A stretch of 64,000 nucleotides of DNA from Octopus sinensis. Lineage: Eukaryota. The position numbers were made by a program, and so were the translations under genes. The stretch spans positions 81,592,001 through 81,656,000 of the forward strand of contig NC_043005.1 in the NCBI RefSeq assembly GCF_006345805.1, given 5' to 3'. The notes below the pieces were generated by a model. It was not told where the DNA came from and made no database searches. It saw only the letters and a list, made by a program, of their open reading frames with translations. Within the stretch, counting starts at the first letter, position 1; the number at the start of each line of letters is the position of its first letter. Shown one piece after another: positions 1-64,000 of this stretch.

Positions 1-24
1 CTCAGGAATAGAAAAAAGTCTTTT

Positions 25-51
25 ACGTTTCGAGCCTACGCTCTTCTACAG
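25..51 (-). ncRNA. Degenerate minimal hammerhead-like motif (Penelope-type terminal repeat remnant)
   Basis: Minus strand reads CTGTAGA-A-GAGC-GTAG-GCTC-GAAAC-GTA: 4-bp stem II with tetraloop, GAAA, palindromic ACGT stem III and GUA triplet. The core is CUGUAGA instead of CUGANGA. Confidence 0.4.
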
Positions 52-1364
52 AAAAGGACACAGAAAAAGCAAGGACAGAAAAAAATGTGTTTAGTGGCTA
101 GCGATCTATCATGGCGACATATATATATATATATGTCCTATATTTATTTCTCGTTCAGGCATTTTCCTTAAGCATGAAGCGAATAGGTCTTCTAAATATC
201 TTATGCCTCTAGTGTAGTTTTAAGAACCATGATACTTATTAGAATTAGATCGACCATAAATGACAAAATACAATCAAAGGAATATTGCCGGTAAATAGTT
301 CAACCTGTTTAGAGCTATACGATAACAGAGGGTCTTTAACAGATTGGTCAGGATCAACTGGAAAACAGGTTAACAAACGCTGCAGTTCTAGACAAGCTAG
401 AAGTTTAAATCAACAAAGCTATCATATTTTGGAATTAGAAAGAACCATATTTCATGTCCAAGATCTTCCTGACAGGAAGTGTGAAGGGAAAGAGAGACAG
501 AGGACTTGAAAGGTGTTTTGGGGCCCGCAATAGCAAAAAATGGAGTGGAAACTACAATTTTCAATGTGTCCTTTTCTTCCTTGACAGAGCAGGGTATTGA
601 GATAATTTAGGTGCTTCTGAGATAACTTAGATGCTACCTCAGTTGAAAACCCCCAAAGGCTTACCCAGTGTTTCGTAAACCATCTCAAATGCGTATATAA
701 AGAGATAATTAGAAGAAATTTAGATGAAAATATTACAGAAATTCCGTAACCATATTGCCTTAATTGTTACCTTAATACCTGGCTAACATTGTGTGCAACC
801 ATGGAGGTAAAAGTGGGGCAGATGCTCTACTAATTGCTCTAAACAGAGTAACCAAGGATGTATTTAATCTAATGTTGCGTCGCCTTGTAATATATTTCAT
901 TTGTTATCAGTGCGTTGTTCATTTCTGTAACAACGAAGACTTGACCTCATATATATACGCACAATATCCAAACACTTGCTCACAGACGTCTAGAAGTAGA
1001 TTTTCCAAGAAGATAGAATCTATTTATGATGGCAAGACACAGCATAATTAGACAGTTAAATACACTGGCGATGACAGGATGTTAACTATCGACTCCTCAG
1101 CAGGTAAACCGGCAATCTATCATCCTGCAGAAATGCAGTAATCGTAAATAGAATACCAGCTGTGAGTATTAAAGAGACTAATAGATTGATACTGAAAGCA
1201 TTATTGGATGTCATGTTGAGAGCTATGACATAGGCTGTTGATAGATTGTTATGACTATGGAACTTGTCAATGGTTCTGTGATTCATTAGACAATTCCGTC
1301 ATAACAACTTTGCTTTTCTTTTGTCGCTATTGCTTCTTGACTTGATAACATGACTCACATTTAC

Positions 1365-1617
1365 AGACACGATAGTGTATGTATGAATATATACATACAT
1401 ACATACATACATACATGTTATATATATGCATTTATATAAATGTGCGTGTGCGTATGTTATATATATAAATATAAACATATATTTATATATATGTATATAT
1501 ATATATACATATATATATGTACATATATATATACATATATATATGCACATATATATATATACACATACATATATATATATACATATATATAAATATACGT
1601 ATATATATATATGCATA

Positions 1618-1670
<53 letters not shown>

Positions 1671-1720
1671 GTATGTATACACACATACATATATGTGTGT
1701 GTGTGTGTTCAATATAGAAT
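1365..1720. repeat. Compound (TACA)n/(TA)n/(TG)n microsatellite
   Basis: Direct reading of sequence; it produces several spurious YI/HT-rich ORFs. Confidence 0.95.
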
Positions 1721-2093
1721 ATGATATATGAAGTTAGTATCGAAAGTAATACAAACGTGGGCATAAGTTTTATATTATTTGACGCAGGTCGTTCGACTTG
1801 CACATGTTGGTAGCGAATCTGTTCGCGTATAGTAAACTCTACGTTCTGTTCTTTTTCATTGCAGGCAAATAACACATTTTAATCAATGTCAACGTAACGG
1901 CAGTGAGTTCTTGAGGGAGAGCAATTTGAGGACTATCCGCTGTCAAGAGAGGGCTACGGATATTTACATAGAATATACCGACAAGAGAAAGTCGTCTAAA
2001 GAAACCTTGTCGGCGCGTTGACAGTCACTGTGGTGCATTATCCGTGCATTAGCCACCACCTGTGGGCTTATGTCGGAGAGCTGCAGTCGCATG

Positions 2094-2663
2094 TATTGGC
2101 TTGTCCGGAAAGTTCATGCCGATTTATAGTAGCTTACATTTCGACTTATTTTAGAACATGGTTGAATCAATAAAATAGGATTTGACTACATCTCCATTTA
2201 GAGCACAGCTTAAGCTATCTTTTCGTGGAAGAAGGTTTATGTTGCTATAACCTGTATTAATTTTGTAACCCTTTAAAATGGAAGATAAGTTCATTTTCGG
2301 CACTTGATGCTTTGGAAACCAGACAAAAATTGCTGCAGCTCGGCTGGGATGTGTTACCCCACCCTCCATATTCACCAGATATTGCTTCTTCGGATTTCCA
2401 CTTATTCTGCAGGTCTCTGCAGAATAGTCTTAATGGTAAAACTTTCAATATCTTGGATGACGTCTAAAGATACTTTGATTAATTTTTTTACCATGAAACC
2501 ACCTCAATTCTAAGAATAGGATATTTTCAAGTTAAGGGAAAAAGGGAGACGCATTGTGTAACACAATTGTTCATATTTAGTTGATTAAAAATGTAATGGC
2601 AAGTATTTATTGACCTTTTTCTTTCCTTTAAATATCGGCACGAACATTCCGGATAACCCAATA
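2094..2663 (+). mobile_element. Internally deleted mariner element (non-autonomous) with both TIRs
   Basis: Left end TATTGGCTTGTCCGGAAAGTTCATGCCG matches the reverse complement of the right end CGGCACGAACATTCCGGATAACCCAATA, with TA at the termini. The interior encodes GWDVLPHPPYSPDIASSDFHLF (mariner YSPDLAPSD motif) followed by stops and frameshifts. Confidence 0.85.
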
Positions 2664-3187
2664 ATTCATCGAATGCACAGTGAGGTTCCCACGCCCCACC
2701 TTTTTTTAACATGGAAAGGAGGCAAAACTTCCTCGGCTTGGTGGAATGAAAGAGGTTCTATGGTGAGTTAATCTGAAGGTTTTGAAGGAGAATATGCCTA
2801 TCTGAACAACGTATTCAAATACGAGTTGAAAAGGAAGATAAGAACAGATAGGGAGGTTCTGATTTCTAGCAAATGAATTGAATGATGGATGAGATTAGGA
2901 GAATTGGTGTGTCTGATTGAGTCTGTCCTATGTGTCCTTTTCTAAGAAAGAGAAAAGAAACTTTGTGCTCCGTTCTTCTAGGGATTGAATTCTTAGTGAA
3001 ATTATATTGGTATTTCGTCTTAAAGTTTTGTTATATCATTTGTTAATGTTCTTGTGATTGATAGAAACCTCACTAATTGTGTATTGCATTCGCTTTTTCA
3101 AGTCGTTGTCAGACTCTACTGGCTACTATCATTATCACGATAAACATTACTATTATCATCCTGATCACCATTATTATCAATAGCACT

Positions 3188-3400
3188 AAGGCGGTGAGGT
3201 GACAGAATCGTTAGCACACCGAACAAAATGCTTAGCGGCATTTCATTCGCATTTACTTTCTGAGATCAAATTTAACCCGGGTCGACTTTGAATTCCATCC
3301 TATCGGGATCGATTAAATAAGTACCAGTTAAACACTGGGATCGATACAATCAACTGAGCCCCATTCTCCAAATTTCAGGTCTTGTGCCTTTAGTAGAAAG
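3188..3400 (+). mobile_element. tRNA-derived SINE, family 1 monomer
   Basis: GGCGGTGAG...GCAGAATCGTTAGCAC head, B-box-like GATCAAATT, and the GTCGACTTTG...AAGTACCAG body shared with many copies in the window. Confidence 0.8.
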
Positions 3401-3401
3401 G

Positions 3402-3440
<39 letters not shown>

Positions 3441-3856
3441 GCAGACTCTCGTAATGTGAGGACATCTTTTATTATTCTCTTTTTCAGAAAATGTCTGTCT
3501 TGAAGTATTACCAAATGGAAATTTCTCCCGAGTAATTGTAAAAAGAACTACAATTGTGGGAGAAGGGCGGTCCTCGATACACATGGCAAACGGCTGCAAG
3601 AACTTTTGTTTCACAAACATGTTAAATAATATTTTAGAATATTATATTTTCACATTGAAAATAGCTACCTCACTTAATTATATGACACAGCAAAGAAGCA
3701 GACGAAGCGAACATCTAAAAGTATTAGAAGAATTAAAAAAAGAATTGGACAGTATAGCGTACAATTGACAGAAGAATATATCCCAAATACTCAAATATTG
3801 AATTCAAATTTTGGCTCAAGGCCAGCAATTTAGGATGAGCTAATAAGTAGATTAGT

Positions 3857-4110
3857 GGAGGCGCGTAGCTTAGTGGTTAGAGTGTCAGCATCATGATCGT
3901 AAGATTGTGGCTTCGATTCCGGGACCGGGCGACGCGTTGTGTTCTTGAGCAAAACGCTTCATTTCACATTGCTCCAGTTCACTCAGCTGGCAAAAATGAG
4001 TAACGCTGCGATGGACTGGTGTCCCATCCAGCTGGGGAACACATACGCCATTGAAACCGGAAAGCCGGGCCCATGAGTCTGGCTAGGCTGTAAAAGGGCG
4101 CATTTATTTT
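3857..4110 (+). mobile_element. tRNA-derived SINE with V-domain-like central motif
   Basis: A-box TAGCTTAGTGG, B-box GCTTCGATTCC, then GCGATGGACTGGTGTCCCATCCAG, which resembles the V-SINE domain. The V-SINE assignment is from recall, not a search. Confidence 0.7.
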
Positions 4111-6016
4111 TAAGATGAGCTAAAGTCGATTAGAACAACCCCAGTGTTCAGTTAGTGTTTATTTTATGGACCCTGAAAGTCGAGCTTCGAACGCGAAGAC
4201 GAACGAAACACCACTAAGCATTATGCCCTCTCGCCACCTTACAAAAACTCAAATATCAAACTGAAAGTCAGTGATTAATAACAACATATGTAGCAATTCT
4301 CCCATAATTCCAAATAATACGGCAGATTTGTTAATAACTTCTATTGCACAATGGGTAACATGTGGAGCAATTAATTACAAAATAAAACTAGCCGAGGTTC
4401 TGATGAGAATCGAGAGGATATACTCAAATCATTCCCATAATTAGATTACTTAATAATTTTAAGCCAGTGCGGACAATATGTGCAGTTGTAGATGGACATG
4501 GCTGTTCAATAGATGGAGAAGTATCCAGTATAGTAACCGTACTGCTGGAGTTGAAATTCCCTTGGCATTACATTCTATTTTCATTAGTGTTAATAATGTT
4601 AAAATCTAAGGCTGACACACTTGCATTTTTAGCCAGAATAAATATTTATACTATGACTCATTCCTATTCTCTAATTCTTTAATGTGTATAGATTTATTAA
4701 TCATAGTGTTTCGGCTCGCGAAGTATGCTGGCGCCTTTTAATATCAACTGTCGATATAACAGATATCTTTAGAAATATTAGTTCAGTTATTCGTTTAAAA
4801 TATGAAACATGTACTGTTCAGTCTCGTAGAACATATACTCTCTAGTCATTTCAAGAGTTGTATTAACGGGTAATCTATCTTCGTTGAAGAGGCTCAATCA
4901 TCATCAGAGTGGACAACGTACACTTAGAGATCAGAATCACATTACGCAGTTTTGTATAACTAATTTTAATTAATTTAAATTCCGAGACTCTTACCCTGTC
5001 ATTCCGACAAGAAATATATGCGCATATAATATAATCTTTTCTTTACTTAATGTGCTGTTTTAATTAATTATCTTTTTATCCATTACATGAGATACGATAA
5101 CATCCATTTCCGGATGGACCACTTGGCTATCAGTCGAATACTACATTGAACCAAAATATACTTATGATTAATCAGTGAGTGAGGAGGAGTAAAGCTGAGA
5201 GATAGTAATCCACATAAATTTTTAAAATTCAGAACTGAGATATTTTTCTCAATTTCTCGAGACGTTTATTATCCTTAGAAGTAGAAGTACATGGTACAGC
5301 AACTTTACGGGCTTTTTCGAGACAAGGTTGAGAAAGTGAGCTTGAGACAAGCAATATGGTCCGTGTGTATGTCTCAATATCATCTCTATAACTGTAATTT
5401 TTATCATCTTTTATGATTCTCAATCTTTGTAACGATCCATGATTTGTTCTTACATATTTTGGAAGCCAGGAATGTATAGGGAATTGTCTAGAAGCAAATT
5501 ACATGAATGCTAGTTTAAGGAAGTTCCTAATTTCAAGAATAAAAGAAGTGAAGAAGGGAAGCGACTATTGTTGAACTCCATACATCCATATAGACCGTAC
5601 AAGATGATGGCTGCAACATGATTTCGAGCATTAAAACAATAATATACGAAAGCGTATATTGTTGTTAAATGCCCGAAATACGAGACTAGAGAAACAGACA
5701 ACAGCTGATGAAGGCTCGTTCTTTATGTTTGTTTTGTTTTCCACTTGTGTCTTTTGTTGTTGGAAAGAATAGTCCATGTTCCATGTGTTCGTGCTTCGTA
5801 CTTTTTTGTTGTACACTTTTCATGACTTCCTGTGCTCACATATACACACATATATATACGTATAGATGTATATACATATACGCATGTATATATGCATATA
5901 TATATAATATATATTATATATATATATATATATATATTATTTATATTACTATATATATATGCATATATATATATATATGAATATAAATATATATATACAT
6001 ATATATATATATTTAT

Positions 6017-6054
<38 letters not shown>

Positions 6055-6092
6055 AATCAGGTACTGGTACTTAAATTAAGAAACCTACTCAT

Positions 6093-6130
<38 letters not shown>

Positions 6131-6783
6131 TATATATATCACACTATTAGAGTATCGACCAGACCATCTGTTGGCGTTATACGCCGCAGTCACATTGTGT
6201 TTCCAATTATATCTTAATTGCACCATTCTTCTCCATTTTGATACAAAATGCTTCACTAGATGTCTTCACATCTATACATACCTACATACACATACATACA
6301 TACATACATACATACATACATACACATACATACATACATACATACATACATACATACATTGATGCGTGTTGAGTGACAAACGTAGTTTTCCGTGTCGGTC
6401 AGATCATGAGCTGAAATTAGACCTGCGGATAACGAGCAGTGGATCTCTTTCTAAAATCGCGGACAAGACTCTTACAGACAATCATGAAAGAACAGTGTAC
6501 ATGTTGCGCCTTTCATTCTGTTTGAAACAACGCAACTTATTTTCGATCAATAAGGAACATCATCATAGCAATATATAAGTATGTCTGATAAACAAATATC
6601 TCTAAGCATTAAAATGATATTATTTTTCGCACTTTTTAGTTCAGTACGAAGCGAATAGTGTACACGTTTATAACAAGAAGATAAATAACTTCGAGAAATA
6701 TAAATCGGAAAATTGCAGGAAGGAAGTTGTAGCGGAAAAACAAGACAGAAGCAAATGGCAGAAGATAAATTCGTGTTGCTTAC

Positions 6784-6981
6784 TTGGACATCAAATGGGA
6801 AATCATTCAACTCCAAGTTCTCCATGAAAGTTCCTTTAATCACCCGTTTCTCAACGATGTAAGCTTCACCTTTATCATTGAAGTTCACTCTGTGCCGTAT
6901 ATTTTCTTTTGGATCACCTAGTGTGTTTTCAATGTAAAGTTTTGGACTCCAGTATTTCTTAATATCAATACCTTCCAGTGC
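6784..6981 (-). CDS. Internal exon of a Cys-less (Pro-loop) pentameric ligand-gated ion channel, extracellular domain
   Basis: Long polypyrimidine tract + TTTACAG acceptor, GTAAGC donor, 198 nt, phase 0/0, open frame ALEGIDIKKYWSPKLYIENTLGDPKENIRHRVNFNDKGEAYIVEKRVIKGTFMENLELNDFPFDVQ. It contains a loop A WxPxLxIxN motif and the FPFD Pro-loop motif. Confidence 0.88.
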
Positions 6982-7202
6982 CTGTAAAGTATAAAAAGAA
7001 AAAAAGAGAAAAAAAGAAAGATATCAGATCAGTAAACAAAATGTTATAAATAAAGAAGCTGAGAAAACAAATGAAAATAAATCGGAATGGTTCGTATTTT
7101 AGTATGACTAATTCTGTATTAGTTTCCATTCTATTTGGTTATACACTGCATTACGCAAACACAGAAACACACGTACGTAAACATATATTAACATACACGT
7201 AA

Positions 7203-7240
<38 letters not shown>

Positions 7241-7632
7241 GCCATAAAAATGTATGCTTAGATATATGTCTTCAAATAGGTATATATGCGTATGTGTATT
7301 TGTGTGAGTATGTGTGTGTGTATGTAGGTATGTACACATATACGCATACATATATATATGTATATATATATTTATATACATATATATACATACATGTATG
7401 CATATATGCATATACACATATACAAATACATATATATATATGTGTGCGTGTGTATTTGTGTGTGTGTGTATTTATGTGTGTGTGTGTGTAAATAGACAAA
7501 CACTCTATACATATATTTGCATAGAGATATATATGGATCTAACTATCTATCTGTCTCCCCCTCTTTGTCTTTCTTTCGCTCGCTATCTCTCTGTACACAC
7601 ACAAACACATATATGCTCCTATACACACACAT

Positions 7633-7699
<67 letters not shown>

Positions 7700-8062
7700 C
7701 ATATATGTACACACAGAGACAGCCACACGAACACACATACGCACAAACACAAACACACATATGCTACTCTGGAACGCATCTAAAAGCAAAATACAGCAAA
7801 AAAAAAAAATATCTATAAATTTTATAGGATTTAGAAATCAAATCACGGAAAGGAAACTGAAGGAATTTCAGTTCAGTAGTTTGATTTAAGTTATTCTTCT
7901 TCTTCCTACGACATCGGAATTGTCTGAAATATGTGTGGTTATTCGGTTCTTGGGCAACAGGCTGTTAACTGAGGAGAAAAAAAACACAGGGAAACGATTT
8001 TTTGTTTCCTTTATTTTATCGTCAAATACGGAATGCCCCCTGGAAATAATCCTGTTGTTTGT

Positions 8063-8139
8063 TTGATGATATGCATACATGTATGTGTGTGTATGTGTAT
8101 ATATATATATATATTTGATGATATGCATACACCTATGTG

Positions 8140-8173
<34 letters not shown>

Positions 8174-8296
8174 CTATAATATATATATATTATATATATA
8201 TATATATTATATATATATATATTTGATGATATGCATACACCTATGTGTATGTATGTATATATATATATTTGAGGATATGCATACACCTATGTGTAT
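8063..8296 (+). repeat. Minisatellite: four copies of TTGATGATATGCATACA(C/T)(C/G)TATGTGT separated by variable (TA)n
   Basis: Cores start at ~8063, 8115, 8223 and 8269. Confidence 0.85.
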
Positions 8297-8410
8297 GTAT
8301 GTATATATATATATATATTTATATACATGTATACATATGTATATATATTATATATATATGTATATACCTATATATATTTACATATATGTAAATATATATG
8401 TTTATATATT

Positions 8411-8456
<46 letters not shown>

Positions 8457-9092
8457 CATGTAAGTATGTATGTACGTGTGTGCATATATATGCGTTTCTG
8501 TGTATGTTTGAATATTTAGGATTACAAAAATAAAATCGTTTATACGACAGACACGCATTTGACCTCAAATCAGTATAAATGTATTTTAGGTGCACTTGAG
8601 ACAGATTACATGCGCATGTGCCCGTGTGTGTTTGTATGTCTGTGCGTGTGTGTATTTGTGTGTATTTGTGTGTGAGCTTTTGTGAGTGAAAATGTGTACC
8701 GACTGTGTTTTGCATCATAGGTTATCTGGAAAATTGAGCAATAATTCTTTGGTACGTATTCGCCGAAGGCTATATGTATGAATGTATGTATGGATGTATG
8801 TATATATTATTGTATGTATGTATTATTATATGTATGTATAAAAATTGATATATATGCATGTATGTATACGCGCAGATATGTATATGGGTATCTATCTATC
8901 TACCTATCTAATTATCAGCATATATAGACGTACCGCACACACACACACGCATACAAACATACATACATAAATACATACATTCATACATACATATATATAT
9001 ATATACACATACATATATATACATACATATACAGACATAGCTACATACACATACATACACATACATACACATACATACATATATACATATAC

Positions 9093-9137
<45 letters not shown>

Positions 9138-9473
9138 ACACACACATTTTATTCTTTTACTTGTCTTAGTCATCTAACTGCGGCTATACTGGGGTAGCGC
9201 CTTTAGTCGAATAAATCGACCCCAAAACTTATTCTTTGTAAGCCCAGTACTTATTCTATCGGATTGCTTTCTGCCGATCCGCTAGCTTATGGGAACGTAA
9301 ACACCAACATTGATTATCAAGCGATGATGGGGGGACAAATACAGACAAAAACAACACACACACACACACACACATAAAAGTAGACATTACGGGTAATTTC
9401 GCCGACTAAAGTCCTTTTGCGACATTGTTTTAGCATGTAGAAACAAATAGGCACTCATACACACACACACGTT

Positions 9474-10062
9474 TATTTCTTTATTGCCCACACGGAGCAA
9501 AGCTTAGAGGAGACAAACAAGGACAGACAAAGGGACTAAGTCGACTACATCGACCCCAGTGCGTAACTGGTACTTATATAATCGACCTCAGAACGTGACG
9601 GCAGAAGAAATACCGCTAAGCCTTTCGCCCGGCATGCTAACGATAATTATTTCTTTACTGCCCACAAGGGGCTACACACAAAGAGGACAAACAAGGACAG
9701 ACAAACGGATTAAGTCGATTATGTCGACCCCAGTGCGTAAATGGTACTTATTTAATCGATCCCGAAAGGATGAAAGGCAAAGTCAAACTGAGCGGAATTT
9801 GAGCTCAGAACGTAGTGGCAGACGAAATACCTATTTCTTTACTATCCACACGGGGCTAAACACAGACTGGACAAACAATGACAGACAAACAAATTAAGTC
9901 GATTATATCGACCCCAGTGCGTAACTGGTACTTATGTAATCGACTCCGAAAGGATGAAAAGCAAAGTCGATCTAGGTGGAATTTGAACTCAGAACGTAGC
10001 GGCAGACGAAATACCTCTAAGCATTTAGCTCGGCGTGCTAACATTTCTGCCAGCTCACCGCC
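9474..10062 (-). mobile_element. SINE family 1 cluster: partial monomer plus dimer
   Basis: Three repeats of the GACAAACAAGGACAGACAAA...ATCGACCCCAGTGCGTAA module, with the head (CCAGCTCACCGCC) at the right end. Confidence 0.85.
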
Positions 10063-11032
10063 CTCACACACATTCACACACATTTTAATATAATATATTG
10101 CAATACTATTTATATATCTTTCAAATCGCGAAAGTACGGGAGATGATAGGACTTTGATATTTGGAGGACGAATCAATATTGACGGATCGATTTTAACATT
10201 CTCAATCACCAACTTAAGGTTTCTGAGAGTTAGCTCGAAACACCCCAGAACAAGCTTATACTAACTTCTCCTTTCATTGAGAGAACTCGCGAGTTGCAAT
10301 TTCTAAAAATATAACACTTGTTTCCATCAATAAACTTAAAACGGATTCACAGAGAAATCGGCCCTTTAACATAACTTGAACTTGGATTTGTGAGATGAGG
10401 CGAGACAAAATACTGTCTGGCATTTATTTAATTTAATACTTATTGTTCCCTGACTCATTATAACAAAGAAATGCTACACTGGATTATAACAATGAAGTCT
10501 ATCCTTGTAGCAATAGGACATAGATTAGTTCCATTACATTCCGAAAATTTCTCATTAAGATCTTATTTATTCAAAATCTAATTTTTCTACCTATTTCACA
10601 GCACTTGACTTATCTAATAACAAAGTCTCTTTGCTACTGGCTCCATCAAATTCTGAACCAAAAAGAGGTAAAAAAAAAAATTACACAAAAGACAAAAAGA
10701 TTTCGATCGTCATAAAGAAAAGCGAGATAAAAATGCAGCACAATTTTCCTAAAATATATATAAATAAAACACATTCAAAGAATAGTAAACGAGATACGGA
10801 ATGAAGAAGAAACAAACTTCTAGCGACTTACTAATGCCAAAGAGACACTGAGAAACTAATTTCTAAAGATTCGATTTCTCAAAGAACTATTACCTTTTCA
10901 GTGTTCTTCAGAATCCAATCGATTTTACGAAGTGTCTCTCAGTGTAACTGCCCTCTGACACATATGTGTATGTATATGTAGAGATATGTATGTACATTCC
11001 TTGCGACATATCCTATTTCTTCCCATATCCAT

Positions 11033-11064
<32 letters not shown>

Positions 11065-11566
11065 CATACATACAAACATGGTACGTAGTTACAAAACACA
11101 CACACATACGCACAAACATGCACACACAAGGAGACAGAGGTGCATACATATATAAACACATGCTCACACACACACATAGAAAATACACAAACACGGACAT
11201 GCAACCACATGTATATGCAGAATACATACATACATATATACATATGCATACACACACACACATGCATACACACATGCATACGTACTTGTATGCATGCATA
11301 GGCACACACACACACTATCCCACACACATGCGCACAAACAAACAAAAAGGAACGCAGTGTAAATAACGTCAGAGTCAAGACTATTGAAAAGGTTGCAAGA
11401 CGCAACGAAAATTTAAGAAAATAAAAATAAGAAATAAGTGAAAATTTTACCGGTAAGTGCGTTACGTTATAAGGTACAAGAAGAAATTGACTCTCCCCAG
11501 ACACAACAGAATATGCTTCAACACACGAACTCATATAAAGAATCTTGCAAACCAAATCCAAAAACG

Positions 11567-11606
<40 letters not shown>

Positions 11607-12436
11607 GTACAGGTATACATTCTTACACACATATACATATACTTGTATATGCATATATAAACATGCACGTATTGATGTGTTTTGCATGCAAAATACATGA
11701 TACGCTTGAATGTATATACACCTTATATTTAATGACATTTTTAAATGAAATCAAGCTGTATATGTTCGTTTCAAATATTGGCTTCAAATATTGGAATAAG
11801 GCCAGCCATTTCGGAGAAGGAGGATTCGTCAATTATATCGACCCCAATACTCAGCTGGTACTTACTTTATCTACACCAAAAGGATGAAAGGCAAAGTGGA
11901 CTTCGGTGGAATTTGAACTCAGACCTTACAGACGGACGGAATGCCACTAAGTATTTTGTACGGTAGCGTTAACGTTTCTGCCACCTACGCCTTGCAAGAA
12001 GTATATATTAATATCGATGCATACATAATCTATATAAGTTTTCAGGACATGAATTGAGGTTTGTAATGGAGGCGGGAAGACAAATTATATATACCCATCA
12101 GACTAACATCAACAAATATAGAGAAAGCAGTACCTGGTAGGATTTTTAAATCCTTCGTCACGCTAATTAGAATCAATATCGAGGGAGATACTCACGAATT
12201 AAAGCGCGACCCTAAATATTGGGTTCAATGCCAGTAGGTTTGGCAAGAGGGGAAAGTCGATTATGTTGACCCCCGTGCTCAAGTGTTAGTTATTTTATCG
12301 ACCCCGGAAAGATGAAAAGTAAATTCGACATTGGTGGAGTTTGAACACAGAACCTAAGGACATACAAAATGCCACCAAGCACTTTCACCGACATGCTAAC
12401 GATCCCGCTAGCTCGCCGTCCTTTATTACATAGATA

Positions 12437-12798
12437 TTCTTTTCTACTCTAGGCACAAGGTCCGACAATTTGGGGGAGGGGGCCGGTCGATTAGATCAAT
12501 CCAAGTACGGAACCAGTACTTAATTTATCGACCCCGAAATGAGGAAACGCAAAGTCGACCTCAGCGGAATTTGAACTCAGAACATAAAAGACAGACGAAA
12601 TACCTATTTCTTTACTACCCACAAGAGGCTAAACACAGAAGGGACAAACAAGGGCGTAACTGGTACTTATTTAATCGACCCCGAAAGGATGAAAGGCAAA
12701 GTCGACCTCGGCGGAGTTTGAACTCAGAACCTAACGGCAGACGAAATACCGCTAAGCATTTCACCTGGTGTGCTAACGTTTCTGCCAGCTCACCACCC
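12437..12798 (-). mobile_element. SINE family 1 dimer
   Basis: Head at 12750-12798, internal junction AATACCTATT at 12599, alternative terminal tail at the left. Confidence 0.8.
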
Positions 12799-12814
12799 TC
12801 TCATTACATAAATA

Positions 12815-13387
12815 TTCATTTGTTTATTGCATCAGGCGGTTAAACATAGAGGGGGCAAACAAGGACAGACAAAGGGATTAAGTCGATTACATCGACCCCA
12901 GTGAGTAACTGGTGTTTATTTAATCGACGCCGAAACGATGAGAGGTAAAACCGACCTCGGCGTAAAAACATACGAAATACCTATTTCTTTACTACCCACA
13001 ACAGAGAGAGGACAAACAAGGACAGACACACGGATTAAGTCAATTATATCGACCCCAGTGCGTAACTGGTACTTATTTAATCGACCACGAAAGGTTGAAA
13101 GGCAAAGTCGACCTCGGCGGAATTTGAACTCAGAACATTAGCGGCAGACGAAATACCTATTTCTTTACTACCCACAAGGGGCTACACACAGAGGGACAAG
13201 CAAGGACGGACAAACGGATTAAGTCGATTATATCGACCCCAGTGCGTAACTGGTACTTATTCAATCGGCCCCGAAAGGATGACAGACAAAGACGACCTCG
13301 GCGGAATTTGAACTCAGAACGTAGCGGCAGATGAAATACCGCTAAGCATTTCGCCCGGCGTGCTAACGTTTCTGCCAGCTCGCCGCT
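12815..13387 (-). mobile_element. SINE family 1 trimer
   Basis: One head (13340-13387) and three body/tail modules, with junctions at 12976 and 13152 (176-bp spacing). Confidence 0.85.
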
Positions 13388-14111
13388 CTTTCATTACATA
13401 AGTATTGATAATACCATTCTCCACCTTTAGATTTTCGTTTCAAATCTTAAAACTAATAAATAATAGCAATAGAATATACAGAATATCGAATATGTAACAT
13501 AATACGGAATATATAATACATTATAGAATATAGAAAACATAGATCCTAAGTTTGACGAGAAAATTTTTGCATCTTTGTCGTACAAAGTTTTCAAACGAAA
13601 CATGGGATCGATATATCAGCGTTTTGGAACAATATAATGGATTCTGATATTAGGTACATGGAAGCCGGTGAGCTGGCAGAATCGTTAGCACGCTGGGTAG
13701 ATTTCTTGGTGGCATTTCGTCTGTCTTTACATTCTGAGTTCAAATACCACCGAGGTCGACTTTGATTTTCACCCTTTTCAGAGATGGTGGGGAAAATGCT
13801 TCGGTCGATATAATCGACTTATACACTTCCTCGAAATTGCTGGCCTTCTGCCAAAATTTGAAAACTATATTAGGTACACGGGCAGCACTATTGAAGGTTT
13901 GGAATTAATGGATACAATGGAATCCACTTCGTAACTAATACCACATTTTATCGACAGCAAAATGATGAAAGGCAAATTCGACCTCAGCGAAATTAAAACT
14001 CCTCAGAATGTGAATCTTTGTGTGTGTCTGTCTCTCTCTTTATTTATATATATATATATTAAAGAGAGAGACAGACACAACACACACACACATACACACA
14101 CACACACATAT

Positions 14112-14142
<31 letters not shown>

Positions 14143-14164
14143 TCCCACCCAACTAATCCCCCCC

Positions 14165-14225
<61 letters not shown>

Positions 14226-15399
14226 CTGTAAGAAGAATTTAAGATAAGTATTTATTTATCGGTTGCTTCTTGTTTGGGATTTCATGATGAATCTCCTTTT
14301 CTCAAAATATAAAATCTGTACACCACTTCAAGCAATCTACGCACACACGTACACACACACATAAGCGCACACACACACACACACACACACACACGCATAG
14401 ACGTGTTTGTGTGTATGTAGAAAGAGAGAGTGTGTGAGAGAGAGATTGCGTGTCTACACGCATTCGAACGCATTGTCTCAGTTTTTATTTCTCTAACTCA
14501 AGCTACAGTCTACTAAGCTACGACGGTGTAATTCCTCTAAAGAACCATCGCACACCCTGTGTCTAGATATTTTTGTAATGCTGTGGTTCATAACGTTTCT
14601 ACCATATTTATTAAAATCGTTTTGATGTGAAAACGACATATTGCAAGAACTGACTTAGCACTGAAATTAGTTTCTACAGAATTTTCTCATTTATTTCTAC
14701 TAGTTTCTGATTTCAAAGACATTTAAATTTCACATTACCTTTTATTCAACAAATGCTTTTCCTATGTTCAACTATAATGTTCATATCGGTTCCAAAGGTT
14801 ACATATTATCTATGAATACATTAGGCATGCTTTTATTTAGGAGACATGACTACGGTCACTTTTGTTCAAATCTGCTTGAGTAGTCATAAAGTGAATTCAT
14901 TGCTAAACGGATGAAGATTATCAACATAAAGGTACTGCCCACTAGATATACGCAAAGATAATCCACACGACTGGATCTCATTTCCGCTTGAGTTGACTTT
15001 AAGGAAATGGAAAATAAATTTCCTTAATAAGAAAACGGTCTATTGCAGCAAAGTTTTCGTGTGGGAGTAAAGTAAATACACATTAGGAATCAACGTATGG
15101 CTTATCAAGTTTACATTTCTGATACTGTTTTCGGTAGCAAAGAAACGTACAAGTGTGTTTAACGCTGACAAGGCTGAGTGCTACAGTCACCAGAATACGG
15201 GATCAACGTAATGTCAGTTATACAACGCAAAACCCATTTGTTCTTAAATAGAATGTTGCGGCGCAATGGTGCGCCGGAAGTGCTACTTAAGTGAATCGCA
15301 TATATTTTTCTGCCTCTAAATAGAATTTAAATTTAAGAAAATCCATACAATTACTCATGCGCCTACAGTCATAATATACGCTAGCATACAATATTGTAT

Positions 15400-15600
15400 T
15401 TACGATTCCCGGACAGTGCTGTGTGCTGTGTTCTTGAGCAAGACACTTTATTTCCCGTTGTTCCAGTTCAGTCAGCTGTAGAAATTATTTACGACGTCAC
15501 TGGTCCCAAGTTGTATTGGACTTTGTCTTTCCCTTGGATAACATCGGTGGCATAGAGAGGGGAGAATGTTATGAATGGGCGACAACAGGTTTTCCATATT
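15400..15600 (+). mobile_element. 5' part of a SINE interrupted by a LINE
   Basis: TGTGTTCTTGAGCAAGACACTTTATTTC...GGATAACATCGGTGGC...GGGCGAC. It appears to continue at 16667-16750 (TTGCTCGGACTTG...CGTGACCGAAAGGGGTCTTTAACCTTTACC); the continuity is from my recall of the family. Confidence 0.6.
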
Positions 15601-16666
15601 GTACGATGGGATGGTGCCTTCCTCTCAGATCGCTCCTTCCAAGTCCAAGTTAATGGTTCGCGGTCCGACGTCTCCAGTGCGAGCAGTGGCGTGCCTCAAG
15701 GTTCAGTGCTTGGGCCCTTATTGTTCTTGGTCTTCATAAATGACTTGCCCGACGACCTCACGCAACACACCCTTCTATTTGCCGACGATGTCAAACTGGT
15801 CGCTCCTCGCGGTGATATAGAGGATCTTCGTCGATGCCTCCACCAAATTTGGAGATGGTCTAACGAATGGGACCTGTGTCTGAACGTGTCAAAGTGCTGT
15901 CATCTGCCTGTTGGCTCTCCTCCTGCAACTCAACTTGATTTCGAGCCGGGTCGGCTGCTGCTGGAGAGGACCGATCAGGTAAAGGACCTGGGTATCTTGG
16001 TGGATTCCTCCTTTTCGCCTTCGGCCCAGTGCGTCCATGCTGCCAACAAAGCACGCGGAGTTCTGTTCATGATTCGACGGTCATTCGGAATGCCCACAGC
16101 AGCCATATTCCTACCGCTCTATGTCACGCTGGTGAGACCCATATTGGAGTACGGGATTCAAGCCTCTTCTCCTTATATCCTCAAAGACATACAGCATCTC
16201 GAAAGAGTCCAGAACCTGGCTACCCGCAATGTTCTTGGTCTCAAAAAATTGTCTTATGAAGAAAGGCTTAAGACGCTCGACCTTTATTCTCTAGAAAAAC
16301 GACGACGCCGTAGAGATCTCATTCTTGCTCACAACATCATAAGCGGAAAGTGTAACCTCTCGAAAGAGCTGTTCTTCGCTCCTGCTCCAGAGCGTCGGCT
16401 GCGGGGTCCTTCCGGAAAGCTCTATCTGCGACGATTTCATCTCAATCGAAGGAGAGGGGCTTTCTCCGTCCGGGTTGCGGATCCGTGGAATAAGCTGCCG
16501 GACTAGATGGGGAAGATGCCGACGACCGCTCGGTTCAAAGTCTCCCTTAACCTCAAGTGTCCTGAACTCTTTACATGAACACCACACTGTACATAACTCC
16601 ATGTCCCCCTACATGGCCTTGCTTTTTGCTTTTTGAGCCAAAAAATTAACTAACTAACTAACTAAC
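15601..16666 (+). mobile_element. 5'-truncated CR1-like LINE, reverse transcriptase C-terminal half
   Basis: ORF contains SGVPQGSVLGPLLF, FADD, DLGI and RPILEY. A single TAG at 16504-16506 precedes a short in-frame continuation. The element ends in a (TAAC)5 tail at 16647-16666. Confidence 0.92.
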
Positions 16667-18326
16667 TTGCTCGGACTTGAGCCTCGGAGTGACACTTTGT
16701 ACATGCAATCCCCTTGTCATTCGTGACCGAAAGGGGTCTTTAACCTTTACCCGAGCTTACGAATTTTTTTTTCTGAGGATTCGATTTTAAAGCATATTAT
16801 GTGTTGAAATACCCATGCAAAATGTTAGTTTTGTTTTACTGCCCATATGAAGGGCGCCAGTGTAGCTTTACTTTCTCTGTAGTACCATATGGAGTCAAAA
16901 CTATTTTAAAACACTACACTAGTAATTCAATACTGATTATAGTTAAGAAGAGGAAAGGACTTTTAAAAATTGTGGGATACGTTTCTATTATATTAACCAA
17001 TTTATGAAACACCGAAATTAATTTATGCTTACTTAATTACAATACAATATGAGTGCTATACAATATTATTGCTACACAATATAGGAAAATAATGATTTTC
17101 TACAAATTCCATATAATATTCAATATATTATATAGTAGTGGGATTTTTAGAGTTATATCAACTCTGTTGAGGCAGACATCGATTAAGTGTGATTCAGCCT
17201 TGACCATCCTATGGTATGTTCTATCTAGAGTGCTCTGTTTTTCTCATGATTAATAATAAAGAAAAAAATTCCAGGATATGAAGAGGATATCGTGACTGAA
17301 AGATCATTCGTAGTTGTGACCAAATATTTAATTATTACGGTTTACAAACAAGTGAGATAACGAAGTTCTTAAATTTCAAATCGTAGAAAAGAATAAAATT
17401 GTTGTGTAATTAGTAACAAAAAAAAATGATTTTAATAATTGACTTGGTTGATTTCAGACGAAACGTTTATCAATAGGAGCCTTATACTTCCGAATATTAC
17501 GGTTGCAAATTTTTCCAGAATTATTCTCACACTTAGTATCTAACATAGCTTTAAAATTTTGTTACTTAATCCGCAACAGGATGTCAGTGGTTTTAATATT
17601 TCTCTCGGTAATTTATAGAAGAAATGAAACTAAAATAAAAAGCAAATATTGAATGACTATTAGAAGCCTCTAAAGAAACATACAGAAGTAGCATTTGTTT
17701 GTATTCTCCACAACTTTGTTTTCAAAATTAAAAATTAAAAACATATATTTTTTAAAGTGATTAAATATTTCCAAATATGCTTTTAAAACCTGTCAGAAAT
17801 AATTTTACTTGCAATCGTATTTTATTATTAAAAGGTCATTTATATCTTGACAAAGAATTCGAAAAATTTTCCGTGTAATTTAAATTCGGAAATATTTCAA
17901 TTAGAATTTTGGAAGTACACAAAGAATTATCATTAATATTATTCCATTAATATGAATAACGACGAAGAATATTCCAGAATTTCTAATCTGATCTTATTTC
18001 AATTTTGTCATTCGCCTACACTATCCATCTTTCATATGAGACTTTTGCTCATTATCTTCGTTAGATCTGGACAAGCAGAAATTCTAATTATGTCAATGCT
18101 TAATAAATAACTTATACGCTCTCCTAAATTTCATACATGGCAGACTACGGCAATATTTTATGACTAATAAACACTTTGTTGAAGGTATAAGACAAGGTGG
18201 ATGAGATGTTCGCTTCCTAACTCATTCGATGTCGATTACTTCAATGCAGATGCTCACGCGCGCGCACACACACAAAAACATACACACACACATTACTATT
18301 CATTTTTATTTCAAGCTATATATAAT

Positions 18327-18760
18327 AGGCGCGTGAGTGGCTGCGTGGTAAGCATAGGCGCAGGAGTGGTTGTGTGTTCAGTAGCTTGCTTAGCAACCAC
18401 ATGGTTCCGGGTTCAGTCCTACTGCGTGACAAATTGGGCAAGTGTCTTCTGCTATAGCCTCGGGCCAACCAAAGTCTTGTGAGTGGATTTGGTAGACGGA
18501 AACTGAAAGAAGCCCGTCGTATATATGTATATGTATGTGCGTATATATGTTTGTGTGTCTGTTCCCCCAACATCGCCTGACAACCGACGCTTGTGTGTTT
18601 ACGTCCCCGTAACTTAGCGGTTCGGCAAAAGAGACCGATAGAACAAATACTAGGCTTACAATGAATAAGTCTTTGGGTCAATTTTCTCGACTACAGGCGT
18701 AGCTCCAACAAGGCCACAGTCAAATGACTGAAAGAGTAAAATGTAAAAGAGTAAAGAGTA
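18327..18760 (+). mobile_element. tRNA-derived SINE family 2 (duplicated head)
   Basis: AGGCGC..GAGTGG.TG.GTG head occurs twice, then GGTTCCGGGTTCAGTCC, GAAAGAAGCCCGTCGTATAT, a central microsatellite, and an (AAAGAGT)n-like tail. Confidence 0.85.
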
Positions 18761-19429
18761 TAAAAGCAAATTAGCATTAATCTGAAGTATTACTCTATAT
18801 TTTTTAGTTGAGTGCATATTTAATAAATTTTTATAAGAAGGTTGGCTGCGAGCGCAAAGTTTCGACTTGCTAACTTTTGTCAGACTGTGAGCGTGTTAAT
18901 ATATGTATATATATATGTGTGCGTGTATGTGTACCTGTGAGTATGTGAATGTGTATTTATCTATCTATCTATCGTATATATATTCATATGCACAAGCACA
19001 CACATGTATATAACATTTAAAGTCAACAAAGTTGAGTACATTTGGACTTAACACTGAGATGTGGAAACATCTGCGCTGCGCTGTCTCGGTAGAGAAATTC
19101 TTTTCAGATGCAATGTCTCGATGAAAAGAATTTCTCTTCGCATTCATCTGCGCAGCGAATGCCTTTCCTCGTTTCGGTGTACATGAAACCGTTATGTAAA
19201 CAAATTTATTGTAATCACTACTGATTATCGTTTCCCAAATTCCTGTTTAACAAAGCCTTGAAGAAGCCAGAAAAGAATTATTATTTGCTGGTTGGCGTAT
19301 ATCCTACCAGCAACGGAAGAATTTTGTTGGCTGTGAAATGGATATAGTATTTACCAACTTCTTAGCCACGTAGCCAAGACTGCGTTGGTTATGTGACAAC
19401 AGCCACATTTCTCATGTCCTTTGGTTATA

Positions 19430-19900
19430 AAAAAATATTATATTGTATTGGATATGTCATAGATAAAAGCAATCAACCAGAACACCATTCGAAGGCATTA
19501 CACTCTAATTGCATATTGCATAAATTATTACTTTAGTTCTCAGAATATATTGGCTGTGATAATATAAGATACATTTGTACCATAACGTATCCTGATTGAC
19601 TGACATTTGTCGGGAACAACATCTATGAGATTCGTATTCTGGAACAAATTTTTCCGGGTACAGTTCCATCCATCCCTGTACTGCTTCAGTGCTTATATAG
19701 TGATGAAAAAGTGAACAAAATGTCAACAGTTACGTCATAGCCTGTGTGTGTAACTTTGTTGCAATGTGTAACTGGGATCAAAGATCTTGTGCTTCTGGGT
19801 TTTTATAAAAACGTGTCACATCACTTGCAAAAATCTCTGCCAACACAAGGCGTCTTTGATGGGGAAATTATTCTCCTAACAGTTTGGTATCAGGTAGGAA
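19430..19900 (-). mobile_element. Decayed piggyBac-like transposase fragment
   Basis: Minus-strand frame gives TGYDVTVDILFTFSSL...GMDGTV, resembling the GxxVTxDNxFTS..L...GT motif. Further on, QYAIRV*CLRMVFWLIAFIYDISN resembles the piggyBac C-terminal YxIxxxxKKW motif. Multiple stops. Confidence 0.5.
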
Positions 19901-20882
19901 GCTAAACGAAATTCTGGTTCACTATGACATCCCTGCATTTAAATATTTATTTTATCTAATGAAATAGTAATTCTCTAGGAGAAAGTCAAGAAGGTTACAA
20001 TTCTTCGTGTGGCATATCCACGAAGGAAAGGCTCACTATATTTAGTTATAAAGAATACTTCTGTTTGATGTAAGTCTATAGCGAATAACACAGGGCAAAA
20101 GTTATTCAGTAGAGCTGTATCGGATTATGCGAGTTGGATTAGATTTCCCGATGAAGTATTGCACATCACACTACTTATATTACTGATATAGACATGCATA
20201 AACGACACCGCGTCCTATATTTTCCTATCGTAAAATATTTTTAGTTGTTGACTTGCTATATGTACAAAACAAAATCACATCTTAGCTTACACATATTCTC
20301 TCCCTTTTTATTCGCTTATGCAATACTATTTACAACAACAACACCGACAACAATATAAAAGCAAGCCGCATACCAGCAGCGATAGAATAAAATATCAGTT
20401 ATAAAGTATCAAAAGAAATAATCAATCCAAATATATGAAAATACAAAACCAACAAAGAATGATTTTCCCTTTGATAACATTTCCCAGTTATCTTTAAACA
20501 AACCTATATGTTATTGTGTTTTCTGCCAAGCAAGTTTATTGATTTAGCTAATCGATAAAAACTAAAACAAAAATAATCAATACAATTTCTAAGAACTTTT
20601 ATACCATTTCATCTAGAAGATCACAGGTAATGTAACAATAGTTATCAAATATGATTTTAGCAAATAATTGATTTGAGATCAACTTGAAAACAATATAGTT
20701 CAGTTGATTTTTGGTTAAATATAAATGAATTTAATGGACTAAAATTAACTTGAGATTATCGACGACTACTATATTACTTCCATTGATGTTATTGTTGTTG
20801 AGGAGTCCTAGTGACTTCTCATCGATATGACATCAAAATAACCAATCAAATTCTTCCTATAAAATCACTGATCTTGAATTCC

Positions 20883-21289
20883 GGATCTTTTCGGTTTGAA
20901 CGGCAGTTTTTAGCATAATTTCTAGGTAACTAAAAAATGTTAAACTTCTTATACTGGTAGAATGTGTTTATAAAACGTCTTTTTCTCTTGGCTTTATTGA
21001 GAAAATTCTATAGTTTGTAAGATATTTGTTGTTTTTTTCTTCAATTTCTGCAATTTCAACCAATCAATGACGTCCATTGAGGTAAACAACCTTCTGTGCC
21101 GTATGAATATGTCCCTCGTTTAAGAAACAAATTGGGTTTATTACATTTGTGAAGGGAAAAGTTACCCTTCCCCCACCCCTAACCGTAAAACAGATTGAAA
21201 TGCAATAGATCGATACTAGGGTCATAATTATGGGTGACAATTTCATATGCTACCGCTAGAAAAAACTGCCGTTCAAACCGAAAAGATCC
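20883..21289. mobile_element. MITE with ~28-bp TIRs
   Basis: GGATCTTTTCGGTTTGAACGGCAGTTTTT ... AAAAACTGCCGTTCAAACCGAAAAGATCC. Confidence 0.9.
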
Positions 21290-21794
21290 CCACTGACTTC
21301 TCATCGATAGGGCATATGACATCAAAGTAACCAATCAAATTCTTCCTGTAAAATCACCGATCTTGAATTCCTAACTAGCAATAGATTTGTAAGTTTGAGG
21401 TTTAGCTTATTGTCAATTTTAAACGTACCCTCTTCCGAGCAAGTTATCTAGTCATGACGATAATGTATCTTTTCGTCCTGCTTTGTTTATCTGTAATCAC
21501 GTTAACCAAAGATTCATTACATGTTCAAAGCGTTGCAGGTAAAATTGAAGTATTTTTGCAAATTTATCTCTTCACGCGCTCAAGTAACTTCCCCGCTTAC
21601 TCAAATACAAATATGTCAAATATTCTTGCGCACATGGAATTATTCCCTTATCAATGCTTTGGAAATTATTGGGAAATTTATACACAATTGAAAAGGTTAA
21701 GAATTTGAAAATGTGTTCATTGTCTCTCAAAGTAAGGCAAGAAATTTTAGGGTTAGTGGAATAATCCATTAAGTATACCCCAGTAATTAATTAT

Positions 21795-22092
21795 TGTTGT
21801 TGTTTGTTCCTTCTCGAGCCACACCTGGCTCATAAGGGCCGGTTTCCTGATTTCCTTGGCGTATACGTTCCCCACCTGGACGGGACGTCGGTCCATCGCA
21901 GGTGAGCGGCAATATGCTGGAGGAAAGAGTGAGAGGAAGTTGTAGCGAGAGAGTGGCCATTACCTTCTGTCGGATCCGCGTGGAGCTTAGGTGTTACGTT
22001 CATAAACACACACATCGCCTGGTCTCAGATTCGAACCCACGATCCCTCGACCGCGAGTCCACTGCTCTAACTAGTAAGTCATGTGCCTCCAT
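21795..22092 (-). mobile_element. tRNA-derived SINE with V-domain-like motif
   Basis: Plus strand shows CCTGGACGGGACGTCGGTCCATCGCAGG and GATTCGAACCC (reverse B-box); (TTG)n tail at the left. Confidence 0.7.
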
Positions 22093-22471
22093 CAGTAATT
22101 AATTAATACTTATTTTTTCCGACCTCAAAACGATGAAAGGCAAAGTCAGCCTGAGTGAGATCTGGACACATAACGAAAAGAGCCGAAGAAATATCGCTAA
22201 GAATTTTGCCCAACATTTCTCTCAGCTTTCCACCTTCTCAAGTAAATAGAATATTAGTTATTGAGCAAATGCTAAGACTAATTGTAATTTGACATTTGAA
22301 TGTTCTCAGATGACCGTATTAGATTTATTCTGGTGATGCTTCTTTATATGCTAAATGATCTAATCATTTCAAAACGGTATAGAATATTGGAGTCTTCCGA
22401 GTAAGCTCGAAGTAAGCAAGATCATTTTACACTAAGTTATCGCTAGCATTTTTTGTGGTTAATATTTCTGG

Positions 22472-23510
22472 TAAGGCGGTAAGCTGGCAGATACGTTAGC
22501 ACCCCGAGCTAAATGCGTAGCCATATTTCGTCTGTCGTTACGTTCTGATTTCAAATTTGCTTTTCATCCTTTCGGGGTCGATTAAAGTCGGCATAATCGA
22601 CTTAATCCGTTTGTCTCTCCTTGTTTGTCCTCTCTGTGTTTAGCCCCTTGTGGGTAGTAAAGAAATAGGTATTGCGTCTGCCCTTACGTTCTGCGTTCAA
22701 ATTCCGCCGAGGTCGACTTTGCCTTTCATCCTTTCGGGGTCGATAAATTAAGTACCAGTTATGCTCATGGGTCGATGTAATCAAGTTAATCTCTTTGTTT
22801 GTCCCCTCTATGTTTAGCCCCATGTGGGCAATAAAGAAATAAGAATCCACATCAATACCGTCGAGGTCGACTTTGCCTTTCATCCGTTCGGGGTTAATAA
22901 ATTAAGGACCAGTTACGCACTGGGGTCGATATAATCAACTTAATCCGTTTGCCTGTCCTTGTTTGTCCTCTCTGTGTTTAGCCGCTTGTGGGTAGTAAAG
23001 AAATAGGTATTTCGTCTGCCCTACGTTCTGCGTTCAAATTCCGCCGAGGTCGACTTTGCCTTTCATCCTTCGGGGTCGATAAATTAAGTACCAGTTATGC
23101 TCATGGGTCGATGTAATCAAGTTAATCTCTTTGTTTGTCCCCTCTATGTTTAGCCCCATGTGGGCAATAAAGAAATAAGAATCCACATCAATACCGTCGA
23201 GGTCGACTTTGCCTTTCATCCGTTCGGGGTTAATAAATTAAGGACCAGTTACGCACTGGGGTCGATATAATCAACTTAATCCGTTTGCCTGTCCTTGTTT
23301 GTCCTCTCTGTGTTTAGCCGCTTGTGGGTAGTAAAGAAATAGGTATTTCGTCTGCCGTTACGTTCTTAGTTAAAATTCCGCGGAGGGCGACTTTGCCTTT
23401 CATCTTTTCGTGGTCGATAAATTAATTACCAGTTACGCACTGGGGTCGATGTAATTGACTTAATCCCTTTATCTGTCTTTGATTGTCCCCTCCATGTTTA
23501 GCCCCTTGTA
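22472..23510 (+). repeat. Tandem array of SINE family 1 body modules with a duplicated ~336-bp dimer
   Basis: One head at 22472, then six alternating modules. The ORF track shows the same peptide starting at 22883 and at 23219. Confidence 0.9.
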
Positions 23511-25415
23511 GGGCGGTGGGCTGGCGGAATCGTTAGCACGTTTGGGAAAATGACAAGTGGCATTTCTTCCGTCTTTCCGTCTTTGAGTTCAAATTCTGCC
23601 ATGGTCAACATTGCTTTGCATAATTTCGAAGTTGATAAAATAAGATCCACTTGAGCACTGGGGTCAATATAATCGATATACACCTCCCCAGAAATTTCAG
23701 GCTTTGGGCCAACATTTGAAACTAATATTCCTGGTAAGGTATGGAGCTGGCAGAATCGTTAGCAAAATTCTTAGCGGCATTTCGTCTGTCTCTGAGTTCA
23801 AAATCCGCCAAGACCAAATTTGCCTTTCATCATTTCGCCCCCTTTGAGTTCAAATTCCGTTTTGAGTTCTGAGCTCAAATTCTGCCGAGGTCTACTTTGC
23901 CTTTCATGCTTTCGGGATTGATGAGATAAACAGCACTGGAGCACTGGGGTCGATGTTATCGACTTAACTCCTGCCCAAAAGTTGCTGACATCGTGTCAAA
24001 ATTTGAAGACATGTTAAACAAAAAGATCAACTTTATTTACAGTGTAAGTTCTAACACGAGAGAGAATTGCTAGCTATTTCAATCAGGTCCACAGACAGTA
24101 CGAATATAATACTGGTTAACTTTGGAGATGCTAATAACTGAAATATGTTGAGATATGGTATGCCTTCATCACTGGCTGTCAAGCAATTTCTTTACTTCCA
24201 AGTAACTTTCTACTATAGGCATAAGGCCTGAAATTTTGGGGGAGAGGATAAGTCGATTACATCGACCCCAGTGCTCAGCTGTCACTGAGGTCAGTTTATC
24301 GACCCGCAATGGATGAAAGGTAAAGTCAACCACGGTGAGATTTGAAATCAGAACGTAAAGATGAACGAAATGCCGTTAAGCATTTTGCCCATCGTGCTAA
24401 CAACAATTGTGCCAGCTCACTGCCTTAAAAATAATTTTAATCATACTTTCTACTACAGGAACAATACCTGAAATTTGGTGGAGGGTGATAGTCATGGACA
24501 TCGGCCCCAGTACTCAGTTGGTATTTAATTTATCGACCCCCCAAAAGATGAAAGACAAAGCTGAGCTCGGCCGAATTTGAACTCAGAACGTAGCGGCAGA
24601 CGAAATACCTAAGCATTTTGCCCGGCGTGCTGACGTTTCTGCCAGCACGGTGCCTTGAAGATATCTTTAATACTGATAAAACAACTGGGTTTTGAGCACA
24701 ATAGAAAGATACCCCGATCAAGGAAATACTGTTGTGCAATAGATAAGCGCAGTGGAAATGAAGCTGAAATCTTTTATCCATTTAAATTGACATGGACGTT
24801 AACTGATCTTCAAAAATTTTGACACCTTTAAAATCAATTTTTCCGCCATTATATTACAGACAAAATTTAATTTACAGAGCTATTAATTATAGATCTGGGA
24901 AATGTAAAATTCTGAAACTTCAATTGTTGGTTTCTTAACTATTTAGAAGCAGATTATATTGTTGTTGTTATTTTAATCGATAATATTCGTTTTTAGTAAA
25001 GATCTATATTGATTGAAAACTGTAAGAGAGAACATTAATGAAATACGTTGCATATATTGAAAATATTATATGCTGTATAACAGTAGCATGAAGAAAAATA
25101 TTCAAGTAAACATTTAAAAAGTTAAACAAGTATAGAAGCATATAATAACGAGCAGGCATATCTACACGCACGTACACACACACAAACACACATACGCGTT
25201 TCTATCCCGACGGGGTAGAAATATGGAAAAAAGTAGTTGGAAAGTCACTAGGATTCTAGTAGATGGTGTATTTTAAAGGCTTAACCGGTTTCACAGATTT
25301 TTCAGACTGTGAAAACAGCCAAACCGTTGAAAACAAACCTTCTAAACGACTCTCAATACAATTTCAACTTTTTTTCTACGTATCTACTCACGTGGAATAA
25401 AATAACGTTCGTATT

Positions 25416-25448
<33 letters not shown>

Positions 25449-25451
25449 TAT

Positions 25452-26117
25452 AATGGCTGCCCCTTCGTTATCGAGTATGGCCATTGCACGAAGCTTAACT
25501 GTTATTGGTGCTGAGATCGAATGTGACTTTTATTTGCTTTTTAAGGCTACAGCCAGCCATTCAGTTGAGACTCACAGCACTATCAACAATCATGAACAAT
25601 GTTGCTATCGTGCAATGCCTGTGCAAGAAGATTTTTTTTTAAAGTGAGGAAAGGCTGTGCACTGAGTCAATCCCACTCACTAAGCAACAGCAGCCATAAT
25701 CCGAAAAGAAGAACAAGTCAACATCATCGGTAACCACTGAGCCGCAGGTTTTATGTTGGAGTTATCCCAGTTACCTGATTTACCTTCTCCTAGAAGGATG
25801 CCCTAACAAAGGCTAGGAGTCCTTCACTCCCAATGGTTTAACCGCGCGATCGGGTATTCAGTCCGATTATTTCTATATCCCCGCGCATGATTCAGCCTTA
25901 AGCCTTAAAAGAAAAAATACACATTTATTGGATGGCCGTTGACTCTCAAGAGTTCCTCCGCCCTTTGACGGATTTTGTTTTTCATGCCGCAGGGTGTCCA
26001 ATAAACACCCTCCTCACCAAGCAAGCTTGGTGGGGTTGCCGGCTTAGAAGCCGACGGCCCGACATTGCAACAGCTTGTACTGGGTTACATGTTACCAGTA
26101 GCACACGAAAGTGACCT

Positions 26118-26120
<3 letters not shown>
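25452..26120. mobile_element. Probable retroelement-derived non-coding fragment (RTE 5'-region-like)
   Basis: GC-richer block bounded by (TA)n tracts. Resemblance to an RTE 5' region is from recall only; no coding motif was found. Confidence 0.3.
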
Positions 26121-26168
<48 letters not shown>

Positions 26169-26559
26169 CATATATATGTGTGTGTGTGTGGCATACATAT
26201 ATGTATATTATTTGTCCTCAACATGAGGACAAATATCCATAAAATGTAAATAATGCAAATAATGTACATAATTCCTCATCTCGTAAATATAGAACTATGT
26301 AAGTTAATACGTCTACTTGCTGACAATGTTCTCAAAAAGTATGACTTTGCTTCAATACTGAGCTCTCATTTCAAATTCCGACCAGATTATCTCTTCCTTA
26401 ATCTTTACTGCATTGAGAATTAAAGTACCTATCCGAAATCGAAACGACTTGCAAATCTGTCACCTAATTTATCATTACTATCTAATCCTCGGCTGTTTTT
26501 AACAGAGCTCAGTCATTTACAAGAGACAAGTGAGAAGTTTGAGCATAATTTCCACCCAC

Positions 26560-26601
26560 CTCTCTTGTGCATAGATGTTCTTCACCGGTCTTCCCGCCCA
26601 A
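26560..26601 (-). CDS. Candidate 42-nt coding exon (x-WAGRPVKNIYAQE-R)
   Basis: Strong acceptor CATTTTCTTTCTTTTTAACGTTTAG and donor AG|GTGGGT; open in phase 2, matching the upstream microexon. Confidence 0.45.
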
Positions 26602-27927
26602 CTAAACGTTAAAAAGAAAGAAAATGAATGGTTTTATTGACTTGAAGACTATGATATCGTTACAGTTTCGTCTCTTAAATAACAGAAGAGAAGTTTAAAA
26701 ATGTCATAAAATATTGCTTATATGGAGAATAGGGTTGAAGAAAAGTATAACTGATAATAGACAAGGAATGTACGAGTAGGGGAACTCTTGGGAGAGTCAA
26801 ACAAAAGAGATGTGGAAAAAAAACGGAAAAAATACAATAATATATTTTAAAATAACTGTTGATGAAAGAAATATCAGATATTTCTTTCAGTGGTTTAGAA
26901 ACATAATATAATTTCATAGATATTCTGTATAGAAAGGAAAACAAGACACTTTATACACACACACACACACACACATATGCACAACAAACACATTCTCTAT
27001 TTCTCACATATATATGTCTGCGTGTCCATGTGTGTCAAATGCTTTAAAAATGTCGAAAATAGAAAAAAAATTCTTCACACATCTAATGATATCATTATAA
27101 CTTAGAACAGCTCTTGAGTGTTCGATACCTTGCGTTTGAGACCGATTTTAATGCCATTGAAGTAAGGACTGTCTTTATTTTATACTTTCACTACATTTTT
27201 TGCATAAATCATGTAAGTATTGTTACACTATCACTTCCATCGTCGAGGGATAAATCTGAGATAAAAAGCTCTGAATATTTAAAGATAATGATTTCCTTCA
27301 GAAACAACAGAATTTAATTTCACCGAAAAACAATCCGCTTTCAAGCAAAACACGTATGCATCACTATTAACTATACAGTGCTGTTCGTCACTGCCCCTTC
27401 TGAGTTTATTCCTTGTCTTACATACAAAACACTGCGAACGCTAAGAACTGTCATCAACTGTTTGTTAAATAACAAACTTTATATAAAACTCTTGCTCCCA
27501 CCAACCTCTCCGATTATCACAAGAATATTAACATACCATTAACGATCTGAGAATTTCTTTTATCATAACATTTTATGAATATTTCACATCTTTTATCACA
27601 AATTCTTTTTATATGTCTGTGTTTGATCGTCTTTCTCTACATATTTCTAGAAAGCGAAGTAAATATATTCAAAGAGTAAATAACCTCCATCTTCTCTCTC
27701 TCCTTCTTTCTAAAGTGCCATCTCTTTACTAAAGACTCGCTTGATTTTTCCGTTCATATTTTGGTGGAGGCATGACTATCTAGTTAAGAAGATCACTTTC
27801 TAATCGCCTGGTTTCGTGTTCAATCCCACTACATGATACCTTGCTAAAGTGCCTTCTACTAACGCTTCGAGCCGATTAAGGTCCTATTTGAGAATTCGAC
27901 ATACTGGAGGTTTATACAAGACCGTTG

Positions 27928-27958
<31 letters not shown>

Positions 27959-28898
27959 AAGATCTTGAAGCATTGTAGTCCAGTAGATCAACAAATGAAA
28001 TGAGCAAAGCTTCTAACAATGCAGGGATGAGAGGTGAAATACTTTCATATATTTTGGGTGCAAAAGCTCAGCTTCATTTTGGTATCCCTACGTAGACCCG
28101 CATATAACTCAAAGCACCGGGATCGGTTTCTTCAACTAAACCCCTTCAAGTCAGTACCACAAAACAGCCGCAGTCTAATGGTTGAAACAAGTAATGGACA
28201 AAAGATAACTGTATTTTTATTATTCAATGGTTAGATTTCCCTCTCAACAATAACAAATTTCAAAGTTTTAAACGTTCCCCTATACAAATCATTACAAAAC
28301 TGGTTGCGCAAATATTTCCCCTTCATCAAGTTCCGTCTGAGGCATTTACTTTTCTAATTCTCTGCCCTCAACTTTTCATTCCTGTTTATTAAGTGATTCT
28401 AGTTCCATGTCTCTCATCTTTTTCTAATAAATCGAGAGGAAAATGTATTATAAATATACAGGTACATTATCCGTATTTGTCTACATTATACATATACAAG
28501 CCACAAGCAACTCTGAGTTTTCTAACTAGCTGATTTATGATTATATATTATTTAACAAAGTATTCTAAATGATGTTATCTCTTGCTTTATCTACTTTGAG
28601 TCTCACAGCTGGAAAAATTATTTTGTATCTCTTGAAGATTAAAATAAATAAAATCTTTCAACGAAAGCAACATGGTTTTATCGCCGGTAAAAACAAAGTG
28701 TCTAAACGGAGAGGAAAACGGCATTCTTTTGTAAAATCATTAATAAACATGACAAATATACAGAAGGTTTGACTTCAAGTCGCTCAGGCATTATTAGAGA
28801 GTTTTTTGTTTCTCTTCTGAGGGATTTTTATCTAATATTCTACATGTAGAATTTATAATTTATCTAATAGAGTTTCATATTTAAAACGGCCCACTTAC

Positions 28899-28912
28899 AT
28901 CTTTCGAAGACT
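28899..28912 (-). CDS. Candidate 14-nt microexon (SLRK-I)
   Basis: TTTATATTCTTGTTAG|AGTCTTCGAAAGAT|GTAAGT; converts phase 0 to phase 2. Confidence 0.4.
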
Positions 28913-29389
28913 CTAACAAGAATATAAACATTTCTTATGATTAAGCCATATATATATATATACATGTGTGTGTCTGTATATATACATACATATATATATA
29001 TAATATATATATATATGATGGACTCTTCCACCGAAGTCGACGTATGAAGGTTCAGCTTTTTGCTGAATAACCTGCGTAAATGATCTGTTTCTAGTAATCA
29101 AATGTTCGCGCCGGACGTTAAATCATTCTCTCCAGCAAATCGATGTTCCCTGAGCAGGTGTACAGTGTACCACATGTTACATGTCGAAGTGTTCGCAGAG
29201 CAACGTGAGGTGAATTGTTCTGCACAAGAACACAACGAACCACCCAGACTAGTAATTGAAATCATGATCTCGCGACTACTAGTCTCGAAAATAACAAACT
29301 TCAACATATACATACATACACGCATACATACATACATACATAATATATATGTGTATATATATATATATTTATATTTGTGTATGTATATA

Positions 29390-29800
29390 TTCTTTTATTC
29401 GTTTGCTCATTCCAGTCATTTGGCTGCAGCCATGCTGGAGCACTGCCTTAAAGAGTGTTAGTCGAAGAAATAGACTTCAGGACTCTGTAAGACTAGTACT
29501 TATTCTGTCGGTGTCTTTTGCTGAACCTCTAGGTTACGGCGACACTAACACACCAGAATCGATTGTCTAGGGGTTGTGAAGAGGGAGACAAACACAGACA
29601 CACACATACACAAATATATAGATATATAGATATACAACGGGCTTATTCTAGTTTCAGTCTTACAGATCTACTCACATTGCTTCGGTCGGCCCGAGGCTAT
29701 ATTAGAAGATAGTTGCCCAATGTGCCACGCCGTGGGACTGAACCCAGAACGATGTTGTTGGGAAGCAAGCGTCTTACCGCACAGCTATGCCTGCGCCTAT
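29390..29800 (-). mobile_element. SINE family 2 copy
   Basis: Reverse complement of the family 2 tail and head (GTGCCACGCCGTGGGACTGAACCC...CCTGCGCCT). Confidence 0.75.
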
Positions 29801-30827
29801 ATATGTATATATATCTGTACACCACTTCAAACACACACACACACTCTCTTTCTCTCACTCTCTTTATCTTTCTATATATACATGTGCACGAATAATAATA
29901 CATAAATAAACATTCGATATATAAACATTTTAAATATTTACATCATATATACATATGTACACACACTCATACAAACACATATATGCATTATATATATATT
30001 TACATGTATGTACATATCTCTGCACACATATGAGTGTGTGTGCTTCTGTGTGTGCGTGTATATATATATATATTTATATATATATGAATATATGAATAAA
30101 ATTATGACATACGTACATACACACGCAGATATATACATAGATATATACACGTGTGTGTGTTTTCACCGTTTGTACGTGTCTCTCTATAGATACGAATTCA
30201 CATCTTGTTTTCATGTTAATCTTTATCTTATGTAATTTCTTCCATTAAACCAATATTTTTTGGCCCATATCACTGACATCATGTGAATGCTGACGCAAAC
30301 ATCAAAAACACATTTCTGAATAGAAATTCATGCCGTGAATTGAATCGATCATTATTATATACATACAGCTTCCTGCACTATATTATATGCATTATATACA
30401 TAAAGCTTCCTGCACTAAAATAATTTATCAGAAAACAAATAATTATGCAAGTGACTGCTTATATGATTGTGTTCCATAATGTATTCTGTGTTAGTATGTG
30501 GCTTTGATTTTGAACTTGTTTAGAATCCTAGTTTTTGATAGTTACTTTTCACACTTGTATAATGCTTTCAGAAAGGTATAAAAAATATCGGCCGTGTATA
30601 TTTCTAGTCGCTATCGATACATATCGTGATAACAAAGAAAATCGCGATAGGGAAGACTTTTTTGTATAGAAATTGTATTTTCAGTGACGTCTCGAATGAC
30701 ACACACACGCACAGAAACAATAACACATACACACAAATATATATTTATAATGAATATACATATTAAAATATGTATATAATTATAAAGCGTTATGTATATG
30801 TAATTGTATATATATATACATACATAC

Positions 30828-30863
<36 letters not shown>

Positions 30864-30866
<3 letters not shown>

Positions 30867-31451
30867 CAAGATAAGAAAATGGAGAAATACATATAAATCA
30901 AATATCAATTACCAGATAATACTCAATCACTTTATTAAACCACCACATAAGAAACTGTAGGGTTAAATATAAAAAGCAGAACAAATCAGTGTACATAAAG
31001 GAATGTACATAAAAAAGTGTACATAAAAGAGTAATGTTGTATAATAATTAGAATATATATAAAAAAGAATATAAATACAAGTAAATATAAATATAAGTAT
31101 AAATTAGATCTTACAGCTGTTTCGGCCATGTCGATAATTATGTCCCATTTTACCAATATTATGACCAACCATAAAGGGCTATATTGGTAAAATGAGACAT
31201 AATTATCGACATGGCCGAAACAGCTGTAAGATCTAAGTTATACTTATATTTATATTTACTTGTATTTATATTCTTTTTTATATATATTCTAATTATTATA
31301 CAACATTACTCTTTTATGTACACTGATTTGTTTTGCTTTTTATATTTAACCCTACAGTGTCTTATGTGGTGGTTTAATAAAGTATGTGATTGAGTATTAT
31401 CTGGTAATTGATATTTGATTTAGATTATTTCTCCATTTTCTTATCTTGTAT
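30864..31451. repeat. Long near-perfect inverted repeat (arms ~296 and ~271 bp, 21-bp spacer)
   Basis: Left arm 30864-31159 is the reverse complement of right arm 31181-31451, apart from a few substitutions and a TGTACATAAA expansion in the left arm. Confidence 0.95.
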
Positions 31452-31620
31452 TAGTAATTTGTGGTAAATCATTTTACCTCTGCCCATATAATACAGTAAA
31501 TGAATTGATTGCATCGCAATCATTAACATTTATGTATTAACATTGTTGGGTACTTCACTAGCAGTATATTGGATATACGTTATCCCATAGAGGGTTGCAT
31601 TTACAACCCCTATCTCAATT

Positions 31621-31655
<35 letters not shown>

Positions 31656-31811
31656 TCTTTTACTCTTTTACATGTTTCAGTCATTTGACTATGGCCTTGC
31701 TGGAGCACCGCCTTTAGTCGAGCAAATCGCCCGCAGGACTTATTCTTTGGGGGGGGGGGGCAAACACAGACACACAAACATACATACACACACACACATA
31801 TATATATATAA

Positions 31812-31864
<53 letters not shown>

Positions 31865-31971
31865 CACACATATATATACACACATATATACATATAGACA
31901 CATATATACACACACACATATATATATACATATATACACACACACACACATATATATATAAACATATATAT

Positions 31972-32004
<33 letters not shown>

Positions 32005-32254
32005 GATATACATATATAAGCTCACTCCCGCCATCAGATCGACATTACCTGTACAGGTGCAACGGGTGACAGATGTCAGATGCCAAAATGATCGCAGAGC
32101 AACGAGAAATGAAGTTCTTTGCTCAAAAACCCAACGCACCGCACGGCTTGGGAAATCGAACCGATGATCTCGCAATCGTGAGTGCAACACCTTAAACACT
32201 GCGCCAATCGCCTTCTCCATTTATAATTTTTTCAAACTGTCTTGTCCGCCTACA

Positions 32255-32650
32255 TCTTTGTATATAAAAGTGAAGTTCTGTGTCTGTCTACTCCGATTTA
32301 GATTCCTGACTACTCCCACATTTTGCGGTGCAGTTTAACCAAAACCGAGTATCGTATTGTCGTGATTCATATGAAGCCCTTCTGGGTATTAGCGCGCGTC
32401 TACGATGAGTCTACGATTTTAAAAATAATTTACCATTATTTTTTTTCATTTTAATGCAGATTTTTTTTTAATATAAGGGAAGTAACTCTCTAAAAATGTC
32501 TACGATGAGTCAACGATTTAAAAAAAAAATTACTATAATTTTTTTCCCATTTTTAATGCATTTTTTGCTATCTTTTGGCTATAACTCTCTAAAAATGCTT
32601 TATAGTTATTTCCCTTACAAACCCGAGCAACGCCGGGCGATACTGTTCGT
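32255..32650 (+). mobile_element. Non-autonomous Helitron-like element
   Basis: A|TC 5' end followed by TATATAAAAG; subterminal hairpin CCCG-AGCAACGC-CGGG (32622-32637); degenerate CTAG end; internal tandem duplication of a TCTACGATGAGTC..CGATTT block. Confidence 0.75.
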
Positions 32651-33464
32651 CTATAAATAAGACTGTATATTTCGTGCTTTGGCAATTTGACATCTCTGTT
32701 CAGCAGATAAGGCCATTGCTTAGAGTGTCTCCTCTTTGTGTGTAATTTATTCACACGTATATGTTATAAAACTATTTATGATCTACGAAGATTTTTCACG
32801 CATGCTGGCCACTGGTATAAATTTATTATTTTTAATAAGTTTATATACATATATTTAGATATTTTAATTCCTGAGTCAGATATTCCCTGCTGCTTTATTC
32901 TGGCTTGGCACGTTTGGATGAGGACATTTGAATTGAATTCAGGATATAAAACGATAACACTTGATATACACGTGTGCCCTTTGGTATATGGTATGTATTT
33001 GAGTTTTATAACTTGACGCCCCAGTAGTTTCTACTAATGATCTACACATAAGTAATTTATTTAATTACTAATGGTGAAACTTCGGGGTATAGAAATGACT
33101 GGTCTTTTTAATTTTTTCAAATTGTTTTGCGCATCTACATACGTGCTGTAAATAAGAATGTATTCCTCGTGGTTTGGGGATTTGACATATCTTTTTAGCA
33201 TGTAAAGAAACCACTACTTCTCTTTGTTCTTCTCTCTGTGTGTAATCTATACACACGTATATACACATGTATAATAATTTTTACCCTTTATATATTTATA
33301 CTTAAATACATACGTAAAAATGTACACTTGCATATCTATATACACATACATTATATATATATATACATACACACACACATATATATACACACGCACACAC
33401 ATATATATACACTCACATATATACACATACACACACACAGAGACACAGACACACACACACACAT

Positions 33465-33529
<65 letters not shown>

Positions 33530-33911
33530 CATCTGTATGTGTGTGTGTGTGTGTGTGCGATTGTCTGTGATGTGTGTCATTGTTTATTGTGCAGCACTTA
33601 GGGAATTTCCGACTTGACTTCTCAATTATTCAGTAATCTGAACTACCTTCACTTGCTCTAGGAATCGGATTGAATCAAATATTAACTTTACCTCGAGCAG
33701 ATGAAATGTGATACTGTTATGACAAGGCTAAATGACAGATATGATACATGCCGTTGTTTGCTGTATAGGTTCTTGGGTACTAAATGCCACACGCAAAGGT
33801 CTGTTCGATGCCTACTCGTAGTGATTGACAAGGGCAATTGAGGCCATGTAGCGGTATCGGTCTTGAGATATCGTGGCTGCGAACGAAAGAACATATCTCA
33901 CCAGCCATATT

Positions 33912-34335
33912 GCATATATATATATATATATGCATGCATACATATATATATATATCTATATTATATATATTCATATCTATATATGCATGCATACATATAT
34001 ATATATATCTATATATATATATATTCATATCTATATATATATATTCATATATATATATATATATTATATAAATTAAATATATATATATATATATATATGC
34101 ATGCATACATATATATATATATATATGCATGCATACATATATATATATATATGCATGCATACAATATATATATAGCATGCATACATTATATATATATATT
34201 CACATATATATTATATAAATTAAATATATATATATATGCATGCATACACATATATATATATATGCATGCATACATATATATATATATATATTCATATATA
34301 TATTATATAAATTAAATATATATATATATTATGCA

Positions 34336-34369
<34 letters not shown>

Positions 34370-34774
34370 TGCATTACATATATATATATATATGCATACA
34401 GATATATATATATATTCATATCTATATAATATATATATATGAATATCTATATATATATATATATTAATATCTATATATATATATATTCATATATATATTA
34501 TATAAATTAAATATATATATATGCATGCATACATATATATATATGCATGCATACATATATATATATATGCATGCATACATATATATATATATATTCATAT
34601 CTATATATATATATATATTCATATCTATATATATATAATATTCATATATATATAATAATATATTCATATATATATTATATAAATTAAATATATATATATA
34701 TATGCATGCATACATATATATATATATTCATATCTATATATATATATATATTCATATATATATATATATTCATA

Positions 34775-34821
<47 letters not shown>

Positions 34822-34898
34822 TATATATATATATAATTCATATATATATATATATATATATATAATATTCATATATATATATATATATATTATATATA
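33912..34898. repeat. ~1-kb (TA)n array with ATGCATGCATAC and ATTCAT sub-motifs
   Basis: Direct reading. Confidence 0.95.
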
Positions 34899-35996
34899 TT
34901 AGTGAGCGGTGTTCCGCAGGGCACTGTTCTGGGACCACTACTGTTCATAATGGCCCTCTCAGACATGCCCTCAGCCACGCAGAGAGCCACGATCACAAGT
35001 TATGCAGATGATACAAAAGTTTCACAGGCAATACAGAACCCTGAGGACACTAAGCACCTGCAATGTGAGCTGGACGAAATATACAAGTGGGCTGAAAAGA
35101 ATAGCATGCAGTTCAATGCTGAAAAGTTTCAAGCTTTATACTATCAGCATGCAAAACTGAATGCAATACCCAATGAATAAACTGGACCCGGAGGGATTGC
35201 AATCCCAGAGGCATAATCAGTGCGTGACCTGGGTATTCACATGAGTGACGACGCGACCTTTCATGTACATGTTGCTAAACTGACAAGAAATGTAGACGGC
35301 TGGCTGGTGGCTGGATTCTTAGAACATTTAGAACAGAGAAGAAGAAACCATGATGGTCCTCTGGAAGACACTTGTCCAAGCCACTTTGACTATTGCTCTC
35401 AGCTATGGTCACCATCCAGTGTCAAGTTGATCACAGAACTTGAGGCGATCCAACGAAGCTACACGAGAAGATAGCCTCTGTGCAGATATGAGCTACTGGG
35501 AGAGACTCAAGAGATTAAAGCTTATTCCCTGGAGCGTAGACGAGAAAGATATGCCATAATATATATCTGGAAGATCCTGGAAGGTCTTGTCCCAGACTTT
35601 GGCATCGATAGTTACGCAAATTCCAGAACCGGACGCCACTGCGTAGTACCAAGGACTCCAAATTTGCCATCAAGATGTAGGACAATATATTGTGATAGCC
35701 TGGGCTTCAGAGGCCCACGGCTCTTCAATATCCTCCCGAAGAACCTGAGGGACCTGCATGGTGTAGATGCGGATGTCTTTAAAGTAGGACTGGATCTCTT
35801 CCTGTCAGATGTCCCGGATGAACCAACTTCACGGCAGGAGGTGCAGATGAGGGCAGCTGCATCGAACTCTCTCATGCATCAGATGGCGTTTGCTAAAAAG
35901 CATCCGTGAGGTAAAACCGTGTAGCAAACCAAATGGCGGTGCCCAGCATGGCCACAGCTCATTAGCTGAAACTGGAAAATCAAAATCAATCAATCA

Positions 35997-36000
<4 letters not shown>
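34899..36000 (+). mobile_element. 5'-truncated CR1-like LINE (second family), frameshifted
   Basis: [24 protein letters not shown] and DYCSQLWSP spread over broken frames; (AATC)n tail at 35978-36000. Confidence 0.92.
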
Positions 36001-36030
<30 letters not shown>

Positions 36031-36462
36031 TATTATAATATATATATATATATATTCATATATATATATATATAATATATATTATATATATTCATATATA
36101 TATATATAATATATATATATATAATATATATATTATATATATATATTATATATATTCATTATATATATATATATATATATCATATATATATATATAACTA
36201 TATATTCATATATATATATATATATATATATTCATATATATATATTATATATTATATATATATTCATATATATATATATATATTATATATATTCATATAT
36301 ATATATATATATTATATATATATTCATATATATATATATTAATATATATATTCATATTATATATATATTAATATATATATATTCATATATATATATATTA
36401 TATATATATTCATATTATATATATATTATAATATATATTCATATATATATAGATTATATATA

Positions 36463-36493
<31 letters not shown>

Positions 36494-37056
36494 CATATAT
36501 ATATATATATTATTATATATATTCATATATATATATTTATATATATTATATATATATATATTATATTATATATTATATTATATATATATATTCATATATA
36601 ATATATATATATTATATATATATCATTATATATATTTATATATATATATTCATATATATATATATATATATATATTCATTATATATATATATTATATATA
36701 TATTCATATATATATATATATTATATATATATTCATATATATATATATCTATATATATTATATATATATTCATATATATATATATTCATTATATATATAT
36801 ATATATATATTATATATATTCATATATATATATATATTCATATATATAATATATTATATATATATATATATTCATATAATTATATATATTATCATATATA
36901 TATATATATATATATATATTCATATATATATATATATAGTCATATATATATATTATATATCTTATTATATATATAATATATATATATATTCATATATATA
37001 TATATATATATATTCATTATATATATATATATATATCAATATATATATATATATTA

Positions 37057-37108
<52 letters not shown>

Positions 37109-37279
37109 ATTATATATATATAATATATATATTCATATATATAATATAGATATATATATATATTATATATTATAATATATTAGTATATATATATAATATT
37201 CATATATATATATATATTATATATATATATATTATATATATCTATATATATTATATATATATATATATATAATATATAT

Positions 37280-37313
<34 letters not shown>

Positions 37314-37341
37314 ATATATTATATGATATATTATATATTAT

Positions 37342-37373
<32 letters not shown>

Positions 37374-37444
37374 ATATATTATATATATTATATATATATA
37401 TTATAATATATATATATATTATATATATATATTTATATATATTA

Positions 37445-37477
<33 letters not shown>

Positions 37478-37595
37478 GTATATATATATATATATTATAT
37501 ATATATCATATATATATATATTATATATATATTAATATATATATATATATTCATTATATATATAATATATATATATATATATTATATTATATATA

Positions 37596-37627
<32 letters not shown>

Positions 37628-37637
37628 CACATATATA

Positions 37638-37719
<82 letters not shown>

Positions 37720-38155
37720 TATATATATTATATATATATATATTCATATATATATATCTATATATATATATATATTATATATATATTCATATATATATAT
37801 ATATTAATATATATTATTATATATATATATATATTATATATATATTCATATATATATATATATATTATATATATATATTATATATATATATATAATATTA
37901 TATATATATTATATATATATAATATATATATATATATTATATATATATTCATATATATATATATATTTATATATATTCATATATATATATATATATATCA
38001 TATATTATATATATATCATATATATATATATATATATTATATATTATTCATATATATATACTATATATATATATATATATTCATAATATATATATATTCA
38101 TATATATATATATATTCATATAATATATATATATATATTATATTATATATATTAT

Positions 38156-38196
<41 letters not shown>

Positions 38197-38478
38197 TATA
38201 TATATATATATATATATATATTCATATATATATATATATATATTATATATAATATATACATTTCATATATATATTATATATATATATATATATATATCTT
38301 ATCATATATATATTCATATATATATCTATATATATATATATATAATATATTCATATATATATATATATATTATATATAATATATACATAATTAATTAATA
38401 AGGGTGAGAGAATTAGATACTAAGTTAATAGTATATCTATTCATATATTCATATATATATATATATATATATATATTC

Positions 38479-38518
<40 letters not shown>

Positions 38519-38560
38519 TTATATATATATATAGTTGCTTGCATACATAAGCAGAGAAAT
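36001..38560. repeat. ~2.5-kb degenerate (TA)n array
   Basis: Nearly pure A/T alternation with recurring TTC/TTA interruptions. Confidence 0.95.
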
Positions 38561-38584
38561 ACTCACGCATACATTTTTATGTGT

Positions 38585-38629
<45 letters not shown>

Positions 38630-39904
38630 AGAGAGAGAGAGAGAGGCAAACATACACATACGTACATATACCCTTGTGTGTGTGTTCGCGTGTACAAACA
38701 TCAGCGAATGAAGAAAGAGATTAGAAGAGCAGAGGTGAGTCAGATGTTAGAAATAATAGCGCTGAATATATGACTCATAACACTATAATCTATCTCATTT
38801 GATCTGTAAGATATTAATATTGTTTTATGTAAATATTCTGCCTCGATACTTCCTCGATTTTTAACTCTAAGTAAAAGCGAAACTTTTTTTTATGAACTTA
38901 TGACATCCATCTATATGATAATCGAATCTATAATCATACACCAAATATATCGATACGCGCAATATATAGACGATGCTTTATTGTTTTCCAGCTACTCGAT
39001 AAGCGTAGTAGTATTCAAGAGATCTAATTCTGATGGATCGCATCAAGTTTAGTGGACACGTAAACAATAACAAGCGTAGTCAAGACTGCGAGCTGGCATA
39101 AACGTTAGCACGCCGGTCGAAATGCGTAGCCGTATTTCGTCTGCCGCTACGTTCTGAGTTCAAATTCCGCCGAGGTCGACTTTGCCTTTCATCAGTTTCA
39201 GGGTCGAATAAATACGTACCAGTTACGCATTGGGGTCAATATAATCGACTTAATCCATTTGTCGGCCCTTGTTTGTCTCCTCTCTGTGTAGTAGCCCCTT
39301 GAGGAGCTTAGCTCACTTGTGATCTAAACGAGTAGGTACTCTGAGTAAGTGCTATAGTTAGTCCAGCATTATGTTCCAAGATCACAGCTAAGGCTGGATC
39401 TAGGGATCCGTATTAGGGTTCCATTATAGCGGGTATAAATTATATTAGGGGAAAAATCAAAACCAAGGCAGAACATGTATGCCAAGTGATTTATAATAAT
39501 TTAATTTGAAGTCTTACAGTTATTTGCAGTCTTACCCAAATTACATTATTATAAATGTCTTCAGATACTACTGCCTCGGCTTTGATTTTCCTCTAATATT
39601 ATATATGATAATATATATATATATATATATAATATATATATATATGTATGTATGTATGTATAGACATGCATGCATTTTTGTAAGCCCCCAAATATCTTTC
39701 CAATCTGGATTGATGTATTTATATTCTTGTGATATAGTTACTTCGCAAAAGAGAGCAGTAGAATAAGTCCCAAATGCTAAACTATGTACTGGGATCGATA
39801 AATTCGACCTACTCCGCTAGACGGCATGCCAACACGGCTGTAGTCTAATGATTGAAACATGTGGAAGAGTAGAAGAGAATCCCCGTATTTCTGTTCGTAC
39901 TTAC

Positions 39905-39997
39905 AACCAAGTATGGGACGTCGGCTTTAAGAGCAATGGATTTTACACGAAGCTGCCTCATGTAATCGTGGTCCATTAACTATGGCTTTTGTGTCTC
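39905..39997 (-). CDS. Candidate first coding exon: 5' UTR + MDHDYMRQLRVKSIALKADVPYLV (CDS 39905-39976)
   Basis: TTTAG acceptor and GTAAGT donor. An in-frame TAG lies just upstream of the ATG, followed by 24 open codons ending in phase 0. Confidence 0.55.
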
Positions 39998-41011
39998 CTA
40001 AATCATTAAAAAATAATAAGATCTATATATCTTTAATCCTCAGAGCTGTTACATTTGATTCTCTCTCTCATGGACCCAAGAACATAAGCAATTTTCATAC
40101 CTTAAAATTAATGTGATAACATCTTGTTCCTCTTGATATATTTTTGGCCTTATAATAATTTCTGTTTACTTATCTATCGACATGCATTTAATCACTCTCC
40201 TCTTAAAAGTATCACATTTTACTTCGTATAACAATAGTTTTCTTCCGACTAATGTTTGTGTTGTGTGGACACCCATAGACGATGAAGTAGCCTAGCCCAA
40301 TACGTAGATACAGAAGTATCAGTCGTAGTAAACTAGAGCACAGCAGAGTAGCGGTGAGAGTTGAGTGGAAGGCATCCGAACATTGTGACATAACAGTGGC
40401 GACGAGGTTTCGTAGCTCACACAGCCACTGTGTAGTATTGCGACATAACAGTATGGCAAACATTTTTAAAACCCTCTATTTCAGTTCTATAACCTTTAGC
40501 CTGATAATTGTGCTCTTAGACCAGAATTATGGAAATGTTAGGGGCTTATTTCTTCATTAAGGATATTATTAAAGAATACGTTGACTATGATGTCTTATCT
40601 AATATGCGTATCGTTTGCTTCTGTGCGTTATCCTACAGTCACGTTTTGTGATATACTTCGGCGTTCATATAGCTTCTATGGTTCCTGCCTATCTCACATG
40701 GTGTTCTGAATAAGCATATTATTTTCGCCTGATTTAGAACCTTTTTATTACTTGTTGTCTTGCTGTTAATAGGGATAAATTTAACTTTAGTATTTCAAGT
40801 TGTGCATGTATATATATATAAGTATGTGTAAAAATATATGTAAGCGTGTGTGTATGAATGATTAATGCAGCATTTATTGTTTATTTAATTAGTTTTCATT
40901 TTCGGCATTTTGCATATTCACACACCATATATCATATCACACAGATACACACACGCAAGCAAACACACATATATAAGCATGCATATGTCTATATGTATAT
41001 ATATATATATA

Positions 41012-41050
<39 letters not shown>

Positions 41051-42933
41051 AAATGGCATATGATATATGGTGAATGAATAAGCAAAATGACGAAAAAGAA
41101 CATCAGCTAAATATACAATCTATGGTGCATTAATCATATATATATATATACATATATATATATAGATAGATATATACACACATATATATACATACACACA
41201 CACACACTTATATATATATATATATAGATATGTGGTACTGGGTTTTGTGAAAACTTTTCCAATATTTCAATATTGTAATGCTTATTATTTATAGTATATC
41301 TGGAAGCAAGTATCTGAATAGAGTAACTCAAACAACTGCTATATTCATATATTTTGTGTTTGTCATAACGTTTGTGGTTCATTGTTTTGATATTTATGAC
41401 AAATCTCAGTTATGGAAGTTGCAGAATAAGCTTAACATGACTAATATAGAAAGTTTTGTAGAGCATGGAGATAGCATTGTTAATTATACCATACAATGCA
41501 TTATACATGAAATTAGAAGATTTTCTCCCCAGTAGGCCAAGCTATTACAACAAGGAGCCATTGAAACATAATATTCTGCACAATGTAAATACTAGCTATA
41601 TGGAATTCTATTCTTACTGTACTTATTATATTGAATGCTTCTGAAAAGAAATTTGTTGAATATCCATACAATATTATTAATATTCTGATTTTATTATAGC
41701 ATAAATACTATCGCAACGAAAGGTATATATCCTTTATTAGATTGGTTAAATATCCATAGAGTACACATAGTACTCTATGGATATATTGCATATACTCAAC
41801 ATATTGCATATACTTAACACATCAGCGATTGGTGGGGGCACACTCGCACTCACCCATACATAAACACGTACATTGTTGCGTGTATGGTTTTTTTTTAACT
41901 GCCCCACTTAAGATTTTCTGTGTATTATTACCGGTTATTTCCTTTCTGGCAACGTAAATTCTAAAAATTATATTTTTTTAATTAAAGAACAAAAAAATAC
42001 AAAATGAGCATTCATCGTGTTCGTTAAATCAACCTTCGCTAATCCAGGTCTTCCCTATTACTTGTCCTCGCTGCGTTTCATAGATAACAAGTTATTCGGC
42101 ATTTTGTTCATGCGTCAATGCGGATAAAACCGAATGAGTGCTTGATTTAATGGATGTCTAAATTTAACGTCAGAAATCACTGATTGTCTACTGTCTACTT
42201 TCGTTGGTATTTAATTTTACGGTGACAATAACAGAGCATGTTTTTATCGGCAATACAGACACACACACACACACACCACACACACACACACACACCACAT
42301 ATATATATATATAGTATATTACTCCATGATGGTAGGATAGAAAAAGTACTCCATCTGGTGAGATATAAGTATCATTTGATAAACACAGTGTATAGTTTTA
42401 TGAGTTATTAATAGTCTCATGCTACGAAAAACAACTCAAAGAGCACATCTGGTGCTTTCATGCAATACTCAGGGTCCACTCACATGGCATAGCAAGCTAA
42501 ACCAGGATGATAAGATGGCAGAAAATACTAGAAAAGGCGGGGAGGAAGTAGATGCAAAAGGTGGAAGGTTATAAACAACGGAAAATGAACAATGGACATA
42601 TATATATATGTATGTATATGTATGTATATATGTGTATATATATATGCGCGTGGGTAATCGTAGCAGGATAGCTCCTTTCCTAAACGTGAACACACATTGC
42701 CCACAGACGTCACACAAAGAAGAATATGCTCCAATGACGAACTACCTCAGCACACAAATATAAGAACGCCACAAAAACAAAATGATGCCAAAATAATATA
42801 TACAAATTTATCACTAAAAATTTATCACAGAAAATTCAATGGAGATAAATATCCAAAAGATACACTCAAGGATAACGGCCTTTGATTCATTGATTCGTTG
42901 GTTTATTTACGCGAATTTACGGGAATTCCCCGT

Positions 42934-43307
42934 AATAAACACATTTTGTACTGAACGCAATTATAAAGATTTTATCCTATTTTTAATTTGTAAATTTAAG
43001 TGGAATATATTCAGTGTGGGATTTTATTCTGAATAAACACGTGTACCGAGATGCAATTCTAAAAGCCCGCCTTTTGCATAGATATATAAGTGTGAACAAT
43101 TCTATGTACTATGTTGGATACATTTTGGTGTTCGTCTGGTATGTTGATTTTTTGTTCATTTTTATGTCTTCATGATGCATACACTGACGATTAAAAAGTG
43201 CATTTTGTGCACTAATTATGAAATCATATGATTTGCAGCTGAAAATGTTTTAAAAGACCTGCTTCGAGAGTTGCATTCTCTCGCGTTCGATACAAAATGT
43301 GTTTATT
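42934..43307. mobile_element. MITE-like element with ~25-bp imperfect TIRs
   Basis: AATAAACACATTTTGTACTGAACGC ... GCGTTCGATACAAAATGTGTTTATT. Confidence 0.65.
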
Positions 43308-43936
43308 ATTGTAGTTTTGAGTTTAAGTGTTCCTCCTAGCGTAAGGTATTTATGTATAGTAATGCCCTTAATATAAATAAATATATTTAAAGGGAATAAT
43401 TAATACATTTTTCCCTTATGAGGTTTTTCACGCTAACTACTTAATAACTTCTTATAAAGATTTTATCCTATTTTTAAATTATATATATATATATCAATAA
43501 ATGCTGCTTCTTCAGTTAGGTTTGGTGAATATCTAGCACCTTATTATACATAACTGTATGACTAGCGGGTTCTAACTGAAAATCTGTAAATTTGTGTATT
43601 TAGTTACTTAAGGTAAATTAAAATGTTTCGATTTAATAATAAGTAATATATAATTACGTAGTATATTTAGCAGCGCAACTGAAACTCTGCAGTCGGCCCC
43701 TTTGCAGATGGCATAACATTTTATATGGATACTGCAGAGAAATATGGCAGTATGGACTGATGGATGCATTTACATAAATATTGTGTGAGATTTGAATATT
43801 AGTTATACAAAATTTGAACCTAATAAAATAACGTGCTTCCATATTACAATCACAGAGATAAAACCATTAATAACATCAACTACTTTCGTAGGTTTCGAAA
43901 TGCTGGTAAATAAATAAATAATAAATAAAAGTGAAT

Positions 43937-44573
43937 AGGCGTAGCTGTCCACAAGGTTCCGGGTTCGCTCCCATTGCGTGACACCTTGGGCAAGTGTCTT
44001 CTACTATAGTCTCGGGTCAACCATAGGCTTGTGAGTGGATTTTGTTGACAGAAACTGAAAGAAGCCCGTCGTATATATGTACTTTTATACTTTTATTTGT
44101 TTCTGTCATTTGACTGCGGCCATGCTGGAGCACCGCCTTTAGTCGAGCAAATCGACCCCAGGACTTATTCCTTGTCATTCTAGTACTTATTATATCGGTT
44201 TTGTTTGCCGAACCGCTATGTTACGGGGACGTAAACATACCTACATCGATTGTCAAGCGATGTTGGGGGACAAACGCAGACACACAAACATTTACATAGA
44301 AGGTGCCACGCAGTGGGTCTGAACCTGGAACCATGTGGTTGGTAAGCAAGCTACTTACCACACAGCTACTGATGTACATGTGTGTGTGTGTGTGTGTGTT
44401 TATGTCTGTTTGTCCCCTACCACCGCTTGATAACCGGTGTTGGTGTGTTTATACCTCCGTAACTTTGCGATTTGGCAAAGAACAGCAACAGAACAATTCG
44501 GCTGCAAAATTCTTCAAGCTGGTGCCCCAGCATGGCCTGCAGTCTAATGACATAAAAAGTAAAAAATGAAAAG
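43937..44573. mobile_element. SINE family 2 copy interrupted by an antisense copy of the same family
   Basis: Plus 5' half (43937-44082), minus copy (44083-44371), plus 3' half (44372-44573). ATGTAC is repeated on both sides of the insert. Confidence 0.75.
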
Positions 44574-46347
44574 ATGTATTATCTACGCTTATAGAAATCT
44601 TAACACTAACCCGCTTCTAAACCCTAGCCGGAACTAAGTTGCTTTGTCTTGATATTACATATATGCGCACTAACATCTGAGAGGGTGACCCTGCATCGCA
44701 GAACTAAAGAGCGAAAACTGAGAGTTACAAAAAGTTGAGAAGTACCGATGTTAAGGATTTGCAACACATAACTCATTGAGATACAGTGCTAATGTAATAT
44801 AATATTATTGATATTCATGGGATATTCAACGCGGCCATGGCAATTTATTACTCGTGTTAGTAAGGGAAAAATAAACGATTGAGTATTCACATCAATATAA
44901 AGCGCGAGAAACTCTTCGCATCTCACAGTAATAAGTTAATACCTTTTTCTGTAGTCACTTGATGTTCCTGCTTTTCATACTCTTCTATCATTCAATTATA
45001 CTTGTATACTAGAAGCAGTATTAAACAATATATTGTATAATTCTCTCATAAACAAAATATTGTATAACTCCCGGCTTCTCACACCTGAAGCTAGGCGCTG
45101 CAGCCTTTGTGTTCCCAGCTTCAAACAATTTGAATATAAAATGTACTACCTGCTGTTATTTATGCATTTTGGATGCGGCATCTCTTGGAGAAGAAAAAGT
45201 TTTGGAAAACAGTTGATTCCAAAATAAAGAATATCAAGTATTATGTAGCTATAAACCATATCTGCTATAGATAAATGTATTATATATGTAAATCATATGT
45301 ACAATAGACAATAAGAAAGTAACACAACGAGGAGTGAGGTGTGTATTACACTTGTATTGTTTGTCAGTAAACTATTCTACAATGCTTATACAAATAATCC
45401 GAAGAATGAAAAGATAATCTCCCTACGCACGATGTATTCCCCAAAATAAATATCTTATAATAATATGAGTCATGCGAAACGGATATACGAGAAAGTTAAT
45501 GCTTATACAAATAACAAAAATCTGCTTCTGATGTTGGGCGTTATGCAGGTAAAAACGGATGAATCTCGTGTACAATTTGAAAGAATATCACAAGTATTTC
45601 AACAAACAAATACTTTGGCTATCTCTCCTCCAAAGATATGTGCACCGAGTGCAAAGATATGTGCACTTAGGAAATGATGTGGAATCATTTCATTAGTTCT
45701 GAGAAACACTCAAAAATAAACATAGATGAATTTTCATTTTATTCATTTTTTTTTTATGTTTTAGCTATAATGAATTCACAAACGTGTATACTTATAACCT
45801 GTTGCTATTTATTTTGTTTCAAGTACTTAGTCTCTCAAATTTTGTCACTCATCTGGTTCAACTCTAGAAATTTCATTATTGAAGGACAGATTGAAAACTG
45901 TCGATGAACAGGGAATTAGGAACCTTTATACAAATTTTAAATTTTCTATAATTTGAAAATATGTTACAAATAGAAAACAAATTCCATCACCAGTAACAAT
46001 CATTTATGTGGTTATTCTTCCTGTAACGTATACTTTTTCATTATTACTAGTTGCAATGCAGTTAAATGCATTTAAAATGGTGTCATTTACATTAGAGTCA
46101 ACCATTTAATGCAGGTTGTATTAAATATTTATATTAACATAATTGTATGGTGAGGTGAACGAAAGAATATGACCGTAGATTTTACAACACTTGATGAAAT
46201 AGCGATGAAAGAAATAGAAAATAAATCTACAAGGACCTACACTGATTAGAATAGGAAAGAAACAGTTATTTAGAAATTGTAGCCTTTTTGATTTCATATT
46301 TTGCTGCGCTGTTTTTTTTTTTATACTTATATACATTGTACTTCTTA

Positions 46348-46760
46348 TTTCTTTATTGCCCACAAGGGACTAACTATAGAAGGGTCAAACATGGATAGAC
46401 AAAGGGATTAAGTCAATTGCATCGCCCCCCCCCCAGTGCATAACTGGTACTTTATTTATCGACCCCAAAAGGATGAAAGGAAAAGTCGACCTCGGCGGAA
46501 TTTGAACTCAGAACATAACAGTAGATGAAATACCTATTTCTTTACTACCCACAAGGGGCTAAACACAGTGAGGACAAACAAGGAGAGACAAACGGTCGAT
46601 TATATCTACCCCAGTGCGTAACTGGTACTTATTTAATCGACCCCAAAAGGATGAAAGGCAAAGTCGACTTCGGCGGAATTTGAACTCAGAACGGAGCGGC
46701 AGATGAAATACCCCAAAGCATTTCGCCCGGTGTGCTAACGTTTCTGCTAGCTCACCGCCT
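46348..46760 (-). mobile_element. SINE family 1 dimer
   Basis: Terminal TTATTGCCCAC module, internal junction at 46529, head at 46720-46760. Confidence 0.85.
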
Positions 46761-48262
46761 TAAAATATACATTTTACTTTTGTAGATATCAATAGACAAA
46801 TATTTCAATGTGTGATTTCTAATGATTTTAGATTAACGAGATTTAATTATGCATACAATTATCTTTATATTGTTCACATAACGATGTATTTACTAAGTTT
46901 GATTTCTTATTGTTTTCTGTTTCTTGTAGTATATTTCATTTTCTTCAACTGCGCTAACATTCAATACCCAAAGCGTTCTTTGTTGAAACTTAAATAAAAA
47001 CTTTTACTAAAACAGAAGCTTCCTGTTAATCTTAACCCCACGATTATTGCAGTCCAGATCTGATTTGTATTATCAGCTTCAATGATTACGTAATACGAGA
47101 GACGAGCCAATGAAAAGGAATAGACTAATAAAAATAGCAGCTAAATCTTCCACAAATCACAGAATACTTTCATAAAAGAGAAGTAGATACTGGAAATATA
47201 TTTCCGGAAACTAATGCATGGTCTTGGTTGAAATGAATAAAACATAGTTATGCTCGATCACGCCTGACTAGGATTTCATTAAGAACAATATAAAAAAAGA
47301 ACCTAACTCTTTGATAAATGAATATGAAAATAGCATAATAATGTAGTATCCAAAATTACAATATTAATTATATTTGGTTCCATTTTATCTTAATTTTCTT
47401 GAAAGACGCCTAATGTTTTTGCCTTGTTTTGTGACAGCATCAAAGTTCGGTCGTATTCATGCTCTGCACATTCTACCAAGACATCATGTTCGTTGTCATA
47501 CAGAAATTCCTCGTTTAGTCATGCAGTTACATGTTTCATCCCGTTTATATGAAGCACATTCTCATAAATATGGTGTGAATGGGTTTCTAAGCTCCATATC
47601 TCAATTGTATTGATATCACCTTTATTCTCCCCTTGGCTCTGTATCTTAGATGTCCAAAATCAACATGATTGAGCAAAGATCACTTCATAAACCTTAAAGG
47701 AACGGAACGATATTAATAGCCAGCGGTAAATGGAAGCTTGTAACTAATTGCAATAATGACACGGTCTGAATTGCTTCCGATTTGCGAGGTAACCACAAGC
47801 AATATTAAGGTTCTCTCAGGTAACCAGATGAAACAAAACCGGCATTTAAACCATGTAACCGCACATCTTTTAATCCAATATTTGATATCAATAATTTCCT
47901 AACAGTGCTGAAAATCACCGAATTAATTACATTTCGTAACGTGTGTTAATGTATATTAATACTACTACTACTACTACTACTAATAATAATAATAATAAAA
48001 CATTAATAAATTCTAATGTATATTTTCTAAAATGCTGCATAACGATTTAAATCGACATCAACACTTGGTTTGTACTCATTTTATCGAACCTAAATTGATG
48101 GACTTGAAATTGACCCCGGTGACCTTTCATCTCATGGCCACAGTAAGATAATCCATAGATTTCGGTCTGAAACTCTCCTCAGCTTATTATCTAAAACCGC
48201 AATACACTAACGATAATGAAATACTACTACTACTACTACTACTGCTACTGCTGCTGCTGCTG

Positions 48263-48298
<36 letters not shown>

Positions 48299-48305
48299 GT
48301 AGTAC

Positions 48306-48352
<47 letters not shown>

Positions 48353-48394
48353 ATTATTATTATTATTATCATTATTATGATAATTATAATAATG

Positions 48395-48650
48395 ATTTCG
48401 GAGAAATTGGAATTGACTTTGGAGTATAGCAAGTTCAAAAGTCTGCCTTATTGGGAACAACTAGGATTTTGAGATTACTGCTTGGTCTTCTACGATAATT
48501 TAATATCTAAGTACCAAAGCTTATTATTTGCGGAAAGAGACACTCTGAGATCTCTGGTTACAGGTCGTTGTCCGCTCTCATAAAATCAACCAGAGTAAGA
48601 TCGAGAGCTCTAATAATAATAACAATAAGAATACTAATAATAATAATGAG
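48395..48650 (+). mobile_element. 3' end of an RLE-type (R4/HERO/NeSL-like) non-LTR retrotransposon in a (TAA)n tract
   Basis: Encodes QVQKSALLGTTRILR; flanked by (TAT/TAA)n. Confidence 0.65.
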
Positions 48651-49480
48651 GATATTATTATGGTTTAATGGCCGATAGGTTTAAGGGGAAGGGAAGTAGC
48701 CAATTGCATCGATCCCAGTGATAAAGTAGTACTTAATTTATCGAATTGGAACCGATAAAAAGGAAATTTTTCAAATTCCTCAGAGGAATTTGAACACAAA
48801 ACATAGAGACGGACGCTTTGTTGTTAAATACTTTATCTGGATTGCTAACGACTCAGCCAGCTTGTTGTCTTTCCTTCCTGATTTTGTCACATCGAATAGT
48901 CGAACATTATTTTGTCGACTAGAATAACATTAAGTAGTGAATCTGCAGAAAATCTGTGATGCATAAAACCGGACAAGTAGAATTTTAAACTTATTTAGAA
49001 CTTACAGACAACAGGCTGATGTAATTCTTTTAGCAACAGACAGTCTCTTTTAAAAGCCACTCTTAAATATCAACACCCATTAAATGACATCTTAGAGAAT
49101 ACACGAGGAGAGTCTTAGCTTCACAATGTATCAGTATCAATTGGTATAAGTGAATTAGACTATTTCCTCTATTTCTAGAATAGTTAGCTATTAAAAATAC
49201 GGGCTTAAATATGCGATGCAACGTTACGTCATTTCTAAGTTCACATAGAAGAGTGTAAGAAGAACTTTTTGAATATAGCATTGGCATAGGAAAGCCAGAA
49301 ATACTATTCATGTGACATTTTCTGAAGATCTCATAACTTATTGAAACAGAAATGATTACTACATGGATGATGTTGTTTAAAATATTGGAATCATTAAAAC
49401 ATTTTATATTCACTTCTTATCACATATCAGAATAGGATGGTTTAGAGACATACAAACTTCTTGTAATTATAATTTTACGA

Positions 49481-49784
49481 ATATTGTTGCATTTGGGGAT
49501 GGTCATGTTGCCAATTTAGCCAATAAAAACACACGCACTATATATTTGGTGTTCATTTGCTTCAGCTTTATTTTTTTACATTAATCGTATTTCGGCCATA
49601 GTTCTTTCGTCACACTTCTGTGACCTCGCCAGTGTTCCTTTGCTTTCTTCTTTCTTATTTGCGTGTTTTCCTTACTAACGATCAGCCAATAAAATAAAGC
49701 TGAAGCAAATTAACACCAAATATCTAGTGCGTGTGTTTTTATTGCCTAAACTGGCAACATGACCATCCCCAAATACAACAATAT
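49481..49784. mobile_element. MITE with long (~95-bp) TIRs
   Basis: ATATTGTTGCATTTGGGGATGGTCATGTTGCC... pairs with ...GGCAACATGACCATCCCCAAATACAACAATAT. Confidence 0.88.
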
Positions 49785-52268
49785 GTTTCAACACACGATT
49801 TCACATCAAGAATCTTGCAAAACGAATATATAAACGTAATTTTACGAATATTATCTTGAAACGTCAAAGCGGCTACACATTGAGTATACATGAATAGATA
49901 ATATATCAATTAAGTAAATACTAGAAATATTTTAGAACTCTCTACTCGAAGACGAATGTGAGTTAACAGTAGTTAGTGATACACAAATTAACACGTCGTT
50001 TGTCCAAAATATTTCAGCATGAAATTTTATGCCAGATTTTGTCAGTTATAATAGAATATAAAACTATAAGCATAATCCTTTGTACGAAATTAGCTTATGC
50101 TCTGCAAAACCAGGTTCAACTCAGGATGTTCAAAGCATTTTCACTGCCCCCTCAAACAAATCAAAAGCATAAAAATTAAGGGTCTGCTTCCACCCCTGAA
50201 TCACTTCTGTCTGAGTTCATGATTATTAGTTTTTTTCTTTAACATGGTGACTAAATAAAAATTGACAATTCAACTTTCGTTTGAATGCCCTTCATCTTTA
50301 CAAATAATGGTCTTCCTGAAGATTTAAATGACCAAGATTTTATTATTGACCCGTTATTCAACAAGCAGTAATATATTAAATTCATTTCAGGCAGCGAGCT
50401 GGTAGAATCGCTAGCACACCGGACAAAATGCTTTGCATTATTTTGTCCGACTTTAGGTTCTAAGTTCAAATGCTGCTGAGGTCGACTTTTTCTGCGTCGA
50501 TAAAATAAGCAACAATCGAACACTGCGATCGATAAAATCGACCTAACCACTTCTTCGAAATTGCTGGTGTTGTGCCAAAAAAAAACTTCTCTCTAAAAAT
50601 TGTCGAATATATTTGAGAACATTTACTCCAGAATATTTCATTCGTGTAAAGCTGAAGTGTATATCAAAGTCCTGTTGAACTATTGCCCAGCAAATTGTAA
50701 AATATTTGCTGCATTATTCAAAAGAAGTCAATGACAATTTGCCATGTGTATAAAGTAATTAGTGGAGAGCTTTTGATATATCTCTTAAGATAAGTTTTTC
50801 TGAATGCTGAACTTCATAAATTCCATGTCACAACGATGAACATCGTGAAAGCTACAGCATCAAACAATATGCAATATTATGGCTGGAAATTCCATTCTGC
50901 AGTTTCTTTTATGCTTGCTAACTTTCAGCTGGCTAATAAAATAAAGTTGCCTGAGTTGCTACAAGAAAAGAAGCATATAGCATAATGGGCCATCTATGTT
51001 TCATGTGTGGTCTACTATTATATAGAGAAAAATAATATTCAGCTCGAGAACCTTCAGTATTGTGAACAGTATCTTCAGTAAATATATTAAAATATCCATA
51101 GAACTGAACACAATGTAATAAATTAACAATACAATTGAGCAGACTGGCAAGTCTAGCAGACACTTTGAATCTGTACAGTGAAGAAATAATACGGGTGATA
51201 GATAATTACGTATTCCATAAACATTGGAATGTTGCTGAGGACAAAGTTTTGGTGAGAAATATGTCTAAATAAGAGTGAGAAATGAATATATTGAGAAAAT
51301 ATAGTGAAAGAATAAAAAAAAAAGAAAATCTCATTTAAGCAAAAATATAATCTTTACGATTTATACATTTGGTCTCAAAGATAGCATCTATTTTTGTTGT
51401 TATATGTTGCAAATATAGTTACTATATGTCACAATGCTTGGACTGTTTGAAAGAAAATACCAGACTCTCTACGATATTGTTATTTTTGTCATGGAAATCT
51501 GAGAACATAAAGTGTCGGATGAATAATAAATGTCAAAGACCAGTTAAAGGAAGTTATCAATCACGATTATTATATTTTCTATCCAACTTGCAAAATGGTT
51601 AATACCTACAATTCTTTGAATCGGATGCTGAGAAACTAACTTATTCTACTGATAGAAAAGCAATGTTTTGCCAAGAAACTAGATTATATTTATAACAGGT
51701 ATAATATAAGGCTTAATAAATATTTTAGTTGTTGTATTGTTTCAACATTCAAAACTTATTTTAAATATGTCATCAGACTATGAGATTCTGAAAATTTATA
51801 TCATCGGATGATGTTAGTGTTGGATTGGAAGTGAATACTGGAAGCGAATAGAATACAAAACAATGAACAGAGAACCATTTCACTGAACCTAGTGGTCGTT
51901 AAAGACAACAGCAAAACGACATTAATAGGTACTACTCCAGAGCTATTGAACTAATTAGACATTTAAAATAGCTTGATTTAGTTAACATAATATCTTATAT
52001 ATATACTATCGAATTGCATTGCGTATATTATTGAACTGCTTTGCTATCCATTGTCAAAGTATTTACGACTATTGAGGAAAATGGTTTATTGTTCATCGGC
52101 TGTCGTTTTTAGGTTTGACTTTGACATTTCACTTTCTGGTTGCTCTGACTGGATCCTCTCAGCTGGAGAAGTGTCCTTCATATAGTCTTCAGTGAATATT
52201 TTATTGCATACACATGTTCTCCTTAATAGGCTTTTGATCTGATGTAATACAACTCCTATTAATGAACA

Positions 52269-52440
52269 ATGGATTCCCTTCATAGCAGAATTAGTATTCA
52301 AGTGTATTTAAGTATTTTATCTGATCAAATTCATCCTATGGTTGCGGAATTGTTTCCGGAGGGAAACAAAACCTTGCAGGATGAAAATGCACCAATTCAT
52401 ACAGCTAAAGTTGTTACTGAATGGCACGAGGAACTTTCCC
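52269..52440 (+). mobile_element. Tc1-like transposase fragment
   Basis: YLSILSDQIHPMVAELFPEGNKTLQDENAPIHTAKVVTEW, matching the second catalytic Asp motif QDDNAPIH. Confidence 0.75.
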
Positions 52441-52918
52441 AACAGGTTGAACGGTCGTATGAAAGTTTCCACTTTGGTTTGTTAAACATAATCGAGGAAA
52501 TGCATTCTATACATGATTGAAGAAATGCATGTCTACAATTACTAACTCTTAGCCCTGTATTCATATTAGTCAACCACCAAGAAGAAAACTTTAACAAAAT
52601 AATCAAGCCCCCAGTTGATTAGATACCTTTGTTTCTGATACTAAACTCGGACGCAAGTGCTATTGCCTCAATGTCTAGTTCCTACGAGATAATGTACATC
52701 TGAAGGTTACTTGCTACCAGGGAATGTACCTCTGATGGTTAGTTTTAAACTTAGATAACATTATTCATTGACGACTACTAACATATCACTTTCCTATTTA
52801 GTTACTAGAGATAACAGCTTGACAACTATAATGATGATATATTACAATCGGTCCCGTAAATGAGTCACAATCTATTTTCGCATTATCAATAACGATTAAG
52901 TGATCAGACAACAGATCA

Positions 52919-52950
<32 letters not shown>

Positions 52951-53800
52951 GTTACCTTCTACAAGAAGTTAGTGATGAGTTTGTTTATGTTTCTCTTCGT
53001 TGTTGCATCACGCAGTCTACTAAACACAAGAGACATTTAACACGGTGATACATAATTGATATTTCCTTACTTAATGAATCTGGAGACATTACATCACAGT
53101 GAGAGAATTTGAGATAAAAGAAATATTTTCATAATGTGAAGATGTAGAGACTATTTAGTTGAAATCCAAAATTTCCAAAATCGAAAAAGGCTAAATGATG
53201 TTGGCAATAGGTTTGAATATGAAAAATTCTGCATATGGTCACACACACACACAAATATTTCATAGAAATATTGTAACAATAACATCAGTACGTCACATCC
53301 TGCTCATTAAACATTATGAAATTAGAATTAATAGTTAATATAAGAATTTTAAATAAAGATTATTTGCAAATATAACATGGCAATCCTGGTTTAGGACGAA
53401 TGTTGCTGTAATTTAGCCCTAGGAGACATCGTCTCTAGCTGGCTATACGACACGATCTGTGTCCTTATATTTTCGAACAAGGGAATCTAGCACCCCAACT
53501 CAGCTCAGAACAATATCTGTGTATCGTTGATTTCCGGGTTATTTCCCGTCATCAGCAATTTTCTAATTTATAGTTGTCACTTTGAGAACTATATACTTCG
53601 AACGAGAATTCGGCAACGCTACCTCTAGCCGAACAATTCAGCCAGATAAAATAGATATTAAGTAAAACTATATATAGTGTGTATTGTTACTTGGCAAAGA
53701 ATAGAGAAAAAAAATGACCAACACGAAAATTAAAAATATCTATTTAGACACAGGATTTCACAGCAGGAATCTTGTAAATCAAATACGTAAAATAAAAATA

Positions 53801-54186
53801 TAGCAGGCCATCTCATAAGTTCTGTCCGATTTTACCATTTTTAAAATTGAATGAAATTTTATAGTATTTTAGAATGTTTAATGGGATTAAAATTTATTTT
53901 TATGCATTTGTGTACGTTTAAACTAATTAAATATTATTTTACTGAATAAAAAAATAAAATTTCTTTGATTAACACCCTTTCTAACATGGAAGTGTCTAAA
54001 GGGCATTTGAGGCACATAATGCTTTATCAGTACAAAATGGAAACTCTGCAGCGGGACCGACTCAAAACATACACTCAGTTTATGGGAAAGAATGCCTGAA
54101 TGAGAGAACTTGCAGAAGATTGTTTGCAAAATTCAGAAGTGAAGATTTCAGCCTTGAAGATGAAGATCGAACAGAACGTCCAGTTT
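53801..54186 (+). mobile_element. Mariner 5' fragment (TIR-like end plus HTH N-terminus)
   Basis: ATG at 53986; MEVSKGHLRHIMLY / GNSAA...NIHSVYGKECLNERTCRRLFAKFRSEDFSLEDEDRTERPV, with a frameshift. Confidence 0.8.
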
Positions 54187-54424
54187 AGCAGATATGCTTG
54201 CTGTCCAGATGTTTAGAACGTATTACAAGAGGGACGGCAGGTAACTTATCAGCTTTGTTTAAAAAATTTTGCCGTTAGGGAAGATCCCATCAACCTATGT
54301 GCAGCATAGTTATGGGCAGCATAGGGCATATTATCTTGCAATTACTTTTATATATCATTAATATTAATAAATACATACAGTCATGTCACATGGCATTTTC
54401 TATATTTTACATAACTTGATGTGG

Positions 54425-54475
<51 letters not shown>

Positions 54476-54514
54476 TTCATCATTATTATTATCATTATTG
54501 CCATTGTTGTTAAG

Positions 54515-54905
54515 GTGGCGAGCCCGGCAAAAACGTTAGCAAGCCGGGCGAAATGCTTAGCGGTATTTCGTCTGCCGCTACTTTCTGAGTTCAAATTCCG
54601 CCGAGGTCGACTTTGCCTTTCGTCCTTTCCGGGTCGATTAAATAAGTACCAGTTACGCACTGGGGTCGATATAATCGACTTAATCCGTTTGTCTGTCCTT
54701 GTTTGTCCTCTCTGTCTTTAGCCCCTTGTGGGTAGTAAAGAAATAGGTATTTCGTCTGTCGCTACGTTCTGAGTTCAAATTCCGCCGAGGTCAACTTTGC
54801 CTTTCATCCTTTCCAGAGTCGTTAAATTAAGTACCAGTTGCGTACTGGTGTAGTCCTAATCGACGGACGTCCTCCCCAAAATTTCAGGCCTTATGCATAT
54901 AGGAG
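54515..54905 (+). mobile_element. SINE family 1 dimer
   Basis: Head, module, junction AATAGGTATT at 54742, second body, alternative tail. Confidence 0.85.
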
Positions 54906-55784
54906 AAATAATAATAATTATTATTACTATTATTATTATTATTAAGGCGGTAAGCTGACAAAATCGTTAGCACACCGGGCAAAATGATTCGCGGCATTTC
55001 GTCTGTCTTTACGTCCCGAGTTCAAATTCCACCGAGATCGACTTTGCCTTCCATTCTATCGAATCAAAAAATTAAGTATCAATTGCGTACTGCGATCAAT
55101 CTAGCCGACTGCGCTCCCCCTTCCTCAAAATGTCAGGACTTGTGGCTATAGTAGAAAAAGATTAGTATTGTTGTTGTTGTTGTGGCTGTTGCTGCTGCTG
55201 CTGCTGTTGTCATTTGCTACCTAAAAAGTAACAAACTTCCCTTGGTGTAAGATATATCGACAATATTTGACATTTTAAAAGGATCACTCTTTGACAGGTG
55301 AAGTGGCTATATGTCAAAGCGATACAAACATTTTATTTTCCGTGCAATGATGACTTGTTCAAAATATCATTTTTTCCTGCACAGCTATTCTCAATCTCTA
55401 ACTTCTGCATCGTGTTGTATGACATGTATTACTTTAGATTATATATATGAGACACTTAAGTGGGTTAATCTGTCAGATGGAATGTTACCTATTTGCAATA
55501 TGCAATCTTAACATCTGCTTTTATTTTCCAGTTCTACGGAGGTGTCGGAAGAAGAATCTATAAAATATATTTATGATTGCTATAACATCTTGGATTCTGT
55601 CTTATATAGAGTGTGTACTGTTGAATCAATCTCTCAGTAAATATCCCTGTGCTACTTATAAGATGCTGTGACACCACTCCAGAATAAATATATTGAAAAG
55701 TTTTGAATTCCAATGAAAATGCATACACAATTTCTGGATAGATACAGACATGCATTAATACATACCAACATATATACGTAGATC

Positions 55785-55833
<49 letters not shown>

Positions 55834-58316
55834 ATGTATGTATGTATGTATGCATGTATGTGTATATGAATGTTTATGTAAACAAAAACAAGACATCGTT
55901 GGCTTCAAAAATCCAAAGTGGACTCATAGTAAATTATACCGTTATCTCAAGAGGCATTCTGAAGTTGGAAAGATAAAAGTTTTTATTAAGGAAAATCCAT
56001 TTTTTGTGTTAGCAAAAGTTTTCCAAAAGTAGTTATCATCTAATCGATCGGACACCAAATTGTCAATACTACGTAATCACATCTTCTAAATAATTTGAAA
56101 TGTGTGATAAGCAATCTTCGTTTTCTATTTCTCATTGTGTCATGTAATGTAGTGGGCAATTCGGAGTGTGAGGATCTACGAGGCAGATATCTATTGCAAT
56201 AGATAGAAATATACTCTTAGATTTATCACAATTTGATAGAATTATAATTTCATATAAAATTCTGATTTTCTATCTGGTTTGGAAGAATGATATCATTGTA
56301 CATGGGACGATCATTACGCCAATAATATACACAAGCATTGGCTCTCTTTCACAATTATTATTGTTGATCAAACATTCAACTATTTAATAAATTATCTAAT
56401 TGTTTGATTAAAACTTTCGTTCTCTCCACTTTATGTGTACTTCAGGGGATTATCGGCTATTGCGTAAAAGTTAGCTAATAACAAAATTCCAAATCACCAA
56501 GGGTTTAGCACGTTCAGTATTCTTATTAAAGTACACAACGGGCTATTCTATTTACCGCATTGAAACAAAAATGAAAGAAGTGCTGGCGTGGCTGTGTGGT
56601 AAGAGATTCGCTTCCTGACAACATAATTCCGAATTTAGTCACATGACTAACACCTTGGGCAAGTGTCTTCTACTATAGCTGATACATAATTATTTCTATG
56701 ATTGTGTGTGTTTTGTGTATGCATAACATCAGTGGAAACGGAGCAGTGAAATTGGTTGTGTGATTGCATCTACGTAGATCGAAAAAGAAATTACATTCTA
56801 GATTGAGTAAAGGATTTCCATGAAAATATATAAATAATTCCATAAACAAGGAAGTCTAAATATTTAATGAATATTAAATGGTTGCCAAATAGAAATAGGA
56901 CACGATGACATAGGGCGATGACAATAGGGACGATGACATATTAAAATCCCAAGCTATTTCGATCTCGGATGCTTAGGAAAAGGGAGAATCCTTTATATTT
57001 TGAGTATAACGTAACTTATTTCCTTATTGGTGAAGTTTTATTGAATTTTATTATTTATTGATGCAGACAGTCACTATTTTTCTGGAGTTAAATAATGATT
57101 GTATTGAGTACAAATAAGTCTAGGAACATATAAAACAGATCTCAAGGAATTGAATTTCGCCAGAAAAAAAATTGATTAAAAACTAAGTGGATAATACAAG
57201 AGAGATTTCTTGAATTTATGTCTCCGGTATTGCAAGATGCCTTTGGTTATTATGGCGATTTTTATTTTGTTTTGGTAATGGCTCATATTAGCGAAGCATT
57301 TTACCATTCACAGAGGATTCGGTATTGAAAGTAAAATGGAAAAACAAAAATCACTTTGTAAGCAACGAAGAAAACACACGAGAAAATTGGCTAAGTTAAT
57401 CAAGTGTGTAAAAATCCAATCGGAAAATTTGTAATTTTTCTTTCATATCGTATGTACTTTTTTCCTTTTTTAGTGAATTAACATTCTTTTGTGATGAATC
57501 ACTTGGGGCTAAGCTTATTTCTTCGCATCAGACTTTAATCAAATTTTGAATTTGATGAGAGAGAAAAAAATGAAACGAACTTGTCTGGTATGTAATTTTT
57601 ATTTTTAATTCAAGAGGTAATATATTTAAGAGTAACTTAATAATAATATTAACAGTTGTAATAATAATGGTTTCAATTTTGGTACGCAGCCAAGGAAAAT
57701 AGTCGATTACCTCTACCCCAATAATTGAATGTTACTACATTTAACGACCCAGAACGCTTCAACAGCAAAATTGCCCTCTGCAATATATGAAATCAGAACG
57801 CAGGCAGTTAGAGGCAATGCCACCGAGGATGTTTACCGACATGCTAACGATTCTGCCTACTACTACTAATAATAATGATTTCAAATTTTGGCACAGACCA
57901 ACAATATCAGGGGTGGCAGTAAGCCTATTACATCGATCCCCAGTGTTCAAATAGTACTTTATTTTATCGTTCTACCAAGGACAAACAGCAAAGTCGACAT
58001 CGTTGGTGTTTGAACTCTGAACTTAAAGGGACAGAAGTAGCGCAAAGGATTTTTTCCTACGCGATAACGATTCTGCCAGCTCGCTGTCTTAGTAATAATG
58101 GTTTTAAGTTGTAGCACAAGGCCAGCAAGTTTGATGGAGAGGGAAGGTCGATTAGATCAACCCCAGTGCTCAACTGGTTCCTATTTTATTGACGCCGAAA
58201 TTATGAAATTCAAACTCAAGATCAGCGGGATTTCAACTCAGAACGTAAAGATGGACGAAATGTCTCTAAGCATTTTGTCCGACATGCTAACGATTTTGCC
58301 AGATCATAGCCTTCAC

Positions 58317-58376
<60 letters not shown>

Positions 58377-58378
<2 letters not shown>

Positions 58379-58737
58379 CCCAGCTAACAACAAAGTATGC
58401 GATAAGGAAGAAAGAAAAAGTCGAGAGTTATGACAGGTTAGCTTCGGAAGTTAAGTAGCTGAAGTCGATGTAAAAAGGTAGCAGTAGTACCAATAATTGT
58501 CAGAGCCCTGGGAACAGTGAGCAAAAGTACATAGAAGAAATAGGGGAGCACTTGCAGAAAACAGTACTGCTTGGAACCGCTCGAATACTCCGGAAGGTGC
58601 TCGAAAAATAAGAGGTGCTACCATAGTTCACTGGTAGTGAACAACTGACACTGTAGTACATCTCCAGCGATAGAAGCCGTGCAAAGGCAACAACAACAAC
58701 AACGACGACGACAATAATAATAATGATAATAATAACA
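58377..58737 (+). mobile_element. 3' end of an RLE-type non-LTR retrotransposon inserted in (AAT)n
   Basis: VVPIIVRALGTVSK and LQKTVLLGTARILRKVLEK*; 60-bp (AAT)n upstream and a (CAA)n(TAA)n tail. Confidence 0.8.
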
Positions 58738-59559
58738 ATTGCGGCAAAATCAGACATCGTTAAACAGAACTGAGTCGTAAAATCTCAACGAATTATTCCG
58801 AGCACATTGTTATATGAAAAACATTTATCACGTTTAGCACTTTTAGAAGTGTGTCATTTATTCCTTTCAAAATTAGAACAACCAGAAGGATAAATACACA
58901 TGTCTATATTGGTATTGACGGATTTCCTCTGCAGTTTCAAGAAATTAGATGTATTCGTGTGCGTAAACAATGTACAGGTTATACACACATTCATCGGTTG
59001 TAAAATTATTACATACATATTCGAGAGAAAGAAAAAGAATAACGCTTCATTTATTTTTTTCACCATGATAACGCTTCGTTTATTTTTTTCGCCATGAGCA
59101 GAGAAGATTACAAGAATGTATGTCTGTTTATATGTGTACGCGTGCTTGTGTGTGTGTACATACAAATGCATACATACACTGACACTTACATATACATAGA
59201 AGTATATAGGTGTATATATGCACACACACACACACACATATATAATTATATATATGTATGTATGTATATATGTACATATATATTTACGGTTGTACGCACA
59301 CACATACATACGCATGCACAAACACACACATATATGCCACACATACGTACATATATATGTGTATGTATGTGTGTGCGCGCGCATGTGAGTGTGTGTGTGT
59401 GTGATTGTGTCTGTGTATATACGGGAGTAAGTAAAAAATTATACGAACACTTGTTTCTGTAATTTATCAAAACAAAAGCAAGTGTTGAACGATTCATTAT
59501 TTTTCGAAAACATCTCCTTGCTTTTCGATACACATCTAGCTGTCCACTAGCTTACTTAC

Positions 59560-59640
59560 TGCATTGGGCAAATTACTTTCAGGAAGGCTGTACAAACATT
59601 TATGCACCGCTTCTAGCACTTCGTCCAGATAAGGTTTTCT
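59560..59640 (-). CDS. Candidate isolated 81-nt exon (RKPYLDEVLEAVHKCLYSLPESNLPNA), product unknown
   Basis: GTAAGT donor, TGTAG acceptor with a weak pyrimidine tract, phase 0/0 open frame. Confidence 0.3.
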
Positions 59641-60339
59641 CTACAGATTTTTTATAGAAATAGAAGTTATAGCCAGCACTCATTTGTTACGAGCTTTCAT
59701 TTCCGAAAACGTCTAACGTAAACAACAATGCGTTCGAAGATGGAAAAAAAGTCGAGGACGTATATACAGATTTTAGGAATTCTTGTCATCAGCACCACAT
59801 CTAATCAATTAACCATTCACAAAGACATCGCTTGTTATAACATTATCGGATACACCAATTTTACATATCAAACATGTACCTGGCAGCTTAGCTTGTATGT
59901 ACATATAAATGACCTGTAGAGACACCGCATTTCGTTATGCAACTCCAATATACTACAAGATTTATTAAACGCTTCATAAGCCAATACTGTGTTCTACTGT
60001 GTTAGCAGTGCTATTGAATCACATGTTAAGGCTATCTCTAGAGATATTATGTAAAATTTATAGCCAGCATTGATCTTTTAAGACGTCTAATGGAAGCAAC
60101 AATGTCATTGAAGATGTAATTAATACATGCCAAGCTGCTAGGGATGTGTTTAATATGTAAAATTGGTTTATTCAACAATGTTACACCGCTATATTTAGTG
60201 TTTGGTTAAGCAATGTCTCTGTGGATGTTTAATAAGCTGGGTGTGATACTGAAGAAGGAAGAACTCCTGAAATATGTATATACACCAATTATTTATTTTT
60301 CCATTTTCGATTCTTGTATATTCTTGTACAATGACGATG

Positions 60340-60600
60340 TACAATTATGGTTGGGAGGACATACTTTACATCAATCACCAACTGATAGAAACAAAATATC
60401 AGGACTTGCTCAACGATATACTTGTCAAGAGATGGCACATGGCTTCATTAATTATTGAAGTCACTTCCTGCAGCCTCCCAGTTTTTCTCCATAGGAGAGT
60501 GGCACAGAGCAAGAAAACTGAACAAAAAAGTTATTTACAAGGTAAGCTGCTGGCATTGAGAGGCCGAAGATGAAAGCCTTCTGCAGGCATAGAGTAATTC
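60340..60600 (+). mobile_element. Decayed RLE endonuclease fragment (HERO-like LINE)
   Basis: WEDILYINHQLIETKYQDLLNDILVKRWHMASLIIEVTS resembles the PWE....H..K..KY..L......W.....IEVG RLE motif. Confidence 0.5.
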
Positions 60601-60899
60601 AGGTAAAGGTTCAAAGGCTTTGACCCAGAGGTACCTGCTGATGATAACGAAGGTTTTCCGATACTGCGTTGGATTCAGTAGAGCTTACTATATATTTGAG
60701 TTGCACCAAAGATTTCTACGTAGGATAAAGGGTCTCTGAAGTATATTTTACCAAAACCATGATATGAGCTGGACATCACCTCCCAGAGAACGACATCTTT
60801 TCCTTAAAAGATGCCGCCAGTGATGCATATTATAACACCTGTGAGAAACAGCCCATAAAATTCGCCCATGTGTGGCAATACATATAATAAAAAAAAATA

Positions 60900-61166
60900 T
60901 ATATATGGCTATGCTATATATTTGTGTTTGTTTATGTGTGTACAAATATATGTGTGTATGTATTGCAATTGAGTTTGACCGCAATAAATGTGTATGTGCG
61001 TGCATATGCAATCGTGTATGACCACATTAAATGTGTATGTATATATATATACATACATACATATATATATATATATACAACTAATATATATGTATATATA
61101 TACATATATATATGTATATGCATACATGTATGTGTATATATATATAAATATATATGCATACATGTA

Positions 61167-61224
<58 letters not shown>

Positions 61225-61283
61225 TACATGTATGTGTATATATATATATATTATATATATATAAATATATATGCATACATGTA

Positions 61284-61333
<50 letters not shown>

Positions 61334-61342
61334 GCATACATG

Positions 61343-61382
<40 letters not shown>

Positions 61383-61398
61383 TATATGCATACATGTA

Positions 61399-61445
<47 letters not shown>

Positions 61446-62199
61446 GTACTTTGCCGCAATTAAGTAGTATATATAAGTATATAAAGTAAGTAGCTGTAAT
61501 TAATTTATGGGATGAGTTCAATTTAAGAGTAAATTCAATTTCAGATTCGATAGAAAGAAAAAACGAGAAAGTAGAATGATATTTTGATTTTCATATTAAT
61601 ATAAATAAATAAATAAACATAAATAAGAAATGAATAAAACAAAAAATGAAAACGTTAAAGAGGCCAGAACGAATTTAAATTTTACGTCATTGAAGAAAAT
61701 TACTGAAATAAAAAAAGAGAAAATTATAGCCATTAAGTCTTATTCCTGCAATAAGGATAATATTATTTATCAAACTTAAATGTAGAGAACCTACTTCTAA
61801 CGGAAATCTAGATTACCAACCAACTAACCTAGATACCTTTCCGCATATGGCTGTTTGTATCAAGATAGTGCTTGAACGTACATGCATACGTGCAAACACA
61901 CACACATACATACATACATACACAGATGCATACATATACACATACATACATACAGATATACATACATATGTGTATGTATATATATATGTATATATATGTA
62001 CATATATATATATAGACATATATACATAGACACAAAAACACACACCCATCCTTATACATGGACACCACAAACACAAACACAGATATATGTATGTATATGT
62101 ATGTATGTATGTATATATATATATGTATGTATATATGTATATATATGTATATATATATACACACACACACACACGTAAGTAATCGTGTAGACACTCATG

Positions 62200-62239
<40 letters not shown>

Positions 62240-62292
62240 TATAAATATATATATATACACATATAAATATATATACATGTATATATAAATAA

Positions 62293-62323
<31 letters not shown>

Positions 62324-62460
62324 CACGCACACACATATGTGTGTTTGTGTGAGTGCGACTCTGTGTGTGTGTCTGTGCGTGCGTGTGTGTGTGTTTGTAC
62401 GTGTGTGTGTGTTTGTGTGTGTGTGCGTGTGTACGTGGGTGTTCATGTGTGTGTAAGGTC
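60900..62460. repeat. Compound microsatellite blocks, including higher-order GCATACATGTATGTGT(AT)n units
   Basis: Direct reading of 60900-61440 and 61890-62460. Confidence 0.9.
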
Positions 62461-62818
62461 TTTGATAGCAAAATCTCTTATATACATGCAGCTATCAGAA
62501 ATGATAAGTTTACGCATGGAAAGAGATAAGTTTCTTCATAAGCCGTCAGGTTTTATTTGATGTATAAAATCAAGTTGGTTGAATAGGAATTAATGTGGAT
62601 TATCAAAAATGGTAAAAACAGAAATGGAAAAGTAGACGAACCACAACGAATCACAGACTTACGAACGATGAAAGAATACTCATACATACATAAATATTTC
62701 CATATGTGTGTGTCTTCATGTATGCACGTAAACGCAAAATTTATGTGTCCAGATGTATATATATGTAGGTATATCTCTCTCTCACTCTCTCTCTATCTAT
62801 CTATCTACCTATCCATGT

Positions 62819-62860
<42 letters not shown>

Positions 62861-62899
62861 CCATACATACATACATGTGTGTGCCTGTGTGTGTACACA

Positions 62900-62936
<37 letters not shown>

Positions 62937-63224
62937 AGGAATTTTTATCTATCAATGCGCAACTTATGTCTGCTGTCTACAATAATAGTCAATAATAGAA
63001 ATGAATTGTACCGAGGCGTATCACACAGTCTGTCCAGTAAACTGCTTACATTTTGAGAAAAGAAAATCGCTTACTCATGTTGTTTTGAAAGATATTTGAA
63101 TGACCACTCCCATTGTTTATCTAAATTATAGGGATTTGCACTTGGGCAGTTCAGTTTGTTATTCAGAGTTATCAACCAGAAGAAGCACTACCAGTTTGGG
63201 TGTGATACATAAAAAACATATACA

Positions 63225-63615
63225 TGCGCAGGAGTGGCTGTGTGGTAAGTAGATTGCTAACCAACCACATGGTTCCAGGTTCAGTCCCACTGCGTGGCAT
63301 CTTGGGCAAGTGTCTTCTGCTACAGCCCCGGGCCGACCAATGCCTTGTGAGTGGATTTGGTAGACGGAAACTGAAAGAAGCCTGTCGTATATATGTGTGT
63401 GCTTGTGTGTCTGTGTTTGTCCCCCTAGCATTGCTTGACAACCGATGCTGGTGTGTTTACGTCCCCGTCACTTAGCGGTTCGGCAAAAAAGAGACCGATA
63501 GAATAAGTACTGTGCTTACAAAAAATAAGTCCCGGGGTCGATTTGCTCGACTAACGGCGGTGCTCCAGCATGGCCGCAGTCAAATGACTGAAACAAGTAA
63601 AAGAGTAAAAGAGTA
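63225..63615 (+). mobile_element. SINE family 2, near full length
   Basis: GCGCAGGAGTGGCTGTGTGGTAAG head, B-box GGTTCAGTCC, central TG tract, AAAAGAGT tail. Confidence 0.88.
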
Positions 63616-63788
63616 TGCATACACACACATATACATACACACACACACAGGCATACGCACATAGAGTTCTATGTCAAAACCCAACATCTTCCAAGTTATC
63701 CGACAGAGCCAGCAAACAAGAAGAATGCTCGGCTGGTTTATGTGTATTTACGTTCGTGTGTGATCCTCTACTTGCATGCATATATATA

Positions 63789-63864
<76 letters not shown>

Positions 63865-64000
63865 AGTGTGTGTGTTAGCGTGAGTGTGTGTGTGTGTATT
63901 CGCTATTATATATATGGAAATTCATCATTTTCCTAGTAATTTGTTCCTAATTTAATATAGTAGAAAGAGATTTAAAATAAATTTGTCTGCTCCCTGTTGT

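What the first reader, a model, noticed from the sequence alone, without database searches (positions are those of the whole stretch)
6784..6981. Exon of a Cys-less Pro-loop pentameric ligand-gated ion channel (orphan receptor)
Seen: a clean 198-nt phase 0/0 exon encoding YWSPKLYIENT (loop A) and MENLELNDFPFDVQ. Established: Cys-loop receptors have C-x6-F/Y-P-x-D-x-Q-x-C, and the FPxD proline is the family-wide invariant. Cys-less members occur in prokaryotes, protists and some invertebrates and are mostly uncharacterised. Here the position seven residues before the Phe is Glu, not Cys. Inference: this is a metazoan Cys-less channel of unknown ligand and selectivity, distinct from nAChR-derived cephalopod chemotactile receptors. 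In a probable cephalopod it is a candidate novel neural or sensory channel.
Basis: partly seen in the sequence, partly recalled or inferred. Interest (0 to 1): 0.8.

Follow-up and report, generated by a model that had tools for sequence, protein, structure and literature searches.

The report
Octopus Cys-less ion-channel gene exon
The 198-base stretch is a real, strongly conserved exon of an octopus gene for a bacterial-type (ELIC-like) pentameric ion-channel subunit that lacks the usual cysteine bridge; the gene is already annotated in public octopus genomes and its family is already catalogued, but nobody knows what opens the channel.

Summary
Window 6784-6981 (minus strand) is a 66-codon, phase 0/0 exon with AG/GT borders. 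It is 100% identical to residues 71-136 of the RefSeq proteins 'cys-loop ligand-gated ion channel-like' of Octopus bimaculoides, O. sinensis, O. vulgaris and Argonauta.

Selection on it is extreme. Against two more distant cephalopod copies there are 38-40 synonymous differences and 1 non-synonymous.

The full octopus protein hits PF02931 and PF02932. Its model folds as a pLGIC subunit (TM-score 0.70-0.75 to GlyR and GABA-A chains). The oyster orthologue's closest solved relative by sequence is bacterial ELIC. The first Cys-loop position is Glu and the second, in the next exon, is Leu.

The O. sinensis gene spans 538 kb. The window therefore holds only this exon and a 42-nt alternative cassette exon at 26560-26601.

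The oyster and Capitella orthologues are in the 2016 'Pro-loop receptor' inventory, and the ligand is still unknown.

One oddity is unreported in the papers searched. Across phyla the family lacks a signal peptide and has a conserved polybasic tail after M4. This raises the possibility that the 'extracellular' domain faces the cytoplasm.

The parts
6784..6981 (-). Constitutive coding exon, 198 nt, phase 0/0. It encodes residues A71-Q136 of XP_052827029.1. Contents: two short helical turns, loop A (W-S-P...Y-I-E-N), the beta-hairpin that carries loop E (with the invariant E-K-R), and the first two thirds of the Pro-loop (GTFMENLELNDFPFDVQ).
   Evidence: sequence, splice sites. (100% identity to four octopod proteins). 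(38-40 synonymous vs 1 non-synonymous difference). (conservation stops at both borders). (invariant residues, secondary structure of the model).
26560..26601 (-). Alternative 42-nt cassette exon, phase 0/0, encoding LGGKTGEEHLCTRE. It is inserted between ...DGQTHT and ALEGID... in O. sinensis isoforms X1, X2, X3, X6 and X7, in the stretch between the second beta-strand and loop A.
   Evidence: 14/14 identity to P0052. (ttctttctttttaacgtttag|TTGGGC...AGAGAG|gtgggt). (isoform sequences with and without the insert).
6982..6990 (-). Nine bases (ACT TTA CAG = TLQ) immediately upstream of the exon. They are present in some annotated isoforms (O. bimaculoides X1, X3, X4; O. sinensis X4). The window has no AG in front of them (tat|act), so how they get included is unclear.
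6991..26559 (-). Intron between the cassette exon and the 198-nt exon, about 19.6 kb. It is filled with microsatellites, SINE-like repeats and a LINE reverse-transcriptase fragment.
   Evidence: Profile HMMs of the other exons found none of them here.
26602..64000 (-). Part of the intron upstream of the cassette exon. The beta1-beta2 exon (VRVQIVVQFAKVGEIDTLKEQ...) is not within it.
   Evidence: no match. (the O. sinensis gene spans 538 kb).
1..6783 (-). Start of the downstream intron. The next exon (DLTVTVASELPSYEV...RRPGYFVWNIFMVT) is not within it.

Best explanation
The feature is an internal coding exon of the octopus gene annotated as 'cys-loop ligand-gated ion channel-like' (O. sinensis XP_036361944.1-XP_036361949.1 and XP_029640855.1; O. 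bimaculoides XP_052827028.1-XP_052827031.1).

[quoted passage not shown] It belongs to the prokaryote-like 'Cys-less' clade, which is conserved across Lophotrochozoa. The subunit has a beta-sandwich ligand-binding domain without the Cys-loop disulfide, four helices M1-M4, a very short M3-M4 loop (as in ELIC and GLIC) and a basic C-terminal tail.

The exon supplies three things:
- loop A of the principal face of the binding pocket;
- the beta-hairpin that carries loop E of the complementary face;
- most of the Pro-loop, which in all pLGICs couples ligand binding to the M2-M3 loop and so to pore opening.

Inferred, not shown: five subunits assemble around an M2-lined pore (6' Thr, invariant 9' Leu) and open on binding a small conserved ligand. 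Ligand and ion selectivity are unknown. The -1' residue is Asn and -2' is Gln, so the pore matches neither the cationic GEK signature nor the anionic PAR signature.

A 42-nt cassette exon 19.6 kb upstream gives isoforms with 14 extra residues in the stretch between the second beta-strand and loop A.
For: Identity and integrity of the exon:
- 100% identical to four octopod proteins.
- Contigs of 1.8-3.0 kb from public sequencing-run assemblies carry the exon joined in one ORF to its neighbours (P0046, P0047 and cluster members).
- pN 0.006 against saturated pS.

Family:
- Three concatenated exons of a compact orthologue (L002) reach PF02931 at 35.2 bits against a cut-off of 26.
- The oyster orthologue gives PF02931 at 34.6 bits and PF02932 at E 6e-5. 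Its best PDB hit is ELIC, E 1.5e-19.
- The database's precomputed Pfam domains for the octopus proteins are PF02931 and PF02932.
- The AlphaFold model of XP_052827029.1 has pLDDT 82.9 and pTM 0.75, with a beta-sandwich and four helices. Foldseek matches it to GlyR and GABA-A chains at E about 1e-19, TM-score 0.70-0.75 (normalised to the target) over more than 320 columns.

Conserved residues: P83, N89, G120, E124, E127, L128, F131, P132, D134 and Q136 of the exon are invariant in 73 family members, as are R243 (0') and L252 (9') of M2.

Gene size: 538 kb in O. sinensis, which explains why no other constitutive exon is in the window.
Against: - The exon alone gives no Pfam hit and no significant PDB hit, even as a 27-sequence profile. 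Its stand-alone model is poor, pLDDT 61.6. Family membership therefore rests on the rest of the gene, which lies outside the window.
- No functional data exist for any member of this orthologue group. Pentamer formation, gating and conductance are inferred from homology.
- PF02932 is below its curated cut-off in my scan of the oyster and L006 orthologues (23.8-24.7 bits against 28.1).
- The absence of a signal peptide and the charge distribution do not fit a canonical surface receptor with an extracellular binding domain.
Confidence: 0.88

Rival explanations
1. Same gene and fold, but inverted in the membrane. With no signal peptide, M1 would insert as an N-cytoplasmic signal anchor. The ligand-binding domain, the M2-M3 loop and the basic C-terminal tail would then all face the cytoplasm. 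The channel would be gated by an intracellular ligand, at the plasma membrane or in an organelle. The missing Cys-loop disulfide would fit a reducing compartment.
For: - In about 95 family members from molluscs, nemerteans, a brachiopod, annelids, flatworms and rotifers, the N-terminal region before beta1 is 20-190 residues long and hydrophilic. Its best 12-residue Kyte-Doolittle window is mostly below 1.6. The set includes ORFs from short sequencing-run contigs that look like transcripts.
- Lys+Arg on the binding-domain side (pre-M1, M2-M3 loop, post-M4) averages 14.3, against 2.5 on the other side. The binding-domain side is higher in 72 of 73 sequences.
- A motif [PA]-C-[KR]-[KR]-R-R-x-M-x-x-K-D-x-E-Y directly after M4 is conserved across phyla.
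- The M3-M4 loop is about 11 residues and net acidic.
- General rules: positive-inside, and 89% of N-cytoplasmic multipass proteins have an even number of TM segments (PMC13220792).
- No paper in the held library discusses this.
Against: - To my knowledge every characterised pLGIC has an extracellular or periplasmic binding domain.
- Basic residues before M1 are normal in the superfamily.
- From my own knowledge, a post-M4 helix lying on the binding-domain side has a precedent in the alpha7 nAChR 'latch'. The model here predicts the post-M4 stretch as a confident helix.
- My signal-peptide test is a crude hydropathy scan, not SignalP or DeepTMHMM.
- A few members do have a hydrophobic N-terminal stretch (P0088, P0094, P0114).
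- Gene models can miss 5' exons.
Confidence: 0.3
2. The main product is a soluble, binding-domain-only protein, analogous to the molluscan acetylcholine-binding protein, rather than a channel.
For: One O. vulgaris model (CAI9729320.1, isoform X3, 238 aa) diverges after ...ADATVRR and ends before M1.
Against: - All other octopod isoforms, and all orthologues in other phyla, keep M1-M4 with an invariant 9' Leu and a near-invariant M2.
- The TM exons are the best conserved parts of the gene.
- There is no signal peptide for secretion.
Confidence: 0.04
3. An isolated pseudo-exon or decaying relic with no function in this genome.
For: Only one constitutive exon is detectable in 64 kb. The neighbours are absent within 57 kb upstream and 6.8 kb downstream.
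Against: - 38-40 synonymous against 1 non-synonymous change, and conserved splice sites, versus distant cephalopods.
- 100% protein identity among four octopods.
- The O. sinensis gene spans 538 kb.
- A second, alternative exon of the same gene lies in the window with intact splice sites.
Confidence: 0.02
4. A member of the cephalopod chemotactile or other nAChR-derived sensory receptor expansions.
For: It comes from a cephalopod and belongs to the same superfamily.
Against: - The oyster orthologue's best solved relative by sequence is ELIC, then GABA-A gamma2 and GlyR; no nAChR chain is among the 60 best listed.
- Only one matching locus came back per species for the loci I fetched.
- It shows 61-84% identity between the aligned orthologues across molluscan classes and further phyla, and extreme purifying selection. 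That is the opposite of fast-evolving, lineage-specific chemoreceptors.
- It is intron-rich, whereas chemotactile receptor genes are described as intronless (PMC13174522).
Confidence: 0.01

Closest known systems
RefSeq 'cys-loop ligand-gated ion channel-like' of Octopus sinensis (XP_036361944.1-XP_036361949.1, XP_029640855.1), O. bimaculoides (XP_052827028.1-XP_052827031.1), O. vulgaris (CAI9729320.1) and Argonauta hians
   Same: The window exon is 100% identical to residues 71-136 of XP_052827029.1. The 42-nt cassette exon is 100% identical to the insert of O. sinensis isoforms X1, X2, X3, X6 and X7. This is the same gene.
   Different: Nothing at the protein level. The window shows no AG acceptor for the annotated 'TLQ' isoforms.
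Metazoan 'Cys-less Pro-loop receptors' of Jaiteh, Taly & Henin 2016 (PMC4795631), e.g. Crassostrea gigas K1QX27 and Capitella teleta R7UUZ4
   Same: - Orthologous: 67.6% identity over the exon, and 76% between the octopus protein P0045 and K1QX27 residues 8-319 over 99% of that query.
- Same Glu/Leu replacement of the two cysteines.
- Same M2 (QNRLQLSFTLVLTAVAFK), short M3-M4 loop and exon borders.
   Different: That paper lists bivalves and gastropods, not cephalopods, and gives no function. It does not discuss signal peptides or topology.
ELIC, the Erwinia (Dickeya) ligand-gated ion channel (PDB 2VL0, 2YN6, 8D67 and others)
   Same: - Closest solved relative by sequence, E 1.5e-19 over residues 3-265 of the oyster orthologue.
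- No Cys-loop disulfide, and a polar residue at the first Cys position.
- Pro-loop GSFSNDMDFRLFPFDRQ against GTFMENLELNDFPFDVQ.
- M2 RLQTSFTLMLTVVAY against RLQLSFTLVLTAVAF.
- Short M3-M4 loop.
   Different: - ELIC is bacterial and periplasm-facing, and from my own knowledge it is made with a signal peptide.
- ELIC has Glu at -1' and, from my own knowledge, is cation-selective and opened by primary amines. The octopus protein has Asn at -1'.
- The octopus protein has hydrophilic N- and C-terminal extensions and Tyr/Glu instead of Glu/Ile at the loop A positions aligned with ELIC 77/79 (numbering counted from the alignment).
Flatworm 'Cys-less' LGICs (Schistosoma Smp_336620, Smp_334630, Smp_135040; planarian gabrg1 and gabrg2), PMC9874803
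   Same: Flatworm relatives (Sparganum, Schistosoma, Paragonimus) are hit at 48-52% identity with the same architecture. Sparganum keeps the post-M4 CKRRR motif. I did not show that these hits are the named Smp genes. PMC9874803 places the schistosome channels in the same Cys-less clade.
   Different: - The schistosome channels have Glu at -2' (PMC9874803); octopus has Gln.
- The planarian genes are reported in mechanosensory neurons, with a seizure-like RNAi phenotype (Ross 2018, as cited). There are no such data for molluscs.
Cys-loop receptors in the strict sense (nAChR, 5-HT3, GABA-A, GlyR), including the cephalopod chemotactile receptors
   Same: Same fold (Foldseek TM-score 0.70-0.75). 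Same W-x-P...N loop A motif, F-P-x-D-x-Q Pro-loop, pre-M1 Arg, and 6' Thr and 9' Leu.
   Different: - No Cys-x13-Cys disulfide.
- No large M3-M4 intracellular domain.
- No signal peptide detected.
- The model shows strands from residue 28 with no helix before them, so no N-terminal helix.
- Sequence identity is only 16-19%.

Membership tests
Pentameric ligand-gated ion channel (Pro-loop) superfamily | Ligand-binding domain homologous to PF02931, above Pfam's gathering score | tested here: met
   The exon alone gives no hit. Three concatenated exons of orthologue L002 score 35.2 bits against 26. The oyster orthologue scores 34.6 bits. The octopus proteins that contain the exon at 100% identity carry precomputed PF02931.
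Pentameric ligand-gated ion channel (Pro-loop) superfamily | Invariant proline in the F/Y-P-x-D motif of the beta6-beta7 loop | tested here: met
   FPFD is at exon residues 61-64. F131, P132 and D134 are invariant in 73 family members, and the motif aligns with ELIC FPFD.
Pentameric ligand-gated ion channel (Pro-loop) superfamily | Four transmembrane helices after the binding domain, with M2 carrying 9' Leu | tested here: met
   These are not in the window. In the octopus protein the model gives helices 212-234, 240-264, 270-298 and 302 onward. L252 (9') is invariant. PF02932 is at E 6e-5 but below the curated cut-off in my scan of the oyster orthologue, and it is precomputed for the octopus proteins.
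Pentameric ligand-gated ion channel (Pro-loop) superfamily | Subunit fold: beta-sandwich on a four-helix bundle | tested here: met
   The AlphaFold model has pLDDT 82.9. Foldseek against the PDB gives E about 1e-19 and TM-score 0.70-0.75 to GlyR and GABA-A chains over more than 320 columns.
Pentameric ligand-gated ion channel (Pro-loop) superfamily | Assembles as a pentamer and conducts ions when a ligand binds | not testable with these tools
   I found no functional data for this orthologue group in the held literature.
Cys-loop receptors in the strict sense | Two cysteines 13 residues apart flanking the F-P-x-D loop, forming a disulfide | tested here: not met
   The first position (7 residues before the Phe) is Glu in the window. 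The second is Leu in the next exon of the octopus protein (FPFDVQ-D-L). The exon has no Cys.
Metazoan Cys-less Pro-loop clade (Jaiteh et al. 2016) | Orthology to the catalogued lophotrochozoan Cys-less sequences, with polar and hydrophobic residues at the two Cys positions | tested here: met
   K1QX27 and R7UUZ4 were found in the paper's alignment by the DFPFD motif. tblastn of K1QX27 against the window gives 67.6% identity, E 1e-30. K1QX27 was retrieved as P0037 in the profile search. No phylogenetic tree was built here.
Cephalopod chemotactile receptors (nAChR-derived) | nAChR-clade sequence, intronless genes, lineage-specific expansion | tested here: not met
   The oyster orthologue's best solved relative by sequence is ELIC; no nAChR chain is among the 60 best listed. 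The gene has introns and spans 538 kb. It is conserved at 61-84% across molluscan classes and further phyla. The properties of chemotactile receptors are taken from PMC13174522.
Acetylcholine-binding proteins (soluble binding-domain pentamers) | Secreted binding domain without transmembrane helices | tested here: not met
   M1-M4 are present in all but one annotated isoform. No signal peptide was detected.

The most novel reading that the evidence does not exclude
This conserved lophotrochozoan family, including the octopus gene, may be a pentameric ligand-gated channel mounted upside down. Its members lack a signal peptide, carry hydrophilic N-terminal extensions, have a short acidic M3-M4 loop, and have a conserved Cys-polybasic tail after M4. 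On that reading the 'extracellular' ligand-binding domain sits in the cytoplasm and senses an intracellular ligand. That would also explain why the Cys-loop disulfide is dispensable. As far as I know, no pLGIC with this orientation has been described.
Probability: 0.3. Interest if true: 0.85.

Novelty: already known. Interest (0 to 1): 0.33.

Why it matters
As a sequence feature it adds nothing new. The exon belongs to an annotated octopus gene whose family was inventoried in 2016.

The family itself is still a blank. It is an ELIC-like channel kept at 61-84% identity across the aligned orthologues from molluscan classes and further phyla, under very strong purifying selection. It is absent from vertebrates, Drosophila and C. 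elegans (PMC9874803, PMC4795631). No ligand, selectivity or cellular site is known.

Such conservation points to a conserved endogenous ligand rather than an environmental chemoreceptor.

If the topology signals noted here mean what they usually mean, the family would be the first pLGIC gated from the inside. That would change how the superfamily's evolution and the role of the Cys-loop disulfide are understood. Flatworm relatives have also been proposed as anthelmintic targets.

Tried and rejected
- **Exon alone.** The 66-aa peptide gave nothing against Pfam or the PDB. A 27-sequence profile of it gave only GlyR alpha3 at E 1.7, in the right region but not significant. AlphaFold on the exon alone gave pLDDT 61.6, so I did not use it for a fold search.
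- **First homologue search.** The 66-aa query returned only 27 short single-exon fragments. I briefly concluded that the database lacked annotated eukaryotic proteins. The later profile search of seven multi-exon sequences (A2) showed that was wrong and returned the RefSeq octopus proteins.
- **Other exons in the window.** I tried tblastn with L002 exons, with K1QX27, with per-exon profile HMMs on all six frames and with the octopus proteins. Only the cassette exon turned up.
- **Near relative L001.** It shares only this exon with the window within +/-10 kb.
- **Source organisms of run and assembly accessions.** Looking for SRR11869390, ERR12921338, SRR29346471, ERZ21867824 and ERZ25069866 in the papers gave nothing.
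- **O. sinensis locus DNA.** It could not be fetched because the gene range is too long. Isoform X2 is not on record.
- **Rfam on the whole window.** No hits.
- **Rejected readings.** Pseudo-exon, rejected on selection and annotation. Chemotactile or nAChR-type receptor, rejected on relatives and gene structure. The 'Cys-less clade' of the MolluscaGenes preprint may or may not be this family, because it is defined there by loss of the YxCC motif.

Full report
**1. The observation**

Read on the minus strand, window 6981->6784 is preceded by a polypyrimidine tract and AG (tttctttttatactttacag|GCACTG...). It is followed by a consensus donor (...GTCCAA|gtaagc). It translates without a stop to ALEGIDIKKYWSPKLYIENTLGDPKENIRHRVNFNDKGEAYIVEKRVIKGTFMENLELNDFPFDVQ. 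Both quoted motifs are present. The residue seven positions before the Phe of FPFD is Glu, and the exon has no cysteine. The plus strand carries only 45-49 aa ORFs. The exon is a unique island between microsatellite-like tracts.

**2. Is it more than chance?**

A search of the large protein collection found 27 short fragments at 73-100% identity, with E down to 4e-37. These are gene calls on genomic contigs of other species that run into intron sequence. In the alignment, similarity ends exactly at ...FPFDVQ|V and at the acceptor. The exon borders are therefore conserved across species.

I fetched five of those contigs.
- One (L005) differs from the window exon by two synonymous changes, while its introns are only about 80% identical.
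- Two (L001, L003) match the window only over the exon and about five flanking bases at each end. They differ by 38-40 synonymous and 1 non-synonymous change, so pS is saturated and pN is 0.006. Their AG and GTAAG sites are intact.

This rules out a decaying pseudo-exon.

**3. What family?**

The exon alone is too short. It gives no Pfam hit and no PDB hit. A 27-sequence profile reaches only GlyR alpha3 at E 1.7. Its stand-alone AlphaFold model is poor.

A compact orthologous locus (L002) showed a flanking exon on each side. The three exons joined hit PF02931 at 35.2 bits (cut-off 26). In the PDB their best match is bacterial ELIC, followed by DEG-3 and 5-HT3A.

The supplementary alignment of Jaiteh, Taly & Henin 2016 (PMC4795631) contains two clear orthologues, oyster K1QX27 and Capitella R7UUZ4. 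That paper lists them among metazoan 'Cys-less Pro-loop receptors'. K1QX27 matches the window only at this exon, at 67.6% identity and E 1e-30. Its best solved relative is ELIC at E 1.5e-19, and the M2 helices are nearly superimposable in sequence.

**4. The gene itself**

A profile of seven multi-exon orthologues (A2) retrieved 658 proteins. Among them are RefSeq models named 'cys-loop ligand-gated ion channel-like' from Octopus bimaculoides, O. sinensis, O. vulgaris and Argonauta hians.

- The window exon is 100% identical to residues 71-136 of XP_052827029.1 and to the other three octopod proteins.
- Contigs of 1.8-3.0 kb from public sequencing-run assemblies carry the exon in one ORF with its neighbours. 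Some of them carry the GEAF variant also seen in L001 and L003.
- The next residues in the protein are D-L-T-V, so the second Cys-loop position is Leu.
- The 14-residue insert LGGKTGEEHLCTRE of several O. sinensis isoforms is encoded at window 26560-26601 (minus strand), with tttag|...|gtgggt borders. This is a 42-nt cassette exon 19.6 kb upstream.
- No other exon is in the window, by tblastn or by per-exon HMMs.
- That absence is expected, because the O. sinensis gene spans 538 kb.
- The rest of the window is intron. It holds two LINE reverse-transcriptase remnants, some 34 fragments of a SINE-like repeat, and a 2.4 kb TA tract. There are no Rfam hits.

**5. Structure and mechanism**

An AlphaFold model of the octopus protein, built from 73 homologues, has pLDDT 82.9 and pTM 0.75. 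It shows a beta-sandwich followed by four helices. Foldseek matches it to GlyR and GABA-A subunits at E about 1e-19 and TM-score 0.70-0.75 over more than 320 columns.

In the model the exon covers:
- two short helical turns;
- loop A (W81-S-P83...Y86-I-E88-N89);
- a long beta-hairpin (90-104 and 110-123) that carries the loop E positions, including the near-invariant E114 and R116;
- the Pro-loop up to Q136.

P83, N89, G120, E124, E127, L128, F131, P132, D134 and Q136 are invariant across 73 family members.

By homology the exon contributes to both faces of the agonist pocket and to the element that transmits binding to the M2-M3 loop. The pore has 6' Thr and an invariant 9' Leu. Its entrance reads P-Q-N-R, which matches neither the cationic nor the anionic signature, so selectivity is open. 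Pentamer formation and gating are inferred, not shown.

**6. Comparison with what is known**

The gene is annotated, and its family is catalogued (PMC4795631). Related flatworm 'Cys-less' channels are discussed in PMC9874803. That paper cites planarian homologues in mechanosensory neurons with a seizure-like RNAi phenotype.

It is not a Cys-loop receptor in the strict sense, because the disulfide positions fail the test. It is not a chemotactile receptor, which the literature describes as nAChR-derived and intronless. I found no ligand for any member. The finding is therefore correct but already known.

**7. An unexpected family trait**

While reading the orthologues I saw that none has an evident signal peptide.
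- The region before beta1 is 20-190 residues long, hydrophilic and often rich in Lys, Arg and Ser. Many molluscs share the N-terminal motif M-[AST]-[ST]-[VI]-A-Y-[NS]-F-M.
- After M4 comes a conserved Cys-polybasic motif, (P/A)-C-(K/R)-(K/R)-R-R-x-M-x-x-K-D-x-E-Y, followed by a 20-130 residue tail.
- The M3-M4 loop is about 11 residues and net acidic.
- Lys+Arg averages 14.3 on the binding-domain side against 2.5 on the other. The binding-domain side is higher in 72 of 73 sequences.

By the positive-inside rule, and because N-cytoplasmic multipass proteins usually have an even number of helices (PMC13220792), these are the marks of an N-in/C-in protein. The 'extracellular' domain would then be cytoplasmic, and a disulfide would be out of place there. 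No paper in the library mentions this.

The caveats are real. My hydropathy scan is crude. Pre-M1 arginines are normal in the superfamily. A post-M4 helix on the binding-domain side has, from my own knowledge, a precedent in alpha7 nAChR. I put this reading at about 0.3.

**8. Verdict**

- Observation: confirmed.
- Interpretation: supported.
- Novelty of the feature as found: none, because it is an annotated gene in a catalogued family.
- Residual interest: the family is still an orphan, and the topology question is simple to test.

Noticed in passing
window 36001-38400: A tract of about 2.4 kb of imperfect (TA)n with scattered TTCA/TATT interruptions. GC is about 3% (0.029 in the 36001-38000 bin).
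   Followed up: partly
window 15556-16503 (+), 34866-35177 (+), 35475-35906 (+): Open frames of non-LTR retrotransposon remnants. The first two hit PF00078 reverse transcriptase (54.5 and 45.5 bits). The third has no Pfam hit but lies directly downstream of the second. All sit inside the introns of the channel gene, on the opposite strand.
   Followed up: partly
window 3203-3355, 9474-10068, 11828-13777, 22107-24643, 39088-39304, 46346-46763, 50386-50546, 54471-55110, 57920-58361: About 34 full or partial copies (70-93% identity) of a roughly 250-bp SINE-like repeat, often in head-to-tail clusters and on both strands. No tRNA-type or other Rfam hit was found in the window.
   Followed up: partly
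window 6982-6990 (-); L005 262-270: Some RefSeq isoforms insert TLQ exactly where the nine bases upstream of the exon read ACT TTA CAG. But the window has TAT, not AG, in front of them, and the related species L005 has tat|ACTGTGCAG. The explanation could be a non-canonical acceptor, an annotation artefact or a sequence difference in the annotated genomes. This is not resolved.
   Followed up: partly
L010 4320-4514 and 5512-5679: A likely bivalve orthologue (81.5% identical to oyster K1QX27 over the exon) has two tandem copies of the exon encoding M1 and M2. One reads ...KPENRLQLSLTLILTAITFK..., the other ...KPENRLQLSFTLVLTAVAFK.... This looks like a pair of mutually exclusive exons that would change the pore lining.
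   Followed up: no
P0104 (O. vulgaris CAI9729320.1): An annotated 238-aa isoform leaves the common sequence after ...ADATVRR and ends before M1. If real, the product would be a binding domain with no membrane part.
   Followed up: no
Family-wide (P0028-P0163); octopus residues 1-27 and 331-418 of XP_052827029.1: There is no signal peptide. The N-terminal motif M-x-S-V-A-Y-N-F-M is conserved in many molluscs. The post-M4 motif C-K-K-R-R-x-M-x-Q-K-D-K-E-Y is conserved across phyla. C-terminal ends such as -SKY, -SKL and -SKF resemble PDZ ligands. Together these point to cytoplasmic termini.
   Followed up: partly
P0057 (Littorina saxatilis), oyster K1QX27, O. sinensis isoforms: The phase-0 junction just upstream of the 198-nt exon is a recurrent site of extra sequence: 14 residues in octopus, about 10 in the UniProt oyster model and about 35 in Littorina. 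This suggests a conserved hot spot of alternative splicing in the stretch between the second beta-strand and loop A.
   Followed up: no
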